Of a stretch of DNA of 32,950 nucleotides, positions 1 through 32,950 are shown piece by piece. The notes below the pieces were generated by a model that was not told where the DNA came from, made no database searches, and saw only the letters and a list, made by a program, of their open reading frames with translations. The translations under genes and the position numbers were made by a program. The DNA is taken from NCBI GenBank assembly GCA_964514295.1, contig CAZEQG010000001.1, positions 1-32,950 on the forward strand. The letters run 5' to 3'. Position 1 is the stretch's first letter, and every line of letters begins with the position of its first letter. The DNA is from an uncultured Alphaproteobacteria bacterium. Its GTDB lineage: Bacteria; Pseudomonadota; Alphaproteobacteria; CAZEQG01.

Positions 1-330
1 CGCCTGGCCGTGATCGCCGCGCTGCGCAACGCGATCCGCGCGGTCGGCAAATTCGCCGCGCTGCGCACCTACGCGCCAGAGACCGATCAGCGGGCCGCCC
101 TGATCCTGGCCGCCGAGCGCCTGCGCGATCTGGGCTGGCGGCTGGATGCCGAGACCTTCTTCGCCAAACAGCGCGATCTACCCGGCGATGCAATGATCCG
201 GGCGCTGCTCGGCGGCCTCTATCCCGGCCGCCCGGTGCGCTGTGCCCTGTTGTGGACCGACGGCCCGCTGCTGATGGCGCTGCCGGCGGCGCTGCTGGAC
301 GCCGCCCTGCCGCTGGCCGCCGCCGGCTGA
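1..330 (+). CDS. 3' end of a chromosomal gene (C-terminal fragment; AddA-like double-strand-break repair helicase C-terminus is only a tentative guess)
   Basis: Frame 1 is open from the window edge to the TGA at 328-330, with G/C-biased third positions. The C-terminal block LYPGRPVRCALLWTDGPLLMALPAALLDAAL resembles the conserved end of alphaproteobacterial AddA from memory. I cannot recognise the upstream nuclease motif, so the product is uncertain. Confidence 0.35.
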   Translation, partial: RLAVIAALRNAIRAVGKFAALRTYAPETDQRAALILAAERLRDLGWRLDAETFFAKQRDLPGDAMIRALLGGLYPGRPVRCALLWTDGPLLMALPAALLDAALPLAAAG

Positions 331-339
331 GGCGCCGGC

Positions 340-1833
340 TCAGCCCTCGCAGTTCTCCGCCACGAAGCGGTCCAGCAGGCGGACGCCGAAGGCGGAGGCG
401 CCCTTGGGCACGGTCGGCTTGTCCTTGTCGTACCAGGCCATGCCGGCGATATCGATGTGCACCCAGGGCACGTCGTTGGTGAAGCGCTTCAGCAGCATCG
501 CCGCGGTGATGCTGCCGCCCCAGCGGCCGCCGGTGTTCTTCATGTCGGCGATGTCGGACTTGATCTGCTCGTCATAGGCCTCGTCCAGCGGCATCCGCCA
601 CACCGGCTCGCGGACCGCCTTGCCGGCGGCGATGAGCTGGCCGGCAATGGCGTCGTCCGTCGAATAGAAGCCGGCATACACGCTGCCCAGCGCCACCACG
701 ATGGCGCCGGTAAGGGTGGCGAGGTCGATCATGAAGCGCGGCTTGAAGCGGTCCTGGCAGTACCACAGGCAATCCGCCAGCACGAGCCGGCCTTCGGCAT
801 CGGTGTTGATCACCTCGATGGTCTGGCCGGACATGGTGGTGACCACATCGGAGGGGCGCTGGGCGTTGCCATCGGGCATGTTCTCGACCAGGCCGACGAT
901 GCCGACCGCATTCACCTTGGCCTTGCGTGCGGCCAGCGCGCGCATCAGGCCGATCACCGTGCCGGCGCCGCCCATGTCCCACTTCATGTCTTCCATGCCC
1001 TGGGCCGGCTTGATCGAGATGCCGCCGGTATCGAAGCACACGCCCTTGCCCAGGAAGGCGACCGGCGGCTTGTCGCTGCCCTTCAGACCCTTCCACTGCA
1101 TGACCACCATCTTCGATTCCCGGGCGCTGCCCTGGCCGACGCCCAGAAGGGCACCCATGCCCAGCTTCTTCATCTCCTTCTCGCCCAGCACCTCGACCTC
1201 GAGGCCGACCTCGGTCAGCCCCTTGCAGACCTCGGCGAGGCTCTCGGGATGGATCACATTCGGCGGCTCCGACACCACGTCGCGGGTCAGGAACACCGAT
1301 TCGGCAAGCCCCTCCAGCACCTCGAAGCGCTTCTTGGCGGCCGCCGACTCGGCCACCTGCACGGTCAGCTTCTTCAGGCTCGGCTTGTCCTCGGCCTTCT
1401 CCCTGGTGCGGTACTTGTCGAAGCGGTAGGCCCGCAGCATCGCCCCGAAGCCCAGCGCCGCCGCCCGCTCGGCCAGGTCGCCCTTGGCCCCCTCGCTGGC
1501 GTCGAAGGCAACCACCGCCTCGCCTTCCGGCGCCTTCGCCAGGGCCGCGGCAATGTTGCCGCCGGCATCCTCGACCAGGGCGACGTCGACCGCATCCGGC
1601 TTGCCAAGGCCATAGAGCAGGATCTGCGACAGCTCGGTGCCGGCCGGCGCAAGCAGGCTCAAGGTCTGGTGCGCCTTGCCAGTGAAACGACTGGCCGCGA
1701 TCGCGCGGGTGACCGCACCGCCGGAGATACGGTCAAGTTCGGCCGCGGTCGGCAGCAGGGCCTTGCTTTCATGCACCCCCACCACCAGGACGCCCTTCTT
1801 CGGCAGCGCGGGCTTGGCGAACGCGATCTTCAT
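340..1833 (-). CDS. pepA: leucyl aminopeptidase, M17 family
   Basis: 497 aa from the ATG at 1833, with a GGAAGG Shine-Dalgarno 7 nt upstream; the longer track start at 1875 has none. M17 hallmark blocks are present: VCFDTGGISIKP, VGLVENMPDG and the NTDAEGRL signature (VINTDAEGRLVLADCL). Confidence 0.93.
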   Translation of the reverse strand: MKIAFAKPALPKKGVLVVGVHESKALLPTAAELDRISGGAVTRAIAASRFTGKAHQTLSLLAPAGTELSQILLYGLGKPDAVDVALVEDAGGNIAAALAKAPEGEAVVAFDASEGAKGDLAERAAALGFGAMLRAYRFDKYRTREKAEDKPSLKKLTVQVAESAAAKKRFEVLEGLAESVFLTRDVVSEPPNVIHPESLAEVCKGLTEVGLEVEVLGEKEMKKLGMGALLGVGQGSARESKMVVMQWKGLKGSDKPPVAFLGKGVCFDTGGISIKPAQGMEDMKWDMGGAGTVIGLMRALAARKAKVNAVGIVGLVENMPDGNAQRPSDVVTTMSGQTIEVINTDAEGRLVLADCLWYCQDRFKPRFMIDLATLTGAIVVALGSVYAGFYSTDDAIAGQLIAAGKAVREPVWRMPLDEAYDEQIKSDIADMKNTGGRWGGSITAAMLLKRFTNDVPWVHIDIAGMAWYDKDKPTVPKGASAFGVRLLDRFVAENCEG

Positions 1834-1871
1834 CGGGGAACCTTCCACGGGGCAGGAGTGTCGAGGGTTTG

Positions 1872-1900
1872 GCAATAGCCCCGGCCCGGGCAGGCGTCAA
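1872..1900 (-). promoter_or_regulatory. candidate sigma70-type promoter of pepA
   Basis: The minus strand reads TTGACG (1900-1895), 17 nt, TATTGC (1877-1872), about 40 nt upstream of the pepA ATG. This is a sequence match only. Confidence 0.3.
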
Positions 1901-1915
1901 TTCCATCCTCGTGTC

Positions 1916-1949
1916 GGCCGCGCAAAAACACGACGGCGGCCTTGTTTTC
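1916..1949 (+). terminator. GC hairpin plus T-tract in the pepA/prophage junction (function and orientation uncertain)
   Basis: GGCCGC (1916-1921) pairs with GCGGCC (1936-1941) across a 14-nt loop and is followed by TTGTTTTCT on the plus strand. No plus-strand gene feeds into it, so it may be a bidirectional or relic terminator separating the prophage lysis genes from pepA. Confidence 0.25.
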
Positions 1950-2030
1950 TGCGGGTTTCCGGGCGTGCGACAGGCGCGATCCATAAGAACGCACGCGGTA
2001 CGAAATCGCACAGGAGTCGGCACAGTGGGC

Positions 2031-2228
2031 TTATAGCCCGCACACCCCCTGCCACGCCTCGTTGTGCGCCAGGATCGCCCGCAAGGTCGGGTCCGTCAGC
2101 GCGTCCTGACGGCTCAGCAGGATCGGCCGCACCCACTCGCAGCCGGAGCGGCTAATCGCGGGTCCACCTGTCGCGCAGCCGGCCAAGCTCGGCAGGATCA
2201 GCAGCAGCGATACGGTCATCCGTCGCAT
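2031..2228 (-). CDS. o-spanin-like outer-membrane lipoprotein (Rz1/LysC-like)
   Basis: 65 aa from the ATG at 2228: MRRMTVSLLLILPSLAGC has a canonical lipobox (LAGC). The gene starts inside the preceding i-spanin-like ORF in another frame and extends beyond it, the overlapped spanin architecture. It is the last gene of the lysis cassette. Confidence 0.65.
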   Translation of the reverse strand: MRRMTVSLLLILPSLAGCATGGPAISRSGCEWVRPILLSRQDALTDPTLRAILAHNEAWQGVCGL

Positions 2229-2367
2229 GGCGCACCTCGGCATTGCGCAGTTGCCCGGCCTGGCCTTCGGCGCGTGCCTGGGCGGCGCCGGCATCGAGAA
2301 GCTGCTTGCGGCCCAGATAGGTCAGCAGGGTGTCGAGGATGGAGAGGGCGGCCGTCAGCCACGTCAC
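2152..2367 (-). CDS. i-spanin-like protein (N-terminal TM helix plus charged coiled region)
   Basis: 71 aa with a GTG start overlapping the upstream stop (GTGA). It has an N-terminal hydrophobic segment (WLTAALSILDTLLTYL) followed by a charged Ala/Arg/Glu-rich tail, and it overlaps the lipoprotein gene. It is short for an i-spanin. Confidence 0.5.
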   Translation of the reverse strand: MTWLTAALSILDTLLTYLGRKQLLDAGAAQARAEGQAGQLRNAEVRHATDDRIAAADPAELGRLRDRWTRD

Positions 2368-2582
2368 TGCCGACGCTCCAGGTCATCCCAGATGCGATCT
2401 GCGCTGCGCATGTCCGCCGCAGTCACGAGGATCGGCCCGCAGCCACAGTGGGGGCTGTCGTGGTGCGTGAACCCCATCCCAAGATCGCGGTGGATGAACA
2501 CGTCGCCATCCTCTGGACGCGCAAGAAACCGCGCCTCCGCAAGCGCCTCGGCAAAGCCCTCGGGTGCGGTTCCGGCGCTCAT
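2364..2582 (-). CDS. hypothetical 72-aa Cys/His-containing protein inside the lysis cassette
   Basis: ATGA overlap with the holin stop and GTGA overlap with the i-spanin start. No TM segment is present. It contains HHDSPHCGCGP. I recognise no family. Confidence 0.5.
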   Translation of the reverse strand: MSAGTAPEGFAEALAEARFLARPEDGDVFIHRDLGMGFTHHDSPHCGCGPILVTAADMRSADRIWDDLERRQ

Positions 2583-2815
2583 GGCGCGGGCTCCGCGAAG
2601 CTGGCGCGCAGTTTGTCGTCGATGCGCTTGGCGATGTCCTGGACGCTCGGCGGCACCATGTAGCCGACAAGGGTCATGGCGCCCCCGACGATGCCGGCGG
2701 CGGCATCGGGCGGCAGGGTGAAGCCGAGGCGCTCGGCCAGCAGGATCAGCGCCCAGGCGGCGATGCCGGTGAGGCCGGCGGCGAGAATCTTGCGGTCGGG
2801 GATGTACTTCGACAT
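2579..2815 (-). CDS. holin candidate (two predicted TM helices)
   Basis: 78 aa with two hydrophobic stretches (AAGLTGIAAWALILLA and AAAGIVGGAMTLVGYMV) and a charged C-terminal tail. It sits directly downstream of the endolysin. Confidence 0.6.
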   Translation of the reverse strand: MSKYIPDRKILAAGLTGIAAWALILLAERLGFTLPPDAAAGIVGGAMTLVGYMVPPSVQDIAKRIDDKLRASFAEPAP

Positions 2816-2816
2816 G

Positions 2817-3335
2817 TCAGTTCTCCTTGGGGTCGATGAAGAATGTCGCCCGGTTGAGCCAGCCGCCGAGCCATTTGAGCTGGGCGGGATCGGCCTGGAC
2901 GATGCGGCCGATCTTGCGCACCCGGGTGGCCGCCAGCCGCAGGCCCAGCGCCTGGGGATCGGCGGCGTTCACGGCGGCCGTGGTGCCGGCGCCGAAGATG
3001 CCGTCATCGGCCACGCCCACCGCGGCCTGCAGCCATTTGGTGGCGCGGCCCGGCCCGTGCAGCACGCCGATATCGACCACCTGGTGGCGCAGACCGTCAT
3101 CGGCGATGCGGTCGAATTTCGGCTCGACGATGTAGCGCCGGGCATAGATCGCGCGCGCCTCCGCCTCCCCCAGCGCGGCCACCTCGGCCGCCGTCACCGG
3201 CCGGCCGCGCCACGCCGCAAGGGTGGCCTGCGTGATGCCGCCCTTGGTGGGGCCGCCCCGGTCGGCCGGATCGTCGCTGTAGGCCGGCCAGCCCTCGCGC
3301 TTCAGGATGTCGTCGAGGATTGCGTCGTGCGCCAT
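2817..3335 (-). CDS. endolysin, glycoside hydrolase family 108 N-terminal domain plus PG_binding_3-type C-terminal domain
   Basis: LKREGWPAYSDDPADRGGPTKGGITQATL matches the GH108 catalytic block (EGG-Y..DP.DRGG.T.yGIT). The C-terminal half resembles the peptidoglycan-binding domain that accompanies GH108. I chose the ATG at 3335 because a GGAGG lies 8 nt upstream; the track start at 3344 is a GTG. Confidence 0.85.
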   Translation of the reverse strand: MAHDAILDDILKREGWPAYSDDPADRGGPTKGGITQATLAAWRGRPVTAAEVAALGEAEARAIYARRYIVEPKFDRIADDGLRHQVVDIGVLHGPGRATKWLQAAVGVADDGIFGAGTTAAVNAADPQALGLRLAATRVRKIGRIVQADPAQLKWLGGWLNRATFFIDPKEN

Positions 3336-3389
3336 CGGCGGCACCTCCGTGCGGTCGGATCGATCTTTCAGGTGGCGGACTGTTTCGGC

Positions 3390-6300
3390 TTAAGGCGGGA
3401 CCGCCGTGCCTTCCAGGGTCCTGCTGCGCCGCTGCGCCAATTCAGTCTGCCTTTCGACAAGCCGCAGTATCTGGCGGCCGTACTCAGCTTCGCTGATCCT
3501 GCCCCGTGCGCGCTCGCGGTCGAGCGAACGCGCCTGCGCCCGCAACTCGCGCTCGATCCGATCAAACTCGCGGCCATGGAAGTAGAAGCCGTCATCCACG
3601 CTGTGCGGCTTGATCTTGATGCCCACAGAGGAGGCCAGGGCTTGCGGCACGGAGTATGGCCGGTCGCGCCAATCTCGCACTCCGGTGATCGCGTCGCCGA
3701 TCTTCGACCAGTACCACGAGCCCGGAATCCACGCCGCAGAAGGCATCCAAGCTTTCCAGAGGTAGTTCCCCACCTTTCCCGCCTTGTCGCCCAGAGTGTC
3801 GGTGTATTCGTTCACGATCCGCTGGCCAGTGAAGCCGGACTTGTTCAACATCAGCTCGGACGCCAGCATCAGCGGGCCGCCGAACTGCAGCCAGGATGGC
3901 ATCGGAAGCGCACTGGAGCCCTGGTTGGTGTCGAACACGTCACCGGCCGGAATCCAGCGTCGCACGTCCAGGAACACGGGATTGCCGGAGTCATCCGACC
4001 ATGGCATGCGCCACATTCGCGGCGCCCCGATCCAGGTATAGCCCTGCTCCTGCTCGCGCATGCTGCGGCGCTGCCGCTCTTCGTCGTCGCCGTCCCCGGT
4101 GATCATGTAGGCCAGCTCATCGAGCATGAAGGCGACGAGTGCATACTTGGCCAGCTTCCACGGCCGGACGGCAACCGACTTGGCGATCACCGGAACGGCC
4201 CGGTAAGTGTATGACAGGAACGGTAGGACGGTGCGCCGCGCGGCGTTGATCAACGGCGCCCGAATGTCGTAGTCGAGGAACTGTTCACGGGCCTCGCGCG
4301 CTGCCTGCTCGACGCTGTAGCCCTGCGACCGTCGGCGCAGATAGGTCGCCATGCGGAACACCTCATCCTCAAGCCGATAGAGGTCTAGCATTGCCGTATC
4401 GGCGCGCTTCAGTCCGCTCCAGATGGCGTCCAGAACCTTGCCAAGCAGGCCGGCCGTAGCCTCCATGCCCCCCTTTCCGCCCTGCATATCCCGCTCGATC
4501 TCTTGCAGCAGAGGTTCCAGCGTGTTCTTCCGGATCTCGATCGACATCATGTCGGTGCCAAACGCGCCCGCCTCTACGGCGGCCTGATAGTCTGCATCGC
4601 CGCGCACCAGCGACCGGATGCCGCGCGCCAGATCGACGGCCCGCACGTCGGCAAGGTCCATCAGAACGGCGTTCGACATGACGTTGTTCATGTGCACCAC
4701 GGGCGCGCGCGCAGTGTGGTTCAGCTTAAACTGCCGCATCAGGCTGTCCCACCAGATGGGCTGCTGCATGCGCTCGATTTCCTGGATGTCGCGCCAGATC
4801 TCCGCGCGCACGAAACGGCCGGCGAGTGCGCCATAGCGCTTGGTCGAGGACTTCTCGATGGTGGTGTCCGGCACCTTGACCCACTGCACGTCCGGGTCCG
4901 CCCAGAACCTGCTGTAGTCCGCCGCCTCCTTCCACCCGGCCCCTTCCGGCGGTTCTTCCGTCGACCATTCCGGGTTTTCGGCGATATCCTTGTAGAAGCG
5001 GCCTGTCGCAAGATCATGCGCCATCGCCATGTAGGTTTTGGCGATCGTGTAGCGGGCGTCGACGATCTCCCCCATCCGCTCGCGCTCGGCCTTCGTGAAG
5101 TCGCGCCAGAGAACAAGCTTGCCACCCTTGCGCCCCCGCACCTCCCAAACACCCCGATCAACGAAGCCTTCGTAGCGCTCCGGCACCTCCGCGCCGTCCG
5201 GAAGATAGACGCGCTGCCTTACCTTTCCGTCTTCGATCCTGTCGAGCACCTGGAAGCGGTCACCACTCGCTGCCGTCAGGTCGCCGACAGCCGCCGGGGC
5301 GGCTTCGATCCACATGCCGCGCCCCTTGAACTGATCGCCGACGATCTTCTTTCGCCTGGCTCCGGCAAGCCGCGCAACCCAGCGCACAAGGCTGTTCTGG
5401 TCGGTCTCGTGCTTCAGGTAGACGCGGTGCAGGTAAGCGCCGCGATTGCGCTCATAGGCTTCCGCCGACAGCAACCCCAGGTCGACCGCCTCCCGCCCCA
5501 TGCTGTCGATGGCGTTGCGCACAGGCTCCGACAGCTTGGCCATGTCAGCGTCGGGCACCGTCTCTCCGGTCAGCACCGCCTGCAGGACCTTTGCCTCGGC
5601 GAGGCCGATGCCAGCGTCCCGGAAGGTGGCCATCAATTCCGGTATCTGCGCCTGGATGCGGCGTTCATCGAGGGCGCGCTTGCGGTCGCGCTCGACGTAG
5701 GCCGGATCGAGCCCGTAGCGGTCGACCAGCGCCGCCCGCGCCTTGTGCAGGAAGCCGTTCATCCAGGCCATCCGGCCATCATCGCGGAACTCGGCCTGGG
5801 TGATCACGCGCTTCGCCTGATCCGACAGCCACAGGCCGGGCTGCCACCGGCCGCGCCGGTCGAGGCCGCCAAAAACATCAAAGGGGATGCGCATCACCCG
5901 GTCGAGCGGCTGCGACTCGATCAGCCGCATCATCAGCGAGCGCCGGGCGGCGGCCCCGCCAGCGCTCCCGGCACCGGCATCTTCTGCGTCCCGGCGCTGT
6001 TCTTCGGACAGCGGAATGCCGGTGCGCTCGAAGACGGTCTTGTCGTCGGCGGACGAAGGGGCTACATCAACGTCAGACTGGCGCAGCGCATCGGAAGGTG
6101 CGTTAGGAAGCCCAACCCTCCCGAGATATTCGGCCAGCGTTGGGGACGCGTGTGACGGTCCGGCACGCCGCCAGTCCTCTTCCCACCTTCTCTTTTCCGC
6201 CATCTTCACGGCAATTTGTCGCTTTGTCAGGCGGTAGACGGAGACAACCCGCAATGTCTCTCCATCCCTGGCGACGACAAGTCGCATCGCTGGTGCTTCG

Positions 6301-9300
6301 CCAACCGACTCCCTGAATACCATCGCTCTGCCCGGGGCGAACGGAAACCAACCATCCGGCTTTGCAAGCACGAAATTGATGTCGTCGCGAACCGCCTGTG
6401 AGCCATCGTAATATTCTGGGTGTCGGGCCGCCAGATGCACCGGATTGGCTACTAGGCGAACATTCGGCATGCCCATCCATTCGGCGGTGGAATTTGGGAC
6501 CTTGAAGGCTTCAGATTCGTCACGCCCCCAGGCCGCCGCCTCTCGTGCCGGCGCGGCCGTCCGGCCCTGCCTGGCTGCCCTTGCCAGCCGCCCCCGCTCC
6601 AGGTCGCGGAATATCTCCTCGACGATCTGCTCGGGCTTCAGCAGCCGGCCCCGGAACTGCTTCAGCACGTCGGCCAGGAAGTCGCGCAGGGCACGGAAGG
6701 CGCGGGCGATGATGCCGGTTTCCTCAAGCCGCCCGAGCGACCATTCGCCATAGGCGTCGGCCACCGCTTCCTCGATCTGCATGTCGAGCGGCAGGTCGGG
6801 GTAGCGCGCCTTGATCTGGTAGCGCTCGATCCACACGGCCCGCGCCCGCGCATCGAGGCTGCGCCATGCCTTCTCCGATATCATGCCGGTGCGCCGGGCG
6901 ACGTGCAGCAGCTCGTGCCGGGCGGTGGCGAGCACCTCGCTGTCGGCGTAGGCTTCGTCGCCGGCCTTCAGCGCCAGGGCAAGGAAGCGCTGATAGGGGC
7001 GGCCGGGCACCGAAATCAGGGCGCCACGGACGGGGATCAGGGACTGTCCCTGCCGCTCCATGACTTCCTCGAACAGCCCGACCTCGATCTGCACATCCGG
7101 GCCGGCAATGCGGCGTACCGCCTTCTCGATCTCTGCCTTCGCCCGGGCAAGCCGCGCCGCCATCGCCGGGTCTGCCGACAGGCGCGCCTCGACATCGGGG
7201 GCAAGCTCGATCGCTGCGTCGGGTTGCTGCGCTCCGTCCTGTCCCTCTCCCGGCCCGCCAGTCCGGCGGAAGGCGTCGGTTGTGGTGTCCGCCATCTCGA
7301 GTCGCGGCTTGTCCGGATCGACGCTCTGCCCAACGCCCCATCCGCGCCCCGTGCGCCCCGTCTCGATGTCGGAGAAAAGGTCGCGGAAGTCGACATCTCG
7401 ACCGATCGCGCGGCGAATCGCCGCCCGCACCTGATCGAACAGTCGCTTGAGCCACCGCATCGCCATCAGCAGGCGACTCTTGGCCTCGCGCCCACCGGCC
7501 GCCCACTCGGCGTAGGCTTCGGCAATCGCCTCCTCGACCATCTGCGATTCCGTCAGACCCTGGGACCCATACCTTTCGCGGATGCGGAACCGCTCGCCCC
7601 AGCCCTGTTCACGGGCCGCCGCCGCCAGCGTCCGCCAGTTGATATCGCTGATGTAGCCGGACTGGCGCAGGTAGTGGATCGCCTCGTGCCTGGCGGTGCG
7701 CTGCGCATTCGGGCCGCCAAGCGCTACATGGATGATGCCGTCGATGTAGAGGCCATAGGCGCGGTCTCGGCCAGTCGCGGGATCGATCAATCGGTCAGGC
7801 GTGCTGACCTTGGCATTTGGGGCGATGCGGGCAAGCAGGTCCGCGACGACGGCGCGCGCCATGTTGCCGTCTGTCGTGGGTGCGCCGTAGACAGCCTCGG
7901 TCGCGGCGTTGGCGCGGGCGGTGGTTCCGGCGATGTCATAGAGCGCAACGTTTCCGCCCTCGGTCTCGCGCGCCTCGATGGTGTCGAACAGCCGGTCAAA
8001 CGCTTCTCGGATGCCCTCTTGCTCCATCTCCGCAGTCGACGGATAGACTCCGCTCGTCTCATCGATGTTGGCGAGGTAGTCGTTTTCAATGTTCTGCGCT
8101 GCCATTCGGTCGACGATGTACTTCTCGAACGACCGCGCGGCGAGTTCGATGATGGTGCTCCAGTATGGTTTGGAGCGGGCCTCGTCCACCTTCATCGAAC
8201 GTCTGATGACGCTGCTACCGTTTAATGTCTTGACCAGCTTCTGGAACGCCACAAACACTTCGGGGCGCATGCTCGCCGCGACGCTTCGTGGCTTCGCGCG
8301 GTCGGTGACGAATGCGCCCTTGCGAATGTCACTACCGTCGTCCTGACGGGCGAAGTAGTTGTCGAGCGCGTGCATCCACTCGTGCGCCAGCGAGCCGGGT
8401 CCGGCGTTCTTCGTCAGGTTGATGACCACCTGCACGGGCTCAAAATGCGCTTTCGCTCTCTGACTGCCGCCATGGCCACGAGCGCCAAACGCCAGCCCGA
8501 GTTCGCCGTTTAGCGACAGCGCCCGCGATGGTACGCCGAGCGTTTCGGCCATATCCATCAGGGCATCAAATGCTTCGTTCAGGTCCTTCTGGCGTCGGCC
8601 GCCTTCGACGTAGTTGCCAAACTGCACGCCCCGGAAGCCGAATGCCTCCTGGAACTTCTCTGGCGTTACGTTCGCGTCGCGCCGCTCCGGACCATTGCGG
8701 GTACGATTCTCAGCGCGCCGCTCGTTCGGCCCAGCGCGCATACGGTCGATCTCGGCCTGCAGCTCGTCGGCGTGCTCGGCCATGTACTCGCGGGCGGACG
8801 CCGGAGTATCGAAGCCGTCCTTCAGCCGGACCACGCCGGCATAACCATTGAAGCCGATGAAAATCGCGCCGTCGCTTCGGGCCTTGTAGATTTGCAGCGG
8901 GGTACGCTTGCGGCCGGTCGTCGCATCCTTTGTGCGGTCGACGGCCCGCAAGATGAAGGAGCGCGCCGGCGGGATGATTGCTTCGAGGGTCTCGGCGCTG
9001 ATGTTGGTGCGTCGTCCGGTCGGCCCCTCCAGAGTGTAGAACATCTTCGGCGGATCGTAGCGCTTGCTGTCGAACATGCTGTAGAGCGCCAAGGTGACGC
9101 GAAACTTCGCCGCCGCCTCGATCTGCGCCGGCGGCACATCGGCGATTATGTCGACGGTGTCGGCCAGCGGGCGCAGGTTGACATACTCCGTGCCCAGCGC
9201 GCGGATCTTCTCCTGGACCTCAGCGGCCGTTTTCTCTCCCGACAGCAGGCGGCCGGACAATTCCCTGGCCACGGCGACGTGTGCGGCCCAGCGGGTCAGT

Positions 9301-12300
9301 TTTCCGCCACTGCGCGGCTTACTCGGGATCGCGTCGCGCATCAGCGCGACGAAGGCGAGAGCCTTCGGGTCGACGCCCTCTGCGGCCAGTTTTTCGTAGT
9401 CTGGCCGAGGGAAAGAGACGGACAAAGGCTCGACCTTGACATCTATGCCGCTGTCGGAAAGCGCGGCTGTCAGCCGGCGCCGGGCATCCTTGCGTGCGCC
9501 ATCGATCTTCTCGCCAAAGTCCTCGATGCGGACAGAACTGGCGACGACATCTTCAACGGTTCCGGCTTTCGGTGCCGGTACGACTGGTGCTGTCTCAACC
9601 TGCCGTGCCGACTGGCTGCGCGACGCTACTCCGGCGCCGGCTCCTTCGCCGCCAGATCGCGCGCCTTCGCCGCCACCTGCAGGTCGGCCGCCCGGTTCAG
9701 TCCGCTCGGCTCGCTCTCCGCCGACCGCTCGAACAGGCGCGCCATCACCTCCAGGGGGTTTCGCAAGGAGATCGGCCTGGGCGGAGGCGTCGTCTCGTTG
9801 TCCATGCTGCTTCTCCTCAAGCGCCCGCAGGATGTCTGACGGCGACACTGCCGGCTGCCCCAGCAGGTCGCGGCCGGGCTGCGTCTTGCCGGCCTCTGTC
9901 AGGTAGAACCTGAGATCGCCTGCGATCCTCTCACGCCCGGCCGGCTGTGTCCAACTCTTGTGGTTGCGGAAGAACCGCCGCAGGAACAGCTCGCCGATCG
10001 GCGAAATCGACCGGCCGGACAGCATGTCTGTCTGCTCGACGATCTGCGTCAGACTCCGCCCCTCGCGGCGGGCGCGCTGCACCAGCCGCACAGCCTCCAG
10101 CAGGGCGTCGGTCTGATCCATCTCGGGCGCGATGCGCTTCGCTGCCGCGTCGGCCCGCATGCCGGCCCACACGCCCGCCATGTCGATCAGGGCGCCGCCG
10201 ATCGCGCGGATATTGGTGTCCGCACTCTCGACCAGCTCGGCCACAAGGGCGGCATCGCCATAGGCGCGCGCAAGCAGGGCCGCCTCGATCCGGCGCACGG
10301 CCTCCTGGCTCATCGCGCCATCGGCAGCGATCATGCCGGCCTGATCGTTGCGCGCCACCACGGATTGAATGAAGCGCCGCACAAAGTCGCGGTTGCCGGC
10401 CGCGTCTATGTCGCCGCCCCTGTATAGCGCCAGCAGGTCGTCCGGCATTGCCGCCGCGTCGGCCATGGCCCGCTCGGTGGTCGACATGCCAAGCGTGTCG
10501 CGCTCATTGGCCTCCCGCGTGAACGCCATGCGTTCCGCCGGGCTCATGTCGCCGCCCCGGATGCGCACCAGGACCGGCGCCCGCATGCCCTCGACCGGAT
10601 ATCCCTGGGCAGCAAGGTACTCGCGATAGCGTTCCGCGCCGCCCTGGGCATACGCCCGCCGGATCGCCAGCACGCGGCCGTTGCCGCTTTCGACGACACC
10701 GTCCTCCGCAATGATCGGGGCGCCGTCGCTGGCGCGCGCGCTGCGGTCGAGCAGGCGTGGATTCAGCCGCTGGGCAATGTCATTGATCTGCGTCTGGCTG
10801 GTGGCCCGGCTGCGGTCACGCGGCTGCATTTCCTGCGGGTAGGCCGGGTTGGACCGCCCGTCGTCAGTCTGCGAGGCCACGAGATCGCCAGCCTCGACGA
10901 TCGCATAGCGGACCGGAACCTCGCGCCCCCCACTGGTGACCGCCACATCCCGATCGAGGGGGTGGTGCGGGATCGAGGCGCGGGGGGCGCTGGTTGCCGC
11001 AGGCGTCTCCGGCGCTGCCGCTGCGGCCGGCATGGCGTCGTTCGCGGCGACCGCACCCTGTGCCGCCCCCGTTGTCACCGTGACGGGCGGGGCGGCCTGC
11101 GATCCGCTCCCAGACGTCGGCACAAGGCCCAGGTTGTCAGTGATCTGCGTCGAAGCGATGGCAGGCGCCCCCGTCTCGCGTTCGGCGGGCGGAAGGGCCG
11201 GTGGCTGTTCTGTCGCCGCTTCGTCCGCCGTCGGCTCCGGCTCCGGCTGCACGATGTCCAGGGGGCGGCCGGAAAGGGCATCATCGATGATGGCCTTGCC
11301 ACGGCTGATCGACGCATCGGGCAGCGGAGACGCGCGATCCTCCTCCGTGATGGGCGCCATTCGCGGCGGCGGCGCCTCTACCGCCCCGATGACATCCTCG
11401 GCCGGCAGTGCTCCGGCGGGCAGGTCGGCGGCCACGGCAGCCTGCTGCTGCAGTCGTGGCGCATCCACAGCGGCTGGCGACGGCGCCCCCTGCTGTCCGG
11501 CGGCCGCGCTGCCGCGCCGGCCATGCGGCAGCACCAGGCCGCCAATCGTCTGCATCAGCGCGCCCACGCTGAAGCCAACGCCGGCCGCCTCTCCGGCGCC
11601 CTGGAATGTGCCGCGCTCGGGATCGTAGGCCACGAGATCGGAGGCGATCAGATTGGCCGAAATGGTCTGGAACGCTTCCTGCGCCGCCTCTTCGCTGCCC
11701 TGCTTGATGGCCTCGCGGATCAACTGCTTGATGCTGCCGCCCGTTCCCTTGTCCAGCCGGTCGAGCAGGCGGCCGATCGGCACCGCCTCAGAGGTTCCGA
11801 CCAGCGCACCCAGATTGGCGGCCTTGAACGCATCCTCGATCGATGCCCCATGGGCTATCGCGTCCTCGAACTGCTGGGCGCCGCCAACCGCCGCACCCCC
11901 GCCGGCCGCCACCGCCGCCCCCGGCATGCCCATGGCCCTGCCGGCAACGCCGAGACCGAGGAAGCCGACAGCGCTGCCGAGGGCGTTCGGTATCTTGCTC
12001 GCCAGCCAGTCTTCGGCATACTCCGGGTTCACCGGAAGGGCCGCCTTTACGCGGTCGCTGATCCACTGGCCGGCCCGGTACCCGCCACCCTCGCGAGGGT
12101 CCGTCATGGCGTATTTCTGGCGCAACGCCGCGCGGCCGGCATCATCGGCGCGCTCATAGGCTTCGATGTCGCCCATGGTGACCACCGGCACATCGCCGAT
12201 GCCGACGGACTCGGGCTGCATCCTCCGCTCCGAGGCGCGCAGCCCGCTCGCGTCGATCCTGTCGAAGATGTCCAGTACCTGGCGATTGCCCTGCGCTTGG

Positions 12301-12518
12301 GCGATGCTCATCTGCTTCGGTATCCCCGCCACGACATCGGCAGCGCCACGTCCCAGGTTTGACACTGCCGTGGTGACCCAGCCGGCGGATGGATCATCGC
12401 CGATCGCGGCATCCCTTCCGACCACGGGATCGGCTTCCCACCAGCGATCCCCGGCGGCAGCGGCAGCGGCCGGAACGATCGGATCGGCTTCCCACCAGCG
12501 ATCCGGGGCGCCACTCAC
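3390..12518 (-). CDS. giant (3042 aa) polyvalent virion/ejection protein: ParB-like, LPD/zincin (HExxH), PBECR-like and PLxRFG-like modules
   Basis: A single uninterrupted ORF with a GTG start overlapping the upstream stop (GTGA). Recognisable blocks are QPRDR...GAPII...SGNGR (ParB/Srx-like), EDFGEKIDGARKD, GVQFGNYVEGG...GLAFGARGHGG...INLTKNAGPGSLAHEWMHALDN, two paralogous TARHExxH modules, a VHLAARHPEYY...VLAKPDGW module, and a C-terminal region of about 840 aa that begins RIPFDVFGG. Confidence 0.9.
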   Translation of the reverse strand: MSGAPDRWWEADPIVPAAAAAAGDRWWEADPVVGRDAAIGDDPSAGWVTTAVSNLGRGAADVVAGIPKQMSIAQAQGNRQVLDIFDRIDASGLRASERRMQPESVGIGDVPVVTMGDIEAYERADDAGRAALRQKYAMTDPREGGGYRAGQWISDRVKAALPVNPEYAEDWLASKIPNALGSAVGFLGLGVAGRAMGMPGAAVAAGGGAAVGGAQQFEDAIAHGASIEDAFKAANLGALVGTSEAVPIGRLLDRLDKGTGGSIKQLIREAIKQGSEEAAQEAFQTISANLIASDLVAYDPERGTFQGAGEAAGVGFSVGALMQTIGGLVLPHGRRGSAAAGQQGAPSPAAVDAPRLQQQAAVAADLPAGALPAEDVIGAVEAPPPRMAPITEEDRASPLPDASISRGKAIIDDALSGRPLDIVQPEPEPTADEAATEQPPALPPAERETGAPAIASTQITDNLGLVPTSGSGSQAAPPVTVTTGAAQGAVAANDAMPAAAAAPETPAATSAPRASIPHHPLDRDVAVTSGGREVPVRYAIVEAGDLVASQTDDGRSNPAYPQEMQPRDRSRATSQTQINDIAQRLNPRLLDRSARASDGAPIIAEDGVVESGNGRVLAIRRAYAQGGAERYREYLAAQGYPVEGMRAPVLVRIRGGDMSPAERMAFTREANERDTLGMSTTERAMADAAAMPDDLLALYRGGDIDAAGNRDFVRRFIQSVVARNDQAGMIAADGAMSQEAVRRIEAALLARAYGDAALVAELVESADTNIRAIGGALIDMAGVWAGMRADAAAKRIAPEMDQTDALLEAVRLVQRARREGRSLTQIVEQTDMLSGRSISPIGELFLRRFFRNHKSWTQPAGRERIAGDLRFYLTEAGKTQPGRDLLGQPAVSPSDILRALEEKQHGQRDDASAQADLLAKPPGGDGAPVRAVGGERAERTEPGGRPAGGGEGARSGGEGAGAGVASRSQSARQVETAPVVPAPKAGTVEDVVASSVRIEDFGEKIDGARKDARRRLTAALSDSGIDVKVEPLSVSFPRPDYEKLAAEGVDPKALAFVALMRDAIPSKPRSGGKLTRWAAHVAVARELSGRLLSGEKTAAEVQEKIRALGTEYVNLRPLADTVDIIADVPPAQIEAAAKFRVTLALYSMFDSKRYDPPKMFYTLEGPTGRRTNISAETLEAIIPPARSFILRAVDRTKDATTGRKRTPLQIYKARSDGAIFIGFNGYAGVVRLKDGFDTPASAREYMAEHADELQAEIDRMRAGPNERRAENRTRNGPERRDANVTPEKFQEAFGFRGVQFGNYVEGGRRQKDLNEAFDALMDMAETLGVPSRALSLNGELGLAFGARGHGGSQRAKAHFEPVQVVINLTKNAGPGSLAHEWMHALDNYFARQDDGSDIRKGAFVTDRAKPRSVAASMRPEVFVAFQKLVKTLNGSSVIRRSMKVDEARSKPYWSTIIELAARSFEKYIVDRMAAQNIENDYLANIDETSGVYPSTAEMEQEGIREAFDRLFDTIEARETEGGNVALYDIAGTTARANAATEAVYGAPTTDGNMARAVVADLLARIAPNAKVSTPDRLIDPATGRDRAYGLYIDGIIHVALGGPNAQRTARHEAIHYLRQSGYISDINWRTLAAAAREQGWGERFRIRERYGSQGLTESQMVEEAIAEAYAEWAAGGREAKSRLLMAMRWLKRLFDQVRAAIRRAIGRDVDFRDLFSDIETGRTGRGWGVGQSVDPDKPRLEMADTTTDAFRRTGGPGEGQDGAQQPDAAIELAPDVEARLSADPAMAARLARAKAEIEKAVRRIAGPDVQIEVGLFEEVMERQGQSLIPVRGALISVPGRPYQRFLALALKAGDEAYADSEVLATARHELLHVARRTGMISEKAWRSLDARARAVWIERYQIKARYPDLPLDMQIEEAVADAYGEWSLGRLEETGIIARAFRALRDFLADVLKQFRGRLLKPEQIVEEIFRDLERGRLARAARQGRTAAPAREAAAWGRDESEAFKVPNSTAEWMGMPNVRLVANPVHLAARHPEYYDGSQAVRDDINFVLAKPDGWFPFAPGRAMVFRESVGEAPAMRLVVARDGETLRVVSVYRLTKRQIAVKMAEKRRWEEDWRRAGPSHASPTLAEYLGRVGLPNAPSDALRQSDVDVAPSSADDKTVFERTGIPLSEEQRRDAEDAGAGSAGGAAARRSLMMRLIESQPLDRVMRIPFDVFGGLDRRGRWQPGLWLSDQAKRVITQAEFRDDGRMAWMNGFLHKARAALVDRYGLDPAYVERDRKRALDERRIQAQIPELMATFRDAGIGLAEAKVLQAVLTGETVPDADMAKLSEPVRNAIDSMGREAVDLGLLSAEAYERNRGAYLHRVYLKHETDQNSLVRWVARLAGARRKKIVGDQFKGRGMWIEAAPAAVGDLTAASGDRFQVLDRIEDGKVRQRVYLPDGAEVPERYEGFVDRGVWEVRGRKGGKLVLWRDFTKAERERMGEIVDARYTIAKTYMAMAHDLATGRFYKDIAENPEWSTEEPPEGAGWKEAADYSRFWADPDVQWVKVPDTTIEKSSTKRYGALAGRFVRAEIWRDIQEIERMQQPIWWDSLMRQFKLNHTARAPVVHMNNVMSNAVLMDLADVRAVDLARGIRSLVRGDADYQAAVEAGAFGTDMMSIEIRKNTLEPLLQEIERDMQGGKGGMEATAGLLGKVLDAIWSGLKRADTAMLDLYRLEDEVFRMATYLRRRSQGYSVEQAAREAREQFLDYDIRAPLINAARRTVLPFLSYTYRAVPVIAKSVAVRPWKLAKYALVAFMLDELAYMITGDGDDEERQRRSMREQEQGYTWIGAPRMWRMPWSDDSGNPVFLDVRRWIPAGDVFDTNQGSSALPMPSWLQFGGPLMLASELMLNKSGFTGQRIVNEYTDTLGDKAGKVGNYLWKAWMPSAAWIPGSWYWSKIGDAITGVRDWRDRPYSVPQALASSVGIKIKPHSVDDGFYFHGREFDRIERELRAQARSLDRERARGRISEAEYGRQILRLVERQTELAQRRSRTLEGTAVPP
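12427..12504 (-). repeat. 24-bp direct repeat (two copies, 54-bp period) at the 5' end of the giant gene
   Basis: GGATCGGCTTCCCACCAGCGATCC occurs at 12427-12450 and 12481-12504. It encodes the duplicated N-terminal motif DRWWEADP(I/V)V. Confidence 0.9.
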
Positions 12519-13435
12519 CGCTTCGTCCTCTCGACGCCTTCCGGATCGATATAGCGCGCGCCGCTAGGCAGCGCGTCGTACTCGGCCCGCGTCTTCACCT
12601 GCGGCAGCGCATCCGAAGCGCCACCCCGCGATGCCGCGCCGACGATCTTCTGAAGCCGCTCGGCAACGCGCCGATCCAACTCCTTGGCCTCCCACTCGGC
12701 CCTTGTGCCGCCGCCGAAGCCCTTGCTGAGCCACCCGTCGCGCTTGTCCGCCTCGGCCTTCACCTCCGGCGCCGTCTGTCGCTTCAGGCCGGCTTCGATC
12801 TGCTTGCGGAGGGCGTCGTCGATGTCGATGTTCCGGGCCGCGAGCGCCGTGGCATAGGCATCCCAGTTGACGGTCTCGCGGCCCAGTTCATCCTTCGCAG
12901 TGGCCTCGCGCAGGGCGCTGTCGATGGCCGTCCTGCGCTCGGCTGGCGTCGGCGAGCGGGCGCTGCCGGTTTCCTTCGGCGCCGCCTTGATCTGCTGTCC
13001 GGTCTGCCGGTCGACGACCGGAAGCGTTTCGCCACGCCTGTTCGTCTGCCACATGAGGCCATCCGCGCCCGCGAATGGCGTGCCATAGTCACCCCGGTCG
13101 GTTTCGGCTTCCCGCGCCCTGGCCCGTTCGGCGGCATTCCGCTCTTTCGACTGGTGCTCCCGCGCCTTCGCCGCTTCATCCGCGCGGAAGGAATGTTCCT
13201 CGCCGACCAGCGCACGGCGCTGTTCCCTGTCCAGATCGCCCTGACCGGCGCGGAAGCTTTCTCCCGCGACGCGCTCGGCAGTCTGGTGCCGCCGGTTCCG
13301 TTCGGCCTCTTCTGCCGCTAGGCGCGCGCGGAGTTCCTCGCGTGCCTCCAGGCGACGCGCCTCCGTCTCATCGGCCAGCCCCTTGCCGAGGCCGGCCAGG
13401 CCGCCGGCGGCCGCATATGCCAGCAGTCCGGCCAT
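12515..13435 (-). CDS. hypothetical highly charged, coiled-coil-like phage protein (probable internal virion protein)
   Basis: 306 aa, rich in Arg/Glu/Ala. Its stop overlaps the giant gene start. G/C-biased third positions and position in the ejection-protein cluster support it as a gene. Confidence 0.7.
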   Translation of the reverse strand: MAGLLAYAAAGGLAGLGKGLADETEARRLEAREELRARLAAEEAERNRRHQTAERVAGESFRAGQGDLDREQRRALVGEEHSFRADEAAKAREHQSKERNAAERARAREAETDRGDYGTPFAGADGLMWQTNRRGETLPVVDRQTGQQIKAAPKETGSARSPTPAERRTAIDSALREATAKDELGRETVNWDAYATALAARNIDIDDALRKQIEAGLKRQTAPEVKAEADKRDGWLSKGFGGGTRAEWEAKELDRRVAERLQKIVGAASRGGASDALPQVKTRAEYDALPSGARYIDPEGVERTKR

Positions 13436-13437
13436 GG

Positions 13438-14094
13438 TCAGGCGCCCGCGCCCTGCGAGCGCGACATCAGGCGCTCTTTGGCGGCCGTCGCCCCCGGAAC
13501 GACGGCATCCAGCCGTCCGCCCGCATCGGCCTCCTGCATGGCCTTGAAATCCCTCGCAAACACCTGGGTGTCGAGGACCCCTTCGGCCGAAGCCGTCTCG
13601 CGCACCAGATCGGCGGCCCTGTAGAATGCGCCCTCGATGGCATCCTCCGGCAGGTCCGCGATGCCGGCCTGCGCCTGCAGGTCCGCCAGTTCCTCGACGA
13701 TCTCCTGACCGGCGTTCAGCATGATGTCGCCGTCGATCTGCACGCCGGACTCCCGCGCGCTGTCCAGGAGCCGCTTCGCGATCGATGCTGCCGTCGCCGC
13801 CAGTCCTTCTTTCGGATTGCCGGCGCCGCGCAGCGATTCCAGCACGCCCTTTCGTACCGTGCCCCGGCCCTCCGCGTTCACGTCGTAGATCAGCCGGTGG
13901 GCGTTCTTCACGACCGTCTCGTACAGCCGCTGCTCTTCAGGCGTTGCCTGCCGCTCATCGGCCGGGCTGGGAGCGTCGGTCGACGGCGACATTGCCCCGC
14001 CCTGCGGCATCGCGCCTGCCGCCCGCGCCAGAAGCCCCGGCGGCTTCATGCCGGCCTCGGCGGCGGGCGCATCCGTTTTCATTCTGCCGGCCAT
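13438..14094 (-). CDS. hypothetical phage protein
   Basis: 218 aa with a GGAGGG Shine-Dalgarno upstream of the ATG at 14094. It is co-oriented and tightly spaced with its neighbours. I recognise no family. Confidence 0.65.
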   Translation of the reverse strand: MAGRMKTDAPAAEAGMKPPGLLARAAGAMPQGGAMSPSTDAPSPADERQATPEEQRLYETVVKNAHRLIYDVNAEGRGTVRKGVLESLRGAGNPKEGLAATAASIAKRLLDSARESGVQIDGDIMLNAGQEIVEELADLQAQAGIADLPEDAIEGAFYRAADLVRETASAEGVLDTQVFARDFKAMQEADAGGRLDAVVPGATAAKERLMSRSQGAGA

Positions 14095-14103
14095 GCGCCC
14101 TCC

Positions 14104-14943
14104 TCAGGTGACCCACACGCGGTCGATCTGGTTGGTCTGCGGGTTGAAGCGGTACTCGACATGCCCGCCGCCGCTCGGGGTGTACTTGTCGATCACCATC
14201 GGGTTCTGCGGGTGGGCCGAGCGCAGTTCGGCGGCGGCTGCGCGCGGCAGCAGGCCGGAGTCACCCGCTACGGTCAGCCGGTAGTTGCTGGCGTAGCGGT
14301 TGCCACGGTAGCGCTCGGCCGCCGCCTCATCCTCGCTCATGCCCTTCAGCAACCCGCTGCCAAGACCCGACAGGGTGTTGCCGACCAGAGTGCCGTTACG
14401 CTCCACCCAGCCGCCCTTGCCCAGCAATCCGGGGGACGCGGCGGGAGCGGTCGCGGTGGCGGGCGCGGTCTGGCCGGTGATCGTCGCGGGCGCCGCCGCC
14501 GGACCCCACAGCGGATCGCCGCCACCGGACCCAATCAGGGTGGTCTGCGCGTTAGCTCCGCTGGGCTGGCCGATGCCGGAAAGCGGATCGGTCGGCAGCC
14601 CGATGGCGCCGCTGACGCCGCCGGTAACCGCGCCGCCAATGGCACCCGTCAGCGCCCCCTTCAGCGGATCGCCGCCAGTGATCGCCGATGTTGCGGCGCC
14701 GATGGCCGCGCCATATCCGGCTTGCGTGACCGCCCCGGTTACGATCTGGCCAAGCGTGCCTTCCAGCGCCCCGGTCACGCTGCTGACGGCGGCCCCCCAG
14801 CCGCCCGCCGTGCCGGCCACGCCGAGCGCTGCCCCGGCGGTGAAGTAGACCGCCGCAGCAGCCAGCGCTACGGGAGCGATGACCTTGGCGACCTTGGCGA
14901 CCTTCTTGAAGACCTTGCCAACGCCCTTCACGACCGAACTCAT
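14104..14943 (-). CDS. Gly/Ala-rich (glycine-zipper-like) membrane-active phage protein
   Basis: 279 aa with an N-terminal amphipathic/hydrophobic segment (VAKVAKVIAPVALAAAAVYF) followed by long GxxxG/AxxxG runs (GAIGGAVTGGVSGAIG). The start overlaps the stop of the GNAT gene (ATGA). Confidence 0.7.
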   Translation of the reverse strand: MSSVVKGVGKVFKKVAKVAKVIAPVALAAAAVYFTAGAALGVAGTAGGWGAAVSSVTGALEGTLGQIVTGAVTQAGYGAAIGAATSAITGGDPLKGALTGAIGGAVTGGVSGAIGLPTDPLSGIGQPSGANAQTTLIGSGGGDPLWGPAAAPATITGQTAPATATAPAASPGLLGKGGWVERNGTLVGNTLSGLGSGLLKGMSEDEAAAERYRGNRYASNYRLTVAGDSGLLPRAAAAELRSAHPQNPMVIDKYTPSGGGHVEYRFNPQTNQIDRVWVT

Positions 14944-15431
14944 CGGCTGATACTCCCGCGATAGATCGCCCCGCAGCGCTCCAGCCCGAGGCGCCGATAC
15001 AGCGCGTCAGCGGCTTCCAGGTCCGTCCCGAAGGTGTCGACGACGCCGAACTTGATCTCGACGACGCGGGGATTGCCCCTGGCCCATAGGAGCACGGCGC
15101 CAAGCAGTCCACGGACCTCGGCCAGGTCCGCGCCGGGGCGGCAGCAGAACCAAAGGTCGGTCGCCGTCAGCGGCACGCCAACCCCATAGACGCGCTCCAG
15201 AAGCCCTACGATGAACCCTGCGATCGTGCCTGGCTCCTCCGCGCGTTCGGCCACCATCACCAGGGTGGCGCCGTCGCCTGTACCGCCATGGCGCCGAATG
15301 AGATTCAGCAGCAGCCGCTTCGTTTCCTGGATGTCCATCTCGCCAAGCTGCGCATAGAGGCTGGCGCGGTAGCGCTGCTCCATCAGCGCGACAATCGCCG
15401 GTATGTCGCTAAAGCACGCCGGCCTGATCAT
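14940..15431 (-). CDS. GNAT-family N-acetyltransferase
   Basis: 163 aa from the ATG at 15431, which overlaps the upstream stop (ATGA). The overall GNAT pattern is present: MIRPACFSDIPAIVALME at the N-terminus, a central GFIVGLLE strand, and ADALYRRLGLERCGAIYR at the C-terminus. The longer track ORF (to 15500) runs into the upstream gene. Confidence 0.65.
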   Translation of the reverse strand: MIRPACFSDIPAIVALMEQRYRASLYAQLGEMDIQETKRLLLNLIRRHGGTGDGATLVMVAERAEEPGTIAGFIVGLLERVYGVGVPLTATDLWFCCRPGADLAEVRGLLGAVLLWARGNPRVVEIKFGVVDTFGTDLEAADALYRRLGLERCGAIYRGSISR

Positions 15432-16963
15432 GCCGTGGTGTTCCAGTCGAGCTGGATGCCATACATGCCTTCGAGCATGTCGAGCTGATGGCGCATCCAC
15501 TGGTCAGCGTCGGCGAGGTACTGCGCCCGGGTCTCGGCCGGAATCTCCGGGTTGCTGATGATGTTGTTGATCCTGCTGGTGTGCTGCGCCTGGATGTTGG
15601 CGACCATGGTCCCGATCTTCTCGCGGTCGGCCGTCGCCACCTGCATCTGGGCGATCCGCGTGCGGGTTTCGGCATCGAGCTGGGCCTGCCAGTTCTTCGA
15701 TGCGATGTCCTGCTGCTGCATGGCGCGCTGGTTGGCGATGTCCTGCTGCTGCAGCCATCGCTGGTTCGCCAGATTGGCATCGGCGCTCGCGATCGGAACC
15801 GCCGCGTCGATCATGGCGGCCTGGGCCGCTTCCGCCGCCACGGTGGAATTCAGCAGGCCACGGCGGTTCGCCAGCATCAACCCCTGGGAAGCCGCCCGCT
15901 GCATCAGCGGGCTTTCCGCCTGCAGGATGTCGGAAACGATCTGCTCCGTGGTTTTCGGGGCGACCTGCGTCGTGCTTGCCGGCTTGCGCGCCGGGTCGTT
16001 CGCATCGAGCCAGGCATTGATCTTCGCCTGATCGGCGGCCGGCAGCGTGGCCATCCAGGCGCCGGCCTGCCCTTCACCCATGTCGTTGAACGGCAGGCTA
16101 TAGCCCTGCGACTGCAGCCACGCGACGAACTGCTGATTGAACTCGGGGCGACTGCCGTAGTCGACGAAGGGGCCGTTCTGGGATGCGCTCCCGCGCGCCT
16201 GCGCGTAAGTGGCCGGGTTGATGCCCGCCGCCTGAAGCGCCGACGCGGAGAACGGCTGCGGGTTCGTCGGATCGCTGTTCGGGTCGTTGTGGCCGGCCTT
16301 CATCGCATCGAGGTAGCCCTGACCGCCGGGGCGGTACCACGACTCCCAGGTGTACTTGGCGGCTTCCGGGCTGCTCTGGTCGACCGCGCCCGCCGCGATC
16401 GTGGCCGCGAAGTCCGGATCGTCCTCGCGCATCTGGATCGTGGCGCCGTTTGGCAGCTTCAAGTTCCGGATCGTGCCGGTCCCCGGCAGGCTGTTCGGCG
16501 TGCTGGTGGTGGCCGTGGGCTGGGGCGGGGGAGGCGGGGGCGCTGGGGCCTGCTGCTGAGCCTTCCAGGCGACATAGCCGCCGTCGCCGAACTGCCCGGT
16601 GTAACCCTCCTGACGGGCGCTCACCTCCGCGGCGTTCGCGGCCCGTCCCTCCGTGCGCCCGAAGGTCTGATAGTGCTCCCATGGGTCTACCCCGGCAGCG
16701 GCGACATCAGGGTTGTTCTGGAGATACAGGTCGCGGTCGAAATTGCTGGCCGTCGCGAACTCAAGCAGGCCGGTATGCGGGTTGCGCGTGCCTCGGCCGC
16801 CGGCGCGCCGCAGAAGCTCGGCCTCACGGGGATTGATGTGGGCGACGATGGTGTCGCCATCGCGGCCGGCGGCCTGCACCATGGCCGCCGCGCGGGCCAG
16901 AAGCCCGCCGGCCGGCGCCGTCGGGCGGCGGCTCGCCATCTGTCGCGTGGTTGGTGCTGGCAT
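15428..16963 (-). CDS. hypothetical phage structural/internal protein with GDT..AHINP.EA.LL...GG.G..NP.TGL.EF N-terminal motif and Gln-rich C-terminal repeats
   Basis: 511 aa from the ATG at 16963, which has a strong GAGGAGG Shine-Dalgarno 9 nt upstream. An alternative ATG at 16999 has none. The protein contains GDTIVAHINPREAELLRRAGGRGTRNPHTGLLEF, an FDRDLYLQNNPDVAAAGVDPWEHYQTFGRTEGR block, a poly-Pro linker and repeated QQQDIA(N/S) units. Confidence 0.75.
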   Translation of the reverse strand: MPAPTTRQMASRRPTAPAGGLLARAAAMVQAAGRDGDTIVAHINPREAELLRRAGGRGTRNPHTGLLEFATASNFDRDLYLQNNPDVAAAGVDPWEHYQTFGRTEGRAANAAEVSARQEGYTGQFGDGGYVAWKAQQQAPAPPPPPPQPTATTSTPNSLPGTGTIRNLKLPNGATIQMREDDPDFAATIAAGAVDQSSPEAAKYTWESWYRPGGQGYLDAMKAGHNDPNSDPTNPQPFSASALQAAGINPATYAQARGSASQNGPFVDYGSRPEFNQQFVAWLQSQGYSLPFNDMGEGQAGAWMATLPAADQAKINAWLDANDPARKPASTTQVAPKTTEQIVSDILQAESPLMQRAASQGLMLANRRGLLNSTVAAEAAQAAMIDAAVPIASADANLANQRWLQQQDIANQRAMQQQDIASKNWQAQLDAETRTRIAQMQVATADREKIGTMVANIQAQHTSRINNIISNPEIPAETRAQYLADADQWMRHQLDMLEGMYGIQLDWNTTA

Positions 16964-17005
16964 GGACTCCCGCCTCCTCAACGGCCCGGAAGCCGCCATG
17001 GGTTT

Positions 17006-17329
17006 TCAGTCGTGGCCTGGCTGGCCGGTATGGCCGGCTGCCAGCCGGTCTTCGAGCCGCGAGACGCGCCGGTCGATGAAGTCCCGCAGTTCCGCCATCG
17101 CGGCATAGCGCACGTAGCGGGCCTCGCTTTCGAGCTGCCAGGCATGCAGCTGCTGTCGCAGCGCCGTGACCTCGGCCCAAAGCCGCTCTGCCTCCGACCG
17201 GCGCCGGTCCTCTGCATCGGCAAGGCGGGCGGCCTGCGCGGCATCCAGCCGCCAGATCAGCCCCAGCAGGCCGCCAACGGCCGGCAGGGCAAGCCACTGC
17301 ACCACGGCCCATGCGGCATCCCAGTTCAC
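17006..17329 (-). CDS. small membrane-anchored coiled-coil protein
   Basis: 107 aa with a GTG start overlapping the upstream stop (GTGA). An N-terminal TM helix (AWAVVQWLALPAVGGLLGLIW) is followed by a charged helical region. Confidence 0.6.
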   Translation of the reverse strand: MNWDAAWAVVQWLALPAVGGLLGLIWRLDAAQAARLADAEDRRRSEAERLWAEVTALRQQLHAWQLESEARYVRYAAMAELRDFIDRRVSRLEDRLAAGHTGQPGHD

Positions 17330-17661
17330 GACGGGTCCCCCGCCGGCGGGGCGCGATGGGATCGCCAGTCGCTTCCGCCCGCCAGCTTGCAGGCATGGCC
17401 GGAGTCTGGCGTCAGCAGGTAGAGCAGCCAGCGCGAGCCGTCGCGGGCCGAGAACAGCAGCATGCTGGCGCCCGGAAGGTCACCGTCGGCGGCGATGCGC
17501 CAGCCATCGGCTTCGAGCACGGCCAGCACGGCCGTGGCGGGCCAGCAGGGGGCGGACAGGGAGATCGCGGCGCCGTCCGGCCGCTCTTCCGCCACCGCCC
17601 GCCCGGGCGACAGCAGGCAGGCGAGCAGCCCCACGGCCGCCGCCAGAATGGCTGCGCGCAT
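17326..17661 (-). CDS. small secreted or lipid-anchored protein (signal peptide)
   Basis: 111 aa from the ATG at 17661, with a GGAGG 6 nt upstream. MRAAILAAAVGLLACLLSPGRAVA looks like a signal peptide; the LLAC lipobox is imperfect. The track's 340-aa ORF is an upstream shadow extension. Confidence 0.65.
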   Translation of the reverse strand: MRAAILAAAVGLLACLLSPGRAVAEERPDGAAISLSAPCWPATAVLAVLEADGWRIAADGDLPGASMLLFSARDGSRWLLYLLTPDSGHACKLAGGSDWRSHRAPPAGDPS

Positions 17662-17708
17662 GATGACCTCCGATGGCTCGTTGTGATGCGTAACCGAGGC
17701 TCCGCGCG

Positions 17709-18359
17709 TCAGTCCGGCGCGGTCCCGGCCCAGTCGATGGCATCCCAGACGCCGCGCACCGCGCCGGGGCTTTCCGCCGCCTCGATCGCCGCGACGGCGC
17801 CGGCCTCGATGGCTGCCAGGGCCGCGCCGATCTGCCGCCACGCGGTGTAGGCCGCCTCGATCATGTCCGCCTGGGCGGCGAGGCTGATGCCGCGCGCGGT
17901 GGCCTCCGCCGCCATCAGCGGGTAGTCGGAAGGGTCGGGCTCGGCGGCGGCGCGATAGCCGCGCAGTTCGTCGACCTTCTCCCTGTACTCCAGCATCTTG
18001 CCCTGGCCGGGCGTGATCCAGAGCTGCCGGCGCCGCTCGGCCTCGGCACGGACGGCCGCGATGGCGCCGGAACGTGCCTGCGCCACTGGCAGGTCCTCGG
18101 CCGGCCGCTGACGGAGCACCACCCGCTGTTCGCCATCCGCCACCAGGACCGGGGTGGCGCCATGCCGCTGCCAGGGCAGCAGATCGGCCCAGCCCTCGAC
18201 CACCGGCCACCAGCAGGTGCCCTGAAGGTGCGGCGGCAGGCCGGGCAGGGCCAGGGGGCCGGCAAGCGCGCCCCGCGACAGCCCGCGCAGGGGCGATGGC
18301 AGCGGCTGCGGGTCCGAGACCGCCTCGCCGCCGTCGATGGCACACCACAGGTCAGACAT
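17709..18359 (-). CDS. hypothetical tail-associated protein
   Basis: 216 aa from the ATG at 18359 (MSDLWCAIDGG), overlapping the upstream gene by 8 nt. The Ala-rich helical C-terminal half resembles tail-fibre accessory proteins only loosely. Confidence 0.6.
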   Translation of the reverse strand: MSDLWCAIDGGEAVSDPQPLPSPLRGLSRGALAGPLALPGLPPHLQGTCWWPVVEGWADLLPWQRHGATPVLVADGEQRVVLRQRPAEDLPVAQARSGAIAAVRAEAERRRQLWITPGQGKMLEYREKVDELRGYRAAAEPDPSDYPLMAAEATARGISLAAQADMIEAAYTAWRQIGAALAAIEAGAVAAIEAAESPGAVRGVWDAIDWAGTAPD

Positions 18360-19023
18360 AGCCGTACCCCACCGGCAGGTAGAGGGCGCCCGCCGCATCC
18401 ATGATCCGATAGGTGCAGTCGCGAGTGCCGCTGACGTTCAGCCCGGCCCGTATCTTCATCTCACCCGCCAGGTGAGTGGCTATCGACCCGCCGGTGACCG
18501 TGTACTGGAGCGCACCATTCTGCCACAGCGTGATTTCTGCCGCCGTCTGGCGCAGCCCGATCCCCAGGCGCACCGGCAGGGCGGCCCCCGCATAGCCGCC
18601 AATCGCCCCGGCGGCATGCCGGCATAGTGCCTGCGAGTCGGTAGCGGCCGCGCCGTTGAAGTACCAGCCATAGGTGTTGCCCAGGCTGGTGTCGGCAGTG
18701 GGGCCGGATGCCGTGTCGACGCCGACCTGGAAATACCTCGCATCCGTGCCGTAGGTCGTGGCCGAAATCAGCATCTCCACGTATCGCGGCGTGTCGTCGA
18801 CCGTGAACGTTGTCGACACACAGTAGGCGTTCGACACGCTGCCGGAAATCCGTAGATCGCGGTCGCCATTCGACCGGGTGAAGGTGGCGGTGCCGCTGGT
18901 GGTGGCCGTCCAGGTGATGGACTGGTTGGCCGGCGGCGTGACGGGCGTGCTGGCGGCGGCAACAACCCTGCCGCGCGGCCGCTCGAAGGCGGGCGGCCCG
19001 GGAAGGCGCCGCGTCGCGCTCAT
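18352..19023 (-). CDS. hypothetical beta-rich tail/receptor-binding-like protein
   Basis: 223 aa with Thr/Ser/Gly-rich beta-strand-like composition, ATGA-coupled to the upstream gene. It lies two genes downstream of the tail-fibre gene. Confidence 0.6.
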   Translation of the reverse strand: MSATRRLPGPPAFERPRGRVVAAASTPVTPPANQSITWTATTSGTATFTRSNGDRDLRISGSVSNAYCVSTTFTVDDTPRYVEMLISATTYGTDARYFQVGVDTASGPTADTSLGNTYGWYFNGAAATDSQALCRHAAGAIGGYAGAALPVRLGIGLRQTAAEITLWQNGALQYTVTGGSIATHLAGEMKIRAGLNVSGTRDCTYRIMDAAGALYLPVGYGYV

Positions 19024-19457
19024 GCCTCAAGGTCCGCGTAGTCCATACCCTCAAGCGCGAAGGAGAAGCCCACGCCGCTGATGCTCAGCCCGCCATAGAG
19101 GCTGTCCTCGGCCCCAAGCCGCAGCGGCGTGTCCTCGCTGATGATCACGTCAGCGCCCAGATCGAAGGCCGCAGGCGACGGGCCGCCGGTGAAGCCGTTC
19201 GCGGTGAAACTCGCGACCGCGACCGGCAGCGTCACGCTGGTGCCGGCCGCGCGGATCAGCAGCAGCGCATAGCCCGCCGCATGCGCCGCCAGCGGCACCA
19301 CGCGGGCGCCGGTGACCACGCGGCCCTCGGCCCCGCCATCGGTCAGCAGGGTGACCCCCGTCGGGGCGGTGCTGTCCAGGCTGCCGATTGCCGCCGCGAT
19401 CCGCTGCTGGGCGGTGAATGCCGACTGCCCGAACGGCGCCTTGTGGGTCTTTGCCAT
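19020..19457 (-). CDS. hypothetical phage structural protein
   Basis: 145 aa with the ATG at 19457, lying 12 nt downstream of the tail-fibre gene. G/C-biased third positions support it as a gene. Confidence 0.6.
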   Translation of the reverse strand: MAKTHKAPFGQSAFTAQQRIAAAIGSLDSTAPTGVTLLTDGGAEGRVVTGARVVPLAAHAAGYALLLIRAAGTSVTLPVAVASFTANGFTGGPSPAAFDLGADVIISEDTPLRLGAEDSLYGGLSISGVGFSFALEGMDYADLEA

Positions 19458-19469
19458 TGTCGCTTGCTC

Positions 19470-20333
19470 CTACAGTGCCCGAACGACCCCGATCAGTTCA
19501 TCTTCGTCGGCCAGCTCGACAAACCCCGCCCCCGTCGCCCCTCGCGGGCCGGAGACCGTGACCCCCCAGGCGGCATAGGTGCCGCTGCCGGTCGCCGTAT
19601 GGACGTGCACCGTCATGGCGCCGCTGCCGCTCGAATAGGTCTGCACATCGCCTGCCATGAGGTTCGCGGTGTCATGAGCGATCACGACCGGCAGACCGGC
19701 CACAAAGGCGCGGCCGGTCTGCACCGTCAGCGACTTCACCCCGGTGCCAACAGAAAGGCTCGTGCTGCTGCTGGCCTGCATGGCGCCGAGAGCCAGGGCG
19801 CCGGCGATCCCGGCTACCGTCGTCACATCGGCCGCCACGCCCGCGACCGTCGTCACGTTGGCGGCAATGCCGGCAACCGTGGCGATCTCGGCGGCAATCG
19901 CCGCCAGCGCCTGCTGCGAGGCCGAAAGATAGCCACCCACCAGCACCCAATAGGTGCCGTTGTAGACTGTCAGCGCCACACCATCCTGCTGGATGTTGCC
20001 AGCCGCAAGCGCGCTGCCGTCAGGCTGGCGGATCGCCACCGCGCCGGTACCGTCGACATTCAGCGTCGCCGCGTCCGTGTTGTCCGCCGCCGCCTTGAAC
20101 AGCACCATGTCGCCGGCCACGAGCGGTCCGGTCATGGTGTGCGTCATCGTCACCGTGATGGCGTTCGCGGTACCGCCCACGGTCGCCGCATACTGCACCC
20201 GGCCGCGCTTCAGCGCCGCTTCCGCCGGCAGCATGGCAAAGCCGTCGGCGATCGCCTGCAGCTCGTTGGCCACCTGGGCCGCCCGCGCCAGGGTAAAGCG
20301 GGACGGTGGGGAGGAGACCGTGTAGTAGGTCAT
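19470..20333 (-). CDS. tail fibre-like protein with decapeptide repeats
   Basis: 287 aa from the ATG at 20333 (MTYYTVSSPP), overlapping the upstream stop by 1 nt. It has an N-terminal anchor-like region, a central IATVAGIAANV / TTVAGVAADV / TTVAGIAGAL repeat and a C-terminal Gly/Thr/Ser-rich domain. Confidence 0.7.
   Translation of the reverse strand: MTYYTVSSPPSRFTLARAAQVANELQAIADGFAMLPAEAALKRGRVQYAATVGGTANAITVTMTHTMTGPLVAGDMVLFKAAADNTDAATLNVDGTGAVAIRQPDGSALAAGNIQQDGVALTVYNGTYWVLVGGYLSASQQALAAIAAEIATVAGIAANVTTVAGVAADVTTVAGIAGALALGAMQASSSTSLSVGTGVKSLTVQTGRAFVAGLPVVIAHDTANLMAGDVQTYSSGSGAMTVHVHTATGSGTYAAWGVTVSGPRGATGAGFVELADEDELIGVVRAL
19794..19895 (-). repeat. 30-nt periodic in-frame repeat (about 3 units) inside the tail-fibre gene
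   Basis: At the DNA level, ACCGTCGTCAC...GCC.GC.A.GCC units recur every 30 nt and encode (T/A)TVAG(I/V)AA(N/D)V. Confidence 0.8.
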
Positions 20334-22435
20334 CAGCGTGACTGCCTTCGCAGGGTGTAGAGAAGCCGCACGCCGTGCAGGACGTGTGGACGCTCCCAGA
20401 TGGCTGACGAAATGACCGTGACCGACAGGTTGCGGCCGGCGCCGCTGATTCGGGCCGACGCCTCGCCACGGATCGGACTCGACCAGAAGAAGCGATCCCA
20501 GATCGCTTCGTCCCAAACGCCGCCGCCGCCCCGCACAACGAACTGCTGCTCCTGTGCCGGCGCCGTCTCCGGATCGGCATAGGAGAACTCCGCCGTCAGC
20601 CCCAGCGCGGTCGCCGTGTCCGCATCGACCTCAACCACGACCTGGTGAAACCGCTTGCGCACATCCGGCTGGCCGACGGCGTTGAAGGCAAGCCGGCAAT
20701 AGGCGGTTACCGCCTCGCCGTCGAAGCTGGTGCCGCTGTCGAGCTGGTAGACCATCCCGTCATCGGACCCCAGAAGCATCACCTCGCTGCCCGTGGCGTC
20801 CTCGCCCGAACAGCAGCACTCGACGGCTACCCCAAGCTCGATAAGGCCAACCTCCGGATACTTGCGGCCCATATAGACCGTCACCCCGGTGCCATCGGCA
20901 TAGTAGAGGCGGTACTGATCCCGCGCCCGGCAGCGCAGGCTTGCGACGGGGAGCACGCCGGCGGCAGCCTTCTCCCGAAAATACGGCTGGATCGCCTGCG
21001 TGACGGCACCCATGCGAAAGTCGCCATATGCCTGGGTGGCGCTCATGTCGCGCACCCCCGCATCGTCGACATAGAGCGGCCGGCCAAGCCTTTGCGCAGT
21101 CCAGGCAACCGCGCCCGCATCGTCGGCCAGCGGTCGCAGGTCGAAGTCGTTGATATCCGAACCGTAAAGCGCAGCAATGCGGTTGCGTCCGAAGACCACC
21201 AGCACGCCCAGCACGTCGGACAGCAGCCCGGTGATTTCCTGCCCGAAGTAATGGGTGCCGGACCCGGTCGACACCGCCCAGGCGTAAGGCTCGCCGATGC
21301 TGCTGTTCTTCAGCGTGCCGCCGGGGAACGTCAGCCACAGGTGCGATTTGTGCGCCACCACCCTGGATGGCGTGTCGACGGTCTCCGTCGTCAGGATCGG
21401 CACTAGCACCTCGCCGTCCCAATCGCAGGCCGGCCCTACGCCATTCGCCATGTACAGGCGTTCCTTCGCCGGATCGCCGTAGAAGTTGTGCACCGTCACG
21501 TCGTAGCGCCCGCCCGGCGGCAAGGTGATCGCCGCCGAGTTCCCGCCGATCGTGGCAAGGTTCGTTGCCGCGCCGACATCGAGGTTTTCGGCGCCGAAGG
21601 CGCCAAGCTGTCCGCTCAGGATCAGCCGGCCTGCGGCATCGCCACCGGCCCATGTTCCCGACGTGACGATGACGCGCTCCACGGTCGCCGTGGCCGTCGA
21701 CGTGGCGCCAGTGATCGTGTCGCCCTCGGCGATCGGCGTGGTCCCGCCTGAAGTGAAGGCGAGGCTGCGCCCGAAGCTTTGTGCCTGCCAGCCGGTCGGC
21801 GTCGCCTTGTGCAGCACGCCGGCCGTGCCGTCCACGTTGTCCCGGACGGCGTAGCGATCGCCCCGGAACAGCCAGACCCCGCGCACCGGCCCGCTGCCGG
21901 GAACGGCTGCGATCTGCGACCGAGCGTAGGTGACGGCGGCCCGCACCCAGGTGGTGTCGTCGGTGTCGTTGTCGGCGCCGCGCTCGACCGCCACGCCGTC
22001 GGCGACCGCCACCGGGGTGGCCGACACCTCAAGGGCCTCGTTGTCCTGGAAGGTGCCGTTCACCTGCGTGAGGATGATCGTCCCGGCGGCATCCCCGCCG
22101 CCGTAGCTGCCGGCCGTCGGCTCGACATCGTAGAGCGCGATGCCAGTGGCCCCCGAGGTGCCGCCGGTAACGACATCGCCCGCCTCGATCTGCGTGCTGC
22201 CGCCGTCGAAGGCCAGCGTCCAGTAGCTGGCGGCCGATGGCGCCGGCCTGCCGTCCATCCGCTCGAAGCCATGGATGCGCGCGTACCCGCCTTCGTCCGG
22301 CTCGTAGTTGAGGCCGCCGATCATTCGACCCGGCGGCGTGCGGATCGCAGGCGACACCATGTCGAGGCCGCCCGCCAGCACGTAAGCCGTGGCCGCCCAA
22401 GGCTTGGCGCTGCCGCGACCGATGGCCATGAACAT
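20333..22435 (-). CDS. large tail/baseplate-type structural protein (occupies the position of a podovirus tail tubular B-like protein)
   Basis: 700 aa with an internal duplication of a segment of about 55 aa (IEAGDVVTGGTSGATG...GGDAAGTIILTQVNGTFQDNEALEV versus IAEGDTITGATSTATA...GGDAAGRLILSGQLGAFGAENLDV) and a beta-rich C-terminal two-thirds. The function is inferred from size and position only. Confidence 0.6.
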   Translation of the reverse strand: MFMAIGRGSAKPWAATAYVLAGGLDMVSPAIRTPPGRMIGGLNYEPDEGGYARIHGFERMDGRPAPSAASYWTLAFDGGSTQIEAGDVVTGGTSGATGIALYDVEPTAGSYGGGDAAGTIILTQVNGTFQDNEALEVSATPVAVADGVAVERGADNDTDDTTWVRAAVTYARSQIAAVPGSGPVRGVWLFRGDRYAVRDNVDGTAGVLHKATPTGWQAQSFGRSLAFTSGGTTPIAEGDTITGATSTATATVERVIVTSGTWAGGDAAGRLILSGQLGAFGAENLDVGAATNLATIGGNSAAITLPPGGRYDVTVHNFYGDPAKERLYMANGVGPACDWDGEVLVPILTTETVDTPSRVVAHKSHLWLTFPGGTLKNSSIGEPYAWAVSTGSGTHYFGQEITGLLSDVLGVLVVFGRNRIAALYGSDINDFDLRPLADDAGAVAWTAQRLGRPLYVDDAGVRDMSATQAYGDFRMGAVTQAIQPYFREKAAAGVLPVASLRCRARDQYRLYYADGTGVTVYMGRKYPEVGLIELGVAVECCCSGEDATGSEVMLLGSDDGMVYQLDSGTSFDGEAVTAYCRLAFNAVGQPDVRKRFHQVVVEVDADTATALGLTAEFSYADPETAPAQEQQFVVRGGGGVWDEAIWDRFFWSSPIRGEASARISGAGRNLSVTVISSAIWERPHVLHGVRLLYTLRRQSR

Positions 22436-22447
22436 CCGCCCGGCCCC

Positions 22448-23164
22448 CTACGCGAGCGCTGCCGGCAACCAGCGCGGCGGCGGCAGCTGATCGCGCTTCA
22501 GCGCGGCAAGGAGCGGCCGGTACTGTGCCTGCGCGCCCGCGAACGCCATGCCGGCCTCATCGAAGGCTGCCAGCTTCATGCAGGCCAGATAGCTGATCAC
22601 GTCGTGGAAGCGCGCCGGGCAAAGCGGCGTGTCGGCATTGGCGGCCAGCACCTGGGCGGTGCGCTCATATGGTCCCTGGAGCGTGTAGACGGCATCCGGC
22701 ACCGGCCCCAGCCACAGCGCATTGTCCGGCGCGATTGCAGCTTCGAGCGGCCGGCCCTGCACCTGCGAGCCGCGCCGCCATCGCCGCTCGAACGCCTCCC
22801 AGTCGACGATGGTCAGCGGGGCCTCGTCCGACACCCCCGTCGCCGTCCGATAGAGCGTCAGGCAATCGCCGTAGCCACCGGCGCGCCGGTCATCCGACAT
22901 CAGCCAGCGGCCGAAGTCGGCGATGCCGAGCGCCGTCGGCGTGTACTCGGCGGTGCCGCCTGTCGTGCTGGCCGAAAAACGCCGCCGCAGGAACAGCCAC
23001 CCGTGCTCCGCCGTCTGAATCTCGACCCACGCATCGCGGACCCACAGGATGATCCGCTGCAGATCGGCCGATGTCTGGTTGAGGACGGATACCGGCAGGC
23101 CGGTACCGCCCACGACACCCGACATAAGGGCCGTCCGCTGGGCGAGTTCCAGATAGGTGGCCAT
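22448..23164 (-). CDS. virion structural protein (head-tail adaptor / tail tubular A-like position)
   Basis: 238 aa with the ATG at 23164, 2 nt after the upstream stop. The function is assigned from position only. Confidence 0.55.
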   Translation of the reverse strand: MATYLELAQRTALMSGVVGGTGLPVSVLNQTSADLQRIILWVRDAWVEIQTAEHGWLFLRRRFSASTTGGTAEYTPTALGIADFGRWLMSDDRRAGGYGDCLTLYRTATGVSDEAPLTIVDWEAFERRWRRGSQVQGRPLEAAIAPDNALWLGPVPDAVYTLQGPYERTAQVLAANADTPLCPARFHDVISYLACMKLAAFDEAGMAFAGAQAQYRPLLAALKRDQLPPPRWLPAALA

Positions 23165-23166
23165 CG

Positions 23167-23814
23167 TCAGGCGGCCCGAGCCTCGGTCTTGCTCGGCAGG
23201 GCAATGGTGTAGGTGGCCGGCCGCTTCACCATCAGGGAGTGCCGCTGCACCTCGGTCGGAGTCATGTTGCCGCCGGCCTCATCCTGCGTGTACTCGATGC
23301 CGGTGGCGTCGAGCAGCGCCAGAACGAAGGGCTCCGCCAGTTCCACGTCCCGGCCGCGCGGCACGAAAATCTGCCGGCCGCCACAAGCGACCGGGACATC
23401 GTACTTCCCGTCGTAGTCCGTGGTCCTGGGGATCATCACCAGGCACTTCGGCCAGTTGGTGAAGTCGGTGTAGCGCAGGGGCTTGCCATCGCTGCCGATC
23501 AGCACGCCGCCGAGCGCCGCAGCCAGATCGCGCGCCGCCTCATAGCCGGTCGCCGCAATCGTATCGGCCCCCTCAAGGTTGGCCTCGATGGCTGCCGGCT
23601 GCTTGGCGAGTTTCGCCGCCTCGCGGTCGGCGGCGCCATCGTCCGGCAGGTTGATCCAGTCATCCTCGCCGATCCCCAGCTCCAGCAGCTTTGCCCGGCA
23701 CTTCTCGATGCCGGTGGCGGGATGGAAGCCGGGGATTCCCTGCACCTTGATCAGGTAGTCGACCAGCTGTTCCCTGGTCGCCTCGCGGGCCAGAATCTGG
23801 TACTTAGTCGCCAT
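23167..23814 (-). CDS. hypothetical phage head-tail region protein
   Basis: 215 aa, tightly spaced and co-oriented with its neighbours. I recognise no family. Confidence 0.6.
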   Translation of the reverse strand: MATKYQILAREATREQLVDYLIKVQGIPGFHPATGIEKCRAKLLELGIGEDDWINLPDDGAADREAAKLAKQPAAIEANLEGADTIAATGYEAARDLAAALGGVLIGSDGKPLRYTDFTNWPKCLVMIPRTTDYDGKYDVPVACGGRQIFVPRGRDVELAEPFVLALLDATGIEYTQDEAGGNMTPTEVQRHSLMVKRPATYTIALPSKTEARAA

Positions 23815-23817
23815 CGC

Positions 23818-24393
23818 TTAGGCTCCCCAGTTGGTTCCGGAGGCCGCCGAAACAACCAGGCGCCCACCCAGCGGACGCCGCGCCACGACGTACTGGTCGG
23901 CCGGATTGGCCGTATCGACCAGCGTGCCCGTGAAGATACCGGTCGCCGCCGTCACGACGCTCCAGTGCTTCTTGGCCGTGTGCGCCGACAGGATCGCTCC
24001 GACGCTCGCGGTCAGGTCGCCCGAGTAGGTGTCGGCGGTAAGCCCGATGCCCGTGGCCGCCTCGCTCATCCAGATTTCGAGGTTGTGAACGGCCGCCACG
24101 GTGGAGCCGGCCGCGTCCTTCACCGTGATCGTGATATCCATGCCGTCGCTGGTCGAGGATGCTGCCAGGGCGATCGTCACCGTACAGCCGATGCCGGCAA
24201 GAAGGTTGAGTTCAGCCGTCGTGAGCGTGGCGCCGTCGAGCTTGTTCAGCTCGGCCGCGCTCGATGTCACCCCGGCGATGGCGTTGAAGTCGCCGTTGAC
24301 GAAAGCCGTCAGAACGTGGGCAAGCGAAAGCGATCCGGTGTCGTTGCATGCGGTCGCCACATGCTCGCGCGCCTGTGCGATCGAGAGAGCCAT
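23818..24393 (-). CDS. hypothetical virion protein (possible head decoration/fibre-like)
   Basis: 191 aa with a strong AAGGAGAAG Shine-Dalgarno upstream of the ATG at 24393. It contains AAELNKLDGATLTTAELNLLAG and Thr/Ala/Ser-rich beta-like sequence. Confidence 0.6.
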   Translation of the reverse strand: MALSIAQAREHVATACNDTGSLSLAHVLTAFVNGDFNAIAGVTSSAAELNKLDGATLTTAELNLLAGIGCTVTIALAASSTSDGMDITITVKDAAGSTVAAVHNLEIWMSEAATGIGLTADTYSGDLTASVGAILSAHTAKKHWSVVTAATGIFTGTLVDTANPADQYVVARRPLGGRLVVSAASGTNWGA

Positions 24394-24425
24394 CGCGGCT
24401 TCTCCTTTTCGGTCCTTTGGTGATG

Positions 24426-24458
24426 AAAAGGGGCGGGGCCAGCGCCTGCTGACCCCGC
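24426..24458 (-). terminator. rho-independent terminator after the capsid/small-protein pair
   Basis: Minus-strand RNA reads GCGGGGUCAGC-AGGC-GCUGGCCCCGC, an 11-bp stem with one G.U pair and a tetraloop, followed by CCCUUUUCAUC. It starts 5 nt after the stop at 24463. The mismatch is a wobble only on the minus strand. Confidence 0.6.
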
Positions 24459-24462
24459 AGGC

Positions 24463-24777
24463 TCAGTTGTTGGTCTCGCGCCACGCGCACCAGCGGATCA
24501 CCTTGGCGGATTCGCTGATGTCGGTGCCGGCCGTGAAGCCGGGGCCGGCGGAAGACGAGCCGGCATAGGTCGAGATGCCGTTGTCCGCGTTGAGCACGGG
24601 GCCGGCATTGCCGATGATGGCGATCGACGTGCCGCTCGACATCCCGGTGATCCAGTAGTCGATCCGGTCGCCATCGGTGACGTTGATGCACTCCACGCGG
24701 CTGGGCAGCCAGCCGAGCGAGACGTTGACGGCAGCCCCGGTCCCCGTGAAGGAGCCGGTCGCGAAGCTGTTGGCCAT
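24463..24777 (-). CDS. small virion protein downstream of the major capsid gene
   Basis: 104 aa, Gly/Ser/Thr-rich, with an AAGGGA Shine-Dalgarno-like sequence upstream. Confidence 0.6.
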   Translation of the reverse strand: MANSFATGSFTGTGAAVNVSLGWLPSRVECINVTDGDRIDYWITGMSSGTSIAIIGNAGPVLNADNGISTYAGSSSAGPGFTAGTDISESAKVIRWCAWRETNN

Positions 24778-24801
24778 GTCTATGGATTCCCTTGGGTTTG
24801 C

Positions 24802-24833
24802 GGACCCGACCGGCAGCGCGGCCGGCCGGGTCC
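24802..24833 (-). promoter_or_regulatory. 13-bp GC-rich stem-loop without U-tract immediately 3' of the capsid gene (RNA stabiliser/attenuator candidate)
   Basis: GGACCCGACCGGC (24802-24814) pairs with GCCGGCCGGGTCC (24821-24833) at 12 of 13 positions across a 6-nt loop. It lies in the 66-nt gap after the capsid stop codon. Confidence 0.35.
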
Positions 24834-24843
24834 TGGGTCACGA

Positions 24844-25857
24844 TCAGGCGAGTTCGGTGACCGCGACCTCAAGTCGCGCCATCCAGGTGTCGTTCGTGAT
24901 CACGGCGTTGTAGCGGGCCTTCCAGCCGCAGGAGCCACGCTGCCCCAGCTCATCACCCGCCCTCGGCACCCCCGGATTCAAGACCTTGGGCTCGATCGCC
25001 CCATACCCCTTCAGGGGGGTGTGGGCAAAGGCGTCCATCCCCAGGTAGATGACCGGGAACACATCCGCGTAGGTGCCGCTGGTGCTCACCATCGCGGTGC
25101 CGGAACCGGCATAGGCGCCGCCCAGGTCGGGGTAGTAGTCGAGGTCGGGCGACAGGACGTAGCGCACGTCCTCGACCGCCCCGATCTCCTCCGGGCACAC
25201 GGGCTTGCGCGAGCCGTACTGCGCCACCGGCACGAACCCTGCCATGTTGCGGATGTCCGACTCGACATTGGTGTGGCCGATGGCGACATAGGCGGCCTCG
25301 ACAGGCCGCGTGTGGTTGTCGGGGCTGCTGTCCAGGATGTTGGTGATCTTCTTGGCCTTCATGCTCTTCAGGTAGCGCGTCACCGCGCGCTGCTTGGCCA
25401 GCGTGATCGGGGTGTTGATGTCCGACCGCGCAGCGCCGTTCGCCCGGAACACGGTCGAGCCGGCGCGCAGCACGCCCCAGCACACCGCCTCGGTGGTACG
25501 GGCCGCCTGTTCTCCGCACTGCCGCATCATGTCGCGCAGGACCGGGTCCTCGGCCATGTCCTGCACGACATCGGTGATCTCGAAGAAGGCGCCCCAGGAC
25601 TTCATCTGGAACGACACGTCCTCGTAGAGGAGTTTCTGTGCGGTGGGAGTCACGCCTTCGACAAGCGGGGTGGTCACGGCCGATGCCGGGATCACGCGCC
25701 GGAACTTGGCATTGTCAGCCTTGTTCTTCGGCAGCGGCCTCGACAGGCCGAACTTCGACAGGATCAGGACGGGTTCGGCGTGCTCCAGCGCCTCGACCAT
25801 CGCCCAGGTCGCGGTGCGCTGGTTGATGTCGCCATAGGTGGTGGTGTTCGCAACCAT
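24844..25857 (-). CDS. major capsid protein (HK97 fold; resembles the N4-gp56-type capsid family)
   Basis: 337 aa directly downstream of a scaffold-like gene. The N-terminal pattern ...RTATWAMVEALEHAEPVLILSKFGLSRPLPKNKADNAKFRRV...PLVEGVTP matches my memory of N4-gp56-family capsid proteins. Size and position are typical for a capsid gene. Confidence 0.8.
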   Translation of the reverse strand: MVANTTTYGDINQRTATWAMVEALEHAEPVLILSKFGLSRPLPKNKADNAKFRRVIPASAVTTPLVEGVTPTAQKLLYEDVSFQMKSWGAFFEITDVVQDMAEDPVLRDMMRQCGEQAARTTEAVCWGVLRAGSTVFRANGAARSDINTPITLAKQRAVTRYLKSMKAKKITNILDSSPDNHTRPVEAAYVAIGHTNVESDIRNMAGFVPVAQYGSRKPVCPEEIGAVEDVRYVLSPDLDYYPDLGGAYAGSGTAMVSTSGTYADVFPVIYLGMDAFAHTPLKGYGAIEPKVLNPGVPRAGDELGQRGSCGWKARYNAVITNDTWMARLEVAVTELA

Positions 25858-25874
25858 CGGAATAGCCTCTCAGG

Positions 25875-26828
25875 CTATGAGCTGGCGCTACGCAGCGCTG
25901 CGCGCCGGGCTACCTCCTGGCGCCAAAGGGCAGATGCCGTGTCGGGGCCTCCGGAACCGTTGCCGGTCGGGGCAGCCGCAGCCTTGCCGCTGATGGCGAC
26001 TGAGGTTTCCAGCTGCGCGGCGCGCTTGGTGGCGCCGGCGTCGGGTTTCACTGCAGCGCCCGCAGGCGCCGGACTCGGGGTGAGGCGGCCGTTGTGGAGC
26101 TTGTACAGGTCGAACACCTGGGCCAGTTCCTCGCCATCGTGGGATGTGTCCAGGATCTCGCTGAAGCGGGGATTCGCGGCCTTCCAGGCGGCGAATTCCG
26201 GGCTGCGATGGATCTCGGCCCAGTCACGGTGGCGGGTGGCGAGGTGCGCCAGTTGCTCCTGATCGTGCCTCTGTCGCCGTTCTTCGGCGAGAGCCTCGGC
26301 CGTGCTCGCGGTCTGCTGGAGGGTCTGCCGGGTCTCCTCGACGAGGTCGACCAGGCCGGACAGCTCCGGATAGTCCGCGCGGACCTTGGCAATGTCATCG
26401 TCGCTCATCGTCTTCTTCGGCTTAGGGGCGTCGCCCCGAGCCGCACGAAGCTCGTTGAGCAACCGTTCCTGGTTGGACAGCCGACCTGCAAGCGACCGGT
26501 TTGCCTGCACCAAGGAATCGTACTGTCGCTTCAGCGCAGGATCGACGCCCGCCCAGGGATCGGGCTTGGTGTCTGCCTGCTGCTGCGCCTTCTTGTCGGC
26601 GCCTTCCGTCTCCTGCTTTGACACCTCCGGTCCGGCTTCGGCCGTGTCGGCAGCAGCGGCGGGCGGGGCGGCCGGCTCGCTGCGAGCGGCGGCGGCGGTG
26701 CCATCGCGGGCCGTCCGGCGGGCGTCAACCTCCGCCCGGAACAGGCTGCCAGCGTCTTCTTCGGTCGCGCCTGCGGCCGGCGCAGCCTCTTCGGCCGGCG
26801 CCGATGCCTCCATCTGCGTCGTGGTCAT
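25875..26828 (-). CDS. scaffolding protein
   Basis: 317 aa, acidic and Ala/Glu/Gln-rich with long predicted helices and low complexity. It lies immediately upstream of the capsid gene, 17 nt away. Confidence 0.6.
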   Translation of the reverse strand: MTTTQMEASAPAEEAAPAAGATEEDAGSLFRAEVDARRTARDGTAAAARSEPAAPPAAAADTAEAGPEVSKQETEGADKKAQQQADTKPDPWAGVDPALKRQYDSLVQANRSLAGRLSNQERLLNELRAARGDAPKPKKTMSDDDIAKVRADYPELSGLVDLVEETRQTLQQTASTAEALAEERRQRHDQEQLAHLATRHRDWAEIHRSPEFAAWKAANPRFSEILDTSHDGEELAQVFDLYKLHNGRLTPSPAPAGAAVKPDAGATKRAAQLETSVAISGKAAAAPTGNGSGGPDTASALWRQEVARRAALRSASS

Positions 26829-26888
26829 CGGTTCTCCTGAAAGGGCGAGGGGCCTACCGCGCCGTGCGGGGCAGCCTCGCCAAGCCGG

Positions 26889-27143
26889 TCATCCGCCCGC
26901 GTCGATGCCGTAGCCGCGGGATGTCACGGCGAGGCTGGCGGCGATAAGGTCCTGGTCGGGCAGACGGATCAGTTCGTCGAGCAGCGCCACCCGGGCGCGC
27001 AGCGCCTCCGTGGCCACATGGTCAAGCCCAGGCTTCAGCGCGCGCTCGATGGCGCGGCCGCGTTCCGATGCCGCCCATTCAGAAATCGCGATCCAGGTCG
27101 CCGAGTGCCGCTCGATGCGGTCGCGCAAATGCTGCGCCGTCAT
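26889..27143 (-). CDS. hypothetical small phage protein
   Basis: 84 aa between the portal and scaffold genes, with G/C-biased third positions. Confidence 0.55.
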   Translation of the reverse strand: MTAQHLRDRIERHSATWIAISEWAASERGRAIERALKPGLDHVATEALRARVALLDELIRLPDQDLIAASLAVTSRGYGIDAGG

Positions 27144-27149
27144 TGCGTC

Positions 27150-27167
27150 TGAACCGGCGCCGGTTCA
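27150..27167. repeat. perfect 18-bp palindrome TGAACCGGCGCCGGTTCA
   Basis: Seen directly in the sequence. It overlaps the stop codon (27165-27167) of the 105-aa gene and lies 7 nt upstream of the start of the next gene. Confidence 0.9.
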
Positions 27168-27482
27168 GGCCAGTTCGGTGACGCCAAGTACGCCGTCGGC
27201 GGCCACCCGGATTGCCGCCAGCCGGGTGGCGCCGGGCGGAACCGCGACCAGGTACTCCCACAGCGCCGGCACCAGCAGGTCCGTGTTCGCGGCCTCGACC
27301 GTCTCGTCGCCGAAGGCGATGTAGCAGGCGGCCGTGCACACGATCCGCACAACCCTGGTCGTCTCGGCGAAGTCGGATGCCGTGCGCGCCGTGGTCGCGC
27401 TGGTTGCAACATTGTGTGTCTCACCGTGGCGGAACAGGCGCGGGATGATGTGGCCGGCCCCGTCGCGTATCTGCATCGTCAT
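27165..27482 (-). CDS. hypothetical small phage protein
   Basis: 105 aa directly downstream of the portal gene. Confidence 0.55.
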   Translation of the reverse strand: MTMQIRDGAGHIIPRLFRHGETHNVATSATTARTASDFAETTRVVRIVCTAACYIAFGDETVEAANTDLLVPALWEYLVAVPPGATRLAAIRVAADGVLGVTELA

Positions 27483-27494
27483 CGCCGCTCCCCC

Positions 27495-29714
27495 CTACAC
27501 GCTGCCACCGGCAGAGCGGCCGGTCGCATCGAGCGCCGCCATCTCGACGGCAAGCTTCCGCTCCGCGCTCGCGACCTCGCGCTCCTTGACGGCAAACATG
27601 GTCCTGAGCTTGTCCAGTTCGATGTTGCGCTTTTCGGCAAGCTCCATCATCGCCGTCTGGTAGCGCAGCTCCTCGATCCGCTCGGCGCTGTCCGCCCGCA
27701 TCTTGGCTATCGCCGCCTGGGTCTGCGCGCGCAGGGATTCCGGGTCCGGCTGCGGCGGTTGTGCGGCCCGCTCGGCAGCAGCCCGTTCTTCGGCCGCGCG
27801 CATCTCCGCATCGCTCATCACCACGTCGTCGGGCGACAGCATCATTGCCTTCGCAAGCTGGCGGGCCGCCGGCACGTCCTTCACAAAGGGCGCCAGCTTT
27901 GGGTTCTGCGCGGCAATCCCAAGGAAAGTCATGATGTTGCGGGCCTGGATGTCGCGCACCATCAGCACGCTCGACCCGCGCGCCTCGATCTCGGCATCGC
28001 CCTTGATGTCCTCGCGGGGGTTGTGCTGCATGTTCCAGTCGAACATGCGCTGGATGTTCGGCACGGTCATGTCGTCGTCCCAGTTCCGCACCGCGCCCCG
28101 AAACACCACATTGGCCGAGTTCATCAGCAGGCTCAGCCCCTCGGCCGTCTTGGTGACCTGCGCCCCACCCTCGCCCTGCGCGACCGGCGGCATGCTGGTC
28201 TCCGAGTCCGCAAAATCGCGCGCCATGGCGATGATGTTGGCCAGTTCCGCCTGTCGGAGGCCCACGTCCATGACCTCGATCGCAGGCCGGTTCGACGGCA
28301 CCGCGTCCATCCGGGTGACGAACAGCTTGCCTGCGTGCATGTCCCAGCGACCGTCGACCGGCTCGATCCTATCGCGATCCAGCACCTTCGGCGGGTTCGC
28401 GGCGATTGCGGCATTGTCCATCATCAGGCGCCACGCGGCGTTCATCACCGCCTGGCTGTCCCGCATGAGGTACGGGATGCCGAAGCCAAACAGGCTGCCG
28501 TCGTCGCGCTCGAAGTTGGCGACGCTGTAGACGGAGTCCCCGCTGTCGAGCGGGTGCGGCCCGAACTTCAGTACCCGGCCCTGCACGAACCACACGCACA
28601 CCCGATAGGCGTCGAGAGGATCGGCCTCCAGCATCCCAACCATGGCGGCCTTACGCTCCGGGTCCGCGATGCTAAGGGCCAGGCTCAGCATTTCCTCGGG
28701 TTCCAGCTCGCCGTGGTACTCCCAGACGCTGTAGCGCGCATCAAGCGCATGGACGTTCAGCGCCGTGATCTCGCGCAGCTGCTGGACATAGGTAGGCACG
28801 ATGTCAGGCTTGCCCGTCGTCAGCACCTCTTCCAGCGCCGCTCGGGAAAAGCCGGGCTTCTGCGCAAGGTCGCGCAGGTCCTTCGGGGTGAACAAATGGC
28901 GCTCGAAATCGAACGCGCGCTCCTCCGGCCGGATCGCCGTCATGTCCGGAAACCAGTTCCACGGATCGACGCGCACGAAGCTTGGCCTCGGGTCCTCGAC
29001 CGGGGCCGACTGCCAGCCACCTTCCTGGGCCGGCCGCCAGCGACGCTGCACGCGCCCTGTCAGCACAGGCCCTTTCATCACGCAGGTGCCCAACTTCACC
29101 ATGTCATGCAGCGCCCGCCGGCAGGCCGCGTTGTAGCCGCATTCGCGCAGCTGGTCGCGGATGACATCCTGCATGGCCTGTGCCGCGCGCTCGGCCTCCT
29201 CGACATTGCGGCGCAGTGCGGCCGCCTGCTCGGCCATCGGATCGAGCGACACGGCCAACTGCTCGGCTGCATCGGCCTGGCCGGCCCGCGCCATCGCATT
29301 CGCCCTTGCCAGCCCGTCGCGCATGGCGGCGCCGAGCCGCTCGGTCTGCGTCGACAGTTCCGGCACCGGGGTTGGGCGGATGGCCCAGTTGTCCTCGTCG
29401 GCCGGAAACAGCATGTCGCCAAGCCGTCGTTCCCACGCCAGCGTCATCGCCCGCGTCTCGTTCAGGAACACCCGGCTGCGCCCGCTGTCGGCAAGCGCCC
29501 GCTCGGTCTTCGGATCGTAGCGGCCGTGGTACTGCCGGACATCCTCGATCATCCGGTCTTCGACCATTTGGCGCTTGCTCGCCGTGTCCTGGGCAAGGCT
29601 GTCGAGCCTCTGCACCAGACCGTCGAGCCGCTCACGCAGCCGCGCATCGACCTCGGCGGGTGCAGCGGAAGCCGATACGGCGCCGTCCTCGCCCATGCGC
29701 GGCCGGTCTGCCAT
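27495..29714 (-). CDS. portal protein
   Basis: 739 aa from the ATG at 29714 (MADRPRMGEDG), overlapping the terL stop by 1 nt. It is the large protein immediately after terL and before the scaffold and capsid genes. The family is not verified. Confidence 0.7.
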   Translation of the reverse strand: MADRPRMGEDGAVSASAAPAEVDARLRERLDGLVQRLDSLAQDTASKRQMVEDRMIEDVRQYHGRYDPKTERALADSGRSRVFLNETRAMTLAWERRLGDMLFPADEDNWAIRPTPVPELSTQTERLGAAMRDGLARANAMARAGQADAAEQLAVSLDPMAEQAAALRRNVEEAERAAQAMQDVIRDQLRECGYNAACRRALHDMVKLGTCVMKGPVLTGRVQRRWRPAQEGGWQSAPVEDPRPSFVRVDPWNWFPDMTAIRPEERAFDFERHLFTPKDLRDLAQKPGFSRAALEEVLTTGKPDIVPTYVQQLREITALNVHALDARYSVWEYHGELEPEEMLSLALSIADPERKAAMVGMLEADPLDAYRVCVWFVQGRVLKFGPHPLDSGDSVYSVANFERDDGSLFGFGIPYLMRDSQAVMNAAWRLMMDNAAIAANPPKVLDRDRIEPVDGRWDMHAGKLFVTRMDAVPSNRPAIEVMDVGLRQAELANIIAMARDFADSETSMPPVAQGEGGAQVTKTAEGLSLLMNSANVVFRGAVRNWDDDMTVPNIQRMFDWNMQHNPREDIKGDAEIEARGSSVLMVRDIQARNIMTFLGIAAQNPKLAPFVKDVPAARQLAKAMMLSPDDVVMSDAEMRAAEERAAAERAAQPPQPDPESLRAQTQAAIAKMRADSAERIEELRYQTAMMELAEKRNIELDKLRTMFAVKEREVASAERKLAVEMAALDATGRSAGGSV

Positions 29715-31543
29715 CAATAGCCGCTCTTGGGGTCGGCCGGCAGGTGCTGCGCCGCGATCAGCGACGGTGCGCGGCTGCCCGCCACCGACGCTATCCGCAC
29801 GCCCTGCGTGACCATGTCTGCGAGGCACGACATCCAGCGCCCCTCCTCGATAGGCCGGCCCTGCTCGTCGCGCCGGTAGAGGCGATAGGCCGCCGCAAGC
29901 TCGGCACAGGTGGTCATGACCTTAAGGCGCCCTGTCGACAGGCGCTGCGTCACCGCATTGATCGTCGCCTCGGTGTCGACGGGGTGTGCCGTCGCCTGCG
30001 CCCGCAGCCCGAGGCTGCGATAGAGCACGTGGAGTCGCTCGCTGCCGTCATCAGTGCCGAAGGTGCCGGCCGATACCCCCCGCGCCGCCACGGCCGCCGC
30101 GTGAACGCTTGGCTCTGCCTGCCGGCGGCGGTGCTCGGTGTACACGTAGAGGCAGTCGATGGCCGGATCGAGAGCCCCCCAAAGCGCCCACACAGACTCT
30201 CCCACCACGCGCACCGCATAGACCCTCGGCCACCAGTTCGGGATGGCTTGCGGAGGCACTGCGATATCGTCCCAGTCCATGGTGTAGACCTGCCCCTGAC
30301 CCATGACCGGGAACATCTCCGTCATCGCCCACACCAGGGCGTCCACCCGGTCCGGGGACCCGTCGCCCTCGTAGCCGCCCGCCGTCATCAGCACCATCTG
30401 GGCTTCCAGCGCGTCGAACGCCCCGACGTGATGCACCTGGCCCGCCTCGTAGCGCGCCGCTATCGGCTCGGCCCGCACGTGCTTCCCGCGCGCCGCCCAC
30501 ACCATGCGGATCGGCAGGCCGGTGCGGATCGAATCCAGCGTGTGGCGCACCATCAGGCCGCCCTGATTGCGCTCGGCGACGATCAGGTCCGCCCCCCACC
30601 GGTCGTAGGCTTCGACCACGCCCGCCGCCCACTGGGCTGGCGTTCCCTTCATCGAGGCGTCCTCGAGCAGGTAGGCGTGGCCATTCGCGCCATGCCCGAC
30701 CACGACAATGCCGGTCTCATCGCCGCCGTCGCCGCCGCTCACAGCGGGATCGACGGCGACGACGATCCGCCCGAGGCTCACCGCATCGCGCCGACGGTGA
30801 CCGGCCATCATCGGATGATCGATCGCCTCCGCCGTCACGCGGTGGGCGTCAAGCACCGCCGCAGACCAGATCGCGCCGATCGCCTGAGGCTCGTAGGCGC
30901 CAAGCCAGATGTGCGCGTGCCGCACGGGATTGTGCAGCCGGTCATAGGCTTCGGCCTGCCGCAGTTCGTCCGGCAGCCAGGGGTTGTCGCTGTAGTTGGC
31001 CTCGATCACGATCGCGTTCTTCGGCCGGCTGGGGCCGCGCAGGAGCTGGTCGATCGGATCGCTCTCACGGCGCGGGTTCCAGCTCGCCCAGATCTCCGAG
31101 CCAGGCTTGCGGATCGTCGGGATCAGCATTTCCAGGCTGCGGCTCGATATCGTGTGCGCCTCTTCCAGCCACACCCCATCGAATCCTTCCAGAGACTTGA
31201 TTCCATCGGCCGAGTAATCGGTCATCCCACGAAAGATGATCACGCCGCCGCCGGGCGTCCTGATCTCTGACTGGACAATATCAAAGACGCCGCTCAGGCC
31301 AAGCAACCTGATCTTGTCTTCGATGAGCAGTTTGACGGACTCCTTTAGGTCCTTCTGGACCTCGCGGCCGCATGCCCATCGCAATCCCGGCTGCGCCACC
31401 GCCCGCGCGACCAGGAGCTGCGCAAAGGTGTGGCTCTTCCCCGAGCCGCGCCCGCCGTAGGCGCCCTTGAAGCGCGCGGGCTGCAGGAGTGGCAGGTACC
31501 GCCGCGCGATCTCAAGGCGCAGCGTGGGGCCGCCTCCGGTCAT
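29714..31543 (-). CDS. terL: terminase large subunit
   Basis: 609 aa from the ATG at 31543, which overlaps the terS stop (ATGA). The Walker A motif is YGGRGSGKSH, followed by an ATPase core, and the C-terminal half contains the acidic VAVDPAVSGGDGGDETGIVVVG block typical of the RNase H-like nuclease domain. The part of the track ORF upstream of 31543 is an Arg/Pro/Gly shadow overlapping terS. Confidence 0.9.
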   Translation of the reverse strand: MTGGGPTLRLEIARRYLPLLQPARFKGAYGGRGSGKSHTFAQLLVARAVAQPGLRWACGREVQKDLKESVKLLIEDKIRLLGLSGVFDIVQSEIRTPGGGVIIFRGMTDYSADGIKSLEGFDGVWLEEAHTISSRSLEMLIPTIRKPGSEIWASWNPRRESDPIDQLLRGPSRPKNAIVIEANYSDNPWLPDELRQAEAYDRLHNPVRHAHIWLGAYEPQAIGAIWSAAVLDAHRVTAEAIDHPMMAGHRRRDAVSLGRIVVAVDPAVSGGDGGDETGIVVVGHGANGHAYLLEDASMKGTPAQWAAGVVEAYDRWGADLIVAERNQGGLMVRHTLDSIRTGLPIRMVWAARGKHVRAEPIAARYEAGQVHHVGAFDALEAQMVLMTAGGYEGDGSPDRVDALVWAMTEMFPVMGQGQVYTMDWDDIAVPPQAIPNWWPRVYAVRVVGESVWALWGALDPAIDCLYVYTEHRRRQAEPSVHAAAVAARGVSAGTFGTDDGSERLHVLYRSLGLRAQATAHPVDTEATINAVTQRLSTGRLKVMTTCAELAAAYRLYRRDEQGRPIEEGRWMSCLADMVTQGVRIASVAGSRAPSLIAAQHLPADPKSGY

Positions 31544-31989
31544 GCCGCGTCGTCGCCGCGCTCCTGGGGATCGACGACGACCACCTCGATGCGGGTGTGC
31601 TGCTGGATCGGCCCGCCATCCGGCCCGCTGTGGCTGTGGTCGTAGCGCTCGCGGTACTTCTCGGGCCGGCGCGACCTCAGCAGGATTTCCAGCAGCCGAT
31701 CGGAATACTCCTGGACGTGGCCGACGACGACGCCCTTCTGGAACACCGGCTTGCGCACGCCCTCGACCGCCCGGCGCAGCGCTTCGTCCTCGATGCGGTC
31801 GGTGCCGGTCTCGACCGCCTCCTTCACCGCCCGGTCGAACTCCGGGTCCGCCTGCCGCCACGCCCAGAGGTTCTGGCGGCAGATGCCGCCGGCCTCGGCC
31901 GCCCTCGCGATAGACGCACCCTGCGCGATGGCGTCGAGGATGCGCTTCTTCCGCGCCGCCTTGGCGTCCTTGTCGACGGGCTTCGACAT
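31540..31989 (-). CDS. terS: terminase small subunit (HTH type)
   Basis: 149 aa with an N-terminal helix-turn-helix-like segment (ILDAIAQGASIARAAEAGGICRQNLWAWRQ) and the RLLEILLRSRRPEKY block common in phage small terminases. It is translationally coupled to terL. Confidence 0.8.
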   Translation of the reverse strand: MSKPVDKDAKAARKKRILDAIAQGASIARAAEAGGICRQNLWAWRQADPEFDRAVKEAVETGTDRIEDEALRRAVEGVRKPVFQKGVVVGHVQEYSDRLLEILLRSRRPEKYRERYDHSHSGPDGGPIQQHTRIEVVVVDPQERGDDAA

Positions 31990-32012
31990 GCTGCTGTGAC
32001 CTGCGTTCCGGC

Positions 32013-32047
32013 CACGAAAACGCCCCGCGCGACGGTGTCGGCGGGGC
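32013..32047 (-). terminator. rho-independent terminator between the repeat array and terS
   Basis: Minus-strand RNA reads GCCCCGC-CGAC-ACC-GUCG-C-GCGGGGC: a 7-bp all-GC stem plus a 4-bp extension, with one bulge and a triloop. It is followed by GUUUUCG and ends about 25 nt upstream of the terS ATG. Confidence 0.5.
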
Positions 32048-32148
32048 TCTGTGTGGCGCTATGGCGCTAGCGTAGCTAGCCGATGCCACTTTCCACACCG
32101 GATGTCAAGGGGGGGGTGATTGCCTGCGAGCGACCGGAAGCACTGCGA

Positions 32149-32699
32149 GTCCGCCGCATCCCCCGGCGGCAGGGGTGTCTTGTGGTGCTCAAAGGTGAAG
32201 GAAATCGTCATCAGGGCTTGTGTCCGCCGCATCCCCCGGCGGCTGGGGCGTCTCATGGGGGCCTGCCGGTGCAGCGGCCGCCCTCATGCGCCAGTGTGTC
32301 CGCCGCAACCCCGGCGGCTGGGGTGTCTCATGTGGCCACCGCCACCCGTCAGCAGCACGATACAGTTCGAGTCCGCCTCAGCCCCAGGCGGCAGGGGTGT
32401 CTTATGCCCGGATTGAGCCCAGGGATGACTGATCCCTTTTCCCGTCCGCCCCATCCCCGGGCGGCAGGGTGGTCTTATGCTATAGAGCCAGCGCCCGGCG
32501 CATCCGACGCGGCGGCCGTCCGCCTCAGCCCAGGCGGCAGGGGTGTCTGATGCTAGATGCGCATACGCTTCGGGCACGCCGCATATCAGCGTCCGCCCCA
32601 TCCCCGGACGGCTGGGGTGTCGTATGCCCCGCCCATATGGAGCGAGCCTTCACGCAAAGACGAGTCCGCCCCATCCCCGGGCGGCTGGGGTATTTGATG
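32149..32699 (-). CRISPR. CRISPR-like array: 8 heterogeneous 35-36 bp hairpin repeats and 7 unique 37-40 bp spacers (orientation inferred)
   Basis: Repeats lie at 32149-32184, 32222-32257, 32298-32332, 32371-32406, 32444-32479, 32518-32552, 32591-32626 and 32664-32699. The plus-strand consensus is GTCCGCCNCATCCCCN'GGCGGC(A/T)GGGGTGTCTNATG. Spacers are unrelated to one another. The minus orientation is inferred from the neighbouring genes, the downstream terminator and the 3'-terminal hairpin-AC layout. Repeat identity is lower than in canonical arrays. Confidence 0.55.
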
Positions 32700-32816
32700 G
32701 GGGCCGCCGCGCAAGCCGTTGATCCGGCTGCGTAATCTGCGGCCCTTGCGAGGGCGCCCGACGATGGCAAAGAGCGGGGACTGGCCGGGGCAGGATAGTG
32801 CCGCCGGCCGGCCCGG

Positions 32817-32950
32817 TCAAGCCGCGAGCGGTGCCGACCCTTCCGGCGCCGCCGGAGCGCTCGCGGCGCGGCATAGCAGGATGGCGGCGGCGTGGTCCTG
32901 GTCGTGGACGTGGCCGCAGCCCGCACAGCGGTGGATCAGCGCCGCCCGCG
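32817..32950 (-). CDS. 3' end (last 44 codons) of a TnpB/Cas12-family-like nuclease gene (zinc ribbon plus RuvC-III-like motif); the gene continues beyond the window
   Basis: My own translation of the minus strand from 32948 gives RAALIHRCAGCGHVHDQDHAAAILLCRAASAPAAPEGSAPLAA, with the stop at 32819-32817. Third positions are about 90 percent G/C. CxxCGH followed by D.D.AAA.LL resembles the C..CGh...DrDvNAA.NI terminus of TnpB/Cas12. It is too short (under 60 aa) to appear in the supplied track. Confidence 0.45.
   Translation of the reverse strand, partial: RAALIHRCAGCGHVHDQDHAAAILLCRAASAPAAPEGSAPLAA

What the first reader, a model, noticed from the sequence alone, without database searches (positions are those of the whole stretch)
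32149..32699. Repeat-spacer array upstream of terS whose repeats co-vary to keep one hairpin
Eight direct repeats of 35-36 bp start at 32149, 32222, 32298, 32371, 32444, 32518, 32591 and 32664 (period 73-76 bp). They are separated by seven mutually unrelated spacers of 37-40 bp. This is CRISPR geometry, but the repeats are only roughly 80-90 percent identical to each other rather than near-identical. The differences are structured. The innermost pair of the 6-bp stem CCGCCN...N'GGCGG is G:C in repeats 1-3, T:A in repeats 4 and 6, and C:G in repeats 5 and 8. Repeat 7 is C:G with one internal mismatch. Three different Watson-Crick pairs at the same stem position argue for selection on a hairpin (RNA or ssDNA) rather than on primary sequence. 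Read on the minus strand, the strand of all neighbouring genes, each unit is CATAAGACACCCC(A/T)GCCGCCN-GGGGATG-N'GGCGGAC. That is a 3'-terminal hairpin followed by AC, the layout of several type V (Cas12) crRNA repeats. Spacers are less GC-rich than the flanks: spacer 1 is 18/37 G+C by my count, and spacers 4 and 6 are about 60 percent. The region has no coding potential; the track ORFs crossing it only translate the repeat (PRRQG / PGGRGV peptides).
Basis: partly seen in the sequence, partly recalled or inferred. Interest (0 to 1): 0.88.

Follow-up and report, generated by a model that had tools for sequence, protein, structure and literature searches.

The report
Prophage-borne type V-M (Cas12m) CRISPR array
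The repeat-spacer array is a real CRISPR array of the known Cas12m (type V-M) kind, lying just downstream of a cas12m gene cut off by the contig end in an alphaproteobacterial prophage; its repeats have drifted apart while keeping the guide-RNA fold, so it is an interesting but not new kind of system.

Summary
There are eight 35-36-nt repeats at the stated coordinates, all different (78-92% identical), separated by seven unrelated 37-40-nt spacers, with no coding signal.

The key new fact is what lies next to the array. The last 134 bases of the window, which is a whole 32,950-bp contig, encode on the minus strand the C-terminus of a Cas12m-like protein. Its best match among solved structures is the extreme C-terminus of Cas12m2, including the zinc-ribbon CxxC and the RuvC-III Asp. 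It stops 117 nt before the array.

Read on the minus strand, every repeat has the published Cas12m crRNA scaffold: a 4-bp pseudoknot stem, a variable base, an invariant G, a 6-bp stem and a 3'-terminal AC.
- A covariance model built only from eight published Cas12m scaffolds finds all eight repeats, on the minus strand and in register.
- Homologous loci show the same geometry (cas12m, then 117-180 nt, then 36-nt repeats with a 70-79 nt period).
- Two loci with no adaptation genes between cas12m and the array also have drifting repeats. One locus with Cas4-Cas1 has at least 26 near-identical repeats.

A phage with a 99% identical TerS lacks the cassette, which argues against a packaging-site role. 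No protospacers were found.

Verdict: new member of a known kind.

The parts
32817..32950 (-). 3' end of a cas12m-like gene. Coding bases 32820-32948 give 43 aa, ...RAALIHRCAGCGHVHDQDHAAAILLCRAASAPAAPEGSAPLAA. The stop codon is at 32817-32819. The gene is cut by the end of the contig.
   Evidence: Translation. Best Pfam match is PF07282 Cas12f1-like_TNB, profile positions 41-58 of 60, E 0.0015. NCBIfam TnpB models match at their last residues. Best PDB match is Cas12m2 (8hio/8hhl), residues 568-596 of 596, E 5e-4, against E 0.15 for TnpB. CxxC, D.D and R align with invariant columns of four published Cas12m sequences. Best of 120 Cas12m homologues is P0110, E 2e-8 in that small set. The window is a whole contig of 32,950 bp.
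32700..32816 (-). 117-nt interval between the cas12m stop codon and the first repeat on the transcribed strand. It is the putative leader, and it holds a sigma-70-like site, TTGACC-17-TATCCT, at 32820-32792.
   Evidence: Promoter scan: 1 site found against 0.1 expected. This is a consensus match only. Homologous loci have 146 nt (L030) and about 180 nt (L039) in this position.
32664..32699 (-). Repeat 8 (first on the minus strand): CAUCAAAUACCCCAGCCGCCCGGGGAUGGGGCGGAC
   Evidence: (12.7 bits).
32627..32663 (-). Spacer 7 (37 nt).
   Evidence: No match found.
32591..32626 (-). Repeat 7. It carries the U.G wobble in stem II, which is a C.A mismatch on the + strand.
32553..32590 (-). Spacer 6 (38 nt).
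32518..32552 (-). Repeat 6 (35 nt; loop-proximal pair U:A).
32480..32517 (-). Spacer 5 (38 nt).
32444..32479 (-). Repeat 5 (loop-proximal pair C:G).
32407..32443 (-). Spacer 4 (37 nt).
32371..32406 (-). Repeat 4 (loop-proximal pair U:A).
32333..32370 (-). Spacer 3 (38 nt).
32298..32332 (-). Repeat 3 (35 nt; loop-proximal pair G:C).
   Evidence: (13.2 bits, the best of the eight).
32258..32297 (-). Spacer 2 (40 nt).
32222..32257 (-). Repeat 2.
32185..32221 (-). Spacer 1 (37 nt; G+C 0.49).
32149..32184 (-). Repeat 1 (last on the minus strand).
32118..32148 (-). Flank that follows the last repeat on the minus strand. It belongs to the cassette: present in the window and in L009, absent from L029. 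It could act as a terminal pseudo-spacer.
   Evidence: Alignment; blast.
32110..32117 (.). G8/C8 run. This is the breakpoint where phage L029 (TerS 99% identical, no array) departs from the window sequence.
32018..32052 (-). Terminator-like hairpin followed by GUUUUCG on the minus strand, between the array and the terS start. It is conserved in L009 and L029.
   Evidence: Fold energy -30.1 kcal/mol, z-score -2.65; alignment. Function is inferred.
31540..31989 (-). terS (149 aa). It is the neighbouring gene, not part of the CRISPR cassette.
   Evidence: PHROG 4044, E 5e-37; Pfam Sf6_terminase.

Best explanation
The array is the CRISPR array of a type V-M (Cas12m) system. It is carried as an accessory cassette in a temperate phage of an alphaproteobacterium, between the early region (not on this contig) and terS.

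Proposed mechanism. The cassette is transcribed on the minus strand: cas12m first, then a 117-nt leader, then 8 repeats and 7 spacers, probably ending at a hairpin plus U-tract before terS. Each repeat folds into the Cas12m crRNA scaffold. A 4-bp stem I (CCCC with GGGG) forms a pseudoknot with a 6-bp stem II. These are preceded by a variable flipped-out base and an invariant G, and followed by a 3'-terminal AC that abuts the guide. By analogy with characterised Cas12m proteins, the protein cuts the pre-crRNA in the 5' part of the repeat. It then uses repeat-plus-spacer crRNAs to bind PAM-flanked double-stranded DNA of rival mobile elements, blocking their transcription or replication, or cutting them if its RuvC triad is D-E-D.

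Why the repeats differ. No adaptation module renews the array, so the repeats are not re-copied. They drift independently under selection for the scaffold, which explains the 78-92% identity and the compensated stem pair.

Shown here: the array itself; the Cas12m-like C-terminus next to it on the same strand; the match of the scaffold to the family; the same geometry in homologous loci; and presence/absence of the cassette among close phages.

Inferred, not shown: transcription, processing, DNA binding, the targets, and absence of adaptation genes from the unseen part of the prophage.
For: 1. Neighbour gene. The 43-aa ORF end on the minus strand matches the last residues of Cas12m2 (E 5e-4, against 0.15 for TnpB). 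It also matches the Cas12f1-like TNB domain and the C-termini of 120 Cas12m homologues. The CxxC and the D-Q-D that holds the RuvC-III Asp are conserved (Bigelyte Table S2).

2. Scaffold. Omura et al. (PMC10442227) describe a 36-nt scaffold with a 6-bp helix ending at -3, a G.A pair, C(-1) and a pseudoknot. The eight published scaffolds all end in GAC (PMC11013384 Table S5). The window repeats parse into the same segments.

3. Independent model. A covariance model built from the eight published scaffolds alone hits all eight repeats, on the minus strand only, full length and in register.

4. Structure. Within the array, stem II is 100% paired, with three Watson-Crick types at one pair and one U.G wobble that would be C.A on the other strand. 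Across the family, stem II is 95% paired and the pseudoknot stem 88% paired; no shuffle of 500 reaches the observed covariation.

5. Conservation pattern. Invariant positions in the window repeats are the G, both stems, UG and the terminal AC. Variable positions are the 5' tail, the flipped-out base and the loop linker. This fits the contact map.

6. Same geometry elsewhere. L030 has cas12m, then 146 nt, then 7 repeats of 36 nt with a 74-79 nt period. L039 has cas12m, then about 180 nt, then 8 repeats. L031, a viral contig, has cas12m, then degenerate units, then terL.

7. Drift tracks missing adaptation genes. L037, with Cas4 and Cas1, has at least 26 near-identical repeats. L039 and L031, which show no Cas1 or Cas4 between cas12m and the array, have drifting repeats. 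L030 has five identical repeats and two divergent ones.

8. Accessory cassette. L009 (TerS 87%) has the same flank plus a first repeat with a U:A pair. L029 (TerS 99%) diverges exactly at the G8 run and has no array.
Against: - Only 43 residues of the effector are visible. Each protein match is weak on its own (E 5e-4 to 1.5e-3), and the RuvC-I and RuvC-II residues are unknown.
- No closer full-length relative was found.
- The covariance-model hits are individually weak (7-13 bits, E 0.17-6.7), and one unrelated site in the window scored higher.
- The loop of stem II is 7 nt, against 8-9 nt in all comparators.
- Within-array covariation rests on one pair.
- No protospacer was found for any spacer, so interference is not demonstrated.
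- Repeat identity of 78-92% is below what CRISPR callers normally accept.
- Whether the cassette lies inside the prophage or in flanking host DNA is not proven, because the contig ends.
Confidence: 0.85

Rival explanations
1. The array is a V-M array, but it is a decaying relic. Without adaptation or use, the repeats are simply mutating away and the cassette no longer interferes with anything.
For: All eight repeats differ, at 78-92% identity. No protospacers were found. The effector cannot be checked for integrity because the contig ends.
Against: Decay without selection would break stems. Here stem II is paired in every cell, the only stem changes are a compensated pair and a wobble, and the G and AC that the protein reads base-specifically are invariant. 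Spacer lengths are still uniform at 37-40 nt. The visible ORF end keeps the CxxC and the catalytic Asp.
Confidence: 0.15
2. The V-M locus belongs to the host chromosome, and the prophage merely ends next to it at the G8 run. On this reading it is a bacterial, not a phage-borne, CRISPR locus.
For: The breakpoint with L029 lies 128 nt upstream of terS. terS would then be the last prophage gene. No integrase or early genes are seen in the window.
Against: The 30 kb visible holds only late and structural genes, so early, lysogeny and replication genes must lie beyond the cassette if the prophage is complete. A second phage with a different TerL family (L009) carries the same junction. Cas12m homologues sit in the same place, just upstream of the terminase, in an IMG/VR viral contig (L031/L036). 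Other phage-like contigs also carry Cas12m homologues (L034/L035, L037).
Confidence: 0.2
3. The units are binding boxes for the small terminase (a pac site) or another DNA-level protein-binding array.
For: The position is directly upstream of terS. The period of about 73 bp is close to seven helical turns.
Against: A phage whose TerS is 99% identical has no array at all. Symmetric compensated changes and a wobble that works on one strand only point to RNA pairing. The units match a known crRNA scaffold and follow a cas12m gene. The same arrays occur at loci with no terminase gene among the neighbouring genes examined (L030).
Confidence: 0.02
4. The units are RNA anti-CRISPR decoys: repeat mimics that soak up a host Cas12m.
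For: Phage-borne repeat units without adaptation genes resemble the layout of RNA-based anti-CRISPRs. This comparison rests on my own knowledge and was not tested here.
Against: The cassette brings its own cas12m on the same strand, 117 nt upstream. The units carry full-length, uniform spacers, which decoys do not need.
Confidence: 0.03

Closest known systems
Type V-M CRISPR-Cas12m systems (MmCas12m2, GoCas12m, ApCas12m and others; Omura 2023, PMC10442227; Bigelyte 2024, PMC11013384)
   Same: - Effector C-terminus with CxxC and D-Q-D.
- Repeat of 35-36 nt ending in GAC, with a 6-bp stem II ending at -3, a G opposite A(-2), and a 3-4-bp pseudoknot stem I.
- Array on the same strand, just downstream of cas12m.
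- No anti-repeat or tracrRNA candidate in the flanks, as reported for the family.
   Different: - The stem II loop is 7 nt instead of 8-9 nt, with two more nt in the 5' tail.
- All eight repeats differ from each other.
- The host is a prophage of an alphaproteobacterium (PepA 63% identical to Azospirillum).
- Only 43 residues of the effector are available, so the RuvC triad type (H-D-D, N-D-D or D-E-D) is unknown.
Virus-encoded V-M loci: myxophage MV-1 MvCas12m (bioRxiv 10.64898/2026.09.14.751636) and UnCas12m from an IMG/VR scaffold (Bigelyte Table S2)
   Same: - Cas12m plus a short array in a temperate phage.
- No adaptation genes reported.
- No tracrRNA.
- No protospacers found.
   Different: MvCas12m has 55 residues after its RuvC-III Asp (D555 of 610). 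The window protein has 25. It is therefore a different protein in a different host lineage. The preprint describes one consensus repeat; here every repeat is different.
Adaptation-less V-M loci found here: L030 (P0110), L039 and L031/L036 (P0107)
   Same: The geometry is the same: cas12m, then 117-180 nt, then 4-8 units. Repeats drift with wobble or compensated stem changes. In L031 the array is followed by the terminase large subunit.
   Different: Repeat sequences are only distantly alike. In L031 only the roughly 29-nt scaffold core is conserved, spacing is irregular, and solitary units occur elsewhere in the genome.
TnpB / IS200-IS605 with omega-RNA
   Same: The C-terminal zinc ribbon and RuvC-III motif are shared.
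   Different: TnpB uses one long RNA that overlaps its own 3' end, not an array of repeat-spacer units. The fragment matches Cas12m2 about 300-fold better than TnpB, and it has DQD rather than the DRD of the TnpB matched in that search.

Membership tests
CRISPR array (generic) | Direct repeats of constant length separated by unique spacers of constant length | tested here: met
   8 repeats of 35-36 nt. 7 spacers of 37-40 nt that are no more alike than shuffles.
CRISPR array (generic) | Repeats nearly identical to each other | tested here: not met
   Identity is 78-92%, and all eight differ. Comparable drift is seen in two V-M loci that show no adaptation genes between cas12m and the array, L039 and L031.
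CRISPR array (generic) | A cas gene adjacent | tested here: met
   A Cas12m-like C-terminus sits 117 nt upstream on the same strand. Only 43 residues are visible.
CRISPR array (generic) | Spacers match foreign DNA (protospacers) | tested here: not met
   No significant match in GenBank phages, PLSDB plasmids, the window and fetched loci, or IMG/VR for three 20-mers. These searches do not cover the source environment.
Type V-M (Cas12m) | Effector of the Cas12m family: about 570-630 aa, RuvC domain, C-terminal zinc ribbon | tested here: inconclusive
   The C-terminal 43 aa fit: best PDB hit is Cas12m2, E 5e-4, and the CxxC, D.D and R columns are conserved. The rest of the gene is off the contig.
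Type V-M (Cas12m) | Repeat-derived scaffold: 6-bp stem ending at -3, G opposite A(-2), C(-1), and a pseudoknot stem from the 5' arm to the loop | tested here: met
   Parse; pair counts; description in PMC10442227; sequences in PMC11013384 Table S5.
Type V-M (Cas12m) | Repeats are recognised by a model built from known members only | tested here: met
   All 8 repeats are hit on the minus strand, full length and in register. Scores are weak individually (7-13 bits). The same model gives 12-29 bits on the arrays of L030, L031, L037 and L039.
Type V-M (Cas12m) | No tracrRNA (no anti-repeat near the array) | tested here: met
   No inverted match between the repeat and the 117-nt or 160-nt flanks. 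Sequence beyond 32950 is not available.
Type V-M (Cas12m) | Array on the same strand as cas12m, a short distance downstream | tested here: met
   117 nt here; 146 nt in L030 and about 180 nt in L039.
Type V-M (Cas12m) | Pre-crRNA self-processing and PAM-dependent DNA binding | not testable with these tools
   Needs RNA-seq and biochemistry.
Terminase pac/cos recognition repeats | Required together with the cognate TerS | tested here: not met
   L029 has a 99% identical TerS and the same terS-proximal 128 nt, but no array.
REP-like dispersed repeats | Many single copies scattered in the genome | tested here: not met
   No copy outside the array in the window. Only isolated chance hits without the repeat tail were found in GTDB genomes and JGI metagenomes. 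The host genome itself is not available.

The most novel reading that the evidence does not exclude
In phages, adaptation-less V-M arrays may not be adaptive immune memories at all. They may be hard-wired, long-lived guide sets for a DNA-binding (CRISPRi-like) Cas12m. Each repeat-spacer unit would evolve as its own small gene under structural selection, and the cassette would be placed recurrently at the early/late junction just upstream of the terminase (as in the window and L031). There it could silence fixed targets such as rival prophages, satellites or host genes. The solitary scaffold units scattered through L031 would be part of the same regulatory use.
Probability: 0.2. Interest if true: 0.65.

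Novelty: new member of a known kind. Interest (0 to 1): 0.38.

Why it matters
It adds a temperate alphaproteobacterial phage to the very few viruses known to carry Cas12m. A September 2026 preprint claims the first such case.

Together with the comparison loci, it suggests a simple rule. In V-M loci that lack Cas1/Cas4, repeats are no longer re-copied and drift apart, yet they keep the pseudoknot scaffold through compensatory changes. One consequence is that standard CRISPR callers, which demand near-identical repeats, will tend to miss such arrays. Structure-aware models would find more.

The natural sequence variation also marks which scaffold positions tolerate change. That is useful for engineering compact Cas12m guides.

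Tried and rejected
- Phage GenBank search with the array and flanks: no match.
- Strict and looser repeat patterns:
  - IMG/VR: none.
  - GTDB genomes: 3 isolated chance hits.
  - JGI metagenomes: 12 isolated chance hits without the repeat tail or neighbouring copies.
- TerS relatives in IMG/VR: none has the array. The 72-nt tandem repeat in L007 is a coding 24-aa repeat, a coincidence of period.
- Exact look-ups of TerS and its close relatives gave only short contigs that break in or before the array. The right flank could not be recovered.
- The 43-aa fragment found nothing in the k-mer protein search. It found only one low-complexity hit in the 1.84-billion representative library, and it was too short for the search for related loci.
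- Rfam: no family at gathering score, and only noise at E up to 10.
- Single-sequence folding z-scores are uninformative in this G+C-rich DNA, at -0.6 to -1.0.
- A + strand pseudoknot reading was considered first. It was dropped because the R7 mismatch, the covariance-model hits and the cas12m strand all favour the minus strand.
- Host record look-up by PepA failed. Host class was inferred only from 63% identity to Azospirillum PepA.
- Spacer searches were all negative.
Full report
**1. The observation**

The sequence holds eight direct repeats at 32149, 32222, 32298, 32371, 32444, 32518, 32591 and 32664.
- The repeats are 35-36 nt long, with periods of 73-76 nt.
- They are separated by seven spacers of 37-40 nt.
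- A degenerate pattern of the repeat matches seven times in the window and nowhere else, with none expected in shuffles.
- All eight repeats differ. Pairwise identity is 78-92%, mean 84%.
- The spacers are no more alike than shuffled sequences.
- There is no codon-position G+C periodicity over the array. The neighbouring terS has a third-position G+C of 0.93.

On the + strand, the pair next to the loop is G:C in repeats 1-3, T:A in repeats 4 and 6, and C:G in repeats 5, 7 and 8. Repeat 7 has one internal mismatch.

**2. Context**

The window is an entire NCBI contig of 32,950 bp. Its content:
- A host leucyl aminopeptidase gene at 340-1833. The protein is 63% identical to Azospirillum PepA, so the host is an alphaproteobacterium.
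- About 29 kb of phage late genes, all on the minus strand: terS at 31540-31989, terL, portal, major head protein, an amidase-like protein, and a 3042-aa polyvalent protein.
- No integrase or early gene.

The array lies upstream of terS.

**3. The decisive neighbour**

A minus-strand ORF runs off the contig end and stops at 32817-32819, 117 nt before the first repeat on that strand. Its 43 residues are RAALIHRCAGCGHVHDQDHAAAILLCRAASAPAAPEGSAPLAA. The matches are:
- Pfam: best match is the last third of PF07282 (Cas12f1-like TNB), E 0.0015.
- NCBIfam: the last residues of TnpB models.
- Solved structures: best match is the extreme C-terminus of Cas12m2 (8hio/8hhl, residues 568-596 of 596), E 5e-4. 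ISDra2 TnpB scores E 0.15.
- Alignment with four published Cas12m sequences: the two cysteines, the two aspartates of D-Q-D and an arginine fall in invariant columns. The second Asp corresponds to the RuvC-III residue D579 of MmCas12m, as listed in Bigelyte Table S2.
- Against 120 Cas12m homologues retrieved with a profile: the fragment matches many C-termini. The best is P0110, IQCGGCGHTTDQDDNATALMITRAASAPTE.

No closer full-length relative exists in the protein collections.

**4. The repeat is a Cas12m crRNA scaffold**

Omura et al. (PMC10442227, section 7) describe the 36-nt repeat-derived scaffold of Cas12m2:
- a 6-bp helix from -22..-17 to -8..-3;
- a non-canonical G(-23).A(-2) pair;
- a flipped-out A(-24);
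- a base-specifically read C(-1);
- a pseudoknot stacked on a second stem.

Bigelyte et al. (PMC11013384, Table S5) list eight scaffolds. All of them end in GAC.

On the minus strand, the window repeats read tail-CCCC-(A/U)-G-CCGCCN-GGGG-AUG-N'GGCGG-AC. That is the same order of elements: stem I 5' arm, one free base, the G, stem II 5' arm, stem I 3' arm at the start of the loop, a short linker, stem II 3' arm, and AC. The only structural difference is a 7-nt loop instead of 8-9 nt.

Three tests support this reading.
- **Model from known members only.** A covariance model built from the eight published scaffolds alone finds all eight window repeats. Every hit is on the minus strand, spans the full model, and ends exactly on the repeat boundary. 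Individual scores are weak (7-13 bits), and one unrelated site scored higher. The evidence is therefore the joint register and strand, not any single E-value. The same model scores 12-29 bits on the arrays of other cas12m loci.
- **Pair counts within the array.** Stem II is paired in 100% of cells. One pair has three Watson-Crick types. Repeat 7 has a U.G wobble that is C.A on the + strand, which favours the minus strand as the RNA strand. The covariation score is reached by 5 of 500 shuffles.
- **Pair counts across the family.** In 21 scaffolds (published ones plus units from L030, L031 and L033), stem II is 95% paired and the pseudoknot stem 88% paired. Eight of ten pairs change on both sides, and no shuffle reaches the observed score.

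The pattern of conservation among the window repeats also fits the published contacts. The G, both stems, UG and AC are invariant. The 5' tail, the flipped-out base and the loop linker vary. The 5' tail corresponds to the part that is disordered in the Cas12m2 structure.

**5. Homologous loci**

| Locus | Source | Layout |
|---|---|---|
| L030 | holds P0110 | cas12m, then 146 nt, then seven 36-nt repeats (period 74-79 nt) on the same strand; the last repeats are degenerate, with wobble changes |
| L039 | IMG/VR | cas12m, then about 180 nt, then eight repeats that drift in groups |
| L031/L036 | 39-kb IMG/VR viral contig | cas12m, then four degenerate units, then the terminase large subunit; each unit has a different, fully compensated stem II |
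| L037 | IMG/VR | Cas4 and Cas1 between cas12m and the array; at least 26 near-identical repeats |

In this small sample, repeat drift with compensation goes with the absence of adaptation genes.

**6. The cassette is accessory**

L009, whose TerS is 87% identical and whose TerL belongs to a different family, carries the same terS-proximal region. It also has the same 31-nt flank and a first repeat with a U:A pair, after which its contig breaks.

L029, whose TerS is 99% identical, shares the terS-proximal 128 nt. It then departs completely at the G8 run (32110-32117) and has no array. A packaging-site role is therefore very unlikely.

**7. Other features**

- A sigma-70-like site on the minus strand (32820-32792) precedes the array.
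- A strong hairpin followed by UUUU on the minus strand (32018-32052) lies between the array and terS. It is conserved in L009 and L029.
- Both are consensus or energy matches only.
- No anti-repeat is present in the available flanks. This is consistent with the reported absence of a tracrRNA in this family.

**8. Targets**

No spacer has a significant match in any of the following:
- GenBank phages;
- PLSDB plasmids;
- the visible 32 kb of the prophage and all fetched loci;
- IMG/VR, for three 20-mers.

The preprint on MV-1 also found none for its array. Function as interference or repression therefore remains an inference from the characterised family. According to PMC10442227 and PMC11013384, characterised Cas12m proteins bind DNA and block transcription or replication without cleaving it.

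**9. Comparison and novelty**

This is a type V-M CRISPR-Cas12m locus.

Virus-borne examples are barely documented. UnCas12m came from an IMG/VR scaffold. A September 2026 preprint claims the first phage Cas12m, in a myxophage.

The window protein is different from that one. It has 25 residues after the RuvC-III Asp, against 55 in MvCas12m, and the host is an alphaproteobacterium.

The finding is a new member of a known kind. Three points are worth noting:
- every repeat is different but structurally intact;
- the loop is shorter than in known members;
- the cassette sits just upstream of the terminase, as in an unrelated viral contig.

Remaining uncertainties are the unseen bulk of cas12m, whether the cassette is inside the prophage (I estimate 0.8), and whether it is still active.

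Noticed in passing
L031 (= L036, IMGVR_UViG_3300021363_000011): 6556, 7794, 8073, 8125, 8176, 10160, 10359, 10407, 12106, 14750: Cas12m scaffold-like units are scattered through a phage-like contig. Some stand alone in intergenic gaps, for example directly before the start codon of the gene after terL. Three lie inside the 5' end of the 706-aa cas12m ORF call, which is probably over-extended. Each unit has a different, fully compensated stem II, and only the roughly 29-nt core is conserved.
   Followed up: partly
L037 (IMGVR_UViG_3300012532_000100): 3367-9206: A viral contig carries cas12m, Cas4 (PF01930), Cas1 (PF01867) and an array of at least 26 near-identical repeats. This contrasts with the short, drifting arrays of loci that lack adaptation genes.
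   Followed up: partly
window 3390-12518 (-): A 3042-aa polyvalent protein (ddrB-like ParB, LPD5 and LPD1 domains) closes the late operon of the prophage.
   Followed up: no
window 32110-32117: A G8 run is the exact point where a phage with a 99% identical TerS (L029) switches to unrelated sequence. That sequence holds a divergently oriented ORF. The run may be a recombination junction for accessory cassettes.
   Followed up: partly
window 32018-32052 (-): A strong hairpin plus U-tract lies about 30 nt upstream of the terS start and is conserved in L009 and L029. If it terminates transcription, terS expression would need read-through or a very close promoter.
   Followed up: partly
L007 4426-5517: A 72-nt tandem repeat upstream of a TerS relative is a coding 24-aa repeat inside a 397-aa ORF. 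It has the same period as the array by coincidence.
   Followed up: yes
L009 664-2085 versus window 29714-31543: Phages with 87% identical TerS and the same upstream region carry large terminase subunits of different Pfam families (Terminase_6N versus Terminase_3). This is mosaicism right at the terS/terL junction.
   Followed up: no
L011 and L012, upstream of terS: More distant TerS relatives (58% identity) have a NusG-like gene (PF02357) two genes upstream of terS instead of a CRISPR cassette.
   Followed up: no

Follow-up and report, generated by a model that had tools for sequence, protein, structure and literature searches.

A truncated open reading frame (ORF) at the right edge of a prophage-bearing stretch of DNA and the repeat array beside it raise a joint question: What does the ORF encode, and do the repeats supply its guide RNAs? 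We analyzed the whole stretch of 32,950 nt, here called the window. A sequence-only reading had proposed that the ORF ends like a TnpB/Cas12 nuclease—zinc ribbon plus RuvC-III—and that gene and array together might form a miniature type V system. PDB, Pfam, NCBIfam, and HMM searches all agree on the type of C terminus, and the evidence supports a type V system with an adjacent array while narrowing it to subtype V-M. The ORF is likely the end, with 43 residues visible, of a prophage-borne Cas12m-type effector (V-M, formerly V-U1), with the eight-repeat array 117 nt downstream as its array.

A Truncated Gene and a Repeat Array Lie Upstream of Prophage Terminase Genes

Gene content identifies the window as a prophage inside a chromosome. 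The host gene pepA at the left end is followed by minus-strand phage genes for a 3042-aa polyvalent protein, capsid, portal, TerL, and TerS, and the array and the edge ORF sit directly upstream of terS on the same strand. The features relevant to the argument are the following.

340–1875, left end: host leucyl aminopeptidase gene pepA (Peptidase_M17)
29714–31543, minus strand: phage gene terL
31540–31989, minus strand: phage gene terS
32149–32699, minus strand: CRISPR array of 8 repeats (35–37 nt) and 7 spacers (36–40 nt), period 73–75 nt
32700–32816, minus strand: 117-nt stretch from the stop codon to the first repeat, likely the array leader by inferred role
32817–32950, minus strand: 3′ end of a cas12m-like gene, by translation, PDB phmmer, a Cas12m C-terminus HMM, and Pfam PF07282

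Circular joining of the window ends was ruled out because host genes (pepA) occupy the left end. On the visible side of the edge ORF there is no cas1, cas2, or cas4; the next genes there are terS, terL, and portal, in line with what had been read from the sequence.

Relatives of TerL come mostly from alphaproteobacterial prophages, the best being a Thalassobaculum metagenome-assembled genome (64% identity). Neither this repeat motif nor a comparable array was found upstream of the terminase genes in 76 terL-related genome loci (L007–L082) and four terS-related viral contigs, and the closest terL-related prophage inspected (L007) has no cas12m-like gene in that position. Because the terL-related prophages have no comparable array, the cas12m-array locus appears to be a recent accessory insertion here. 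Among the matches listed, a single contig (L001, Logan) encodes an identical TerS protein, and it ends inside the array. The phage is also present in the sequencing reads SRR12997673.

The Edge ORF Ends Like Cas12m

The visible part of the ORF spans 43 codons on the minus strand (32948→32820), reads RAALIHRCAGCGHVHDQDHAAAILLCRAASAPAAPEGSAPLAA, and terminates at a TGA codon (32819–32817); the frame is open up to the window edge, and the gene start lies beyond it. Translation of 32814–32948 gives exactly the minus-strand peptide and stop reported earlier. The strong G/C bias at third positions that had been claimed for this frame proved weak: GC content is 0.84 at third, 0.82 at first, and 0.66 at second codon positions, compared with 0.93, 0.74, and 0.45, respectively, in terS, and the plus-strand frame from 32765, antisense to the edge ORF, is likewise open. 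Since codon-position bias fails to single out the frame and the antisense frame is open, homology was needed to establish the ORF; judged by homology, the ORF is real.

Two motifs anchor the comparison. The second CxxC of the zinc finger (C8 and C11) belongs to a CxxCGH element at residues 8–13, and the RuvC-III “DQD” block (D16 and D18) opens the run D-Q-D-H-A-A-A-I-L-L at residues 16–25. The sequence-only reading had placed both correctly, but its distance to the stop of about 20 residues measures 25 from the second Asp of the “DQD.”

A phmmer search of the PDB returned Cas12m2 as the best match (8hio/8hhl; E = 5e-4), with fragment residues 7–35 aligned to residues 568–596 of the 596-residue Cas12m2. 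Below E = 10 the search gave eight matches, every one a Cas12m, TnpB, or similar “transposase” chain aligned at its C terminus. Cas12m2, or MmCas12m, is the V-M effector of Mycolicibacterium mucogenicum (PDB 8HHL, 8HHM, and 8HIO; PMC10442227), and its last 29 residues align end to end with the fragment (RCAGCGHVHDQDHAAAILLCRAASAPAAP vs. RCDGCGAMYDQDRSFVTLMLRAATAPSNP).

A profile specific to this family was then applied. We collected 120 relatives of MmCas12m and built a 37-column HMM from 108 of their C termini, with the fragment excluded; the search space comprised 27,730 stop-free six-frame peptides (2.18 million residues) from the window and ~1.2 Mb of related GC-rich loci. Against this background the fragment reached 32.5 bits (E = 7.3e-8), 23 bits above the runner-up peptide at 9.8 bits.

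Residue-level comparison points the same way. The C termini of MmCas12m homologues share the pattern V-x-C-D-G-C-G-x-x-Y-D-Q-D-x-S-A-T-x-L-M-L-x-R-A, and the fragment has the corresponding Cas12m-type end, C-x-G-C-G-x3-D-Q-D-x-A-A-x-L-L-x-R-A, in which the second zinc-finger CxxC precedes the third RuvC residue. Within one Cas12m subgroup the protein ends in ...CDGCGxxYDQDHAA[TA]ALMLQRARR, compared with CAGCGHVHDQDHAAAILLCRAAS in the fragment, whose stretch HDQDHAAAILLCRAAS is close to the subgroup’s YDQDHAA[TA]ALMLQRARR. All invariant columns of a 10-sequence C-terminal alignment (C8, G10, C11, G12, D16, Q17, D18, and L24) are kept, and the Asp of the “DQD” is the counterpart of D579, the third RuvC residue of MmCas12m; RuvC triads among Cas12m types include H-D-D, D-E-D, and N-D-D. 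The nearest C termini are about 40–45% identical to the fragment.

ApCas12m, an alphaproteobacterial effector with a D-E-D triad (PMC11013384), has a C terminus of the same general type (LIRVCPGCGDACDQDESAARVLLARG vs. LIHRCAGCGHVHDQDHAAAILLCRAA). A search of the ApCas12m clade gave P0123 as the nearest GC-rich relative, a protein rich in Ala and Arg, as expected in a GC-rich genome; its final residues are ...ASAPLA, those of the window protein ...GSAPLAA, and the BLASTP similarity between P0123 and the fragment spans 15 residues only.

Closer relatives were sought in several collections. No viral contig contained an exact 39-mer of the ORF, a word-index search of large protein collections with the fragment returned nothing, and exhaustive phmmer of large protein collections with 31 residues of the fragment gave no hit at E ≤ 0.001. 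The tblastn search of phage and plasmid records with the fragment and the blastn search of plasmids with 32700–32950 were likewise empty. A related-locus search with the C-terminal alignment recovered one viral contig, L086, whose locus is compared below.

The Repeats Fold Like V-M Scaffolds but Lie Outside the Known V-M Sequence Family

The array is read on the strand of the gene, so that repeat 8 comes first in the direction of transcription and repeat 1 last.

32664–32699, minus strand: repeat 8, first in transcription direction, CATCAAATACCCCAGCCGCCCGGGGATGGGGCGGAC; fits the pseudoknot descriptor
32591–32626, minus strand: repeat 7, CATACGACACCCCAGCCGTCCGGGGATGGGGCGGAC
32518–32552, minus strand: repeat 6, 35 nt, CATCAGACACCCCTGCCGCCTGGGCTGAGGCGGAC; U-A pair at the variable helix position
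32444–32479, minus strand: repeat 5, CATAAGACCACCCTGCCGCCCGGGGATGGGGCGGAC
32371–32406, minus strand: repeat 4, CATAAGACACCCCTGCCGCCTGGGGCTGAGGCGGAC
32298–32334, minus strand: repeat 3, CACATGAGACACCCCAGCCGCCGGGGTTGCGGCGGAC; one base missing where helix II meets stem I
32222–32257, minus strand: repeat 2, CATGAGACGCCCCAGCCGCCGGGGGATGCGGCGGAC
32149–32184, minus strand: repeat 1, last in transcription direction, CACAAGACACCCCTGCCGCCGGGGGATGCGGCGGAC

Because type V guides sit 3′ of the repeat, the sequence from 32148 downward, after repeat 1, could be an eighth guide.

No two of the eight repeats are alike (mean pairwise identity 0.84). Their minus-strand consensus is CAT-N-AGACA-CCCC-W-GCCGCC-N-GGGG-NTG-N'-GGCGG-AC, with GAC at the 3′ end, and it can pair as a 4-bp stem (CCCC/GGGG) that crosses a 6-bp helix (CCGCCN/N'GGCGG). 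Counted over all eight repeats, the two helices are paired in 97% of cells, compared with at most 62% when the partners are slid, and one helix position covaries among C-G, G-C, and U-A. Differences among the repeats cluster in the 5′ nine bases.

This architecture is that of the Cas12m2 crRNA. There, a 36-nt scaffold pairs C(-22..-17) with G(-8..-3) and G(-23) with A(-2) and forms a pseudoknot with a second stem (PMC10442227); its 5′ part, where the window repeats vary most, is disordered in the Cas12m2 structure (PMC10442227). Read directly, the segment lengths are 8-4-1-7-4-4-6-2 in the Cas12m2 scaffold (GUGUCAUAGCCCAGCUUGGCGGGCGAAGGCCAAGAC) and 9-4-1-7-4-3-6-2 in the window repeat. Repeat length (36 nt), the stem-crossing-helix pseudoknot, and the 3′ GAC—the ending of all eight published Cas12m repeats—are shared by the two systems, and each has its array downstream of the gene on the same strand. 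The differences are equally plain: At the base level the two repeats are unrelated, with a loop of 4 nt in Cas12m2 vs. 3 nt in the window and another 5′ tail; the window repeats differ among themselves; and Cas12m2 comes from an actinobacterial host, while the prophage in the window has mostly alphaproteobacterial terminase relatives.

A descriptor of structure only (a 4-bp stem crossing a 5–6-bp helix, with AC at the end) matched 9 of 11 known V-M repeats and 7 of the 8 window repeats, all on the strand of the gene, against a background of 243 matches per 2.46 Mb. Sequence-aware searches behaved differently. R1, a covariance model trained on 15 known V-M repeats, gave no match at the window array at E ≤ 10, yet it detected independent V-M repeats in five loci (L089, L092, L086, L083, and L084) at 24–47 bits. 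With the model blank at the array but able to find independent V-M repeats, the window repeats share the V-M fold but fall outside the characterized repeat family by sequence. They also depart from the usual V-M repeat pattern, GT-N-G/A-CAA-N-GCC ... GAGAC/GCGAC, which is not a formal subtype criterion; the repeats of ApCas12m and P0123, unlike those of the window, are of the ordinary V-M sequence type.

Searches with the repeat pattern came up empty in viral contigs and genome contigs, and the single match in metagenome contigs (L006) is consistent with chance for 23 GC-rich bases. Other accounts of the repeats were considered and set aside. A tRNA-like origin, prompted by TTCGAGTCC ahead of repeat 4, was rejected when ARAGORN gave no tRNA, and readings as terminase-binding (pac-site) repeats or as an RNA decoy of host CRISPR repeats were dropped after the repeat matched the Cas12m scaffold on the strand of the effector.

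Virus-Borne V-M Arrays Often Have Divergent Repeats

Six viral contigs encode Cas12m relatives, and their loci offer a direct comparison. In three of them (L090, L091, and L093), cas12m is followed by 8–11 repeats on the same strand with a period of 71–75 nt, compared with 8 repeats and 73–75 nt in the window; repeat length agrees with the window as well. Mean pairwise repeat identity is 0.83 in L090, 0.92 in L091, and 0.91 in L093, next to 0.84 in the window, and in all three arrays the repeats have diverged with pairing kept, as in the window. L086 presents the same neighborhood in an unrelated phage: cas12m, 415 nt with degenerate V-M repeats, and then a large terminase gene. The virus-borne loci from IMG/VR (L086/L088, L090, L091, and L093) have GTCGCAA...GAC repeats that R1 detects, unlike those of the window, and their proteins share 37–49% mutual identity across clades.

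Repeat heterogeneity is common in virus-borne V-M arrays. It is also what arrays without renewal by an adaptation module would be expected to show. Other Cas12m loci in phages or prophages have been reported (PMC11656645; bioRxiv 10.64898/2026.09.14.751636). The published phage locus has no cas1, cas2, or cas4, and no spacer-acquisition genes are seen on the visible side of the window locus, as is typical for V-M; their absence would explain repeat drift with the base pairs kept.

These observations bear on whether the locus is instead a decaying, nonfunctional V-M remnant, with the gene truncated or a pseudogene and the repeats drifting relics. Such decay would fit the dissimilarity of all eight repeats at a mean identity of 0.84, the failure to find close relatives of either protein or repeat in the large collections searched, and the outcome of the spacer searches. 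No spacer target was found in phage records or in the window itself; plasmid records gave none either (best E = 0.01, short GC-rich pieces), and an exact search of viral contigs with one 22-nt spacer seed was empty. Against decay stand a fold kept in 97% of cells, with one position switching among C-G, G-C, and U-A, and variation that falls mainly in the 5′ 9 nt, which are disordered in the Cas12m2 structure. Equal repeat divergence is seen in other virus-borne V-M arrays, and the visible codons keep all the invariant C-terminal residues C, G, C, G, D, Q, and D. We therefore regard a remnant as unlikely, though not negligibly so.

Profile Scores, Motif, and Array Make an Ordinary TnpB Unlikely

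The stretch between the gene and the array is where a transposon-type guide RNA would be expected if the gene were a tnpB. The interval from the stop to repeat 8, 32700–32816 on the same strand, measures 117 nt, as had been stated. It contains stable hairpins (folding z-score -2.0), among them a GC-rich one at 32777–32814. A sigma-70-like promoter match, TTGACC-17-TATCCT, runs on the minus strand from 32820 to 32792 and overlaps the stop codon of the cas12m-like gene; the promoter scan found this 1 site vs. 0.1 expected from shuffles. The 117-nt stretch is a likely array leader or promoter. Rfam models searched over 31900–32950 at E ≤ 10 gave chance-level matches only, with no omega-RNA-like family. 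In that search, the hairpin at 32777–32814 shows up as a spurious mir-1207 alignment.

The contrary reading is that an ordinary IS200/IS605- or IS607-type tnpB has inserted in the prophage, with its omega-RNA at or after the 3′ end of the gene and the array an unrelated neighbor. TnpB elements often insert into phages, which lends this reading general plausibility, and the stable hairpins of the 117-nt gap would suit an omega-RNA. Generic protein profiles lean toward it as well. When the profile check proposed in the sequence-only reading was run, the top Pfam match was the TNB zinc ribbon, which covers TnpB as well as Cas12f (Cas12f1-like_TNB, PF07282; E = 0.0015), ahead of a rubredoxin-like knuckle (E = 0.06), and NCBIfam returned TnpB models alone (IS607_TnpB, E = 0.04; guided_TnpB, E = 0.09). 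ISDra2 TnpB of IS200/IS605 (PDB 8BF8/8H1J), in which a zinc finger is followed by the RuvC-III Asp at the C terminus as in the fragment, is among the PDB matches, although weakly (E = 0.15).

The scores and the motif speak for Cas12m instead. The TnpB models fall far under their curated cutoffs: 19 bits vs. 26.3 for the Pfam family, 12.8 bits vs. 350 for NF038280, and 12 bits vs. 100 for NF040570. Because the fragment is short, failure to reach whole-protein TnpB cutoffs is expected, and the telling result is the far higher score of the Cas12m-specific profile, 32.5 bits against 12–19 bits for the generic models. The fragment block reads “DQD-x-A-A-x-L-L,” not the “D-R-D-x-N-A-A-x-N-I” of TnpB (DRDxNAAxNI). 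TnpB, which cleaves DNA, uses one long omega-RNA with a single guide set by the transposon end, whereas the window has a repeat-spacer array; its repeats, adjacent to the gene and on the same strand, form the Cas12m crRNA pseudoknot, and no omega-RNA-like family emerged from Rfam. We judge an ordinary tnpB to be very unlikely. V-U1 is among the small V-U effectors that have been suggested as intermediates between TnpB and larger Cas12 proteins (PMC11013384).

A chance ORF with a generic CxxCG zinc knuckle, such as the end of an HNH endonuclease or zinc-finger regulator, is scarcely credible and was rejected on the Cas12m C-terminus HMM result: Terminase genes often have such proteins encoded upstream, a GC content of 68% makes stop-free frames common (the antisense frame being open too), GC at third positions is not distinctive, a rubredoxin-like knuckle came second in Pfam, and the exhaustive 31-residue phmmer was empty at E ≤ 0.001, but the HMM match lies 23 bits above the best of 27,730 control peptides, the alignment reaches the very end of Cas12m2, and no HNH or other family appeared in the Pfam and NCBIfam searches.

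A Proposed Role in Silencing Competing Mobile Elements

For the Cas12m-type effector and its array, the comparison with characterized systems suggests a mode of action. The array would be transcribed toward terS, either from the promoter-like site at 32820→32792 or by read-through from cas12m, and the pre-crRNA would be trimmed by Cas12m upstream of each scaffold. Each crRNA would then consist of the repeat pseudoknot as a 5′ handle and the first ~17–20 nt of the following spacer as the guide. The resulting complex would bind PAM-flanked double-stranded DNA tightly without cutting it, blocking transcription or replication. Carried by a prophage, such a system would most likely serve in the exclusion or silencing of competing phages or plasmids, protecting both lysogen and phage.

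Cas12m proteins, including those of Mm and Go, bind and silence DNA without cleavage (PMC11013384; PMC10442227), and by analogy the window system likely silences competing mobile elements in the same manner. A prophage role against competing elements matches the reported distribution of V-M systems, with enrichment in plasmids and occurrence in some prophages (PMC11656645). A bolder proposal is that the locus represents an unsampled Cas12m lineage of alphaproteobacterial prophages with a repeat family of its own, that its position upstream of terS-terL is functional, with the nuclease-independent binder acting as an RNA-guided repressor to time the late genes of the phage itself or of a rival, and that repeat divergence is selected, for example, against recombinational array loss; we consider this quite unlikely.

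V-M systems of this kind are already known, and the window locus is a divergent addition to them. It adds a temperate-phage case of a CRISPR system that seems to have no adaptation genes and probably does not cut, in keeping with the idea that mobile elements turn V-M systems on each other. Few programmable DNA binders are as small as Cas12m proteins, which are under development as base and epigenome editors; an orthologue that uses another crRNA handle, and possibly another PAM, would broaden this toolbox. The recurrent terminase-adjacent position and the structure-preserving drift of the repeats are small leads that leave current understanding in place.

L086, the second phage in which cas12m and its repeats lie next to a terminase gene, is an actinobacterial phage and also carries solitary V-M-like repeats beside other genes.

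Repeats at Other cas12m Loci

Among the loci carrying cas12m or its relatives, V-M repeats (those of the CRISPR-Cas subtype with a Cas12m effector) were found as single copies, long arrays, and scattered units:

L083 4920–4955 and L084 4921–4956: single V-M repeat, 24–25 bits with R1, the covariance model built from 15 known V-M repeats
L089 7412–9653 and L092 7469–9710: V-M arrays of ~31 repeats each, ~2 kb downstream of cas12m
L086 (IMGVR_UViG_3300021363_000011) 4797–5211, 7159–7442, 9114–9141, and 11750–11785: V-M-like repeats

In L083 and L084, both mycobacterial-type Cas12m loci, the lone repeat precedes the cas12m start codon by ~45 nt, with no array detected in its vicinity. Placed ahead of the effector gene, this single repeat may act as an autoregulatory cr-like RNA. 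The arrays of the viral contigs L089 and L092 consist of repeats that are mostly identical, as judged from their equal model scores; these ~31 near-uniform units contrast with the short, diverged arrays of the viral contigs L090, L091, and L093 and of the window.

L086, an actinobacterial-type phage, carries V-M-like repeats at several sites beyond the cas12m–terL gap. One cluster of ~8 units lies upstream of and within the annotated 5′ end of a 706-aa ORF, whose start is probably miscalled, because relatives lack anything matching its first ~100 residues. Solitary copies adjoin other genes, one of them stopping a single base short of the gene at 9142. This scattered, solitary placement suggests guide-like regulatory RNAs.

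Flanks of the Window Array

Three sequence features lie near or within the window array:

32777–32814: strong GC-rich hairpin, GGGACTGGCCGGGGCAGGATAGTGCCGCCGGCCGGCCC
~32015–32045, minus strand: GC stem, then four T residues, CCCCGCCGACACCGTCGCGCGGGGCGTTTTCG, between the array and terS
32362–32384, plus strand: spacer–repeat junction ahead of repeat 4, TTCGAGTCCGCCTCAGCCCCA

The hairpin starts 3 nt past the cas12m stop codon, and the −10 element of the predicted promoter falls in its loop; candidate roles are terminator, attenuator, and leader structure. At the other flank, the GC stem and T run could stop array transcripts ahead of terS; a consensus scan did not flag this site. The junction ahead of repeat 4 looks like the T-arm and acceptor 3′ end of a tRNA. 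ARAGORN found no tRNA there, and the likeness is probably coincidental.

Repeats in Terminase-Related Loci

Two sets of repeats occur in loci with a terS or terL relative:

L004 6200–7193: 72-nt unit in 13 tandem copies, ~500 nt upstream of a terS relative
L069 4354–5421: conventional CRISPR array, 17 copies of a GTTTCAATT... repeat

With a period divisible by three and copies that are 60–79% alike, the L004 repeat has the look of a 24-residue coding repeat, not of an RNA array. The contig that ends in the L069 array is from Cardiobacterium and also encodes a terL relative.

Left Prophage Boundary and a Large Polyvalent Protein

The left part of the window contains:

10–330, plus strand: host ORF, tail only
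340–1875, minus strand: host leucyl aminopeptidase gene
3390–12518, minus strand: 3042-aa ORF with ddrB-like ParB, LPD5, and LPD1 domains

Since host genes occupy the left end, the left prophage boundary falls roughly between ~1900 and ~3400; neither a tRNA gene nor an att site was identified for it within 1–2700. The 3042-aa ORF accounts for over a quarter of the window's length, and its three domains mark it as a "large polyvalent protein," a type known from phages and conjugative elements.
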